The translations under genes were made by a program, and so were the position numbers. This document shows, in pieces, positions 1 through 64,000 of a stretch of DNA of 64,000 nucleotides. Under the pieces are notes generated by a model. It worked only from the letters and a program-made list of their open reading frames with translations. It did not search any database and was not told where the DNA came from. The DNA comes from Isurus oxyrinchus. Lineage: Eukaryota. The stretch covers positions 126,356,001 through 126,420,000 of the forward strand of contig JANJGN010000014.1 in the NCBI GenBank assembly GCA_026770705.1, written 5' to 3'. The stretch's first letter is position 1. Each line of letters opens with the position of its first letter.

Positions 1-37
1 CTCAATGTCTGCAGCCCAGGACTGTCCCATGGAAGAC

Positions 38-1100
38 ATGGCTCCCAAACAGAAGAAGCATGCTGCTCCTAAATATAATGGCGCCTTGCTGGGCACCTTC
101 TGGGCACCGTGGAGGACCGCCATGATGCCCTCTACCTGGGTCATGGCCAGAGGAGGTCCACCAATGCCACCGATCCAGCTTGGGAAGCAGTGGCAGCAGC
201 GGTCAGTGTTAATGCTGCAAAGACAAGGTCAGTAATCCAGTGCAGAAAGATGAAAGATCTCCTTCTTTCTTCCAGGGTTAGTCAAACTTCTCATCACTCT
301 CAACTCACACACTCACAAACCCATCAGGCATTTGTGGGAAGACACTCCACAGGGATCTCACCTGCTGCCGGTCAAGGGACATCACCACTCACTCACAGGC
401 ATCTTCACCTGTGCTCATATGCTGTGTAGCTCACGTCCTCATCCCATGCACCACCCACACAAGGCAGGCATCCGTATCCTCTGCCTTGGCATGTGTCCTG
501 CTCACACTATCTCCATTTGTCTTTATGGAGGACCAGCTGGCACACAATAGGAGGGAGGGGTCTCAGACTCGGGGGGTGGCGCAGTGGCTGAAATTAAGGC
601 CTCACTTCCTATGAGGCGTGTACCATCGCACTGGCTAGGGAGGACCAGGACCGTGTCTTTGGCAATGGTGAGATCAGTGGCACATGCCCAAGTGAGGATC
701 CAACACCAGCTGATCCCTTAGAGAACCATACTGTGAGTGTATTGTCGTGTCTTCAGGTCACCTACCATGCACTAATTATCTCTACTTTCTTTCATAGGCA
801 CTTCTGGAAAGCACACAAGGCTATCAACAAGCTAAGCCCTCAGCTCCAGCTCCAAGGACACCTCGGATGAGGAACCCGAGGATAGCACCTCGTCGCAGCG
901 CTCACCCACACCCTCCACCAACACAGGAGCACACACCTCGGTGGGACCTAGTTCTAGAGTAGCCTTGGGGTCACAAGCTGGTGAGCACAGCACAGGATCT
1001 GGTCTATAGCAGGCCGAGGCTGTGTCATCTGAGGTCACCGGCACTCACAGGTCTGCTGGAGGCCAGGATTCTGCTGGTCGCAGGCCAGCTGTACATTGAG
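38..1100 (+). pseudogene. Harbinger Myb/SANT-like DNA-binding protein gene remnant (spliced, frameshifted)
   Basis: Peptides ...VEDRHDALY...AWEAVAAAVSVNAAKTRSVIQCRKMKDLL (trihelix Myb/SANT pattern), a donor-like GT near 277, then QLAHNRREGSQTRG in a second exon near 530-670. Confidence 0.75.
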
Positions 1101-1106
1101 TGAGTT

Positions 1107-1713
1107 TTATGTGTTGGAGTGCCTGTTGCCAGGCTCATGAGTATGTTCGATGGCACCCTGCATCTGTGGGGATCCGGAAATCTGAGCAAAGCCCAGTGCT
1201 TTGGTGTCCTTGATCTCTAGTGAAGCCAATGTAATTGTGGGTCTCGGCAAAAAACAGCATCTGGAACTTCCTTTATGCACTTGTGCATCGAAGCTTGAGA
1301 GATTTTGCAGTGGTACCCAGAGGAGCCCTGGAAAGAACCACGCATAGAAGGTAAGATCGGCGGTGAATCCCAGAGCCTCTGGCAATGGATGTCCTCTCAG
1401 TCCCCATGGCATCAACTCCTGGAGAATGTGGCAGATGCCAGCCACTAGATTCTTGGATATGCGGAGGCGTCAGTGACACTGTTACTTGCTGCTCTACAGA
1501 AAGACATGCCTGTTCTCTACACCCTCGGTCTTGAGAGCCACCAATGTACCATGGTTCTGTGAGCATCACCCCCTGTGTCCAGAGGGGGCCCTGCTGCTCC
1601 TTGCTCCTGAGGGTGGAGCCCTCCCTTTGGCGAGCCTGGTGCCATGACAATCTTCTCCACCTTCTCTCCTGTATGGATGCGATTATGCAGGCAGTAATAA
1701 ACCCAACCTCCAT
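1107..1713 (-). pseudogene. Harbinger (HARBI1-like) transposase, N-terminal part
   Basis: RPRV..., ICHILQEL.P...GHPLP.A...TA.L.FYA and GFAQISGSPQMQGAIEHTH, a degenerate GFPxVxGAIDCTH first-Asp motif. Frameshifted and truncated. Confidence 0.8.
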
Positions 1714-4568
1714 CTCCCTGAAGGCCTCCTCTCTGTAGCATCAATGAGCAAGAGACATGTCAGTATTAGCCTCCAAAGGTCCAGCTTCTCTTGGTGACTA
1801 GTGAGTGGCTGTGGGTTCAAGGGCTTGGCTCTAGCGTCTGCACCTATTCACCACTGAAATCCTGGCCAGCACAAGGTACGTTTCAAGATGTTCCTCTACC
1901 CCATCCCCCTCCACTACTTTACATGACCGTCTGCTATGAGATTGTTTGACATGCTCTGGGATGCTCATTCACTGCACTCTAATGCTACACACTTTGGAAT
2001 ACACATGAGGTCTAATGTTCATTGAAGAACTGAGAGTATTTGAGAGGGAGGGCTGAGGCTTCTCACCTGTGAACCTGTCACTGCCAAGACCCATGAGCTC
2101 CTGCTTTTAAGACACATGTGCAGCTTGTCCAGCTGCCCGATTGAGCTTGACCTCATTATCGCACTGGGCAGTTGGCACTCTTACAACAAAGAGTTAGTAC
2201 AAGCAGATCAATTAGTGCCACAATTCATGATTAGAATGTGCTTCATTTCCTCACTCTCCTGATTCCCTGCATTGGCATTGAAAGCCTCCAGATGTGTCTC
2301 AGCAGCGCATCTCTCCTAATTTTGATATACAAAGTTCAGTTGGTGCCCCTTTAATCACCAAAACCCCCAATGCAGTGCACTATTCCTCTGATGGGACATC
2401 AGAGCCTTCACCAGCAGAGTTTTTCCTCAGTTTAATTTTGTACTGCACCATTGCTTCAGGTTGCAAGATGGTGGTGCCGAGTTCTCACTATCTGACCAGC
2501 TTGGACCCTCCTTGTGTAAGCGTGGAAATCCTTCCTGTCATCCTGGAGAAGCATAATGTTCAGGCTTCCCTCCCACCAATAACTCACCAGCCTCCTCCTC
2601 TGATGCTTGACCCTATTGTGATTGTGTTGGATATCCCTGAGTTACCCTCTGAGTTGTTTGAGGTGGATGTGCCTGTGCCCCATTTGGACCTTACCCCGGA
2701 CCCAACTTGAGGCCTATTGCACAGCGAAATATAGAGACCCACCCCCACCCTCATGAGACCTTTGAATGGGCCATCACTATCTTTTCCCTTGCAAAAGCCT
2801 ACCCTGGCTGTGAGTGTGCCATCTGTGGCCCATTATTAAGCCAGAAGCCCCCCAGACTTACGCACCTGATTTAACAACATGCCCTGTGCACAACATATTG
2901 GGCATGACTGGCACTGAACTGACATGCCCTCGTCCTCCCTGGACTAGGACAAGGACAGCCTTTGCAAGGTCATCAATGTAAACTGAAACACTTCATCACT
3001 CCGCCATCCTCCCATTCTGGCCCCAACTCATTTATGTCCCTCTCTAAGCCCTTGTCCTGCAGCCCCTTTCCTTGACTCTATCCACTTTCCACCCTCCACC
3101 AGTCAAGCCCTTGCCCTGCAGCACATTTCAAGCCACTGATAGTCTGGCAGGTGCAGCCTTGCATGTGAACCCCCCTGAAAGCATAATGGTGCTGCCTGCG
3201 AAACCTGGCGCTGATTCCGAGGTACTGCGAATGCTGCGCAATGTAATGTCAGGAAACAAATCTCAAAGTCATGAGCGAAGTGCAGGTTGCCAGGCGCACC
3301 TGGCTTTTATATGATTGTGAAAGATGATGACCTAATTAGATGCCAACCTGCCCTTTTGATCCAGCGTGGGGTTGGTGGGGGCTGCAGGGGTAGTAGGGGC
3401 TGGTTCTAGCAAGCTGCCATTATAATGAGTATGCATGATATTCAAATGTATTAAAATGACCTTCCTGACATGGTGCAGTGGGAAGTGCGTTCAGCCATTG
3501 ACATCAGGACCGAACGATCATAATCTGTTTTCAGTCTCGCAATGTTTTCCCTCCTGCCCACCACAGCACTCACCGCGAGTGGGATCTGAAAATCCTGGCC
3601 TTAGTCTTATTGGTCTCGTGTTTAGGGAGGTGCTTCCAACACCTCTTAGGCGAATCGGAAAGGATTCGAGGATAACCTGTACGTTAATGGCAATTCCTCT
3701 CTTACCTCATGCCAAAGTCTCTGTCTCTCTCTACTGCAACCTTGTGATGTTCCATTGACAGATAAAGGCTTTGGATGGGAAATTTTGCATTGATTGTTTA
3801 TTTTATGTGAGGAAGTGGTTGGTTCGTTCGTTCATGCTGTGAGGGCAGATAAAGGAAGAGCAGAGAAAGGTTTAACTGAAAGGAAAGAAAGCCTCGATGG
3901 ACCATGTCATCACTCAAGTCAAGAGAGGGGAAGCCTGTAGAGGTATTAGGGAGTAGTTCAGCTATCAGTCGTTTGTTCACACTTCAAAAAGGTGCAGCCA
4001 GGAATTGAAAGTTGGATAGGGGGAGTGCGACTACCATCTAATACCTAAATCAGGTGTAATGCCGCTTTACTATGCAAATTGGATCCTCCGTTTGTTGTAG
4101 GATCCTGATGCAAAACGTAGGAATAAACAGGCTGACCTTGTACCGTGTTATCTTCATTTAATTGAAGCAGGTCTTGAGTGACCTAACAAGTGTTCCTTAA
4201 AGGAACCACTGGAGATACACCACAAGCCACAGCATTGTTTCAGATTTTGTGAGGCTGAAAGAAGTATGATTGTGTTAGAGGGGAATGTAGGGGTACAGTA
4301 ACAATTTATTGTAAGGGAATGATACTGTTGGCATCTCCAAGAAGCTAGTGCCTGCAAGTACATAAACAGTTAAAAACCACCACATGAACCTTGTACACCC
4401 TCAGGGCCTGTGATCATCAGCAAGGTCCTGGGAACCAGGCTGGACATAGAGGAAGGCAAGTACAATAGATTAAAAACAAAAAAAACTGCGGATGCTGGAA
4501 ATCCAAAACAAAAACAGAATTACCTGGAAAAACTCAGCAGGTCTGGCAGCATCGGCGGAGAAGAAAAG

Positions 4569-4607
4569 AGTTGACGTTTGGAGTCCTCATGACCCTTCGA
4601 CAGAACT
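4569..4607 (-). ncRNA. Minimal hammerhead ribozyme motif (degenerate) in PLE pLTR
   Basis: Reverse strand reads AGTT-CTGTCGA-A-GGGTC-ATGAG-GACTC-CAAA-CG-TC-AACT; GAAA is mutated to CAAA. Confidence 0.6.
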
Positions 4608-5027
4608 TGAGTTCGAGTCCAAGAAAGATTTGAAATATAAGCTGGCTTAAGGTGTGTGTTGGGGGGGGGTGGGGGGGGGGGGGTGCGGGTGGAGACAGAG
4701 AGAGAGAGAGAGAGAGAAGTGGAGGGGGTTGGTGCGGTTGTATGGACAAACAAGCAGTGATAGAAGCAGATCATCAAAAGATGTCAACAACAATAGAACA
4801 AAAGAACACATAGGTGTTAAAGTTGGTGATATTATCTAAATGAATGTGCTAATTAAGAATGGATGGTAGGGCACTCAAGGTATAGTTCTAGTGGGGGTGG
4901 GGAGAGCATAAAAGGTTTTAAAATATTTAAAAGTAATGGAAATAAGTGGGAAAAGAAAAATCTATATAATTTATTGGAAAAAAAAGGAAGGGGTAAACAG
5001 AAAGGGGGTGGGGATGGGGGAGGGAGC

Positions 5028-7465
5028 TCAAGATCTAAAGTTGTTGAATTCAATATTCAGTCCGGAAGGCTGTAAAGTGCCTAGTCGGAAGATGAGGTGT
5101 TGTTCCTCCAGTTGCGTTGGGCTTCACTGGAACAATGCAGCAAGCCAAGGACAGACATGTGGGCAAGAGAGCAGGGTGGAGTGTTAAAATGGCAAGCGAC
5201 AGGGAGGTTTGGGTCATTCTTGCGGACAGACCGCAGGTGTTCTGCAAAGCGGTCGCCCAGTTTACGTTTAGTCTCTCCAATGTAGAGGAGACCACACTGG
5301 GAGCAACGAATGCAGTAGACTAAGTTGGGGGAAATGCAAGTGAAATGCTGCTTCACTTGAAAGGAGTATTTGGGCCCTTGGACGGTGAGGAGAGAGGAAG
5401 TGAAGGGGCAGGTGTTGCATCTTTTGCATGGGCATGGGGTGGTGCCATAGGAGGGGGTTGAGGAGTAGGGAGTGATGGAGGAGTGGACCAGGGTGTCCCG
5501 GAGGGAGCGATCCCTACAGAATGCCGATGGGGGGGTGAAGGGAAGATGTGTTTGGTGGTGGCATCATGCTGGAGTTGGCGGAAATGGCGGAGGATGATCC
5601 TTTGAATGCGGAGGCTGGTGGGTGATAAGTGAGGACAAGGGGGACCCTATCATGTTTCTGGGAGGGAGGAGAAGGCGTGAGGGCGGATGCGCGGGAGATG
5701 GGCCGGACACAGTTGAGGGCCCTGTCAACAACCGTGGGTGGAAAACCTTGGTTAAGGAAGAAGGAGGACATGTCAGAGGAACTGTTTTTGAAGGTAGCGA
5801 CATCGGAACAGATGCGACGGAGGTGAAGGAACTGAGAGAATGGGATGGAGTCCTTACAGGAAGCGGGGTGTGAGGAGCTGTAGTCGAGGTAGCTGTGGGA
5901 GTCGGTGGGTTTGTAATGGATATTGGTGGACAGTCTATCACCAGAGATTGAGACAGAGAGGTCAAGGAAGGGAAGGGAAGTGTCAGAGATGGACCACGTG
6001 AAAATGATGGAGGGGTGGAGATTGGAAGCAAAATTAATAAATTTTTCTAAGTACCGACGAGAGCATGAAGCAGCACCGAAGTAATCATCGATGTACCGGA
6101 GAAAGAGTTGTGGAAGGGGGCCGGAGTAGGACTGCAACAAGGAATGTTCCACATACCCCATAAAGAGACAGGCATAGCTGGGGCCCATGCGGGTACCCAT
6201 AGCCATGTTTGGAGGAAGTGAGAAGAGTTGAGGGAGAAATTGTTCAGTGTGAGAACAAGTTCAGCCAGACGGAGGAGAGTAGTGGTGGATGGGGATTGTT
6301 CGGGCCTCTGTTCGAGGAAGAAGCTAAGGGCCCTCAGACCATCCTGGTGGGGGATGGAGATGTAGAGGGATTGGACGTCCATGGTGAAGAGGAAGCGGTT
6401 GGGGCCAGGGAACTGGATATTGTTGATGTGACGTAAGGTGTCAGAGGAATCATGGATGTAGGTGGGAAGGGACTGGACAAGGGGAGAGAGAAGGGAGTCA
6501 AGATAACAAGAAATGAGTTCTGTGGGGCAGGAGCAAGCTGAGACGATCAGTCTACTGGGGCAGTTCTGTTTGTGGATTTTGGGTAGGAGGTAGAAGCGGG
6601 CCGTCCGAGGTTGGGCCACTATCAGGTTGAAAGCTGTGGGAGGAAGATCCCCAGAGGAGATGAGGTCAGTGGCAGTCCTGGAAACAATGGCTTGATGTTC
6701 AGTGGTGGGGTCCTGGTCCAGGGAGAGGTAGGAGGAAGTGTCTGCGAGTTGACGCTCAGCCTCCGCGAGGTAGAGGTCAGTGCGCCAGACAGCAACAGCA
6801 CCACCCTTGTCAGCGGGTTTGATGACAATGTCAGGATTGGACCTGAGAGAATGGAGTGCAGTAAGTTCAGAGAGAGACAGGTTAGAATGGGTGAGAGGAG
6901 CAGAGAAATTGAGACAACTAATGTCGCGCCGACAGTTCTCAATGAAAAGATCAAGAGAAGGTAAGAATCCAGAGGGAGGGGTCCAGGTGGAGGGAGAATA
7001 TTGGAGATGGGTAAAAGGATCCGTTGAACTGGGAGAGGGCTCCTGCCCAAAGAAGTGAGCCCGGAGACGAAGACGGCGGAAGAAGAGTTCAGTATCATGC
7101 CGAGCCTGAAATTCATTGAGGTGGGGGCGTAAGTGTATGAAGCTAAGTCCTTTGCTGAGCACTGAACGTTCAGCATCGGAGAGGGGAAGGTCAAGGGGTA
7201 TAGTGAATACACGGCTGGGGCTGGGATTGGAAGATGGGGTGGGGACGGGGGGACGGGCAGGGGTGGAGGGTCCTAGTTGGGTGTTGGTGTCGATGAGTTG
7301 TTGGAGCTTGCGTTCCTTAGCACTTGAGAGAAAGAGAAAAAGTTTCTTGTTGAGGCGTCGGATGAGCTGAAGAATAAAATGAAACTGGGGGCACGTGCAG
7401 CTTTGAGAAAGGGTACGGCAGTGCTGCTGGAGGGAGAGGTCGAGTGTGTTCATATGGTGGCGCAT
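5028..7465 (-). pseudogene. PLE reverse transcriptase + GIY-YIG endonuclease, frameshifted
   Basis: IKPADKGG, FYLLPKIHK, MDVQSLY, AMGTRMGP, RYIDD, LPFLD, NLVYCIRCSQCGLLYIGET. Small deletions near 6206 and 5620 relative to the copy at 27.5-29 kb break the frame. Confidence 0.93.
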
Positions 7466-7966
7466 GGCACTGAGTGTGGATTTCAGAATGTGACAGGAAC
7501 AGCAGTCCGAGAAACGTTTTATGTCCCAGAGATACCTGTAATCCTGGGTGCATACAATAGATTAGCTGTCCTAGGAGTCAGACTGGAGACTTAGGTTGTA
7601 GAAACAACTAAGACTGAGCCTGTTTTCAGCACATAGGGAAAGAACAGATGGTCCCAGCATAGATAGGAGGGAAGGTCCCTGCCTGGGTGAAAATAGGGAC
7701 ATACGATGCATGTACCTGTTACCAGAGATGCCTGTTTAATGTAAACCTATATGTTGATGAGATCAGAATTTGGAGAATGTTCTTGTATGTGACCAATAAT
7801 GTATAAATATGCTGAACATTTGTAATTTAGCAGAGTGCTATCTCAAGCTGCATTGAGATGGTTCTCTTCTTGTATTTGCTTGAATAAACGATCATGACCT
7901 GTACCTGAGACTCCTGTGGTCCGTTTGTCAAAGTTACCACATCAATTGCTTCTCCCTTCTCCACAG

Positions 7967-8160
7967 AAATACTGTGCACCACTGCCATCCCGGAGCTGGT
8001 GCCCCTCAGCTTTTCCTCTCCCCACACCCTTCCAAATGTCAGGACGTACCTTCAGGTATCAGAGCCAATGATGATTTGCCAGGCCCTGACCAGCAAGGTG
8101 CACCAAGGTGTCCATTTGGTTCCAGCAGCTCAACGTTACTATTCAAACAAGGAAGTCTAA
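7967..8160 (+). other. Candidate terminal coding exon of an unidentified host gene
   Basis: Pyrimidine tract plus CAG (TTGCTTCTCCCTTCTCCACAG), then an open frame ILCTTAIPELVPLSFSSPHTLPNVRTYLQVSEPMMICQALTSKVHQGVHLVPAAQRYYSNKEV* in non-repeat-looking DNA. No homolog recognised. Confidence 0.3.
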
Positions 8161-8312
8161 TGCCAAACTAATCTTGCGCCTCAGAGAAACAGGGTCTGTT
8201 TTGGACGCAAGTCAAATTTCTCCTCCATTGCATCTAAACCTGGTGCGTGGACAGAATTGCTTTAATACCAAGGAGTTCTATGGCAGGATTATTGGTGAAG
8301 AAATAAAAACTT

Positions 8313-8640
8313 TTTAAAATTCTTTCATGGGATGTGGGTGTCACTGGCAAGGCCAGCATTTGCTGCCCATCCCTAATTGCCCTTGAATTGAGTGACTTGT
8401 AAGGCCATTTCAGAGGGCAGTTAGAGTCAACTACATTGCTGTGGCTGTGGAGTCACTTGTAGGCCAGACCAGGTAAGGATGGCAGATTTACATTAGTAAT
8501 CCAGATGAGATTTTTGGGACAATTGAAGGTAGTTTCATGGCATAATTACTGAGATGAGCTTTCAATTCCAGATTTTATTTATTTAATTAATTAATTAATT
8601 TAGATTGCACCAACTGCCACGGTGGACTTTGAACTCCTGT
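8313..8640 (-). mobile_element. tRNA-derived SINE sharing its 3' tail with the LINE at 21.3-23.5 kb
   Basis: Reverse complement of the copy at 33425-33820. Confidence 0.75.
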
Positions 8641-8814
8641 TTAAACTACCTGTTTCGTATCTTATGGCATCTGGTGTTATTGGTTTTCAGTATAGAAATT
8701 CAACATATATCCTGATGGATTAGCTGACCTGTCTATTTCTTTTATGTAAATTTCAGTTTCTTCACTCTCGCTGGAATAATTTGCCTTGATTTGATTCAGG
8801 ACATTATATTTGCA

Positions 8815-9135
8815 ACTTTAAACTCTCCAAGGTTTCTTCAACAGCACCTATCAAACTTATGATCCCCACCCCGAGAAGTACAAGATGCATGGGAACGGCA
8901 CCAACTGCAAGTCACACACTAGCCACCCTGACTTGGAAATATAATGCTGCTCCTTCATCATCACTGGGCCAAAATTCCAGAAATCCCTACTAAACATCGC
9001 TGTGGATGCATCTTCACCAGAAGGACTGCAACATTTCAAGAAGATGGCTCAGCACTAACTTCTCAATGGCAGTTAAGAATGGACAATAAAAGCCGCCCTT
9101 GCCACTGATGGCCATATCCTGGAAATGAATAATTA
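8815..9135 (+). mobile_element. LINE 3' end fragment (same family as 21.3-23.5 kb)
   Basis: Matches 32780-33090 and 44770-45080. Confidence 0.7.
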
Positions 9136-10270
9136 GAAATAATAAACTGTAAGGAGCATGGAATCTTCAACTTGTCTCCCAATATGTTCCAAGAGCACAG
9201 CAATACTGTATTCACCGCTCTCAGCCCATGATCTCTAACTGATTGTGTATAATTTTGACATATGCTCCTTTTAGCAAGTCCTAGTTGTGGAGAATTCCCC
9301 TCCCATCGCCACCTCATGCCATGATTATTTAATCCTTTGACTTTTGATTTGGTCCACTGGGAAAATGGCTTTTTTTAAAGGAATTGGTCTGTTCGATTTT
9401 TGTGGTGTAATCAACTTGATTAAATCAATTCAGGTACACATAAGGGGTGCTTTTAATCACACTTGGCTGACACCTGCCAAGAGATAGCGAGATAGAAAGA
9501 GAGAGAGATTGAAAGCAAGGGAGGTGAAAAAATTCTAAAGGACAATCCAATCAAATTGGTCATATTCATACTGTACAGTCAAAGTGCCTAATCTCCTGTG
9601 AGCTTTACTTAACCAATGGTCAGCCATTTTTAGAAATGTTCTTTCTTGTTTCCTCTGAGTTGAAAGCACACCATTCTACTTGCTCTTTAACTCCCTACTC
9701 CCTGATTGCATTGAAATTAAAATGCATTTTAAAAAGCTGCAAGAATGTGGAATTAATTAGTGTGGGCTGAGTGGGAAATTCTTTGAAAGAGTCGACACAG
9801 GAACAATGGGCCGAATAGCCTCCTTTGCTGCTGTTTGATTCTACCATCATTGGGCCTATAAAGCACATGGCTAACTTCAATGACTCAATTCTGCCTGTAT
9901 GAGTTCTATTGGGAAGTAATTAACCATGGACCACAGGCATCTGGCTCCATTATATAGCTTGAGGGGCACCGGTTCACAGGCTTCCATGAGCTACCACAGC
10001 CCAGTGATTGAACCCATGCTGTTGACATCATTCTGTATCACACTCCAGCCATCTAGCCAACTGAGTTAGCCAATTGACTTCACAGGGCAATTAGCAAACA
10101 AAAGTTGACACTGAGCCAGCTAAGGGGATATTACGGCAGATAGTGAAAGCTTGCTAAAGATCTAGGTTCTATGGAGACTCTTAAAGAAGAAGTGGCCGAG
10201 AAAGGTGAAATGGTTAAGGGAGGGAGTTCCAGGATTTAGGGCTTAGGCAGCTGAAGTCTTGGTCTCCAAA

Positions 10271-10792
10271 AAAATTCAACAACTTTAGGTCTTGAACTCA
10301 CTCCTCCATCCCCACCCCCTTTCTGTTTCCTCCCCCTTCCTTTTGTTTTTTCCAATAATTTATATAGATTTTTCTTTTCCCACCTATTTCCATTAATTTT
10401 AAATCTTTTATGCTCCCCCCACCCCCACTAGAGCTATACCTTGAGTGCCCTACCATCCATTCTTAATTAGCACATTCGTTTAGATAATATCACCAACTTC
10501 AACACCTCTGTGTTCTTTTGTTCTTTTGTCTGTGACATCTTTTGATGATCTGCTCCTATCACTGCTTGCTTGTCCCTTTCAACCACACCACCCCCTTCAC
10601 TTCTCTTCCCCCACCCCCCCACCTTAAACCAGGTTATATTTCAGCCCTCTCCTTGGATTCACCTAGTTCTGTTGAAGGGTCATGAGGACTCGAAACGTCA
10701 ACTCTTTTCTTCTCCGCCGATGCTGCCAGACCTGCTGAGTTTTTCCAGGTAATTCTGTTTTTGTTTTGGATTTCCAGTTTTTTGTTTTTATC
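10271..10792 (+). mobile_element. Neptune-type PLE 3' end / pseudo-LTR
   Basis: Closely similar to 29005-29545; 14-bp TSD TCTTGGTCTCCAAA at 10257-10270 and 10793-10806. Confidence 0.92.
10665..10703 (+). ncRNA. Minimal type I hammerhead ribozyme motif (variant core CUGUUGA)
   Basis: AGTT-CTGTTGA-A-GGGTC-ATGAG-GACTC-GAAA-CG-TC^-AACT: stem I AGTT/AACT, stem II GGGTC/GACTC, palindromic ACGT at stem III, GUC cleavage triplet. Confidence 0.7.
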
Positions 10793-10856
10793 TCTTGGTC
10801 TCCAAAGTTGGAGCAATGAAAGCCAGGGATGCTCAAGAAGTACAGTAGTTTTGAGA

Positions 10857-12137
10857 TGTAAACAGGGAGGGAAAGGGTACCTTTGCATTTTTTTGAATAG
10901 ACCATTCAAGAAGGGCAGTGAAATCTTGCACATAGAGAGACCAGGTAATGTTTATATTGCTAATAAAATTGGTACTATGAAAGGGGTTTTTTATTGTTCG
11001 AAGAGGTGGAGTTCAAAGGGCCTGATGATACAATGAAAGTTTATATTCAAATAGAAGTGCTGGATATAACAAAAAAGCAGTTTTGTGTGTGCAGAGCAGA
11101 GGCATGTAACATCAAAGCAGCTGTAAGCCTACAACTATCTGCAAAGAAATCAAAGTGAAAGGAACGTCATTTTGAATTTGTAAGGTGAAAATGCTTTGCC
11201 TGGTGTCTGCTTAAAGTCTATGGGTTGTTGTTGCCCTAATGGGGGTTAGTTTGGGAATTTATTAAAAAGCTATGATAGCAGTAATTTGTAACCATGTGTA
11301 CATGTTTAACTGGTATAAATCAATAAATGTTGCATGCGGTTTGATATAAAAACCTCTTGAGAACTGGTGGTCTTAGTCATAGAATCACAGAATCACAGTG
11401 CAGAAGAGGCCCTTCGGCCCATCGAGTCTGCACCGACATGTGAGAAACACCTGACCTACCAACTTAATCCCATTTACCAGCACTTGGCCCATAGCCTTGA
11501 ATGTTATGATGTGCCAAGTGCTCATCCTGGTACTTTTTAAAGGATGTGAGGCAACCCGCCTCCACCACCCTCCCAGGCAACGCATTCAAAACCGTCACCA
11601 CCCTCTGGGTAAAAAAGTTTTTCCTCACATCGCCCCTAAACCTCCTGCCCCTCACCTTGAATTTATGCCCCCTTGTGAATGACCCTTCAACTAAGGGGAA
11701 CAGCTGCTCCCTATCCACCCTGTCCATGCCCCTCATAATCTTGTACACCTCGATCAGGTCGCCCCTCAGTCTTCTCTGATCCAACGAAAACAACCCAAGT
11801 CTATCCAACCTCTCTTCATAACTTAAATGTTTCATCCTAGGCAACATCCTGGTGAATCTCCTCTGCACCCCCTCCAGTGCAATCACATCCTTCCTATAAT
11901 GTGGCGACCAGAACTGCACACAGTACTCCAGCTGTGGCCTCACCAAGGTTCTATACAACTCCAACATGACCTCCCTACTTTTGTAATCTATGCCTCGATT
12001 GATAAAGGCAATTACTGAACTTTGAGCTGCAGCTTAAACATGCAACTTGAAAATATCGGTAATGACAGTTTCCCTGTGTAAAGTTTCCCTCTGAGATTTT
12101 AAATAGCTCAGCCTTTACCAACTGCTATGTTGTAACA
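10857..12137 (+). mobile_element. Old LTR-like repeat interrupted by a CR1
   Basis: AATAAA near 11322 and ends TGTAACA. A related sequence lies in reverse at about 37590-38180. Left boundary uncertain. Confidence 0.45.
11376..12010 (-). mobile_element. CR1 LINE 3' fragment (young)
   Basis: LYRTLVRPQLEYCVQFWSPHY...LEGVQRRFTRM...TRGH.FK...FFTQRVV; short tandem-repeat tail; near-identical to 20260-20870. Confidence 0.93.
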
Positions 12138-13183
12138 TACCTCTTTCAATGAGCCAACATTGACACAGTTGGCTGAATGTCCTCATTCTGTGCTGTATGA
12201 CTCATCGGGGTAATTTTAATCCCCCCCACAATCTGTGAGCCAGGACTGGGTTGAGTGTTAAATCACTAAGATTGATCCCAACCTGCTTCCATTTTAAATG
12301 CGGTGGGTTTAGGGGGGTGCGGGGTGAAAGTAACCACTCTGGGTCCATCATTATAAGATGCAAAATGAAGCTACATTCCTGATCAATTCAAATTTGTGCC
12401 AAAAAAATTGCCACTCCCTGCCGTGGCCTCTGAGGATCCGGCAGCTAGAGACATGCAGAAGCAGCTGGATCATGCAGGTAAATACTTTTTACAGTGTTGC
12501 TTGTGGGCCAGCAGGAGAAGTGGGACATTGGATGTTCAAAGATTAAATGACTTTGACTGAGAAGTTACCACAATAGAGGAGACTTTTTCTTGGCTCTGCA
12601 AGTGCTGAAAAATAAAATCTTTTTTATTACCAGTTAACCCAGTAGGTGGGAATGGGATTCGGGGAAACCTTGTTTTGGTTTTTCCTAGCAGGATGGCTTT
12701 GGCAACTCCTGCACACCACCATGACCGATTACAGGGAAAGACTTGAAGGCAAATTGCTGATGCACTTTCCTGACTGGCAGAGCTGTGAAGCGAAGGAAGA
12801 TGAGAAATTTTTGATTTTAACAAAGTTGAAGTCATGCAATATGTAACAATGAGACAACTGCCAAATATGTCAGAACAGAATTCGGGTAGAGCAAGGAACT
12901 GCTCAAGAATTAATTTTATTTCACAGACTTTTATATCGTAGCATTGTAACATTAGGATGATGTACCACGGGGAAACTCTGGGTTGTCATTTTTGATAAGT
13001 GGCTCCCTTGAGGTTATTTCAGATGCAAGCAATAAAGTGTAACACATACACAACAGTCAAAGCAGTCACAAATTCTGCAAAAAACAAAGTTGCCTATTCT
13101 AAATTTAACTTTCAAAGACTTCATCTGACTTCAGAGGCTAAAGGAAAAGAAGAATATTCCTACATTATGGAGATGATGATGGG

Positions 13184-13913
13184 GGGCAGGATATTTAGGT
13201 CTGTAGTGGGGTGCGATCGGTGGGCCCACAATGGGCTGGAAGACAGGCCGCCGCCCGTAATCAGCCCCTGACGGTCATTTCACGCTGGCTGGCCAATTAA
13301 CGGGCATCAAACGCACACTGAGAGCCTCAGCGCTGTCGGGTGGGATGGTGGGGTTGCGGGGGGTGGGGGGGGGGGTGGCGGGTGGCGTGGGAGGAGGGGG
13401 GGGGCCCCGATGTAAGCGGGGGCACGGGGTGAGCGCTGAATGAAAGGTCCCTGAAGGCAGTGAGCTGCCTCAGGCAGCTGAAGACTTTAAAGCCAATAAA
13501 TAAAGTTTGTAAAATCAAGAAAAAAACATGTCCTCGCATTACAATCAGTCACCTGAACATACACATGATGAAAATTCCATCAGTGGACTTTTATTTTGTT
13601 TTAATTTAATAACGGAAGCCTCATCCTGCTCTTGGATGAGGTTTCATGAAAAATGCAAAGTCCGCCTGGCAGATTCGCCCGTCAGCCAAATGTAAGGTTG
13701 GACGGTTCACAAAAAATTGGAGACAATGACAATTTAAATGACCATAAGAGGCCTCTCAATTGTTGGCAGGCGTGCTTTTTTGCGCGTGCCTGCCAACCGA
13801 CATATCACACGAGCGCAGGATGACATTGGGATGCTCACTCGATGTCATCCTGCGCAATTTCGCTTCTGATTGGGTCAGGCACGGGGCCACGCGCTGACCT
13901 AAAAATCCTGCCC
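13184..13913. mobile_element. Harbinger-type MITE
   Basis: TIRs GGGCAGGATATTTAGG / CCTAAAAATCCTGCCC; internal similarity to 14479-15135; TSD unclear. Confidence 0.8.
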
Positions 13914-14478
13914 CAGGAGTTAAAATCTTGACGATTTGAAATGTGGGAGGGCCAAATGACTTTCTGTCCACCTGAGGTTTTGGCTCCACCAATCATGCTC
14001 ACCTTTTAGATGTATCTCCTCTTTGTCTGTTGTCTGCTACAAGCACTTGCGGAGCAATACCCAATAAACAGGATGGACAAAATAGACATTATGAAAAGCC
14101 CCGAATGAATCTTCTAAGGGAGAAAGTATATAAGGGAAGAATAAAATCGGGAAATATTTGTGAACACTAACTATTATTTTTCTTTAGCCAAGGGATCAGA
14201 AGAATGAAAGCTTTTGACACTTGTCTACAGATTTAGCAGATTTGGTTCAGTGAATGAGCAGTGAACATTATTCAAAGAAGTGAAGGGTTCATGTAAATGT
14301 ATCTGAAGTGTTGTCAATTATGATGGGAAAAGAAGGTTTGTTAAAAAAAAAGCAAAGAGTAAGGACTAAACCAGCATTAAATGGCACCACTAGAACAATC
14401 TGGTAAAAAGTGAAGAACGAATCGGCTATTAAAAATGAGAAATTGCCGAGAAAGCTTTAAAATCCGAACAGAAATTAT

Positions 14479-15135
14479 GGGCAGAATTTTGCCCTTGGTC
14501 GGCAGACTTGGCAGAGGCATCAGGGGCTGTTGGGAAGCCAATTAAGGCCTGCCCGGCGTGTAACACGAGCAGCAGTGCTCAGCGCTGCCTGTGCGGGGAG
14601 GCGGGGGGGAGGTGGGTGGGCGGGCTGAGTGCGAACATCGCACCGACGCGCGACTGAGCCCTTCATAATCTCCCTGAGGCACAGAGCTGCCTCAGAGAGA
14701 TGAAAGCGTTGTTAAAGAAAGAAAATGTAGAAAATAAAAATGTAACAAAACAGGTACCCCCATGTAACTCTGTCACATGAGCAGCGACATTTTATTAATT
14801 CAATTTTAAATCATTCATTTTATCTTCATTTGCTTTGGAAAACCTCATCCCGTCCGTGGATGAGGTTTCCAAAAAATGCAAAGGCCACTTGCCCTTTTCG
14901 CCTGCCTGCTAACCGTTAGGTTGGACGGGCAGTGAAAAATTTAAGTTAACTGATTACTTAACGGCCTGAATAGGCTTTTTAATTGTCGGCAGGCACGCTG
15001 CTGGCTCTGGCGCGCGCCTGCTAACCAATCTATTGCGCAACTGCGCGTTGACATTGGCCCACTCAGCTGACGTCATTTCACACTCAAGCAGGTCGAGCAA
15101 GTGCCCGCCCGCTTGCCCAGTGAAAATTTCTGCCC
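14479..15135. mobile_element. Harbinger-type MITE
   Basis: TIRs GGGCAGAATTTT / AAAATTTCTGCCC; 3-bp TSD TAT on both sides. Confidence 0.88.
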
Positions 15136-15871
15136 TATAAAGACTTTGTACCAATCAACTCTGAGTCAATACAAACAAATTTTCTCTTCAGATTTTCCTA
15201 CTCCTTCAGATTTTCAACTTGTGTTGTTGATCGGGTCAACACCTTTCATCTTTTAGTCAAACTGCCCAGCTTGCAGCATTTAGGCTATCACCGAAAAACC
15301 CTTTATACAACTTTTACATCCAAATAGGCGAATTGGCATAGTTTTTCTTCAATGTACTTTCAGGTTATGGAAGAAAACTAGAGATTGAGGAGATCTGTTT
15401 CTGATGTTTTATTCAAAATGTCAAGGTCTCAAATTTCTGCTGGCGAGGGTAAAAAGCTTAATTTCCCCAAAAGTGAGCCCAGGATTTGGGGCAAAACCCA
15501 GTTACAATGGAATTAATTTTGAGTTGACCTGACCTGTTAAATTCCAATAAGATGGACCACACTTTCCACTGTTCTCTGCACTGTATAAGAACAAATTGAG
15601 ACACAGCTCCTGCGTCTTTGAAATGCCTGTTGGCATTTTTTGGTGGTGCTGGATGAGAGAGGAGATGATTGGTAGCCCATCAAGAGCATTCCCTGCTTCT
15701 AATATAGCTGTGGCATTTTATATATCTCCTGGAGCAAGCAGGCGGGTGACAGTTTAATATCTCCTTTGAAAGACTGTATCTTCAACAATACACTAGTCCT
15801 TCATTACTATGCTGAAGTATTAGCCTAATCTACTCTATCAAGTCTGCAAAACTCTTGGGTAGATCTCTGGT

Positions 15872-16475
15872 CATAAGAACATAAGAATTAGGAGCAGGAG
15901 TATGCAATTCAGCCCCTCGAGACTGCCCCCCCATTCAATACGATCATGGCTGATTTCATTTCGGCCTCAAACCCAATTTCCCACCCTCTCCCCATAACCT
16001 TTCAACTCGTTGCTAATTAAAAATCTGTCTATCTCCTTGTTAAATTTATTCAGCGTCCCAGCATCCACTGCACTCTGAGGTAGTGAATTCCACAGATTCA
16101 CGACCCTTTGAGAAAAGTAATTCCTCCTCATCACTGATTTAAATCTACGACCGCTTAGCCTAAGATTATGGCCTCTCATTCTAGAATGCCCCACAAGGGG
16201 AAACATCCACTCCACATCTACTTTGTCTATCCCCTTTAACATCTTACCTACCTCAAGTAGATCTCCTCTCAACCGTCTAAACTCTAGCGAGTAAAGGCCT
16301 AAACTGCTCAATCTCTCCTCATAAGACAAGCCCTGCATCTCTGGATTCAATCTAGTGAACCTCCTCTGAATCGTCTCCAATGCAACTACATCCTCCCTCA
16401 AGTAAGGGAACCAAAAATGTGCACAGTACTCCAGCTGCGGTCTCACCAATGCCTTGTACAGTTGCAACAACACTT
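15872..16475 (-). mobile_element. CR1 LINE 3' fragment
   Basis: LYKALVRPQLEYCAHFW...YFSQRVVNLWNSLP; (CATAAGAA)n tail. Confidence 0.92.
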
Positions 16476-16553
16476 CATGTTGGACTGTCCTCTGATCCTA
16501 ATAAACCACATTAAGGGTTGAAAAATCTGCAGAGATTTCGATAATAAAATATT

Positions 16554-16848
16554 GCTAAAAAATAGAAACATGTTGTTGAAGCTTTTCATCTTGCACTCAT
16601 CAGGATAGATTTGCAAGAATATCAGATCTATAGGGAACAAGTGTGTGTACTGCATGAGAAGACAGTGCTGATTTGTAGGCAGGAGGGCTCTGATTGGTAG
16701 AGTCTGCTCGCATACCAATCAGCAGCCTCTTCTCATGCAGCATAAATTCTTGCAAATCTGTTCTGTTGAGTAGAAGACAAAAAGCTTTGACAGCATGTCT
16801 CTTTTCTCAGCAACACTCAAGACCTGTACTACCAAGTGACTATTATTG
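16554..16848. mobile_element. Inverted pair of Poseidon/Penelope-type PLE pLTR ends with two hammerhead-like motifs
   Basis: Minus strand CTGATGA-GTGCAAGAT-GAAA-AGCT-TC near 16575-16605; plus strand degenerate copy near 16760-16792; 10-bp TSD ATAAAATATT at 16544-16553 and 16849-16858. Confidence 0.75.
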
Positions 16849-17017
16849 ATAAAATATTTAATATTTGGGTTTAAAGTTCAGTCGCAACTTTCAGTAAAGA
16901 ACACGTGTATGAACTTCAGTTACTTGTTATATCAACAAAGATATCAAACTGTATGTGTTTAATTTAGATTGTTGTTGGATATTAACATGTGGCATCCTTC
17001 TTCCTGATTAAATCCAT

Positions 17018-17699
17018 GGCTAGGATTTTCCCCTCAGCGATTTGGGGGCGGGGCCCGCTTTCCGAGGGGAAAATGACGCGGGATGATGTTGTGAGGAACC
17101 CCTGACATCATCCCAGTCCCTTTAAATATTCACGAAGGTGGGCAGACAGCTAATTTCGCTGTCGGCCTGCCGACCTGTCAATGGCCAATTAAGGCCATTA
17201 ACAGACTAATTAACATTATTAAACACCCCGCCTGGCCAACCTTAAGGCTGGCGGGCAGGCCAGGAGCCCCAGCGGGCTGCAGATTATTAATGAAACTTCA
17301 TCCACTGGCGGGATGAAGTTTCATGTCCGTTTTTTAAACATTCAATAAATTTTATGTGTTTATTATTAACATGTCCCATCTCGTGTGACATTATCACACA
17401 AGGGGGATATGTTAATAATTTTAATATTTATCTATTTTTAGAGTTTACTTACCTGTCACGAATCTCCCTGAGACAGGACTTTGCCTCAGGGAGCAGTGCG
17501 CTCTTTGGCACGCATGTGTGAAAGAGCGCACTTTGACAGATGGGGATTTCCTCCCACCCCCGCCCCCTTCCCCGCATAGCGCCGCCCGCCGGGCAGGCCG
17601 CTGGGTGGGCTTTAAGTGGCCCGCCCACTCAAAATGGCGGCCGGCCCCATTTCGGCAGTGGGGTTCGGCTGCCCGCCAGCCAAGGGCTAAATTCTGCCC
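17018..17699. mobile_element. Harbinger-type MITE
   Basis: Termini GGCTAGGATTTT / TAAATTCTGCCC; TSD CAT on both sides. Confidence 0.85.
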
Positions 17700-18323
17700 C
17701 ATGTGTGGGGGAGGTCCTCATTGAAAGGTGAAATTTCAAAGCCTTATAGGAATTGTGGAATCGCTGTTATCACTACTGAACAAAATTATAAAAGGATTGC
17801 TGTTGACCAGGGTCTTGGCTTAAATGAATAAGTCATCACAATATAACTAAATTAAGAGTAATCGTTTTGAGTTTTACCCTTATCAACTTGCGTTAGTATG
17901 TCTTATATTAAGTTATCAAAGTCCCACCCATTTGATAAAATACTTTGTTGTGCTATCTTTAACAAAGGTGCAAATAAATATCAAGGCAAGCCAATAGAAA
18001 TAAGAGTGATGATCCATTTTCATTTGAATGTTCAAAGAGCATTTAATTGCTGTTTAAATATAGGTCGAATGATGAAGAGTATTTCTTTGACACATTACAG
18101 AATTTCTACAGCAGATGTGGAAGAAAACTACTGCAATTTATTTCAATAATTACACATGCTAACTGAACATGCCGTTCCCAAATGAAAATTCAGTTGAAGA
18201 TGCTGGTTTTTGGATAAAATAATCATTTGATGCTTTGGTAGTTCATGTGGTTAATAAAGATCCCATAATCTCAGCAACTTGCATTCATATAGCATCTTTA
18301 ACATAGAGTAGTCCCAAAGCTCT

Positions 18324-18552
18324 TTGAATCTATGGAATTCATTGCCACAGAAGGCTGTGGAGGCCAGGTCATTGAGTGTATTTAAGACCGAGACAGATAG
18401 GTTCTTGATTGGTAAGGGGATCAAAGTTACAAGGAGAAACCGGGAGAATGGGGTTGAGAAACTTACCAGCCATGATTGAATGGTGGAACAGGCTCAATGG
18501 GCCGAATGGCCTAATTTCTGCTCCTATGTCTTATGGTCTTATGGTCTTATGG
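18324..18552 (+). mobile_element. CR1 LINE 3' tail
   Basis: NLWNSLPQKAVEA coding remnant, GGGCCGAATGGCCT motif, (CTTATGGT)n tail. Confidence 0.85.
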
Positions 18553-18617
18553 CTCATGACAGGAGAGTTAACAAATAAAATTTGACACCAATCCTCATAA
18601 AGAGACATTAGGTCAGT

Positions 18618-18745
18618 TTTCTGAATAAGTGCCATTGACCTGAAATGGTGACTTTATTTGGCTCTCCACAGATGCTGCCTGACCTGCTAAGTATTTCCAG
18701 CAGTTTTATTTTTATTTCAGAATTCCAGCATTTCCAGTATTTTGA
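18618..18745 (+). mobile_element. Old PLE pLTR 3' end
   Basis: CTGAATAA...GACCTGAAA hammerhead remnant followed by CAGATGCTGCCTGACCTGCT...TTCCAGCAT. Confidence 0.7.
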
Positions 18746-18814
18746 GTTGGCTCCAGTCAAGTGACCAGAGGCTTGGCCTAAAAGGAGCATTTTGAATGAA
18801 AAGAAAGAGGTAGA

Positions 18815-20872
18815 AATGGGGAGGGTACAGGCTCAGTATGTTGCCTCTGGGGTGATAGGAAGGAGTAACAAGCCCAGAGAACCATGGATGACCAGAGATA
18901 TTCAGGCTATGATGAGAAGGAAAAGAGAGGCTTTTAGCAGGTACAAGGAAAGCAAATCAGCAGAGGCATTACTGGAGTACAGACAGTGCAGGGTGGAGCT
19001 TAAGAAAGCAATTAGGAGAGCAAATTAGGAGATATGAGAAAGTTTTGGCTGGTAAAAGTAGGGAAAATCCCAAGATATTCTATAAGTATATCAATGGGAA
19101 GAGGTTAACCAGGGAAAGAGTAGGGCCCATTAGGGACCAAGAGGGCAATCAATGGGTGGAGCCAGAGAACATCACTAGAGTGTCAAATGAATACTTCACG
19201 TCCGTCTTCACCCAAGAGAATCAGGATGAAGGTATCGAACTCGAGGAGAAAGACTGCGAAGATCTTAAGCAAATTGATATAGGGAGTGACAAGGTATTGG
19301 AGGTGTTGACAGGCTTAAAAAAGGACAATCTCCAGGGCTGGATGATTTGTGACCCAGACTGCTGAGGGAGGCAAGGCAGGAGATTGCAGGCGCTCTGACC
19401 CGAATTTTTAATTCCTCTCTGGCCACGGGGGAGGTGCCAGTAGACTGGAGAATGTGGTTCCGCTATTTAAGAAACGTTCTAGAGATAAGCCAAGGAACTA
19501 CAAGCCAGTGAGTCTCACATCAGTGGTAGGGAAACTATTGGAGAAAGTTCTGAAGGAGAGTATCTATCTCCACTTGGAGAGGCAAGGTTTGATCAGGGAT
19601 AGTCAGCATGGCTTTGTCAGAGGGAGGTCATGCCTGACAAATTTGAATTTTTTGAGGAGATGACCAGGTGTGTAGATGAGGGTAGTGCACTTGATGTAGT
19701 TTATATGGATTTCAGCAAAGCCTTTGACAAGGTCCCACATGGGAGACTTATAAAGAAGGCAAATGCACATGGGATACAGGGTAATTTGATAAGGTGGATT
19801 TAAAATTGGCTTAGTTGTAGGAGGAAGAAGGTGATGACAGAAGGATGCTTTAGTGACTGGAAGCCAGTGTCCAGTGGCATACCACAGGGATCTGTGCTGG
19901 GTCCCCTAATATTTGTTATTTATATAAACAACATAGATGACTATGTGGGGGGTAGAATTAGTAAGTTTACAGATGAGACAAAGATTGGCCAGGTGATTAA
20001 CAGTGAGGTTGAGTGTTTTGGGCTACAGGAAGATATAGACGGGGCGGTCAAATGGGCGGATAAGTCACAGATGGAATTTAACCCTGGAAAGTGTGAGGTA
20101 ATACACTTTGGAAGGAATAACTTGACAAGGAAGTATTCAATGAATGGCATGACACTAGGAAGCTCTGAGGAACAAAGGGATCTTGGCGTGAGTGTCCATA
20201 GATCACTGAAGGTGGAGGGGCACGTCAGTGGGGTGGTGAAAAAGGCTTATGGGACACTTGCCTTTATCAGTCGAGGCATAGATTATAAAAGTAGGGAGGT
20301 CGTATTGTATAGAACTTTGGTGAGGCCACAGCTGGAGTACTGTGTGCAGTTCAGGTCACCACATTATTGGAAGGATGTGATTACACTGGAGGGGGTGCAG
20401 AGGAGATTCACCAGGATGTTGCCTGGGATGAAACATTTAAGTTATGAAGAGAGGTTGGATAGATTTGGGTTGTTTTTGTTGGAGCAGAGAAGGGGCGACC
20501 TGATGGAGGTGTACAAGATTATGAGGGGCATGAACAGGGTGAATAGGGAACAGCTGTTCCCCTTAGTTGAAGGCTCAGTCACAAGGGGCCATAAATTCAA
20601 AGTGAGGGACAGGAGGTTTAGGGGGGATGTGAGGAAAACCTTTTTACCCAGAGGGTGGTGACTGTCTGGAATGCGTTGCTTGGTATGGTGGTGGAGGCAG
20701 GTTGCCTCACATCTTTTAAAAAGTACCAGGATGAGCACTTGGCATGTCATAACATTCAAGGCTGTGGGCCAAGTGCTGGTAAATGGGATTAAGTAGGTAG
20801 GTCAGGTGTTTCTCACGTGTCAGCGCAGACTCGATGGGCCAAAGGGCCTCATCTGCGATCCTGTGTGATTCT
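18815..20872 (+). mobile_element. CR1 LINE, 5'-truncated ORF2 (RT)
   Basis: PWMT, NPKIFYKY, NYKPVSLTS, QHGFVRGRSCLTNL, DFSKAFD, GIPQGSVLGP, KFTDETK (FADD); stops and frameshifts. Confidence 0.95.
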
Positions 20873-21297
20873 GTAGAGAAGATTAGTGAGGGAACTCCAA
20901 AGCTCAGACCTCAGTAGCTGACAAGACGACTGACAATGATGGAGCAATGAAATTCATGCATGTGCAAGAGGTCCGGATTGTGGGAAGGCAGAGGTAAGAA
21001 CATAAGACTGTTTGATCCTTTAAACATGCTCCATCATTCAATAAGGCCATAACAGAACAATAAGAAAGAAGGACAAGAGTAGGCCATTTGGCCCTTTCTT
21101 ACCTTAGCTATGCCTTACTGCACTATCAGCATGTTGCTTAATTCTTTAGTATCCAAAAACCTATCAAGCTGTGTCTTGGATATCCTCAACATTGAAACAT
21201 CCACATCTCACTGAGGTAGAGAATTCAAATTATTCACAACCCTTTGAGTGAAAAGTTTTCTCCTTGTCTTGGTCCTAAGTCTCTTATTCTGAGACCA

Positions 21298-23520
21298 TTT
21301 TTTAATCATTCACGGGATGTAGGCTGGGCCAGCATTTATTGCCCATCCCAAATTGCCCCCTAGAAGGTGGTGGTGAGTTTCCTTCTTGAACCGTTGCTGT
21401 CCCCCCACACCCACAGTGCTGCAAGGGAGGGAGTTCCATGATTTTGACCCAGCGACAGTGAAGGAACAGTGATTTATTTCCAAGTCAGGATGGTGTGTGG
21501 CTTGGAGAGGAACTTCCAGGTGATGATGTTCCCATGTATCTGCTGCCTTTGTCCTTCTAGGTGGTAGTGGTCGTGCGTTTGAAAGGTGCTGCCTAAGGAA
21601 CCTTTGTGAGCTTCTACAGTGCATCCCTTATAGATGGTACACACTGCTGCCACTGTTTGTCGTTGGTGGAGGGAGTGAATGTTTGTGGATGGCATGTCAA
21701 TCAAGCAGGCTGCTTTGTCCTGGATGGAGTCAAACTTCTTAAGTGCTTTTGGAGCTACACTCACCCAAGCAAGTGGAGAGTATTCCATCATATTCCTGAC
21801 TTGTGCCTTGTAGATGGAGGACAGATTTTGGGGAGTCAGGAGGTGAGTTACTCACTACAGGATTCATAGCCTCTGACCCCTGCTCTTGTAGCCACAGTAT
21901 TGTAGCTAGTCCAGCTCAGTTTCTGGTCAAGGGTAACCTCCAGGATGTTGATAGTGGGGGATTCAGAGATGGTAATGCCATTGAATATCAAGGGACAATA
22001 GCGAGTTTCCCTTTTGTTGGAGATTTTCATTGCCTGGCACTTTTGTGGCATAGATATTACTTAACACTTGTCAAACCATGCCTGGATATTGTTCAGGTCT
22101 TGCTGCATTTGATCATAGACTGCTTCAGTATGAAGAGTTGTGAAAGTTGTTGAACATTGTGCAATAATCAGCGAACATCCCAATTCTGATCTTATAGAAG
22201 AAAGGTTATTGATGAAGCAGCTGAAGATGGTTGGGCCTAGGAACTCCTGCTGTGATGTCCTGGAACTGAGATGATTGACCTCCAACAACCACAACCATCT
22301 TCCTTTGTGCCAGGTATGACTCCAACCAATGGAGTGATTTCCCCCTGATTCCCATTGACTCCAGTTTTGAGAGGACTCCTTGATGCTAACCTCAGTCAAG
22401 TGCTGCCTTGATGTCAAGGGCAATTACTCACAGCTTACCTCTGGAGTTCAGCTGTTTTATCCATGTTTGAACCAAAGCTGTAATGAGCTCATGAGCTGAG
22501 TGGTCCAGGTGGAACCCAAACAGAGCACCAGTGAGCAAGTTATGCAAAGCAAGTGCTGCTTGATAGCATTGTTAATGACCCCATCCATCACTTTACTGGT
22601 GATCGAGAGTAGACTGATGGGGCAGTAATTGGATGGGTTGGATTTGTTCTGCTTTTTGTTTACAGGACATACCTGGACAATTTCCCACATTGCCAGATAG
22701 ATACCAGTGTTTTGCTGTACTGGAAAAGCTTGGCTAGGGTTATGGCACGTTCTGGAGCACAAATCTTCAGTATTATTGCCAGAATATCATCAGGGCCCAA
22801 AGCCTTTGCCATATCCAGTGCCTCCAGCTATTTCTTGATATCATTTGGAGTGAATAAAATTGGTTGAAGACTGGCATCTGTGATGCTAGAGACCCCTAGA
22901 GGAGGCCAAGGTGGATCATCCACTCAGCACTTCTGACTGAGGACTGTTACAAACGCTTCAGCCTTATCTTTTGCACTGATGTGCTGGGCTACTCTATCAT
23001 TGAGGATGGTGATATTTGTGGAGCCCCCTCCTCCAATGAGTTATTTAATTCTCCACCACCTGGATGTAGCAGGGCGGCAGAGCTTAGATCTGATTCATCG
23101 GTTGTGGATTTGCTTAGCTTTGTCTATCGCTTGCTGCTTATGCTGTTTGTCACGCAAATAGTCCTGCGTTGTAGCTTCACCAGATAGACATATCATTTTT
23201 AAGTTTGCCTGGTGCTTCTTCTGGCATGCCTTTCTTCACTATTCATTGAACCAGGGTTGACCTGGTTCCCTAAGACTCCATGGGGTCTGGAGTTGATGTT
23301 GAGGACTCCCAGGGCAACTCTCTCCCAACTGTATGCCACTGTGCCACCACCTCTGTTGGGCTGCCCTGCTGGTGGGACAGTACATACCCAGGGATGGTGA
23401 TGTCATTGGATATGATCCGTGATTAGACAATGTAAGGCTGTTGCTTGACTAGTCTGGGAGACAGCTCTCCCAATTTTGGCACTAGCTCCCAAATGCTCGT
23501 AAGGAAGACTTTGCAGGGTC
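21298..23520 (-). mobile_element. Non-LTR retrotransposon (APE-RT LINE, clade not firmly assigned), decayed
   Basis: SNPSNYCPISLLS, LGPTIFSCFIN, MEYSPLAW...DSIQDKAACLI; 3' tail shared with the SINE family. Nested in an older CR1 (20995-21295 and 23815-24480). Confidence 0.85.
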
Positions 23521-23589
23521 AATTTCATGTAGCCCATGGAGCCCATCGAGGTCAATTCCACGTCACCCATCCGATTTCATTGATAGAAC

Positions 23590-23812
23590 AGAGGTGAGTA
23601 AAACACAGGACAGCAGATTTCCTTCCCCTAAAAGGATTCATGAACCAGATAGGTTTTTGCAACAATCAACAATTAGACTTTTAATTCCAGATTGTTACTT
23701 GAATTTAACTTTCACTATCTGCCGTGGTCAGATTCAAACCTGGGTGCCTAGAGCATTATCATGGTTTCCTGGATTACTAATCCAGTGACAACACCGTACG
23801 GCACTGCCTCAC
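23590..23812 (-). mobile_element. tRNA-derived SINE, 5' part
   Basis: Reverse match to the head of 33425-33820. Confidence 0.7.
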
Positions 23813-23814
23813 CC

Positions 23815-24480
23815 TGTATCTCCAGCATCTACATTGTCAGGTCTCTTAAGGATTTTATATGTTTCAATCAGATCACCCCTCATTCTTCAAAATTCTAGGG
23901 AAAATATCACTGGTCTACTCAATCTCTCCTTATGGGGCAACTCCTTTATCCTAGGAATTACACTTTTGAACATTCATTGCTTTCTCTCTAAGGCAAGTAT
24001 ACACTTTGTTAGGCAAGCTGTCCAAAGATGTATGAAATACTCCAGTTGTGGCTCACCGGGCCCTATATAGTTACAGTAAGGTTTATTTACTCAATACACC
24101 AATCCCTTTGTAATAAAGGCTATACAAGGATACCAGGTCCCTTTGAATACCAACATTCTACAGTCTCTCAACATTTAAAACTGTTCTGCTTTTCTATTTT
24201 TCCTATCAATGTGGATAATTTCACATCTTTCTGCATTATATTCCATCTGCCAGGTTCTTGCCCACTCACTTAACTCATCTAAAGTTGTTTGCAGCCTCTT
24301 GCCTTCCTCACAGCTTACTTTCTCACCTAACGCTGTATCATCAGCAAACTTGGATACAGTACACTCTGTCCCCTCACCCAAGTTATGGGATATAAGATTA
24401 TAAGCAGTCGAGACAAAAGCACTGATTTTCATGGTACCCTAGTAGGCACATCCTGCCAATTGGAAAATGACCCACTTCTT
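23815..24480 (-). mobile_element. Old CR1 LINE fragment
   Basis: VSKFADDTALG...LSEWARTWQMEYNAERC. Confidence 0.85.
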
Positions 24481-24767
24481 CAGAGGGTTGTAGAGCTGGA
24501 AAAGATAGAGATGGGATGAGACTACACTAACAGGACAGATCACCATTTCTTCCTCAACCTAAGTTATTAAAAGCAGATTAACTGATTTCATTGTTATTTG
24601 TGATATCCTGGCTGGACCATCCCACGTGTACAGGGTTTCCATGCATTTCCAGCAAAGTAAAGCTGATGGAGCAGCAGCAACTAGAAGAAATCTACAGGCC
24701 CTTATTGCATGCACAACGACCATATTTCGTAAGAAGTTCTTCATTGCATGGGAAGGGCTTTCCTTCC

Positions 24768-25225
24768 TAAAAACAGAAAATGCTGGAGACACTCAGCATG
24801 TCTGGCAGCATCTGCGGAGAGAGAAACCGAGTTAACGGATGAGGCCTGTAACCTTTCATCAGAACTGGGAAAAGTTTGAAACCTCATTGGATCCGAGCAA
24901 GTGAATGGGCAAGGGTGAGAAGAAGAAAAGGGAAGTTCCTTGATAAGGTGGAGAGCAAGTGAGATGGCATGACAGAAGTTTTCATAGTTCAAGGCTAAAG
25001 GGAGGGTAAATAGTCCAAGCGAAAGACAAAAGACATGTCTAAAGGAGGTGTGAATGGTAGGGTCCTGAAGGGCTGCGGTTCAAAAGCAAAGGAAACAAAA
25101 AGGAAACAAAAGAGGAAAAACAAACCGACAAAGAAACACAAAACAGAACGGGGAAAGGGGTTAGCATCTAAAGTCCGGAAGTCTATAGAGTGCCCAGTCG
25201 TAAGATAAGGCTCAGTTCCTCAAGC
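24768..25225 (-). mobile_element. Old PLE 3' end
   Basis: AAAACAGAAAATGCTGG...TCTGGCAGCATCTG; CTGATGA on the minus strand near 24855. Confidence 0.7.
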
Positions 25226-26339
25226 TTGTGTCAAACTGTCCAGTCCACTCCCCGTATCACTGCAACAAAGGAACATGTTTACTAAAGTTGTCAAGCTGCA
25301 TACACTCCCATCTTTCTGTTGGAATGAAAAGGAAGGGAGGCTTCTTGTGGGGGAGCTTTGGAGAATCAAGGAAATCCACTCGTTCCTTTCATTTTTTACT
25401 TATTCTCCACAAAGGCAAAATAAAAATTGCCACAATTCCTATGGCCTGTACTGTTTTACAGCAATCTGCTTTGCAGCGTATTGTTACATAATTGAAACTG
25501 TTCAACTGATAGTGTTGCTTCAAATAACAACAATAACCCTTGAAGCTTTGCTTCCCAACCCTATCAAGCCACATATTGATCTTCTGCAGAGATAACAATC
25601 CATGCAGCTTCAAATAATAAAATGAGCTCATTAATTGATTAAAGAAAGCCTTTTGATACGTTATGCATAATTGTAATGGTAAGTGAACTAATGGCTTCAG
25701 TCCCACCTGGGATGTATACAGGATGTTAACTTGCTGTTCCTCTTTCATTATTACGGTTTGGGATATCATCTACCTTCCATCCCGATGGCATTGGTAACCC
25801 ATTCCCTGGTACCTCTAGATATAACACAACTTCTGAATGATGATTTCCCCACTGCCCAACACAGGCTTAATGCCAAAACTCAAAAATCTTATGGTCCAGA
25901 GAGAAACTGAATTCCAAAATGAGCCAACTGACATCCTTCACTGTCAGCAGCAGATGGTTGGCTAGTGTCAACAGATGTAAGAAGGAAAAAATTTGAATAA
26001 TCCACAACTGTAAGCCTTTACCCTGTGAGCACTGGGAAAGGTCAAGTTTCAGGATTTTCTTCAGCAAGGGTAATAATTGCAAAGGGTATACACGAGCAAA
26101 AATCTGTAGACGCAGGTGTTTGTTCCGAGATTTTTTTTTGGCATACCTTACCCCTCTGTGGCTGTGTTGTAGAATATGATTTACAACTTTTAAAGCAAAC
26201 ACATCATGCTGCGTTATCATCTACTTGGAATAAAGGGACCCAGTGGTATAGGAGGCATTGCAAACATCTACAAAGGTCAGTGGATGTTATTGCTTGAGTG
26301 AATACAGCTTGAGTAGCAGAGAAACATCACATTTTAGCA

Positions 26340-26720
26340 TAAAAGCAAAATATTGTGGACACTGGAGATCTGACATAAGAAAAAAGAAAATGCTGGGAAA
26401 ATGCAGCAGGTCTGGTAGCAGCTGTGGAGAGAGAAACAGAGTTAATATTTCAAGTTCATCAAGACTCTTCTTAAGAAATGAAGAGAGGTAGGAAGGTGAT
26501 GGGTTTTATGCTGGTGAAAAAGGGGGAAGGGTGTTTAGGTCAAACAAAAAGGAAGGTGGGGGATATTAAGTGTCAAAAATGTCATGGAACAAAAGGCAAA
26601 GGGAATGGTAATAGTAGTGGTAAATACAAAAGGCATTGGTCCAGAGTAGGTGCTAATAGCAGAATGAAGGTCAGGTCTGAAAGCAAACAAGTTAAAAAAC
26701 TGGCATTAGGGAAAAGATAA
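26340..26720 (-). mobile_element. Old PLE 3' end
   Basis: Same pLTR terminal motif as 24768 and 63315. Confidence 0.65.
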
Positions 26721-26756
26721 TATTTTATTTTAGCATGCTATAATTGGGAAACTAAA

Positions 26757-27119
26757 AACATAGAAACATAGCAGAGTAGGCCTTTTGGCCCTTTGAGCCT
26801 GCTCTGCCATTCAATATGATCATGATTGATCCTCTATCTCAATACCATGCTTGCAAACTCTCTCCATACCCCTTGACTCATTTAGAGTCTAGAAATCTAT
26901 CTATTTGCTTCTTAAATATATTCAGTGACTTGGCCTCCACAGCCTTCTGTTGTAGAGAATTCCACAGATTCACCATCCTCTGAGTGAAGAAATTTCTCCT
27001 CATCTCTGTCCTAAATGGCCTACCCCATATCCTGAGACTGTGACCCCTTGTTCTAGATGGCCTAGCCAGGGGAAACATCATCACTGCATCCAGCCTGTCC
27101 ATCCCTGCCAGAATTTTAT
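26757..27119 (-). mobile_element. CR1 LINE 3' fragment
   Basis: SRTRGHSLRI...FFTQRMVNLWNSL; (CATAGAAA)n tail. Confidence 0.9.
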
Positions 27120-27509
27120 GGGCAGAATTTTATGGGCTGAATTTGTCATCCCGCCCCATTCAAATTTTCAGGAAGGGAGAGGTAGGAGGAAGTGTTTGCG
27201 AGTTGATGCTCAGCCTCTGCGAGGTAGAGGTCAGTGCGCCAGACAACAACAGCACCACCCTTGTCAGCGGGTTTAATGACAATGTTGGGGTTGGACCTGA
27301 GACCTCACTTCCTCCTACCTCTCCCTGGACCATGACCCCACCACTGAACATCAAGCCATTGTTTCCAAGACTGTCACTGACCTCGTCTCCTCTGGAGATC
27401 TTCCTCCCACAGCTTCCAACCTGATAGTCACCCAAACTCAGACGGCCTGCTTCTACCTCCTACCCAAAATCCACAAACAGGACTGCCCCAGTAGACCGAT
27501 CGTGTCAGC

Positions 27510-29027
27510 TTGCTCTGCCCCACGGAACTCATTTCTCATTATCTTGACTCCCTTCTCTCTCTCCTTGTCCAGTCCCTTCCCACCTACATCCGTGATTCCT
27601 CTGAGAGGTTACGTCACATCAACAATTTCCAGGTCCCTGGCCCCAACCGCTTCCTCTTCACCATGGACATCCAATCCCTCTACACCTCCATCCCCCATCA
27701 GGATGGTCTGAGGGCCCTTAGCTTCTTCCTCGAACAGAGGCCCAAACAATCCCCATCCACCATTATTCTCCTCCGTCTGGCTGAACTTGTTCTCACACTG
27801 AACAATTTCTCCTTCAACTCCTCTCACTTCCTCCAAATAAAAGGTGTGGCTATGGGTACCCGCATGGGCCCCAGCTATGCCTGTCTCTTTATGGGGTATG
27901 TGGAACATTCCTTGTTCCAGTCCTACTCCGGCCCCCTTCCACAACTCTTTCTCCGGTATATCGATGATTACTTCGGTGCTGCTTCATGCTCTCGTTGGGA
28001 CTTGGAAAAATTTATTAATTTTGCTTCCAATCTCCACCCCTCCATCATTTTCACATGGTCCATCTCTGACACTTCCCTTCTCTTCCTTGACCTCTCTATC
28101 TCGATCTCTGGTGACAGACTGTCCACCAATATCCATTACAAGCCTACCGACTCCCACAGCTACCTCGACTACAGCTCCTCACACCCCGCTTCCTATAAGG
28201 ACTCCATCCCATTCTCTCAGTTCCTTTGCCTCTGTCGCATCTGTTCCGATGATGCTACCTTTAAAAACAGTTCCTCTGACATGTCCTCCTTCTTCCTTAA
28301 CCGAGGTTTTCCACCCACGGTTGTTGACAGGGCCCTCAACTGTGTCCGGCCCATCTCCCGCGCATCCGCCCTCATGCCTTCTCCTCCCTCCCAGAAACAT
28401 GATAGGGTTCCCCTTGTCCTCACTTATCACTCCACCAGCCTCCCCATTCAAAGGATCATCCTCCGTCATTTCTGCCAACTCCAGCATGATGCCACCACCA
28501 AACACATCTTCCCTTCACCCCCCCTGGTGGCATTCCATAGGGATCATTCCCTCTGGGACACCCTGGTCCACTCCTCCATCAAACCATACTCCTCAACCCC
28601 CACCTATGGCACTTCCTCATGCCCACGCAAAAGATGCAACACCTGCCCCTTCACTTCCTCTCTCCTCACCGTCCAAGGGCCCAAACACTCCTTTCAAGTG
28701 AAGCAGTATTTCACTTGCATTTCCCCCAACTTAGTCTACTGCATTCGTTGCTCCCAATGTGGTCTCCTCTACATTGGAGAGACCAAACGTAAACTGGGCG
28801 ACCGCTTTGCAGAACACCTGCGGTCTGTCCGCAAGAATGACCCAAACCTCCCTGTCCCTTGCCATTTTAACACTCCAACCTGCTCTCTTGCCCACATATC
28901 TGTCCTTGGCTTGCTGCATTGTTCCAGTGAAGACCAATGCAAACTGGAGGAACAGCACTTCATCTTTCGACTATGCACTTTACAGCCTTCCGGACTGAAT
29001 ATTGAATTCAACAACTTTAGATCTTGA
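27510..29027 (+). CDS. PLE RT core + Cys-rich linker + GIY-YIG endonuclease (open frame, N-terminally truncated)
   Basis: 505-aa ORF: MDIQSLYTSIPH, QIKGVAMGTRMGP, RYIDD, CPRKRCNTC linker, NLVYCIRCSQCGLLYIGET...RFAEH...HF, PSGLN. Not an autonomous gene because the N-terminus is missing. Confidence 0.9.
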   Translation: MLCPTELISHYLDSLLSLLVQSLPTYIRDSSERLRHINNFQVPGPNRFLFTMDIQSLYTSIPHQDGLRALSFFLEQRPKQSPSTIILLRLAELVLTLNNFSFNSSHFLQIKGVAMGTRMGPSYACLFMGYVEHSLFQSYSGPLPQLFLRYIDDYFGAASCSRWDLEKFINFASNLHPSIIFTWSISDTSLLFLDLSISISGDRLSTNIHYKPTDSHSYLDYSSSHPASYKDSIPFSQFLCLCRICSDDATFKNSSSDMSSFFLNRGFPPTVVDRALNCVRPISRASALMPSPPSQKHDRVPLVLTYHSTSLPIQRIILRHFCQLQHDATTKHIFPSPPLVAFHRDHSLWDTLVHSSIKPYSSTPTYGTSSCPRKRCNTCPFTSSLLTVQGPKHSFQVKQYFTCISPNLVYCIRCSQCGLLYIGETKRKLGDRFAEHLRSVRKNDPNLPVPCHFNTPTCSLAHISVLGLLHCSSEDQCKLEEQHFIFRLCTLQPSGLNIEFNNFRS

Positions 29028-29408
29028 ACTCCCTCCTCCATCCCCACCCCCTTTTCTGTTTCTTCCCCCTTCCTTTTGTTTTTTCCAATAATTTATATAG
29101 ATTTTTCTTTTCCCACCTATTTCCATTATTTTTAAATCTTTTATGCCCTGCTAGCCTTTCCACCCCACCCCCACTAGAGCTATACCTTGAGTGCCCTACC
29201 ATCCATTCTTAATTAGCACATTCGTTTAGATAATATCACCATCTTCAACGCCTCTGTGTTCTTTTGTTCTTTTGTCTGTGACATCTTTTGCTATCTGCTC
29301 CTATCACTGCTTGCTTGTCCCTACAACCACACCACCCCCCCCCATTTCTCTCTCTCTCTCCCCCCCCTTAAACCAGCTTATATTTCACCCCTTTCCTAAG
29401 ATTCACTC

Positions 29409-29447
29409 AGTTCTGTTGAAGGGTCATGAGGACTCGAAATGTCAACT
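29409..29447 (+). ncRNA. Minimal hammerhead ribozyme motif (variant core CUGUUGA)
   Basis: AGTT-CTGTTGA-A-GGGTC-ATGAG-GACTC-GAAA-TG-TC-AACT. Confidence 0.65.
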
Positions 29448-29547
29448 CTTTTGTTCTCCGCCGATGCTGCCAGACCTGCTGAGTTTTTCCAGGTAATTCT
29501 GTTTTTGTTTTGGATTTCCAGCATCCGCAGATTTTTGTTTTTAATCA

Positions 29548-32500
29548 TATAGAGCCCCCCTGACCCCCTCAGATGATGAATCAGTACTCCTCCATGGGGT
29601 ATGCACAGAGAGTGGCAAAGGTGCAAAATGTACTCTGGATGGGGGCTTCAATGTTTATCACCAAAATTGGCTCAGTAGCACCACTACTGACCGAGCTGGT
29701 CGAGTCCTAAAGGACGTAGCTGCTAGACCGGGTCTGTGGCAGATGGTGAGGGAACCAACAAGAGGTAAAAACCTAGTTGATCTCATGCTCACTAATCTAC
29801 AGATGCATCTGCCCATGACAGTATTGGTAGGAATGACCATGCACAGACTTTACGGAGACAAAGTCCCAACTTCACATTGAGGATACCCTCCATCATGTTA
29901 TATGGCACAATCACCATGCCAAATGGGATAGAATTTGAACAGATGCAGCTACTCAAAACTGGGTAGCCATGAGGTAATGTGGGCTGTCATCAGCAGCAGA
30001 ATTGTATCCAACCGCAATCCATAACCTCATGGCCCAGCATATCACCCGCTCTATCCTTACCACCAAGCCAGGGGATCAACCATGGTTGAAATAAAAAGTG
30101 CAGGAGGGCATGCCAGAAGCAGCAGTAGGCATCCCTAAAAATGATGTGTCAACCTGGGGGAGCTACAACATAGGACTACTTGCATGCCAAACAGCATAAG
30201 TAGCATGCAATAGACAGAGTTAAGTGATCCTACAACCAATGGATAAGAGCTAAGCTCTGCAGTGCTGCCATATCCAGCCATGAATTGTGTGGACAATTAA
30301 CCAACTAATTGGAGGAGGAAGCTCCACAAATATCCCCATCATCGATGAGAGGCGAGCCCAGCGCATCAGTGCAAAAGATAAGGCCAAAGCATTTGAAAGC
30401 ATCTTCAACCAGAAGTGCTGAGGTGGATGATCCATCTTGGCCTCCTCTACAGGTCCCCAGCAACATCGATGCCAGACTCCAGCCAATTCGATTCACTCAA
30501 TGTGATATCATGAAACGGCTGAAGAATGGGTTACTGCAAATGTTATGGGCTCCAACAACATTCTGGCGATAGCACTGAAGATTTGTGCTCAAGAACTAGC
30601 TGTGCTCCTAGCCAAACTGTTCCGGTATAGTTACAACACTGGCATCCACCTGGCAATGTGAAAAATTGCCCAGGTATGTCCTGTGCACAAGAAGCAGGAC
30701 CCGGGCAATTACTGCTCCATGAGCCTTCTCTCGACCATCAGTCAAATGATGGAAGATGTCATTGACAGTGCTATCAAGTGGAACTTGCTCAGCAATAACC
30801 TGCTCACTGATGCTCAGTTTGAGTTCCACCAGGGCCACTCAGCTCCTAATCACATAATATCCTTGGTCCAAACATGTACAAAAGAGCTGAACTCCCAAGA
30901 GGTGAGGTGAGAGTGGCTGCACCTGACATCAAGGCAGCATTTGACCGAGTGTGGCATCAAGGAGCCCTAGCAAAACTGGTGTCATTGGGAATCGGGGGAA
31001 TGATCTCCACCGATTTGAGTCATACCTGGATAAAGGAAGATGGTTGTGGTTGTTGGATCTCACTCAGCTCAGTCCTAGGGCATTGCTGCAGGAGTTCCTC
31101 AGGGTAGTGTCCAAGGGCCAAACATATTCAGCTGCTTCATCAATGGCCTGCATAAGGTCAGAAGTGGGAATATTCACTGATGATTGCACATTGTTCAGAT
31201 ACTGAAGCAGTCTGAGTCCAAATGCAGCAAGCCCTGAATAGCTTTCTTACTTAGGTTGATAACTGGCAAGAAACATTTGTGCCACACAAGTGCCAGGCAA
31301 TGACCATCCACAATAACCATCATTCTTTGACATACAATGGCATTACCATCGCTGAATCCCCCATTATCGTCAGCTGGGCAGTTACCATTGCCCAGAAACT
31401 GAACTGGACCAGCTATGTAGATACAGGTTAGAGGTGTTGAACTCACCTTATAACTCCAGAAAGCCTGTCCACCATCTACAAGGCACAAAACAAGAGTGTG
31501 GTGGAATACTCTCCACTTACCTGGATGAGTGAAGCTCCAACAACATTCAAGAAGCCTGCCACCATCCAGGACAAAGCAGGCCACTTGATTGGCATTCCAT
31601 CCTCCACGTTAAACATACACTCCCTCCAACGCTGGTACAAAGTGACAGCAGTGTCTACCATCTGAAAGGTTCTCAAAATTCCCACATTTTCCATATCATC
31701 AACAAGGATATGACTTTTGGACTTTTACCTGAAACCAGACAACGAGAGGAGACAGAATACGCATTCTTCCCTTTAAAACAATCAACATGAAACTAAAGCC
31801 CATCAAAATCTTGCATAAATAATTGTTACTAACTACTAAGGCAGGAAGACAACAATCAATGCAAATTATGCGAGCCCATCAATGCTCCACATATACAATG
31901 GCTTTCAGTTCAAGACTACTTACGATGGCAGGAAGACAACGATAAACATCATGCGAGCCCATTAAAAACAACGAGACAACAATCACATGGGGAAGCCCAC
32001 CAAAATCAAACAAAGAACTAACCTTGATTTGGACTGAGATAAGAAATTCGAAAAAAAACTAGTATAACTGGGCCAGGCGATCTGAGTTTTTGAAAGCAGT
32101 TTTGGGCAGTGAGCAGTTGGGAGCGGTTTTGCAGTATGTAAACAGGGAGCTGAGCCAAGGGGAGGAAGGAGATCTGGGGATTTGCAGGCAACATCATGGC
32201 GAGGGGCACGGGGTGGCAGGCTCAACTGAAGACAACAAGGCTGCAACCGCAGCCCTCCTTGAAGATCGACCACCCACAACCGCGCCCTCCACTCAACTGA
32301 AGAACCTTCGCAGATTCCACAATCCAGGACCATGTGGGGACAGCAGGCCTCAGAGGACAGAAAGAGCGTACCCCAAAACTGCAACCGGCTTACCTGGCTG
32401 GATTTCGAACTGTCAAGGAACCCTGGTGGTGAGCATGATCCCTGATCCTTCCTGGTTCAATTTAGTTAGTTTTTGGGGGTGAGACAAGGGTAAGGGGATT

Positions 32501-33090
32501 AATAGCATGATTTTCCCTCATTATGCCATGTGTTCCCCATTCTTAATTAAGTGTACTTTGTAAGTCTCTATAATCTCAGTGTAATCCTAATGTTATAAGT
32601 TCATTTGTGACTTCAATAAACCCAGTTTCTTTTCTTGCACCAAAACCAGTTGTCTGCTGCACTTTGTCACAACCCCCAAATAAGTCCGAGGTCTAGAACC
32701 CATGGAGTGGGAGCGATTCGAACCGCTCAGAAGTCAGAGGTGGAGCTGACACACACCACCACCCTCTACACATCTACAGGATGCACTGCAGCAACTCACC
32801 AAGGCTCCTTCAACCTGCAACCTTTGCCACCTGAAAGGACAAGGGCAGCAGGTACATGGGAACCTCATGACCTGCAAGTTCACCTTCAAGTCACACACCA
32901 TCCTGACTTGGATTTATGTTGCTGTTCCTTCACTGTCACTCCCTAACAGTGCTATGAGTGTACTTACACCACATAGACTGCAGCAGTTCAGGAAGGCAGC
33001 TCACCACCACCTTCTCCAGGGCAATTAGGGATGGGCAATAAATGCTGGCCCAGCCAAGTGACATCCACATCCCATAAAAGGATAAATACA
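29548..33090 (+). mobile_element. APE-RT LINE (same family as 21.3-23.5 kb), interrupted by a solo LTR
   Basis: Endonuclease remnants (W.G.FNV.H, PTRGKNLVDLMLTN), DIKAAFDRVWH, EYSPLTWMS; resumes at 32771 and ends in the family 3' tail. Confidence 0.85.
31663..32770 (+). mobile_element. Solo LTR
   Basis: TG...CA termini, 4-bp TSD CATC (31659-31662 and 32771-32774), AATAAA near 32615; second copy at 48293-49472. Confidence 0.9.
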
Positions 33091-33424
33091 AAGAAATTGG
33101 AGCCTGACTAGGCCAGCTTTGACATCTTGCCCAAGGTGAAGATTTCTCAGCTGCCTCCCCACAATCTCCTCTTCCTCCTCCTTTTCAGACAGCCTCTGGT
33201 TTCTGGCAGGTAATGGCTGCTCCTTCATGGTGACAATGTTGAAGAGGACATTGCAGACTACCAGTGTGCACTGGAGGGCTCCCCTCAGAGATTCAGCTAT
33301 CCAGAACGTTGCTTCAATATGGTGGTGATAAGTGTAATTAGCACATGTGTTCAGTGGACTTTTGTGAACCAAATTTGAGGGCCATACATCCAACCAGCTG
33401 AATGGATGACTGACATTTAGGGTG

Positions 33425-33820
33425 AAATGGTGACATGGTGGTCATGTCACTGGACTGGTAATCCAGAGACCAAGGTTAATGCTCTGGGGACATGGGTTCA
33501 AATGGCAGCAGGTGGAATTTAAATTTAACTAATAAAAACCTGGTATATAAAACTAGTCTCATCAATGGTAACAATAACAATTAAAAAAAAATCTTGGTGT
33601 GAAAGGACATCAGGTTCACTAATGTCTTTTATGGAAGGAAATCTGCCATCTTTACATGGTCTGGCCTACATGTGGCTCCATACCCACAGCAATGTAGTTG
33701 ACTCTGAACTGCCCTCTGAAATGGCTCAGCAAGCCACTCAGTTCAAGGGCAATTAGGAATGGGCAACAAATGATAATTTTGTCAGCGATGCCCACATCCC
33801 ATGAAAGAATGGAAAAAAAA
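33425..33820 (+). mobile_element. Full-length tRNA-derived SINE
   Basis: A-box-like TGGTGACATGGTGG, B-box GGTTCAAAT, LINE-derived 3' tail ...GCCCACATCCCATGAAAGAAT plus A-run. Confidence 0.8.
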
Positions 33821-34974
33821 ATCACTACGTAACCTCTCCTTACACTATCGATGTATGCATGGGATGGCTAGCAAGGGACACTGCCTGATACACAGCAGAA
33901 GTGGCTGGCAGCACGGCCCATATCATTTTGTTCCTTCAGGCCTTCCATGGTGCTGGCACCATTGGCAATGTGGAGTCCAATTTTGGGGGCAAACTGTTGA
34001 AGTTCTGCAGGGTGTCACCTCCATAGAAATTTGTTGGTGCTTTTTAGTTTTCTCTCGATTAAACTTCTGGTGATTATGGCACGTAGCCATTTAATTGACA
34101 GATGTTATTGGTTATCTTCCTGGAACTGAATTGCTCAATAATCTATTAATCCTATTTCAGACTGCATGTTTGTGTCATTTGAGAGATATTACTGCATTCT
34201 TTGCAGTCTTGTGATTTCTAGATAATAACCACATCAATCAAAATATGGCATACTTTCCAAACTTTAGTAAATCATTATTGACACCTTTTTTTTATATGCA
34301 ATGGGTCCTAATTATGCCTATTGCCTTGATTATCAGTGTTTGATAAGTGTGTCATTGAATCTATTATTATGGGGTAATGTAAATCCCTCTCTAGTCTTCA
34401 GACATCAAGCCTATTTACCCTAGACCAAGTGACATCTTCTATTATAGGCACATGTGATATAAGCTATTGAAGCAGATTCCCAAACTAATTGTTTTATATG
34501 AGCAAAATACCTTATTGCTCCCCCACTGCTACAGAATTTAAATCAGGGCAATATCTGTGAACAGATTTGTCACCAAACTGACCTCCAAGCCAGCCCGGGG
34601 GACAATGGCTGACAGAGGTAACAGTGGCTTTGACTGAGAGACCTAATGTTGAGAGACATTGAGCAAGAATAGTTGGAGAGATTAAACATTTTACAATGAA
34701 TATTTTGTTGGTGATCATTTCTGCAAGATCAGAGTTCAAAAGCATTCCAGTAACAATAGAAAGTGCAGATAACAGCTTAGTGAAAATGGGGGTGAGATTA
34801 ACTGACATTGATCAATGTGCTGTTGGACTGATGTTAAGGATGGAGCACTCATTGGCTAGATAGCAGATAAAAAAAACAGCTGTGTTAACAACTCAGAATT
34901 CAGAATTCCTGAAGCTATCAAAGATGGGGGTCATGATAAATTTTAAGTATGCATTGTATCTTTCCCGACATCAC

Positions 34975-36670
34975 ATAAAATACACAGCACAGAACCAGGC
35001 CATTCAGCCCAATGCTGGCAGTTCTGCTCCACTTGAGCCTCCCCCCAACCTATCTCATCTAACTCTATCACCATAACCCTCTATTCCCTTGTCTCTCATA
35101 TGCTTATCTAGCCTTCCTTAAATGCATCAATGTTATTTCATTTCATCTACTCTCTGTAGTACAGAATCCACATTCTCATCACTTCCTGGGTAATGAAGTT
35201 TCTTCTGAATTCGTACTGGATTTATTGGTAACTATGTTTTATTGATGGCCTCTGGTTTTGCTCTTCCCAACAATTGGAAACACTCAGTGTTTACTGTTAG
35301 GTACCCTCAGCCTTCTCTTTTCAAGAGAAGAGAGACCAGGTTGCTCATCCTTTCCTGACATGTATCACCACATAGCTTTTGTATCCTCCTTGCAAATCAT
35401 TTTTAATGCCCCAATATACTTTTGATAATATGATAGTCAGAGGTTTACACATATGGTCTAACCAAAGTTTGATACAAGTTTGGCCTAACTTTTACTTTTT
35501 AATCCTATCCCTCTGAAGAAATCACAATGCTTGGCTTGCTTATGTTACAGTCTTATTGACTTGCATTGCAATCTTCAGTAAGTTGTGTATTTGTACTCGC
35601 AGATTTCTTTGCCCGTCTACCCCATTTAGATTCTTATTTTTTAAAGTAATAAGCAACCTTCTTAATTTTCTTACCAAAATATATTGGCCAGAATTTTTCA
35701 AAACCCTGACACTGACGTAAAAAGCAGGATCTGAGCCCATATCGATGGACAAGGAACCCAAGAGACATTTCACTGCTGGTGTCCGGTCTGCCTCCAATTA
35801 GTGGTGGCACTGCACCTGGCAGATCTGCCAGCCCAATCAGAGGGTCAACAGTTTGACAGCGCCACCCATAGAGATGACCATTGCTAAAGCAGCAGGAAAG
35901 AGGAAGAGGGCATCTGCAAATTGAGGCATCTCCAAAATCTAGGTAATTCTTTTTTTAGTTTAATGTGCCTGGGTCAGGCAAGCAAGGCGCCGGCGATCAG
36001 ACGGGTGAATCCTCCAGCGGCAACACTGTAGCCGCGTGGTTAGTTATTGCTGCTGCAGCCCTCTCTGTGGGCCATGGAACGACCATAAAAGAAGCCCCCA
36101 CCCACAGTTTACCTGCTAGCCTCGCCATGCAGCGGTGACCTCTCTCAACACCAGTAAAATGCAGTAAGTGGCCAACAATTCGCCAATTAATTGGTTTAAT
36201 TGGTCGCCTGTCTCCAGTCAGCAGTCAACCACACCATTGAGGCTCCTGACCCTGAGAATGCCCTGTCATGATAGGAAGACATTGGGGTGCCATTCTGACA
36301 ACTTCCATCTCCATTTTCCACAGCCTTTCGCCTCCCAGGCCATTTCCAGAGAGCTGGTAAAATCCAGCTCATTGCCTCATAATTATCTATGTTGAAATTC
36401 ATTTGCCAATTCCATGCCCATTCTACTAATTTATTAATGTGTCTTTGTCATTTTTTTGCAGCCCTCCTCAATGTTGACTACCCCTCCCAATTTGATGTTG
36501 TTGATAAATTTAGAAATTGTGTTTTCGACTCCAAAGTCTAAATCGTTAACATGAATCGTGAACAACAGTGATCCCTGCAACAGTTATTCCCACCTTCTGT
36601 CACTCAGAACAGCTACCCTTTGCCTCTATTCTCCGCTTTCTGTCTTGTAGCTAGCTAACAATCTATTCTG
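34975..36670 (-). mobile_element. Old CR1 remnant interrupted by a MITE
   Basis: Degenerate CR1 3' UTR/RT sequence on both sides of 35686-36370. Confidence 0.65.
35686..36370. mobile_element. Harbinger-type MITE (older)
   Basis: GGCCAGAATTTT / AAAATCCAGCTC termini, TSD ATT on both sides. Confidence 0.7.
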
Positions 36671-37833
36671 TGAGAAAGACTAAATCTTAAAAATGATTTA
36701 TTGGTCGTCAAGCACTTTGGGATATCTCGAGGTCATGAAAGGAACTGTAAATGTGCATGTTCTTTCCCTCTGATGATCTGCAATAAGAAATTGAAAGGTT
36801 CCATTAAATGTTGCCATCAAGACCCTGTGACCCACCAAGCAGAATGATAGTCCTTAGTTCACAAACTGAAGTTTTAATTAGTGATTGCTCTCGTTCGAGG
36901 GACAATCTTAGACTTTTGGAAACAAAGCCCCTTTTACTCAGATCTAGTTACTGAGCTTTTGGAATGCTGTTGCAATTCAACAACAGCCAATCGGCTCCTA
37001 AACTGGGTGTGGTGTTAATTTGCAAGCTGAGAATATTTCACAAGATGTGAAGATTGCGCTTACTGCCTTGTCTTTGTTTAAAAATAGTCCTGATTTAAGG
37101 CAAGCGTGGAAACGTCATCCCTGGGTGTCATTTTTTCCCCCCTTTGATGATGGCCCAGGCTGAAAGAAAGTAATAAAACAATCAGGAACCTCCTGTATAT
37201 TACTATGAAGATCCACTGAAGAAGGTTTAAAATTGCTATATTCCTCCACAGTCGTCGCACAGCCCCTGGTGCCGGTGAGTGAAGAGGGGATGAGCAGTCC
37301 TGTAGCTCGGAGTTACTGATAAAAGACATACTTATGTTTCTGCCCGAAGAAAGCTGTAAAAGAGAAGAAAGCAAGTGGCTGAGGGAATGGGGGGCCACAA
37401 GAAATGTAAAATATTTGGAAAGGTAATCTTTGCTTGTCTGAAAATAGATGCCTGAAAAGACATACAGTCATATCTGTTTGTTATGACACAGCAGTTGGTA
37501 AAGGCTGAGTTATTTAAAATCCCAGAGGGAAACATTAATTTGTCATAACTTATATGTTCAATTGGTATTTTTGAGATGCATCTCCAAATTCAGAAATGAA
37601 ACCACCAAGCCTCCAGAGGTTTTTTTATACAAGTTAAATTAAATATTTATTAATTTTACAAGGTATTAAGCACATACACATCTACAAATTACTACCATAA
37701 TAACTATTAAACAAATCCCCAAATTAATCACTCCTACAATCTTCACCAAGGCAACAATAATCCATATGCTTTAACCAGTCACCAGGCAAAGCAGGTTTTA
37801 TCTTACAAATTCAAAATGAGGTTCCTTTCAATT

Positions 37834-38022
37834 CATAAAAACAGAAAACTGCGGATGCTGGAAATCCAAAACAAAAACAGAATTACCTGGAAAAACTCAG
37901 CAGGTCTGGCAGCATTGGCGGAGAAGAAAAGAGTTGATGTTTCGAGTCGAAACTTCAACTCTTTTCTTCTCCACCGATGCTGCCAGACCTGCTGAGTTTT
38001 TCCAGGTAATTCTGTTTCTGTT
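37834..38022. mobile_element. Palindromic insertion of two Neptune PLE 3' termini
   Basis: About 75-bp near-perfect inverted arms centred near 37945; 12-bp TSD TTCCTTTCAATT at 37822-37833 and 38023-38034. Confidence 0.9.
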
Positions 38023-40834
38023 TTCCTTTCAATTTGTTCCTTTGCAGACACAGTGTTAGGCTTACAGGCTTAGATCTTCCATGCATCTCTTCCACACACA
38101 AAACTCTTCTGTGTATACCTAGCCTTCCCTTTGACTTTGTTTGCTATTCCACTTAAATATTATTTTTCCCCCTAAGCGATCACAATGTTATTAAAGGAGT
38201 AAAGGTTTTCCTGTATAGCAATGCCTTGAACATTTTATAACTTCAATATTGGTAATAATGCAAATGATAATACTTTAGTTCACTTCAGGAAATGAATCAT
38301 ATATATGTACATGATGTGAGATACAATAAATTGTGTCCATTTGATTGTGGATAAAGGAAATGTAGTTTGAACAGTTTTATTTTTTTTGAAAGCAAAGCAT
38401 TCAGTTAGAAATCAGAATTTTGACAGCTATGCAATTGCGGAGTAATAGTCACTTTACATTTTTAATTCATGAGCTGCCAATTGCTTTCACTGTTTCTATC
38501 ATTCAATTAAAATATAACTTCAGAGCTCAAGAGGCTGACAATCCTTTCTAACCAAATATAATGGTGGACTGATTAGGGGATTATTAATCATTAATGGATT
38601 ATGAATACAGACCAAAATCTCAAGAGGCACTTCGGCTTTAATAAATGTGTGGAGTGATGTTATAGGTGAAGGTTTAAAATGCTAGATAATTTAGTGATAT
38701 ACTCAAAATTTATTGGATTCAGTGAAACATAATCTGAGTCTAATGTGCTAGCTCTTATTTATTCTAACTGGTGAAGAAAGAAATACAAATTGCGCTAAAG
38801 GAAGAGATTTAGGAAGATTCCTTTCTTTTGGATTCACAAGGTCCAAAATTTTGTTTTTTTGGGTCCAAACGACAAATTGAATGAGGTTATTGCTTGAGGC
38901 GTGAGGTTTCTTGACAGGACCACCAGGGAAGGGCGCAAATTGTTAAAATCCAGGGCCGTGTTTATCTCAGGCATCATACAACCACAACAACAGCAACAAC
39001 TTGCATTTAGTCAGTGTCTTTAACAGAGTAAAATGTCCCATGGCAGGAGCTTAATCAGGCAAAACTTGACACTGAGCCAAAGAAGGAGATATTAAGATGG
39101 GTGACAGTCATCGGTTTTAAGGAGGAGTGAGAGGTCAAATGTTAGGAAGGCATGGCCAATGATGGGATGAAGGAAGTCGGGCTTGCACAGGGGGTCAGAA
39201 TTGGAGGAATACAAGGCTCTTGGAGGGCTGTGGGGCTGAAAGAGGTTTTGGAGACAGAAATAAACCGTCTTCCATGCCTTACCTTGTGATACTGAGGTAC
39301 TGAAATCAATGGAATTAAAAATCGAGAGAAATGCAACCCTGCAATCAATTTGTCATCACCTATTTTTTCACTAATGCACAAAGTCAAAATTACCCTTATG
39401 GAGTTTATAGTTCCACCTAGTCTGTTTCTTCCCTTTACAGTCCAGCATTTAATGTCTCATTTTTTCCCCCAAAAATGCTAGTTTGATTCTCCATTATTGT
39501 TTTTGGGTTAAGCAGCATTGCAGTTTAAATATATCTCCATAAAACTCTTCCATATTCATTTCATATCCTTCTCTTTAAATAGCTCTTCCCAAGTTATTAA
39601 TTTCGTGCAGAACTTCAACACTTCAAAGTCACCATCAAATCTAGTTTCTATCTTTTTTATTCTGTGCCTTCCTAATTTCAACTCTAAAATTAACAGGACC
39701 TGGTCACCAGATATCCTCTCATTTCAATTTGTTTTGATTAGTCTCTCCTCATAAGGTGGGAGAAAATCCAACATTTTGAATTTAGATGTTCCTTCAACTT
39801 TATAAAAAAAACAAGATTCATTATGTACGTCAACAAATGCAGATTAACGTCTTTAAGTCCCAATCTATGTCAAAGAGACTAAAATACACCCACCCTTCAT
39901 TTCTGTTGAGTCCCCATTACAAACTATGTGGCGTCTGGCAGCAGTACAGCCACTTCCTTCTTATTTTGTGGTGATCTGTAACACATCCCTGATTCTAACA
40001 TAATGCTCTTTTGAATTAGCCCAAATGACTCTTGTACCAATTCCCAGTTGTTTTCAATCAGCAATACATAAACCTTGCATTATTAAGCCTTGACATCCAT
40101 TTCCTTTCTACCTTTCTCTATCCTTTAAGTGCATTTGGCCCACTCATCTTCTTCTTTAAAATAGGATTCACTACCCTCACCATATGCATCTTTTCTCTTC
40201 CTCTAATGTGTTTAATGTCAAGAGCCATCATGAGTCATCCAAAACTAGCCAACCATTTGGACCATTGTTGGCCCTGGATTTCTTATCCGTCTCTGTGAAA
40301 GCTGGGAAATCTGCTAACTATTCTGCACACATAGCAGTGGAGCTTTGGCTAGATCTAGGGACCTAAGTGCCTACTTTAAGGTGATTCTAGGAGTTGTCAT
40401 CATGTGGCAGATGGAAAATTCGTTACTGAATGGCTCCAGGGTAGTGCTGGCAGATAAGCTGCATGGAGTGTCGGTGGGAAGTCCATGGAGGAACAGGCGC
40501 ACAGGAAACCCGCAGTAAAATCATTTATATATCAAATTTGATTCTCATCACCATTTGTGACAGTATGTAATTGCCTCTTACCTAAACTTGTAGGAATTAC
40601 TCATTCAACTTATCGGAAGATTGTTGCAGTGTACTGGCCTGAGAAACGACTCACACATGGGCTTTGCTGTGAACAGCCATGTTTTACATTCTTTTTATTT
40701 ACACCTCCCAACAGGCAGGGCAGCAGAGAGGCTGTATAACAAAATTCTGAGCTCTTACTATATACAACACCACAGCCCCCTATCTGGTTTCAATTCTAAT
40801 TCATCCATTTAATTTCTAACACTCAAAACAAAAC

Positions 40835-41490
40835 AATTGTTTACCAAAGCATACGGGATCCTGGTCTTCATAAATAAAGGCACTGTGTACTAAAGCAGGG
40901 AAATGATGCCGAACCTTTATAAAGCTCTGATTAGGTCACAACTAAAGTATTGTGTCCACTGCTGATCACCACACATTGGAAATAATGTGAATGTCCTTGA
41001 GAGGCTGCAAAGGACATTCATTAGAATGGTTCCAGGATGAGAGATTTTAGCTACAATGTTAGGTTGGAGGAGCTGGGATTGTTCTTCTTGAGGCAAAGAA
41101 GATTGGGGAGGGATTTTTTAGAGGTGTACAAGATTATGACAGATTTAGATAAGGTAGAGAAGAAAGGACTGTTCCCATTAGCTCATGGTACAAGGTCTAG
41201 GGGACACTGATTTAAGGATTTGGGGAGGAGATGCAGGCGGGAAGTGAGGATGAACATTTATTTTACACAATGAACAGAAATGACCTGGAATTCTCTGCTT
41301 AAGAGGTTGGTGGAAGCAGAGATAACCAATGATTTCAAAAGGAAATTGGATGGGCACTTAGAGGAAATAAACTTGCATCGATATGGAGATAGAGCAGGGG
41401 AATGGGGCTGACTGGATTGCTTTACAAAGAGCTGGCATGGACTCATTGGGCTAGATGGCCTCCTTCTGTGCCGTAATGATTCCATGGCTC
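40835..41490 (+). mobile_element. Old CR1 LINE 3' fragment
   Basis: LYKALIRSQL.YCVH, VYKIM and CR1 3' UTR motif GGGCTAGATGGCCTCCTTCTGTG. Confidence 0.85.
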
Positions 41491-42409
41491 CTGACTTTCA
41501 GGTAAATACAGCTTCGATCATTCCTCATAATTGATGGATTCAGGTAACTTCTTCAGTGTAACTCGTTGTTACCTCCTCAATCTGTTTCTCTAGTTCAAAT
41601 CCTTAAAGGAGCTAGTCCTTCAGAAAGAACACATCCAACTTAAAGGGATCCACCATTTAAAGTTCAAGAGACAGAACTGCAAAAATGGCTCTTTGTAACG
41701 GACAATTGTCTGAAATTGGTCACGTTTTGCATACCATGATGCCACGAGACTTTGCAACTCAACTTTTGAGAAATAAACAATTTGGGAATCGAAATGAAAC
41801 AGGGATACAATGTCTATCAAGATTTAAGTGACTTGTCTTGAACTTTAAACTCCTGTGGTCAAACTGTAAAAGTGTAAATAGCACTAACAAGCTACTGAGC
41901 AATGGTACCCAGTAGATCCCTTGGAAATGCTAATTCCTTAAACCCGTTTCTTTAGGGCCAAGCTCATTTACCAATCTGATGATGCTGATAGGCCAGAATC
42001 TTCCCTATTGAAGCAGCTTCACATGTAAGTAGACTATTCACAAACCCAGGACGTGGGATTGTTGAAAGATTTAAGAAGGTGCAGTCAGGAAGGGTTTTGT
42101 GTCAATCATTGTCACAGATGTGATTTTTGTTTTATAAGGGGACAGGGGCAGTGACTTCCAAGGTAACCGTGGACAGGATTGATGATTCACACACATGTAC
42201 TCCTCTAAGTGATTGACAGGTTGAGTGTAGTTCAGAAATTAAGGAAACAGTGTTTGTAAACATTGATTTAACTTGAAGGGAACAGGGTGCTGATGTTTGT
42301 AAGCTATCAGAGTTACAATAAACTGTGACCACCCAAACATGTTCAGGTCATCTTTTAGAATTAAGAGTATAAGAGCAGAGGTGCAGGTTCACCTACCTAC
42401 ATTGTTAAC

Positions 42410-42870
42410 ATCATTCATAGGATGTGGGTATTGCTGGCTAGGTAGCACTTATTGCCCATCACTAAATTCCCTTGAGATGGTGGTGGTGAACTACAGTCAT
42501 GTGGTATAGGTATACCCAGAGTGCGATGCCGGGTGGTCCATCTGGTTTCATTTCTTATTAACTTGCTAACGGTTTGATACAACTGTGCGATTTGCTAGGC
42601 ATTTAAAAGTCAATCATCTTTCTGTGGGTCTGGAGTCACATGTAGGCCAGACCAGGCAAGGACCAGCAGATTTTGTTCCCTAAAGGACATTAGTGACCCA
42701 GATGGGTCTATTTTAAGACCAATTAATGGCTGTTTCATGGTTATCATTAGACTTTTGATCGAATCCAAATTCTATCATGGTGGGATTTGAACCCAGGTGT
42801 CTAGAGGATTACCATAGGTGTCTGGATTATTATTCTAGTCACAGTACCACTGCACAACTGCCTCTCCTCA
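42410..42870 (-). mobile_element. LINE tail plus tRNA-derived SINE
   Basis: Reverse matches to the 33.0-33.8 kb LINE tail and SINE. Confidence 0.7.
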
Positions 42871-43383
42871 CTGCTCCAAAAGCCAAGGTGAATGTGTCTC
42901 CTTAGGTAGGGGAATCCTATCCCAAATGTGCAACATTCCCTTCCTCCAGAATTTGCCCCAGTGAACCAAGAGTTTGAACCTCTCTTTAATGGGTAATGGT
43001 CCAGATGTCTTATTCTTTAACCTTTAGCTCATCTCCTGAAATTTCCCTTGTAAGACCCCCACTCTACAACAATGTATCTCATTGGTTCCCATGGGAACTG
43101 AGACCTCCAGCTTCTGCCATTCCTTCCACACATACCTGCCCTTTGCTTAAGTCCCAAACCCTAGCATCTTGGTTGCACGACACCATTTGGGATTCCCTTT
43201 CATTTTTGCAGAAGTTTCTATCACTCCTTCTAACAAAGAAGTTCCTCATAGCTGCAATGATACCTTTCTGTCCCACTTTGTATCATTGGTCTGTCTGTAG
43301 TTGCCATTCCTGTGGTTCTATCCATGTTCATAACCATTCCTGAAAATGTGTTGGGCAACTAGAGTTCCACTATTTTTGCTGAT

Positions 43384-44133
43384 GGTCTGAATTTTACACT
43401 CCCCCTCTGGTGGGTTTGTCAGCGGGTGGTGGTGATGGAGGAGGGGGAGGGGGGGTGGTGGTGGGGGGAGTTGAAGGTAAAGTTCCTCGGATGGGCTTCC
43501 CCCTGGGTTCCCAATCACCCTGACCTCTCTGCAATTTTAAGCTGGAGCAGGCGAGGCCTTGGATGACCCCTGCCCCTATGCCCCAATTGTGGCCCTTAGG
43601 TGGCCAATTATTGTCCACTTATGGGCCCTTTCCCACCCAGTCTCAATTTTTAGGCTGGTGGGAGGAGTTCCTAGGAATGGGGAAAGCCCAAAAATAATTG
43701 GGATCAGACCTCAGGTGCGAAGGGTGGGGGGGCACTTCCATTAGCAGCCCCCTTTTAACTTTGGGCTCCAAGCCCCCCCAACTTAAGGTCAGGCAACTGG
43801 AGGACCTCCCTCCCCCCAACCCCTGGCCTTTCCTCTGACAGCCTAATCCCCCATCGTCTAACCCACACCCTCCGAAGGCCTCCCTTACCCTCCCCACCCT
43901 GAGATCCACAAAACCTACCTCTTCCTGGAATTCCGGGGCTTAGCTCAGATTGGCCGACAGCTCTCTAAGGAGGGACTTCCTCTGGAGTGAGGAGCAAAAG
44001 TCCTGCCTGCAGCCACTTAATGCTCATTCGAGTGTGAATTTGTTGCGGGCCAGACAGTGTCGACGGGGGTGTGTTCCCCACCAACTCTTTGGATGACAAG
44101 AGGGGAAAACCCACCCTCCTAAAAACACTGGCC
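43384..44133. mobile_element. Harbinger-type MITE (older)
   Basis: GGTCTGAATTTTA / TAAAAACACTGGCC termini; flanks GAT and TAT. Confidence 0.6.
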
Positions 44134-44469
44134 TATGCTTTTCACATGTCCGCGAGGCTGCTACTTTTACCTTCCTTTGTGCTCCACTGTCTCCCTCCAT
44201 CTTGGTGACAGTGACTTCATGGAAAGTACCTTCTAGAAACTTTTCCTTGCATTTACTGTGTGTGCTAATTGTTCGCCAAGTTCAGATCATTTTGAGGCCG
44301 CTTTTGAGGATTTAGTGTGGCCCATACTCTGAATATCATAAGCTTAGCACCCATAGCAAGCTTTTAAATTCAGATGTGTGGCAAGGGGTCTTTGCTTTTA
44401 TTTTTTTTTTAACAATGTAGAACATTCCAAAAGAAGTTGTTAACCAGAAATTTAATTGAAACAGCAAAA

Positions 44470-45085
44470 ATAAATACTGTGGCTATAAGGTCAAGTCAGA
44501 GCTTGGGATTTCTGCCACAACTAACTCATTTGCTGACTCCCCAAATGCCTGCCCACCATCTACAAGCTATGAGTCAGGAGTGTGATGGAATACTCCCCAC
44601 TTGTTTCAATGATTAAGGCTCCAACAACACTCAACACCATCCAGAACAAAGCATCCAGCTTGACTGGCAACCCATCCATGACATTAACTATCCACTCCCT
44701 TCAACACCGATGCACAGTGGCAACAGTGTGTAATGAATCCAAGATGTACAACAGAAAATTGCATGGGCTCCTTTGATAGCATCTTGTAAACCCACAACCT
44801 CACCCACCTGGAAGAACAAGGGCAGCAAATGCACCTACAAGTTCCCCTTCAAGCCACACACCACGCTGACTTGGAACTATATCTCCGTTCATTCATTGTC
44901 TCTGTGGCAAAATCCTGGAACTTCCTTCCTAACAGCATCTTGTGTGTACCTGCACCACATGGACTGTAGTGGTTCAACAAGGTGGCTCAAAACCATGTTC
45001 TCAAGGGCAATTGGGATGACCAACAAATGCTGGCCTTGCAATCACGTTGCTACTCTCACATCCCATGAAAGAATAAAAAAAATCC
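44470..45085 (+). mobile_element. APE-RT LINE 3' fragment
   Basis: MEYSPL...TIQNKASSL and the family tail. Confidence 0.8.
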
Positions 45086-45124
45086 TTGCTCCAACTGTGT
45101 GGCAATTCTTTATAGCCGTTTGGT

Positions 45125-46520
45125 CAGGAAATTGTTTGAAATTTAAACCAAGTAGCTTGACCTTGATTGGTCAAGACATTGCCCTGAGGAATGACTCAAC
45201 GAATGGCTGTCACTTATTTTGTTTAGCTGAAACAAGAACAGGGCCCTGTGTAGCTTCCAGTATAAGCAAATGTGCCACACTGCGAGCCCAACCGACAATC
45301 TTAAATTGGTTGTCAGGGTAATTCTTAGCACATTGAGGATTATTTCGCAAATATTGTCCAATCGCAGAATCACGTCTAATGTTGGACATTGTGTTTTGAG
45401 TAATGCAAGCATGGGCTTGTTGGCTATTTTCTGTACCCTGCCCATTGCGAACAGTGGCTAGGACATATTGGTTGATATGATCCACCAGTCTTTGAGATGT
45501 ACAGCCTACATACCTAGCATCACAGTGACACTGAAATTTATATATCACATTACTCGTTTGTGTGAAAGGCAGACCTTAATTTGGTTTGACGGCAGCATCC
45601 TGATAGTGGCGAATACCACTCGTGTTGCTACTGCATAGTAATAGCGTGAAACAGCTAACTTCACCTGTTGCTCAAATTTTTAAAGATATCTTGCCCTTCC
45701 ATGGGATCTGAGGCAGACTGGGCACTTTCCTGGGCCAAAGGTGATGGCCTTGGGCCCGTTCATGAGTTTGCGTGATATACAGTATGAAATAATCTAATCA
45801 GGGTAGCCATTATCCTGTAGCGTGTTCTTGATGCGCCCTATTTCAATGTTAAGCTTGCATGGTGGGCAAATGGCTCGGGCCCTATTTACGAGGTTGCCAA
45901 TAAGACCAATCTTATAGCATTTGGAAATGTAAGAATCCCAATGCGTATACTGCCCAGTGAAGGGAGGCTTGCGGTAGACCATGGTAGAGAACCCCTGGCA
46001 GATTTCTCAACTAGTACGTCAAGGTAGGAGAGTTCATTTAACTGCTCCATTTCATTGATGAATTTGAGCATAGGATGGAGCCCATCAAGACATGTAATGA
46101 AATTGTTACAGATGTAAATAAAGCAATTGTATCATCCACATATCAGAAATATGTAAGGGTTAGGGGGTTAGCTGTCATTCCATCAAAAACACATTTCTCA
46201 TGGAACTCAGCAAATATATTTGTGAGAGCTGGGCCTGGTTCAGCTAAACAAAATAAGTGACAGCCATTCGCTGACTAATTCCTCAGGGCAATGTATTGAA
46301 CAATCAGGGTCAAGCTGCCTAGTTTCAATTTCAATCAAGACTTGGCAGTTAACTGTCAGTCACCACTAGTGGTGCATTCTCCATGGTAATGCCATTTGCC
46401 AACCAATCAGCACTCTCTTCACATACAGCATAAATTATTGTTTTCCCCCTTATATTTGTATTCTTGCGAGTTTCGCGCTGGAAAAAAAGTTTAGACCTGT
46501 CTCTTTTGTTTAGTAATATA
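45125..46520 (-). mobile_element. Poseidon/Penelope-type PLE, 5'-truncated, with inverted pLTR at its 5' end
   Basis: YVDD remnant near 46135, LSYLDVLV, VYRKPPFTGQY, IYKFQCHCDARYVGCTSQRL (GIY-YIG). 46235-46335 is the inverted copy of 45135-45235. Confidence 0.85.
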
Positions 46521-46954
46521 GAATTCTTTATATGCAAGTCAAGCTGTTGAGTCATGGTGGGGTTTGAACAGCCATACCTTGTCAAGCATCCATACACATG
46601 CTCGTCCTAAAGCCATGATTGGGCAGTGAGTGGGAGTAAGAAATCAGAATATCTTTCTTTTTTTGCCACGTGGTTAATTGTAATAATCCATCAGCATTCA
46701 GTTAAGACTTAGCAATTCAGTTAAAAAAAGACTTGCATTTATGTTGTATCTTTCACAAACATCCTGAAAAGCTTTATAGTCAATGAAGCATTAGTCATTA
46801 TGTGGGAAACAAATACAGCAGCCAATGTACACACAGCAAACTACCTCAAACAATAGTGTGATAATGATCAGATAATCTGGTTTGGTAATATTGATTGAAG
46901 GGTAAACGTTTGCAGTGATAACACCTTTACTCTTCTTTGAAATAATGACAGAAG

Positions 46955-47190
46955 CAATGCTTGACAGTTAACTGTCAGTCACCATCACTGCTACTTTCTC
47001 CATGGCAACACCTCTACCAATCAGAGTGCACTTCCCAGCCAATCAGCACTCTTTTTATATACAGTATAAATTGTTGTTTTCCCCTTATATTGGTATTTTT
47101 GTGAAGTGTCCTGATGAGTGCAAGACAAAAATCTTCGACATGTCTCTTTTATCAGCGATACTCAAGTTCTGTACTACCAAATGACTATTG
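46955..47190 (+). mobile_element. Poseidon-type PLE pLTR with hammerhead motif, inside a Deu-type SINE (about 46730-47400, minus)
   Basis: TGTC-CTGATGA-GTGCAAGAC-AAAA-ATCT-TC-GACA at 47107-47140 (G of GAAA lost); matches 46340-46520. Confidence 0.75.
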
Positions 47191-48062
47191 GCAAAGGATA
47201 CCTTGAGTTCACTTGAGAGGGTGAACAGAACGGCAGTTTAATGTCTCATCTGGAAGATTGCACCAAGAGTTTAGTGTTCCCTCAGTAATGCACAGAACTG
47301 TCAGCTTTGCTTTTTGTATCAAGTCTTGGAGTGTGGTTACAATCCACAAACTCCTGACTCAGGGGTCAGAATGTTACAAACTGAGACATTGCTGACACTT
47401 GTATGTGTCTGGTTTGTGTAGCTCAGTCACTCATGGCCAGTACACTGAAACACCAAAAGCATTAACTCTAAACGCTTCACTGGCATGTATCTGGTTTGAT
47501 TCAGGAGTAAATAAATCAAGATGTTTAGAAAGATTTCAGTTTACACTATCAAATGTTTTGTTGACAGAGGAAATTAAGTGAAGTTGATCACTGGTAGTTT
47601 GTAACAAGAAGTTCTATTAACAAGGATGCGGTCATATATGATTGGGGGAACTAGGTAGAGAGCATGACCATCAGTGATCTCGGCAGTGGAATACTAATAT
47701 TGAATACCAAGAAATAATGTCAAACATTTTCAGCTACATTGAGTTGAGCTCTGATGGAAATGCAAATTTTAAGCCACCATTATTATCCTTCTGAGAAATA
47801 GAGGTCCCTGCAGCAAAATAACTGATGAAAAAATTTCATTCGAGTTACAAGGCAAGAATTACTAGAGGGAGATAAAAACTAATTTGGGAATAATCCCTGT
47901 ATATGACATCTGAAATGATTTCTTCCTAGTTACTCTATTATGCCACAGTGATGATTAGAATGAAGATAATCATTATAATAATTAAACTGTAAGAATATAG
48001 TAAAAGTAAATTTGGTGTTTACTGACTTATAGGCTGGTGATTAGAAAGAGCTTCTATCAGAT

Positions 48063-49590
48063 TGGCTCATTCAGTAGCATACTTGCCTCTGAGTTAGATG
48101 CTTATGGATTCAAACCTCAAACCAGGTTTGAAGCATATATTCCACATTGAAAATATTTTGTATTATTAGCCGTGTCATTCCTGAGATGAGAAAGCGAACC
48201 AAGGTCAGGTTGGCCTGTTCTGATGATTTCGAAGGATGTTAAAGATCCCATGACACAACTTGAAGGACGACAAGGAGTTTTCCTGGTGAACTTGTAGGGG
48301 GTGGTGGTGTGTGTCAGTTTCACCTCTGACTTTTGAGTGGTCCGAATTATTCCCACTCCCTGGGTTCTAGACCTTGGACTTATTTGGGGGTTATGACAAA
48401 GAGCAGCAGACAACTGGTTTTGGTGCAAGAAAAGAAACTGGGTTTATTGAAGTCACAAATGAATTTATAATATTAGGATTACACTGAGATTATACAGACC
48501 TACAAGTACACTTAGTTAGGAATGGGGAACACACGACATAACGAGGGAAAATCACACTACTAAGCCCCTTACCCTTGTCCCACCCTCAAAACCTAACTAA
48601 ATTGAACTAAGAGAGGTCAGAGATCATGCTCACCAACCAGGGTTCCTTGACAGTTCGAAATCCAGCCAGGTAAGCCGGTTGCAGTTTTGGGGTACGCTCT
48701 TTGTGTCCTCTGAGTCCTGCCGTCCCCACGTGGTTCTGGTCTGTGGAATCTGCAAAGGTTCTTCAGTTGAGTAGAGGATGCGGTGGTGGCCTTGCTGTTT
48801 TCGGTTGAGTCTGCCACGCTGTGCCCCTCGCCATGATGTTGCCTGCAGGCCTGCAAACTTCCAGATCTCCTCCCTGCTTAAACTCTGCTTCAACCGCTCC
48901 AAAACTGCTCACCCTCTAAAACTGCTCACCCCCTTCATAACTGGTGGCCCAGTTATACTGTTTTTTTGAATTTCTTATCTGAAACCAAATCAAGTTTAGT
49001 TCTTTGTCTGATTTGGGCTTCTTTAGGTGATTGTTGTCTCGTTGTTTTTAATGAGCTCACATGATGTTTATCATTGTCTTCCTGTCCCCATAACTAGTCT
49101 TGAACTGAAAGCCTTTGTATATGTGGAGTATTGATAGGTTCTCATAATTGCATTGATTGCTGCCTTCCTGCCTTAGTAGTTCATAGCGATTATTTATGCA
49201 AGATTTTGATGGGCTTTAGTTTCGTGTAAGATGAAGTCTTTCTCTGGGTTGATTGTTTTAAAGAGAAGAATGTGTATTCTGTCTCCCCTCATTGTCTGGT
49301 TATAGGCAACAATCCACACTGTACTCAACAAGCCTGGGCATGTCCAGTCCCAGGCCTTCATGGGCTGCAGGGTTCTATACTTAACTCAGCAGTTGGGTCC
49401 TCTGCCATAAAAGTCCAAAAATCATACACTTGTTGATGATATGAAAAATGTGGGAATCTTGGGAACCCTTCAAACTTGCCATCTTCCATTCCTCAGTCAA
49501 AGCAGATTCAATGGCCATTTTTCCCATTTCCTGGTTTAGGGATCATTATTTGTGCAAATTGGTTGCTGCATTTGCCGACGAGACGGCAGT
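48063..49590 (+). mobile_element. Deu-domain-type SINE split by the solo LTR
   Basis: tRNA-like head and GATGAG...AACCAAGGTC...AAAGATCCCATG core; resumes after 49476. Confidence 0.6.
48293..49472 (-). mobile_element. Solo LTR (same family as 31663-32770)
   Basis: TG...CA termini, 4-bp TSD AACT (48289-48292 and 49473-49476). Confidence 0.9.
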
Positions 49591-49810
49591 TCAGCTGAAG
49601 GTCTTTGCTGCAGAATAGTAATACATTTATAATAGTTGAAACTTTATGTAGAATTTAATGAAGGAAGCACATTTCTTGACAGTAGGACTGGAAATGGGAG
49701 GCACTTCCACTCACCTGTCAGGAGCCAAAACACATTACAATGCAAATTGTAAGGATGTGCAGCAGGCGTGTGTCCCATGTGTAATCACATGGCAGACACT
49801 GACAGGCAGT

Positions 49811-50081
49811 TGTTGTAAATGTTGTTTGGTCTCACTAACAGGTCTAGAGGCTTGTATAGGTGAACATAAACCATTTATTTTTAAGCCATGACTATATGCA
49901 TAGCCTGCATGGGTGCTGTCTCCATGCTGGCTTCTTCCAGACCCCCGACCACGCACAGTCTAGCATCATGTGCCTCTCTACGTCACACCATGGTCGTGCT
50001 GTTCTCCAGCCCCACGTTAACCCTTGCTCTGCCCTTATACTACAATGTCACGCTGCTATCCCTTAAAGACATGTTACAACA
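49811..50081 (-). mobile_element. Gypsy 3' LTR (271 bp)
   Basis: Inverted termini TGTTGTAA...TTACAACA. On the minus strand it is preceded by PPT AAAGAAAAGGGGA (50082-50094) and an integrase-tail motif RLRSGRIVKPPDHL (50140-50190). AATAAA on the minus strand near 49875. Confidence 0.85.
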
Positions 50082-50504
50082 TCCCCTTTTCTTTATTTCT
50101 AAAGAACTTTCTCCTCTTCAAACAAAGTATAACTCTTTACAATACAATCAGATGGTCTGGAGGCTTGACAATTCTTCCAGATCTCAGCCTGTTATGTTTG
50201 GAGGAATGGTAGTCGCAGTTGCTTTGGGTTGCATTTGCCAATCTGACATTGAAATTATAGCACTCTGTGTTTTTGTTACTTAGTTGTTTCCATTTGATTC
50301 GCTTTTTGCGTTCCTTCGTATTGCATTTCTCTTTATCAACAACCCATCCGCTTTGCTCGGACACCGTGGGCTTGTCCCGTTCCTTCTGAAAGGAAAGTTC
50401 ACTCTGTTCATTTCTAGAGTGGACGTGGATTTTCTTTTTCCGTGGAGTGCACCATGATCTTCCTGAACATTGACGTTTCAAATGTGGAACTTTCGTTTCC
50501 ACTC

Positions 50505-51515
50505 ATTGCACAATTTCAACCAAATATTTGTTTACTCTTTTATTTTCCAATTCTTTTGCAAGCTTATGAACCTTTTCATTCAGCTCAGCCACTATTCTGG
50601 TGAATTCAGTTGTCTTTGTATCAGAGTGATTTGAGGAATTCTTACATTCACTTAACAATTTCACCTGGGCATTCAGTTCCTTTCAGAGTCTTTCTTCCAC
50701 AGTCACTGATTGCTCCTTAGATTCTTCCAATGCATATGTTAGATCCTCAACCTGTTCTTTGAATTTTCCTTTTCTGCTTTTAAAGGCTGAGTATGGTCTT
50801 CCATTTTGCACATCTCATCTTTCATGCTCTTCTTGAAGTGAGTGACACTCCAGTGTTCTCATCAGTTCTTATTTTCCATTAGCAAAGTCATCTTTCGTCT
50901 GTGAAAGTTCGTTCTCTACACTGAACATTTTTCCCTTAGCAGAGCCTCATTCCTGAGTGCTATCTTTCAAGGCCATATTCTTTGATTTTACTTCTGCATT
51001 TGTTTCCGACATTCTCGTTTCTTGATTTTCATTACAGTCATGTCACTTTTCAATGACTCAGTTGTTCTCAGTATGTTTGTATCCAATGCCTTTCTTTCTA
51101 ATTCCTTGCACTTCAGTGTCAAATTTACATTTTCCAATGTTATTTCTGTCTTTCCTTTCTCTGACTGCAGCAGAGCTTTGTCCTTGTCCTTCATTTTGGT
51201 CTCACTGTTGGCCAGGTCTGTCTCTGGCAAAATCTTAACTTGTTACAGTTCTGCAGTTGTGCTACTCATGGCTTCATCCATTCAGAGCTTGGAGAATTCT
51301 ATGGCTTTTCCTTTCAATGGTTTTCCCATTCAGTTGGTTCTTCAGCTCTTCAGTCTCTTTCTTGTACCTCTTGGCTTCCTCCTGGAATTTAGAACATAGC
51401 TGAATCTTCTCTGCCAACTGGTTCTTCAGTTTGTTCGGGGTGACATTAAATTCATTTTGCTTCTCTTCATAATTTTTCAGAGGAACAAACTTTGACCTGA
51501 GGGATGCTTTTAACA
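50505..51515 (-). pseudogene. Disrupted coiled-coil ORF: TPR-like segment preceded by a UACA/RAI14-like segment
   Basis: Manual translation KDEMCKMEDHTQPLK...KEQVEDLTYALEESKEQSVTVEERL*KELNAQVKLLSECKNSSNHSDTKTTEFTRIVAEL..EKVHKLAKELEN parallels vertebrate TPR as recalled (KEEVSRLEEQMNGLK...[60 protein letters not shown]...EKIGRLEKELEN). Upstream SKFVPLKNYEEKQ resembles UACA-family repeats (weaker). Confidence 0.65.
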
Positions 51516-52480
51516 TGTGAAGGTTAATGTGAACGGTGATGTGGAGAATAAAGGGTTAATGTGATTACTATGGACTATAAAGTGAGTTATGCTTGTGAAA
51601 GCTGTTCCCTTTGCTGTATTTTTCCGTAACCTTTAGCTTGCACACTTAGCCTGTCTTTTCCAGATGTGTTTTGCTAGAGATGAAGTCACTGTAGCTGATA
51701 AGCTGTTTTTGAGCTGTTTTTTGCTTTTCTTATCTTCTATACTTTCCCACTAGCTTGCAGACAAAACATGCCTGACCAGCTTTAGCTATATTGTGTATAA
51801 ATGTATGTTATTGTACCTGCTATTTGAGGGATTCTGTAGCTGAATCTTTCCCCTGCATATTCAAAATAAAGATTTCCTAACATTAACCAACTTCGGACAC
51901 TAAGTGGCATATGCCTAAGCAACTTGGTGTCACAACCAAGGTCCATTGACAGATCCAGTTAAAGGAAAGACCCTATGGACAGCAGGCGCTTAAGTGAATA
52001 TCGTTTATTCTATACCACCTGTGTTCAGTTAGGTCTGACTGACCACTGGGGCCTCCTTGGAACCTCAGGGGTCACAAACTTTTGAATAGAGTTGGAGTGG
52101 CAGAAGGTAAGAGGGAAAAGGTCAAGAATAATGATGTGAGACAACGTTATGTAGGGTATCACCGACAGCTGGCAAACAGCTGGGGGAGGGGGGAGGGACG
52201 AGCAGGTGGGAATACTTAAATAGTGTTCCCAAAGGTGAACAGCTTTGTGCATAGTATCACCGGCAGCTGACAGAAAGCTGGAGGAAGAGGGCAAAACGGG
52301 TACCTCTTTAAGGTGAAGAGCCTCACGATTGTTAGTCACCCAGACAGGGTCATGGTGGGAATAATTAACGGGTATTCCCAAAGATGAAGAGCCTTGTGTA
52401 TAGGGTCGACCAAAGAAGAGACAGGTTGCAAGCACAAGGCAGGCAAGAGCCAGTCGTGTTACTGAACATAACCTGAAAGT

Positions 52481-53815
52481 ATGGCAGTTAAGCAGGTGGG
52501 CCCTCAGGAGCCCATCACTGAATACCTGCTAGGCAAATATGCAAAAGTAAAGAATAATATGATAAAGGATGACTGGATCCCTGAGTGGATCACAGACCAT
52601 CTAAAGGATCAGTGGCAAAAACGAGTGAAGGGCAAGACGGAAGAGGGAATTGTGGCCCCGCACCATGCACACATGAAGTTGTGCGAATGAGCAGCGTGGC
52701 TTGTGGAACCTAGAAGGAAAGTTAGCTGAGGCCAAAAAGGCAGGTGCGCAATGCGCAGCAGTTATCAGCAGCAGGGGACCTGAGAAGAAGGAGGGCAGTG
52801 ATAATGGAAGATTGGTTGGGATTAGTTAGAGCAAGAAGCTCTGGAATGGGGCAATGGGGCCAGGCTGAGGGCCTGTCAGAATATTACCCTGGGGAAGATT
52901 CAGGGAGCCCCTTTGAGGATTCAGAGGAAGGAACTAAGGGAACAGCTGCCACACTAAGGAAGGGTAGATGCCACTGGATGGCTAAGGCCGCTCCTAAAGA
53001 AATTAGAACAAGGCAAGCATCAGATGAGGCAGGGCAGAGGATACAATTGACCACCTCAGTCCATTTCCATTCACCCCAGGGGAATAACAATTAATGTTGA
53101 GTGATTTAGCGCCACTGTAGGTGGCATTTTGGAATACTGAATTTTGGAACATGATAGAGGGAGTGACAGATGTTGATCAAATGGACGTAGACATACTGGT
53201 AAAATCAAAGTGTCCCCGCGATGTAGGGGAGAGGTGCCAGCCAGGTAGACAGGCCAGCAGATGGGCAACAGTTGCCAACTGCACAAATGAACCAAAGTAT
53301 CAGGTCTTTAAGACAGCCATCACAGGCCAGCTTGGGGGAGGACAAAGTAACTGGGGAGCAATAGCAGTTGTCACCCAGAAAGCTGGGGAAAGTACGACCG
53401 AGTACATAGAAGTTCAGGGCATATGAGGAGTTCTCGGGGCTTCCAAACCTGGGCAGGTGTGATGCAGTATTCCTGAAAATGCTGAAGGAAGGTCTCAGTG
53501 GGACTCACCAAGTTATACTGGGAATGGGAATTCTGGTAGGAAACATGTATACCGCCGTGGTGAGCTGGGTGAGTGAGGTGGATAGGAAGTGAAAGAAGAA
53601 GATGGTAGTGGCTGCAGTTGGAGGGAATGAAAGATGGTTGCTTTAACTGTGCTAAACCAGGGCACATGGCCCAGTATTGCCACAGTGCTAAAGGCAAGGC
53701 AGGTCAGGGGAAAGGCAAGTCTGCAGTGGAGTGCAAGAACTGTGGGGAGGTAGGCCGCATGAAACAGCAGTGTTATGCGAATGGAGGAGATTGCGAGGGG
53801 CAGGCCCCTTGGTAA
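52481..53815 (+). pseudogene. ERV gag (frameshifted)
   Basis: MHR-like VTQKAGESTTEY; two zinc knuckles CFNCAKPGHMAQYC and CKNCGEVGRMKQQC (second has H replaced by R). Confidence 0.85.
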
Positions 53816-53974
53816 TGGGATCAGGGTAAGGAGCAGGGGGTGGGATGCCATCGGTCCCATTCCTCGCCTCTGAACAAATGCTGGACATAATCAAACTGGT
53901 CTCAAAAACAGACAATTAGGTTACCTCAGCCCCCTCAGGCAGCTCGAGCGATTCCTGAATGTTAGCAGCAGCAC

Positions 53975-55045
53975 TGTCAGGGGGCCGGCAGTGTAGGATG
54001 TTGGTGGATACTGGAGTATATTTATTGATCACCGACCAACCGCTACCAACTACTAATATAACCATGTATATAACTGGGGTGGGGGAAGATCAGTTAAAGC
54101 AAGAAGGAGTGAGTCTCAGCGATTAGGATTAGGGGGAATATTAATACCACTCCATTTCTGGGTATGCCTGAATAATAAAGGGTCAATATTAGGAATTGAT
54201 ATGTTGAGGGAAGCAATCCTGAATGGGGGAAAGGTATCTGGCGTTGTAGACGAGTTGCAGTGAAGCACAGCCAATGACCAAAAGCAGTAACACAACATGC
54301 CACATGGGTGACACCCAAAACGCAGGATTGTTCAGGTGAGGGGATGTACGAGTTTGTTTGCTCCAGTTCCCCAAAGTAACAGTACTGTGGGAGAGCTGAC
54401 ATTCCATCCATACCATGAAAGTGTGGGCCATCGTCCGCACAAGCAGTACGCTATCAAATCAGAAACTGATGGTTCAGGCGAGAGTACAGGATTTATTAAC
54501 CGTGGGCATAATAAGGGGAACTACATGTATGTTCCATTCAACTGTATCACCTATCAGGAAGCTGGATGGCACCTGGTGATGTATAATAGGTTACACGCTT
54601 TTTAAAAATGTATACCCAAACTGCACCCGAGCGTGGCCAGACCGGCCACAATATCAAATGGGCTAAACCCAGAGCACAAGGTATTTACAGTTTCAGATAT
54701 TTCACTCGGAATCACAAGTTAGATTTGCATTTACTGTAGGAGGTAATCAGTATACATGGACCCGGTTGCTGCAAGGGTTCCACAGCAGCCCATTCATATT
54801 TCATCAGGCCATGGTTCAGGCCCTAGCTGGTATAGATTTAACTCTGTACAAGAGTACAGTATTACAGTACGAGGATGACTTTCTGATTGCATCTACCCCG
54901 GGGTGGGGACACTGTGGAGCACAGGTGCATACGGTGCAGCCCCTATACTGATGGGGATATAAATCAGTCCAACTAAAGCACAGGTTTTTTGGGGAAACTT
55001 GCATTACCTGAGCACACAATCACTCAGCGACATAAGGCATTGACA
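53975..55045 (+). pseudogene. ERV protease + reverse transcriptase (disrupted)
   Basis: MLVDTG near 54000; PIRKLDGTW; FAFTVGGNQYTWTRLLQGFHSSPFIFHQ; VLQYEDDFLIAS. Confidence 0.88.
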
Positions 55046-55054
55046 GGTGATGTC

Positions 55055-56150
55055 ATTTAGGAGTTTGAGGACAGCTCTCACTCAGCGGTCATGTTCTACC
55101 TTCAAGTAACTGTGTATGACAATGAGTGTCCATATGGCATATTACTCCTTCCAGAACTATCAGGGTTTCAGGCACCTTTCTTTGGATTATCTCAGGTTCA
55201 GAAGCAATTCCGAATGGTTACTTGTTAAAACAATAATGACCAAATGTGGTGATAAAAGTAGCTAACAATCTGGATTCTTTGTCCAGAGACAATTGCCAAA
55301 AGATGCTTTTAGCGTCCACGTTAGTGAGGAAGGAGCTTTTTGCTAATTTAGAGAGACATTCATCCACTGATGCCATCAGGGGTATCTCGTACTGCACAGA
55401 CTTGTTTAATTGAGCCAATTACCTGATTCTAATTGAACCATAAGACTTTGGTACTGTGAACAGTACAGGGCACCACTTCATCAGTCTGATTACTGGAGAG
55501 TTGACCCCTTGTGTTAGCATCTGTTCAATCTCTCGTGACTTTTTCTGAGAATAGGTTACAGACCTTTGTCACTGTGAAGAGATATATTGGCTTAGCAATC
55601 TACTTTTAGGGTTCTGAGATATTCTGTTATCAATTTCCTAAGCCTGAAGATAGGGATGGAAATTCATTCCCGATGAATACCTCATTAGGCTGCTCATCAC
55701 CAATTTCATCAACTTTGTAAAGAAACCTCAGTTGCAAACATGCTGATCTGCTCAGTAACAATGACTCCCAGATGTTTATCACATACAAGGGTTCCACAAT
55801 TTCTTTATGCTTCCATCATAATCTTGCCAAGTATTGGCCTATTATTTTTAGTGATGCCCCTCTTGGACCTTACAACTGGAGGATGGCTGTAATGTGATAT
55901 TGTTAAGCAATTCACTTCATCAGTTAACACTGAAACACCTGCGCCAGTGTCTACCTTGAAATCTGTGGGGTGATCATCAACTTGTAATTTTGTGCTCCAA
56001 AAATTATTTTCTGCTTCATGCTTCATTAATGTCTCCCAAGAAGGACACTTGTTTCTTCTGTGGCTCTTGTTGGATTTGACTTTGTTCCATTGTTATCTCT
56101 TTCTTTCCTTGAGCTATAGGAAAATTGGATCTGCAGATGACTTGGGCAAG
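55055..56150 (-). pseudogene. Gypsy gag-end/protease/RT fragment (paralogues at about 57345-58620, 59440-60810, 61630-62120, 62940-64000)
   Basis: VICRS...FLGDI...FWSTKLQVDDHPTDFKVDTGAGVSVL; SVDECLSKLAKSSFLTNVDAKSIFWQLSLDKESRLLATFITTFGHYCFNK.PFGI. Confidence 0.9.
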
Positions 56151-56200
56151 TCTCGGTTTATGTTGGCTATTGAAGTATCAAGGTGTCACGCTCTGTGTGA

Positions 56201-56258
56201 GGGGATATAGCTCAGTGGCAGAGCATTTGACTACAGATTCAAATCCAGGTGTTCCCCT
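56201..56258 (+). pseudogene. tRNA-Cys pseudogene (internal deletion)
   Basis: GGGGATATAGCTCAGTGGCAGAGCATTTGACTACAGAT, then jumps to TCAAATCCAGGTGTTCCCCT. Confidence 0.85.
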
Positions 56259-56546
56259 ATTTTCATAAGCAATGTGGAAAAGATCTATACTTTCCATTAT
56301 ACAGCATGGGTGAATCCTTCAGATTTCTGTGAACCATTGAAATTGTCCAGCCCAGATGGCTGTGGAGGCTCAATTATTGAGGTGGAAAGATTTCTAGATG
56401 CCAATGACATCTAGTTAGTGCAGGACATTGGTAGTAAGGGAGAAAGTCAGCCATGATATTGTTAAATGACAGTCCAGCTTTGAGAGTCTGAATGGGATTC
56501 CCCGATGACTGCTGTTGAAAAGTTCTAGGTTAATACTGTCATGTAA

Positions 56547-56617
56547 GGGGGTGTAGCTTAGTGTAGAGTACTTGATTACAGTTGTAAGTGTATTTGGTTC
56601 AAATCCATGTGCCTCTT
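56547..56617 (+). pseudogene. Decayed tRNA-Cys copy, slot B (paralogues at about 59047, 61240, 62550)
   Basis: GGGGGTGTAGCTTAGTGTAGAG...GGTTCAAATCCATGTGCCTCTT aligns to tRNA-Cys. Confidence 0.75.
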
Positions 56618-56860
56618 TGTAAATGCCTGTGTGGAATGTTTACAACTTCCTTTCTCCAAAATTCAGAGGAATGATCAACAATTTCAACACTGATCAAGGG
56701 CATTCCAGTCCATTCTTCTGCCTCCTGAGCAGAGTGATCAAATTCATCCCAGTCACTTCCTATTTACCCCTTGTCCTATAAATTATTCTAATTTTATTAC
56801 ATGTCCAATCCTCGCTTGAAATCTGCTCTTGAGCTCTTCAAAGAGCAAGTGATCATGGAA

Positions 56861-56930
56861 GGTTGTGCAGATCAGTGGAAGAGCATTTGACTATAGTTTA
56901 AGAGGTCCTGTGTTCAAATTCCAAAGCCCA
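56861..56930 (+). pseudogene. Decayed tRNA-Cys copy, slot C (paralogues at about 59368, 61563, 62871)
   Basis: CAGATCAGTGGAAGAGCATTTGACTATAGTTTAAGAGGTCCTGTGTTCAAAT; the 3' end runs into Gypsy sequence. Confidence 0.75.
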
Positions 56931-58677
56931 TTTGGTTAAACCAACCTACATCCACAGTGAAAGCTGTGAACACATTGCTCTACTCATCTTGCACAGGAAC
57001 AACCAGAGAATTCTGTGAAAATGAGGGCATTCCCATCCAATTTGTTGGGGTTAGGTTCTTTAACAGAGATATCCCATTCAGTTTCATCCATTGTGTTTTC
57101 CTCTTGTCCAGGAAATTATTCCCCTTTCGGTATTTGTACACATCTCGCTTAAAATCTGTATTCGGCCTAATATGTCTCGTTCGAATCCAGGTGGCTCTTT
57201 GTAAATACATGGGAAGAATGTTAATAATTTCCTTTATCCAAAATTCAGAGAAATGATCAAAAATTTCAACATTGATCAAGGCATTCCAGTCCATTCTGCT
57301 GAATTCTGGCTACTGAGCAGAGAAATCAAATTCATCCTAGTCAACTCAACACGCACAATAACAAGCAGAGAATTCTGTGAAAATGAAGGCATTCTTTTCC
57401 ATTGTGTTGGTGTTTGGCTCTTTAGCAGAGGTGTCCCATTCAGCTCTATCCATTGTGCTTTCCTCTTGCCCAGGAAATTATTCTCCTTTAGGTATTTGTA
57501 CAAACATGTCTTGAAGTCTGTATATGGCTGAAGAGTTTTATCGCAAGTTTTGCGAATTCACATTTGTCATTCAATTTAAATCTGCTTCTTGTAGGACATT
57601 GAGGACTGCTCTCATTCGATGGTCTCGTTCTTCCTTCGAGAAACTGTAAATGAGAATGTTATGCATATTGATTATTACTCCTTCCATAACTTCCAGGATC
57701 TGAAGAATCAGTCCTTGGATTATCTCAGGTGCAGAAGCAAATCCGAATGGTTACTTACTGAAACAACAATGATGAAAAGTGGTGATAGAATTAGTTGACT
57801 ATATGGATTCTTTGTCCAGAGGCAACTGCCAAAAGATTCTTTTAGCATCCAAGTTGGTGAGAAGGAAGCTTGTTTGCTAATTTGGAGAGACATTCATCCA
57901 CTGATGCATCGGGGATATCACCTGCTCTATTGACTTGTTTAATTAAGCCAAGTTACCTGATTCTAATTGAACCATTAGACTTTATATTGTGAAAATTCCA
58001 GGACTCCATTTCATCTGCCTGGTTACTGGATAGATGACCCCTTGTGTTATCATGTGTTTAATTTCACTATTGACATTTTCTGATTTCTTGCTGCGAAGAG
58101 AAATATTGCCATATCAATCGGCATTTAGTGATATTCTGCTTTCAGCTCTCCAAAGGCTGAAAACAGGGACGGAAATTCATTCCTCATGAATATTTCATTT
58201 GGCTGCTAATCACCAATTTCATCAACCTTGAAAATGAACCTCAGTTGCAAACAAGATGATCTGCTCAGTAATGATGACACCTGGATGTTTATCATGTACA
58301 AGGTTTGCAGAATTTATTTATGTTTCCATCTTAATCTTGCCAAGTGTTGTTCTTCCTGGACCATGTAACTGGAGAATGTCTGTAATGTGATATTGTTAAG
58401 CCATTCACTTCATCAGTTAACATTGAAATACCTGTGCCAGTGCCCACCTTGAAATCTCTGGGGTGATCATCAACTTGTAATTTGGTGCTCAAAAAATATC
58501 TTCTGCTTCATTAAGCCCTCCGAAGAAGAACATTAGTTTCTTCTGTGGCTCTTCCACCTCTTGGTTTGGCTTGTTTCCGTTGGTATCTGTAATCTATGAG
58601 AACATTGCATCTGCAAACTATTGCCCAATCACAATTCCTGCCGCTACTGACCTTTCAAGGTGTCAATGTCATTGTCA

Positions 58678-58749
58678 GGGGATGTAGCTCAGTGATAGAT
58701 CATTTGGCTGCAGATAAAGAGGTCTTTGGTTCAACTCCAAGTATCCCCT
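58678..58749 (+). tRNA. tRNA-Cys(GCA), probably pseudogenised
   Basis: Full length with GCA anticodon, but mismatches in the D stem (GCTC/GATC), the D loop GG and the anticodon stem. Confidence 0.6.
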
Positions 58750-60863
58750 GCCTTTCATAAGGAATGTGTGTATGCTTTCCTTTATCCAGCATGGATGAAC
58801 CTTTGGAATTTTTGTGAACCTTGGAATCATCCAGCCCAGAGGGTTGTGCTATCACAGTGAACGAGGTTGATAGATTTCTTGATTCCAATGACATCAAGTG
58901 ACATAGGTTTAGTGTGGGAAATGAGCAGTAAGATAGAAAGACAGCCATGATATCATTAATTATCCGTCCAGCCTACAGAGTTTGAAGGTGTGCCCCCTGC
59001 TCCTATGTCTGCTTTTGAAATTTTCAACTTTAATACAGTCAAGTAAAAGAGTGTAGATCAGTCATAAAGTATTTGCCTGTAGATTAAAATATGTCTTGTA
59101 CAAATCCAGGTGCCTCTTTGTAAATGCATGTGAAGAATGTTTACAATTTCCTTTATCCATAATTCAGAGAAATGATCAAAAGCTTCATCTTTGATCAAGG
59201 CATTCCAGTCCATTCTGCTGACTTCTGGCTCCTGAGCAGAGTGATCAAATTCGTCCCAGTCATTTCCATTTTACCCCTCGCCCTGTACATTATTCTCTTT
59301 TTAGCATATGTCCAATCATCTCTTGAAATCTGCTCTTTAGCTCTTCAAGGACCAAGTGATCATGTAAAGTGGTGCAGATCAGTCGTATTGCATTTGACTG
59401 TAGTTTCAGTGGTCCTTTGTTCAAATTCCAAAGTCCATCTGGTTAAACCAACCTACATCCACAGAAGTGAAAGCTGTGAACACATTGCTCAACTCAACAT
59501 GCTCAGGAACAACCAGAGCATTCTGTGAAAATGAAGGTATTCTCTTCCATAGTGTTGGTGTTTGGCTCTTTAGCAGAGATGTGCCATTCAGCTCCATCCA
59601 TTGTGCTTTCCTCTTGCCCAGGAAATTATTCTCCTTTAGGTTTTTATACAAAAAAGTCTTGAAGTCTGTATGTGGCTGAAGAGTTTTATCGCAAGTTTTG
59701 CAAATTCACATTTTTCATTCAATTTAAAACTGCTTCTTGTAGGACATTGAGGACAGCTCTCATTCAATAGTCTTGTTCTTCCTTCGAGAAACTGTAAATG
59801 AGAATGTTGCACATATTGATTATTACTCCTTCCATAACTTCCAGGATCTGAAGCATCGGTCCTTGGATTATCTCAGATGCAGAAGCAAATCCAAATGGTT
59901 ACCTGTTGAAACAACAATGACAAAAAGTAGTGATAAAATTAGTTGACAATCTGGATTGTTTGTCCAGAGGCAACCACCAAAAGATGCTTTTAGCATCCAA
60001 GTTGGTGAGAAGGGAGCTTGTTTGCTAATTTGGAGAGACAATCATCCACTGATGCATCGGGAATATGACCCGCTCTATTGACTTGTTTAGTTGAGCCAAG
60101 TTGCCTGATTCTAATTGAACCAATAGACTTTGGTATTGTGAACATTCCAGGACTCCACTTCATCTGACTGATTACTGGATAAAAGACCCCTTGTGTTATC
60201 ATGTGTTTAATTTCACTGTTGACATTTTCTGAGAGTGGTTTATGGAGCTTTCTTGTTGCGAAGAGAAATATTGCCATATCAATCGGCATTTAGACTTTAG
60301 TGATATTCTGCTTTCAGTTTTCCAAAGGCTGAAAACAGGGATGGAAATTCATTCCTCATGAATATTTCATTTGGCTGCTAATCACCAATTTCATCAAACT
60401 TGCAAATGAACCTCAGTTGCAAACAAGATGATCTGCTTAGTAATGATGACACCTGGATGTTTAGCATGTACAAGATTTGCAGAATTTCTTTATGTTCCCA
60501 TTTTAATCTTGCCAAGTGTTGTCCTTCCTGGACCATGTGACTGGAGAATGTCTGTAATGTGATATTTTTAAGCAATTCGCATCATCAGTTAACACTGAAA
60601 CACCCGTGTCAGTGCCCACTTTGAAATCTCTGGGGTGACCAGCAACTTGTAATTTCGTGCCCAAAAAATTATCCTCTGCTTCATTAAGCCCTCCCAAGAA
60701 GAACATTAGTTTCTTCTGTGGCTCTTCCACCTCTTGGTTTGACTTGTTTCTGTCGGTATCTCTTTCTTCCTGTAATCTGTAAGAATATTGAATCTGCAGA
60801 CTATTGGCCCGAATCTCAATTCCTATCCACTATTGAACTTTCAAGGTGTCAATGTCATCATCA

Positions 60864-60933
60864 GGGGATGAAGCTCAGTGGTAGATCATTTGACTGCAGA
60901 TCAAGAGGTCCTTAGTTCAACTCAGTATCCTCT
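60864..60933 (+). pseudogene. tRNA-Cys(GCA) pseudogene
   Basis: Anticodon arm intact; T stem has a 2-nt deletion and U8 is changed. Confidence 0.8.
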
Positions 60934-62172
60934 GCTGTTAATGAGAAATGTTTGTAAGTGTGTATGCTTTCCTTTATCCAGCATGGATGAACCATTGGAT
61001 TTTTTGTGAAACTTAGGTATCGTCCAGCCCAGTGGGATGTGGAGGCTCAGTCAATGAGGTTGATAGAGTTCTTGATTCCAATGACATCAAGGGACAAGGG
61101 GTTAGTGTGGGAAATGAGCAATAAAATAGAAAGACAGCCATGATATCATTAATTATCAGTCCAGGCTACAGAGTTTGAAGGTGTGCCCCCTGCTCCTATG
61201 CCTGCTGTTGAAATTTTCAACTTTAATACAGTCAGGTAAGAGAGTGTAGATTAGTGGAAGAGTATTTGACTGTAGTTGTAAATAAGTCTCATTTGAATCC
61301 AGGTGCCACTTTGTAGATTCATGTGAAGAATGTTTACAATTTCCCTCATCCAAAATTCAGAGAAATAATCAAAAATTGCAACATTGATCAAAGCATTCAA
61401 ATCCATTCTGCTGCCTTCTGGCTTCTGAGCTGAGTGATCAAATTCATCCCAGGCACTTCCATTTTACCCGTCGCCCTATAAATTATTCTCTTTTAAGCAC
61501 ATGTCCAATCATCTTTTGAAATCTGCTCTTTAGCTCTTCAAGGACTGTAAGGACTCATGTAAGATGGTGCAGATCGGTCGTATTGCATTTGACTGTAGTT
61601 TCAGCGGTCCTTTGTTCAAATTCCAAAGTGGTTAAACCACAGAAGTAAAAGCTGTCAACAGGTTTCTAAACTCAACATGCACAGGAACAATCAGAGAATT
61701 CTGAGAAAATGAAGGCATTCTCATCCATTGTGTTGGTGTTTGGCTCTTTAGCAGAGATGTCCCATTCAGCTCTATCCATTGTGCTTTCCACTTGCCCAGT
61801 TTATGTTTCCATCTTATTCTTGCCAAGTGTTGTCCCTCCTGGACCATGCAACTGCAGAATGTCTGCAATGTGATATTGTTAAGCCACTCACTTTATCAGT
61901 TAACACTGAAACACCTGAGCCAGTGCCTAGCTTGAAATCTGTGGGGTGACAATCAACTTGTAATTTTGTGCTCCAAAAATTATTTTCTGCTGCATTAAAC
62001 CATCCCAGAGAACATGTCTTTCTTCTGTGGCTCTTCCACTTCTTGGTTTGACTTCTTTCCGTTGGTATCTCTTTCTTCTTTTAATCTCTAAGAACATTGA
62101 ATCTACAGGCTATTGGCCCAAATCTCGATTCCTGTCTGCTGTTGAACTTTCAAAGCGTCAATGTTATTGTCA

Positions 62173-62244
62173 GGGGATGTAGCTCAGTGGTAGAGCATTT
62201 GACTGCAGATCAAGAGGTCCTTGGTTCAACTCCAAGTATCCCCT
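62173..62244 (+). tRNA. tRNA-Cys(GCA), structurally intact
   Basis: 72 nt. Acceptor GGGGATG/TATCCCC, D stem GCTC/GAGC, anticodon arm TTTGA-CTGCAGA-TCAAG, T arm CTTGG-TTCAACT-CCAAG, U73 discriminator. Only a short T-run follows. Confidence 0.9.
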
Positions 62245-63314
62245 GTCTTTCATAAGAAATGATTGCAAATGTGTATGCTTTCTTTTATCCAGCATGGATG
62301 AACCATTGGAATTTTTGTGAACCTTTGGATTCACCCAGCCCAGAGGGTTGTGCTATCACAGTCAATGAGGTCGATAGATTTCTTGATTCCAATGACATCA
62401 AGGGAGAAGGGGTTAGTGTAGGAAATTGGCAGTAGGATAGAAATACAGCCATGATATCATTAATTATCAGTCCAGGCTACAGAGTTTAAAATGTGCCCCC
62501 TGCTCCTATGTCTGCTCTTGAAATTTTTAACCCTAATACAGTCAAGTAAAAGAGCTTGGATCAGTGATAGAGTATTTGCCTGTAGCTTTAAATATGTCTT
62601 GTTCGAATCGAGATGCCTCTTTGTAAATGCATGTGAAGAATGTGTAGAATTTCCTTTATCCTTAATCCAGAGAAATGATCAAAAACTTCAAGGTTGATCA
62701 AGGCATTCCAGTCCATTCTGCTGACTTCTGGCTCCTGAGCAGAGTGATCAAATTCGTTCCAGTCACTTCCATTTTACCACTTGCCCTGTACGTTATTCTC
62801 TTTTTAGCAAACGTCCAATCATCCCTTGAAATCTGCTCTTTATCTCTTCAAGGACCAAGTGATCATGTAAGGTGGTGCAGATCAGTCGTTTCGCATTTGA
62901 CTGTAGTTTCAGCGGTCCTTTGTTCAGATTCCAAAGTCCGTCTGGTTAAACCAACCTACATCCACAGAAGTGAAAGCTGTGAACACATTGCTCAACTCAA
63001 CATGCACAGGAACAACCAGAGCATTCTGTGAAAATGAAGGCATTACTTTCCATTGTGTTGCTGTTTGGCTCTTTAGCAGAGATGTCCCATTCAGCTATAT
63101 CCATTGTGCTTTCTTCTTGCCCAGGAAATTATTTTCCTTTAACTATATGTATAAGCCTGGCTTGAAGTCTGTATGTGGCCTAAGTATGTTATCGCAGGTT
63201 TTACAAATTCGCATTTGTCATTCAATGTCAACACTGCTTCTTGTAGGATATTGTGGACTGCTCTCATTCGACGGTCATGTCCTTCCTTTGAGAAACTGTA
63301 AACGAGAATGACTG

Positions 63315-63568
63315 TCCTTTTGTCTATGACATCTTTTGGCAATCTCCACTTATCAATGGCACTCTATCCAGCTCAACTGTCCCATTCCGCCTTAAACCAG
63401 CCTATATTTCACCTCTTTTCTATTGTTCCTTAGTTTTGATGAATAGTCATTCACACTCAAAACATTAACCGTATTCCTCTCTGCAGATGCTGTCAGACAT
63501 GCTGACATTTTTCAGTTATTTTTGTTTTTGAACTAGATTTCCAGCATCCGCAGTATTTTGCTTTTATC
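63315..63568 (+). mobile_element. Old PLE pLTR 3' end inside the array unit
   Basis: TTTGATGAA...CTCAAAAC hammerhead remnant, CAGATGCTGTCAGACATGCTG...TTCCAGCATCCGCAG; absent from the other units. Confidence 0.75.
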
Positions 63569-64000
63569 TTAATGGTGATAAAATTAGTTGACAATCTGGA
63601 TTCTTTGTCCAGAGGCAACTGCCAAAAGATGCTTTTAGCATTCAAATTGGTGAGGAGGGAGATTTATTGCTAATTTGGAGAGACATTCATCCACTGAATC
63701 CATCGGGGGTATCACCCACTCTATTGACTTGTTTAATTGTGCCAAGTTACCTGATTCTAATAGACTTTGGTATTGTGAACATTCCAGGACTCCACTTCAT
63801 CTGCCTGGATACTGGGAAGATGACCCCTTGTGTTAGCATGTGTTCAATTTCGGTCTTGACTTTTTTTGAGTGCGTAATGGAACTTTCTAGCTGTGAAGAA
63901 ACATATTGCCATTTCAATTGACATTTAGACTTATGTGATATTCTGCTTTCAGAATTCCTAAGGCTGAAAATAGGGACAGAAGTTCATTCCTCATGAATAT

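Follow-up and report, generated by a model that had tools for sequence, protein, structure and literature searches.

The window analysed here, a stretch of 64,000 nucleotides from the shark Isurus oxyrinchus, consists of repeat-rich animal DNA and raises one question: how did coding sequence of host coiled-coil proteins come to lie on the minus strand directly ahead of the 3′ end of a Gypsy-type LTR element, and what does it do there? A first-pass annotation, made from the sequence alone, had proposed that an LTR retrotransposon captured and fused fragments of host mRNAs. Our analysis bears this out, since pieces of UACA and of the nucleoporin TPR stand in frame with the remnant of an integrase tail, and the nearest named relatives of this cassette are all shark proteins. 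We are highly confident of the anatomy and origin of the chimera as described below. The best explanation of the whole, to which we assign a probability of roughly 0.6, is a non-autonomous Gypsy derivative that took up host mRNA by template switching and carries it as filler cargo.

The general layout is the one first described: a minus-strand coiled-coil cassette runs into an integrase-tail motif, followed by a purine tract and a 271-bp LTR. The 3′ LTR (49811..50081, minus strand) has an 8-bp terminal inverted repeat with TG...CA ends and a single AATAAA at 49879. Directly adjoining it is the polypurine tract (50082..50098, minus strand), with purines at 16 of its 17 positions. Next comes the integrase C-terminal remnant (50137..50469, minus strand), made of 110 open codons and a stop, which ends in RSGRIVKPPDHLIVL and is in frame with the last of the TPR blocks (block D). 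The motif RSGRIVKPPDHL is placed 5 codons ahead of the stop and closes an open stretch of 121 codons; in letters, the tail motif reads RSGRIVKPPD, five residues before the end of that stretch. The TG...CA ends of the LTR, the poly(A) signal, the polypurine tract and the Gypsy-type integrase C-terminus are all traits of Ty3/Gypsy elements. A complete pol (PR-RT-RNase H-integrase core) is absent between 51524 and the LTR; as had been noted before, no integrase core was detected between the cassette and the tail motif in that interval, and no second LTR copy was found within the 64-kb window. The stretch is thus classed as a non-autonomous or truncated Gypsy derivative, not as a complete Gypsy element.

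The motif alone is not diagnostic of Gypsy, as it occurs in unrelated proteins too. A pattern scan of metagenome contigs yielded 26 loci, 20 of which carried the motif in frame; at 12 of these 20 (about three sequence groups) it lay no more than 10 codons from a stop, and at 7 it opened a ligase-type ORF. Long motif-ending ORFs displayed H2C2 and rve domains in all three cases tested, preceded by RT-RNase H in two of them, which indicates that the motif ends a Gypsy-type Pol and agrees with the original reading of it. A profile built from 10 Gypsy Pol ends matched the window tail with an E-value of 1.7e-6, motif included; without the motif the tail is a weak integrase match, equalled in score by 42 of 1000 shuffles. 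The cargo thus shares the frame of an eroded integrase C-terminus, to which it is fused; it is neither a separate third ORF nor a separate accessory ORF.

Two side observations concern the motif and its surroundings. RSGRIVKPP is also present in proteins of 128-133 aa with long acidic tails, encoded at all six loci from the viral collection (L001-L006, two distinct sequences); the protein of L001 had no Pfam match. The tail further includes RLRSGR (about 50170-50190, minus strand), which we take to resemble the nucleosome acidic-patch motif of KSHV LANA and IL-33, and which could make the Gypsy integrase tail a chromatin tether. A literature search on the acidic-patch motif for such a tail returned nothing.

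Upstream of the tail lie the TPR-derived blocks. The frame 51018-50140, with X placed at its five stops, was used as a phmmer query against 1.84 billion representatives and gave two matches, namely the catshark protein P0002 (GCB67842.1, 153 aa, E 4e-18) and the eel TPR P0003 (E 4.6e-4). Ungapped comparison with eel TPR resolved four collinear blocks, all on the minus strand. Block A (50823..51015) corresponds to eel residues 77-140 without a gap, shows 21/70 identities over 77-146 and contains two stops. Block B (50590..50822) covers about 230-308, with one stop and one frame shift near 50770-50790. Block C (50533..50595) covers about 338-358, has 11 of 21 residues identical and is joined in frame to both B and D. 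Block D (50470..50556) covers 413/415-441, with 20/29 identities and one stop, and overlaps the predicted ZC3HC1 clamp site. Heptad-block shuffles (500 for each block) never reached the score of A, B or D and reached that of C six times, and the five UACA coiled coils used as controls scored below the window on all four blocks. The suspected match to TPR is therefore specific and collinear, not a low-complexity coiled-coil resemblance, and its extent is about 190 residues in four blocks instead of the 100 or so first aligned by eye. Pfam and PDB searches with the read-through frame detected no TPR family, and a word-indexed search with the same frame found none among 993 candidates of 514-2000 aa, a range exceeded by full-length TPR.

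The joints between these blocks provided insights into their source. In run X23, which we guess to be RNA, a loose contig end at 50822 reads as native upstream TPR and another at 50471 continues as native TPR (both translated by hand), which fixes two joints. The catshark P0002 has joints B/C and C/D in common with the window, but not A/B. Block A crosses the exon joints at aa 85/86 and 109/110 of human TPR (a human map, not a shark one) with neither gap nor intron, which points to an mRNA source for the TPR piece. There is no indication that the A/B deletion arose by exon skipping.

The far end of the cassette derives from UACA, as the first-pass annotation had suggested. The UACA segment (51251..51524, minus strand) comprises aa about 964-1025 and then about 1185-1210 (Carcharodon numbering), with an internal deletion of ~160 aa relative to host UACA, a frame shift near 51320 and a cut at 51524. 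Its open stretch 51277-51516 had seven matches among 86 candidates: five were named shark UACA (E 3e-16 to 5e-13) and the other two were the uncharacterized basking-shark proteins P0004 and P0006. Identity of the segment to five shark UACAs ranged from 62 to 71%, and Atlas features on this stretch were generic coils only. We assume that the UACA piece may derive from one large exon, in which case it is uninformative on intron loss. Between UACA and TPR lies a coiled-coil-like linker (51051..51250, minus strand) of about 65 codons, which is common to the two basking-shark proteins. Its parent gene was found neither by Pfam nor among 104 candidates of 148-2000 aa (proteins over 2000 aa fall outside this range); Atlas features again gave generic coiled coils, with low recognition, and BLAST against UACA and TPR proteins gave no match, the best host E-value being 0.36. 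UACA and TPR are established as parents, and so is the order of the blocks.

The cassette initially delimited is real and longer than proposed, reaching 51524/51525 instead of 51515; a start at 51515 with a clean LTR insertion there is ruled out by the match running past it. At 51524, each DNA run has 59-63 contigs that depart from the window and run on in UACA-like code, showing that the break is specific to this locus. Here the cassette is adjoined and truncated by an LTR-like repeat that is not part of the element (51525..51930, plus strand) and whose own depth is 8-35x that of the flank.

Other repeats crowd the window. The interval 51525-55057 on the plus strand is a decayed retroelement, with the LTR-like repeat, a zinc knuckle at 53612 and an RT at 54670; no integrase or second LTR was seen in it, and its RT looks, in our judgement, more retrovirus-like than Gypsy-like. 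It is followed by a tandem array (55058-64000) of ~2.2-kb units, some of ~1.3 kb, with tRNA-Cys(GCA) at 58677 and 62172 and a degenerate one at 60864; the array also holds minus-strand Gypsy protease-RT pieces cut at similar places. One of these pieces (55058-56100, minus strand) is 52% identical to a Pol ending in the same motif. It was not assigned as the 5′ half of the cassette element, since it is a unit of the array. Just beyond the LTR, a repeat of ~1.1 kb (48293-49472) is the inverted counterpart of 31663-32770, to which it is 81% alike. Further away, 5084-7561 (minus strand) and 27301-29024 (plus strand) are inverted copies, 93-96% alike, with RT and GIY-YIG-like regions and open stretches of ~500 codons, Penelope-like by eye.

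Other copies of the cassette were studied through contigs of sequencing runs and annotated proteins. P0004 and P0006 have the UACA deletion and the linker in common with the window and are located on basking-shark contigs of 211.6 Mb and 250.2 Mb, respectively, whereas the true UACA of this species is on a 39.5-Mb contig. At 80% likeness, 7438, 6994 and 5955 contigs aligned to the stretch in the DNA runs X1, X2 and X9 (two of them from one sample), most being less than 95% alike. In X1, the TPR-block sites among those listed had 28-120 contigs with another letter. Depth of the LTR was 105-772x flank in the three DNA runs, and summed depth relative to flank came to 44-121 in the tail and 47-97 across TPR A-B, rising to 426-674 in the linker and 570-2795 in UACA; contig depth is not copy number, and we read these values only as dozens or more. 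Contig joints tie the LTR to the motif, the motif to the tail and the linker to block C. A depth value of 131.9 recurs in three X23 joints, from the LTR through to the linker, which are probably one contig lacking TPR blocks A-B. These two blocks are skipped in some copies, and the start of block D is kept in at least one of them (the X23 contig of depth 131.9). No joint of the linker to block A in another copy was present among the joints listed (409 further joints). Organism B (record 25) has the same insertion and the same joint of flank to LTR, with 3 differences in 455.

Collectively, these observations show that the cassette is an old, multi-copy shark family, not a chance retrocopy, and the linkage of tail to LTR is established. 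The family status that the first-pass annotation had left conditional is thereby settled, with joints shared by basking-shark and catshark proteins and thousands of contigs, instead of a single copy unconnected to this LTR. Joints shared between Lamniformes and Carcharhiniformes imply an age near or above their split, unless there was horizontal movement. This split dates to the Jurassic. The three UACA-type copies (P0004, P0006 and the window) have in common two residues that are absent from six host UACAs, and they fall on one side of a branch with support of 78/85, which is not starred and thus suggestive only.

Relatives of the family are more varied still. UACA-like sequence draws far greater contig depth than TPR, and in X1 there are 76 contigs that extend into UACA without the deletion, meaning that longer forms exist; there is probably a larger UACA-bearing repeat family beyond the TPR-bearing one. 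A different, G-rich purine tract follows the motif in 154 contigs, and a different LTR 5′ half is present in 64-70 (49942-50148), suggesting that several LTR subfamilies share the tail. As they are perhaps sister subfamilies, the 154 variant-tract contigs were left out of the case for an integrase origin.

The copy in the window is dead, and its description as pseudogenised stands: it has six stops in 431 codons, and the frame shifts near 51320, 51030-51050, 50823 and 50770-50790. The question is thus what the family carried its cargo for. We propose that the reverse transcriptase would have switched templates to host mRNAs packaged along with the element (UACA, a third gene and TPR) and so joined their sequences to it, in line with the mechanism model put forward for LTR-mediated chimeric retrocopies by Tan et al. 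2016 (PMC5131818). Host coiled-coil code would thereby have replaced at least the integrase core and become fused in frame to the last ~110 integrase codons, with the chimera retaining its own purine tract and LTR. An autonomous partner would then copy the chimera in trans, and in-frame deletions at short repeated words would whittle the cargo down. Such words are seen, at the protein level, at the internal deletions: LK in UACA, and EL and LEN in TPR. The cargo would serve as a soluble helical filler, poor in stops, through which the frame stays open up to the natural stop, and which gene was captured would matter little. Template switching, mobilisation in trans and the filler role are what we infer from this anatomy. 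So is the replacement of pol, as against insertion into a complete pol: the 5′ part of the element is lost at 51524, and any gag-protease, PBS, second LTR and target-site duplication would lie beyond this cut. That the coiled-coil cargo is mainly frame-keeping filler is, on balance, the likelier account.

The main rival to a filler is a selected element protein, in which the coiled-coil stalk oligomerises, is packed into helper particles and presents the basic integrase-tail motif for nuclear import or as a chromatin tether; any host coiled coil would suffice, but one would be needed. Every piece identified is indeed a coiled coil read in the sense direction, the joints shared between copies keep frame and no stop interrupts the 110 codons of the tail. 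In a single-sequence model, P0004 also forms one helix spanning residues 75-176 across both joints (pLDDT 84.6, pTM 0.37). However, helices are favoured by such models, an open tail of 110 codons has a 22% chance at the stop rate of this copy, and the A/G-richness of coiled-coil mRNAs (39-43% A here) could lead to capture in register on mechanical grounds alone.

Signals of selection would bear on this choice. Among the replacement joints of other copies, frame was kept in 8 of the 12 listed (12 of 75), with P 0.02 against one third; these rows were chosen by the tool and are not independent, and word-level microhomology alone could favour in-frame joints. The UACA piece diverges as random change would: it differs from six host UACAs at 16-21 of 61 residues, against a random expectation of 12-19 of 60 given 24 changes per 184 nt, a proxy, and no dN/dS, that sets the nucleotide figure of one X23 contig against protein identities to other species. 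Host UACAs differ among themselves by 5-33% in the same stretch. End branches of the basking-shark cassettes measured 0.26-0.34, versus 0.02-0.11 for hosts, that is, 2-3x the longest host branch. The three annotated relatives have open frames of 153-177 codons, and mutual identity among P0004, P0006 and the window is 57-69%. These open frames could mean selection on the protein, or merely that open copies get annotated. Taken together, we consider a selected stalk unlikely, yet the strongest competitor to filler.

A more specific proposal takes up the first-pass suggestion that the cargo affects nuclear export or import. Here the ZC3HC1 clamp site of TPR, borne on a borrowed stalk, would dock at the nuclear basket or act as its decoy, and so help unspliced element RNA to leave the nucleus or steer integration. 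Block D corresponds to about 414-440 of human TPR (an offset inferred from a heptad leucine, eel 459 = human 458), and the preprint 10.64898/2026.10.08.757499 gives aa 415-444 or 418-441 as the predicted ZC3HC1 clasp. Block D is also the best conserved of the blocks (20/29), and its start is kept in at least one copy that skips A-B. As described in the sources cited, unspliced CTE RNA is retained by TPR (PMC3258255), and the yeast basket affects expression and targeting of Ty1 (PMC5909446).

The binding data, on the other hand, argue against it. The residues reported as experimentally essential are 386-481 (ZBD2), 29-88 (ZBD1) and 450-606 (pore binding), none of which is complete in the cassette: of the ZC3HC1-binding regions only about 77-88 and 414-440 are present, and the pore-binding domain is absent, the TPR match ending at eel 441. 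A TPR construct starting at 411 is described as no longer binding. Block D is eroded in the catshark P0002 (score 48 versus 93), and its conservation may mean no more than that host TPR is most conserved here relative to eel. The effects of TPR knock-down, in the account of PMC3258255, require pore localisation, and according to PMC12120416 TPR stays at the pores of fibroblasts that have lost ZC3HC1. Owing to the erosion of D in the catshark copy and to the construct from 411 that does not bind, we rate this reading as improbable. A nuclear transport role is so far not supported, with the pore-binding domain absent and A-B skipped in some copies.

One can go further and imagine a shark Gypsy chimera whose UACA and TPR coils present a ZC3HC1-clasped TPR segment together with the basic integrase tail, plugging or jamming the basket that holds unspliced RNA; more widely, Gypsy elements of cartilaginous fish may repeatedly be selected to swap pol for host coiled coils, forming a distinct parasitic LTR class. 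We offer this as a long shot. If the TPR piece did bind the basket, a retroelement would be turning a nucleoporin fragment taken from its host against the retention of RNA.

That P0002, P0004 and P0006 are domesticated host genes of sharks is very improbable. The three annotated open frames occur in two shark orders, and cassette-like contigs are among the 149 that align in run X23 (these contigs show neither strand nor start), but each protein forms a singleton cluster, has a long branch and corresponds to another piece of the cassette, and the window copy carries six stops. Least credible is that an unrelated LTR happens to adjoin one chance retrocopy or mere low-complexity coiled-coil noise: the window has one LTR only and Pfam alone finds no TPR family, but the TPR and UACA matches are specific and collinear, and this reading is refuted by joints common to other species and by contig joints of LTR, tail and cassette, with dozens to hundreds of contigs per site.

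Filler cargo in a non-autonomous Gypsy derivative, the preferred explanation, can be compared with known systems. Several candidate classes were rejected. A LINE-made (L1) processed pseudogene would carry the poly(A) of a single mRNA and no LTR components, whereas this sequence closes with an integrase tail, purine tract and LTR and has two or three parents. The cargo is not a separate ORF3 or env-position gene, being upstream of and in frame with the stop of the integrase tail. Nor is it a functional TPR-like basket protein, given the absence of the pore-binding domain and of complete ZC3HC1-binding regions. The cassette descends directly from host TPR (about 77-441, in four pieces) and host UACA (about 964-1210, in two), but it lacks the ankyrin repeats, the TPR pore-binding domain, the TPR C-terminus and a complete ZC3HC1-binding region.

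In bdelloid rotifers, the extra ORF3 of LTR retrotransposons, which includes coiled-coil types as presented in PMC5408684, likewise adds coiled-coil coding capacity near the 3′ LTR. However, ORF3 is there described as a separate frame downstream of pol, with gag and pol both retained, whereas the shark cargo precedes the integrase stop, shares its frame and can be traced to named host parents.

Our literature search, with repeat libraries outside its scope, found no published description of this shark family. Capture of host genes by LTR elements is already known, the cases described in the cited work being young or low-copy. The shark family, a vertebrate case, combines multi-gene fusion with in-frame trimming and a wide spread across two orders. 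It is a natural data set on whether captured code acts as filler or as a selected protein, and it identifies as element cargo some shark gene models labelled 'uncharacterized' and UACA-like repeats.

The closest resemblance is to LTR-mediated chimeric retrocopies as set out in PMC5131818, with which the shark family has in common an LTR element enclosing parts of host coding sequences, descent from more than one parent gene and secondary copying with shared joints; the short words typical of joints there have their counterpart here in those seen at protein level at the internal deletions. The cases given there are young and come from flies, mosquito, zebrafish, chicken and mammals, whereas the shark family spans two orders, is represented at each site by dozens to hundreds of contigs, has its cargo joined in frame with an integrase tail and was trimmed stepwise in frame. 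Maize Bs1, as told in the same source, also fuses exonic pieces of several genes within an LTR element, with switch points common to its copies; in Zea it is present in one to five copies, and its hybrid protein is expressed. The parents of the shark cassette are all coiled coils, its copy number is far higher, and its protein is putative. With partial coding fragments of at least two host genes in the element and secondary amplification with shared joints, the shark chimera works like LTR-mediated chimeric retrocopies such as Bs1 and, on the features that can be tested, belongs among them.
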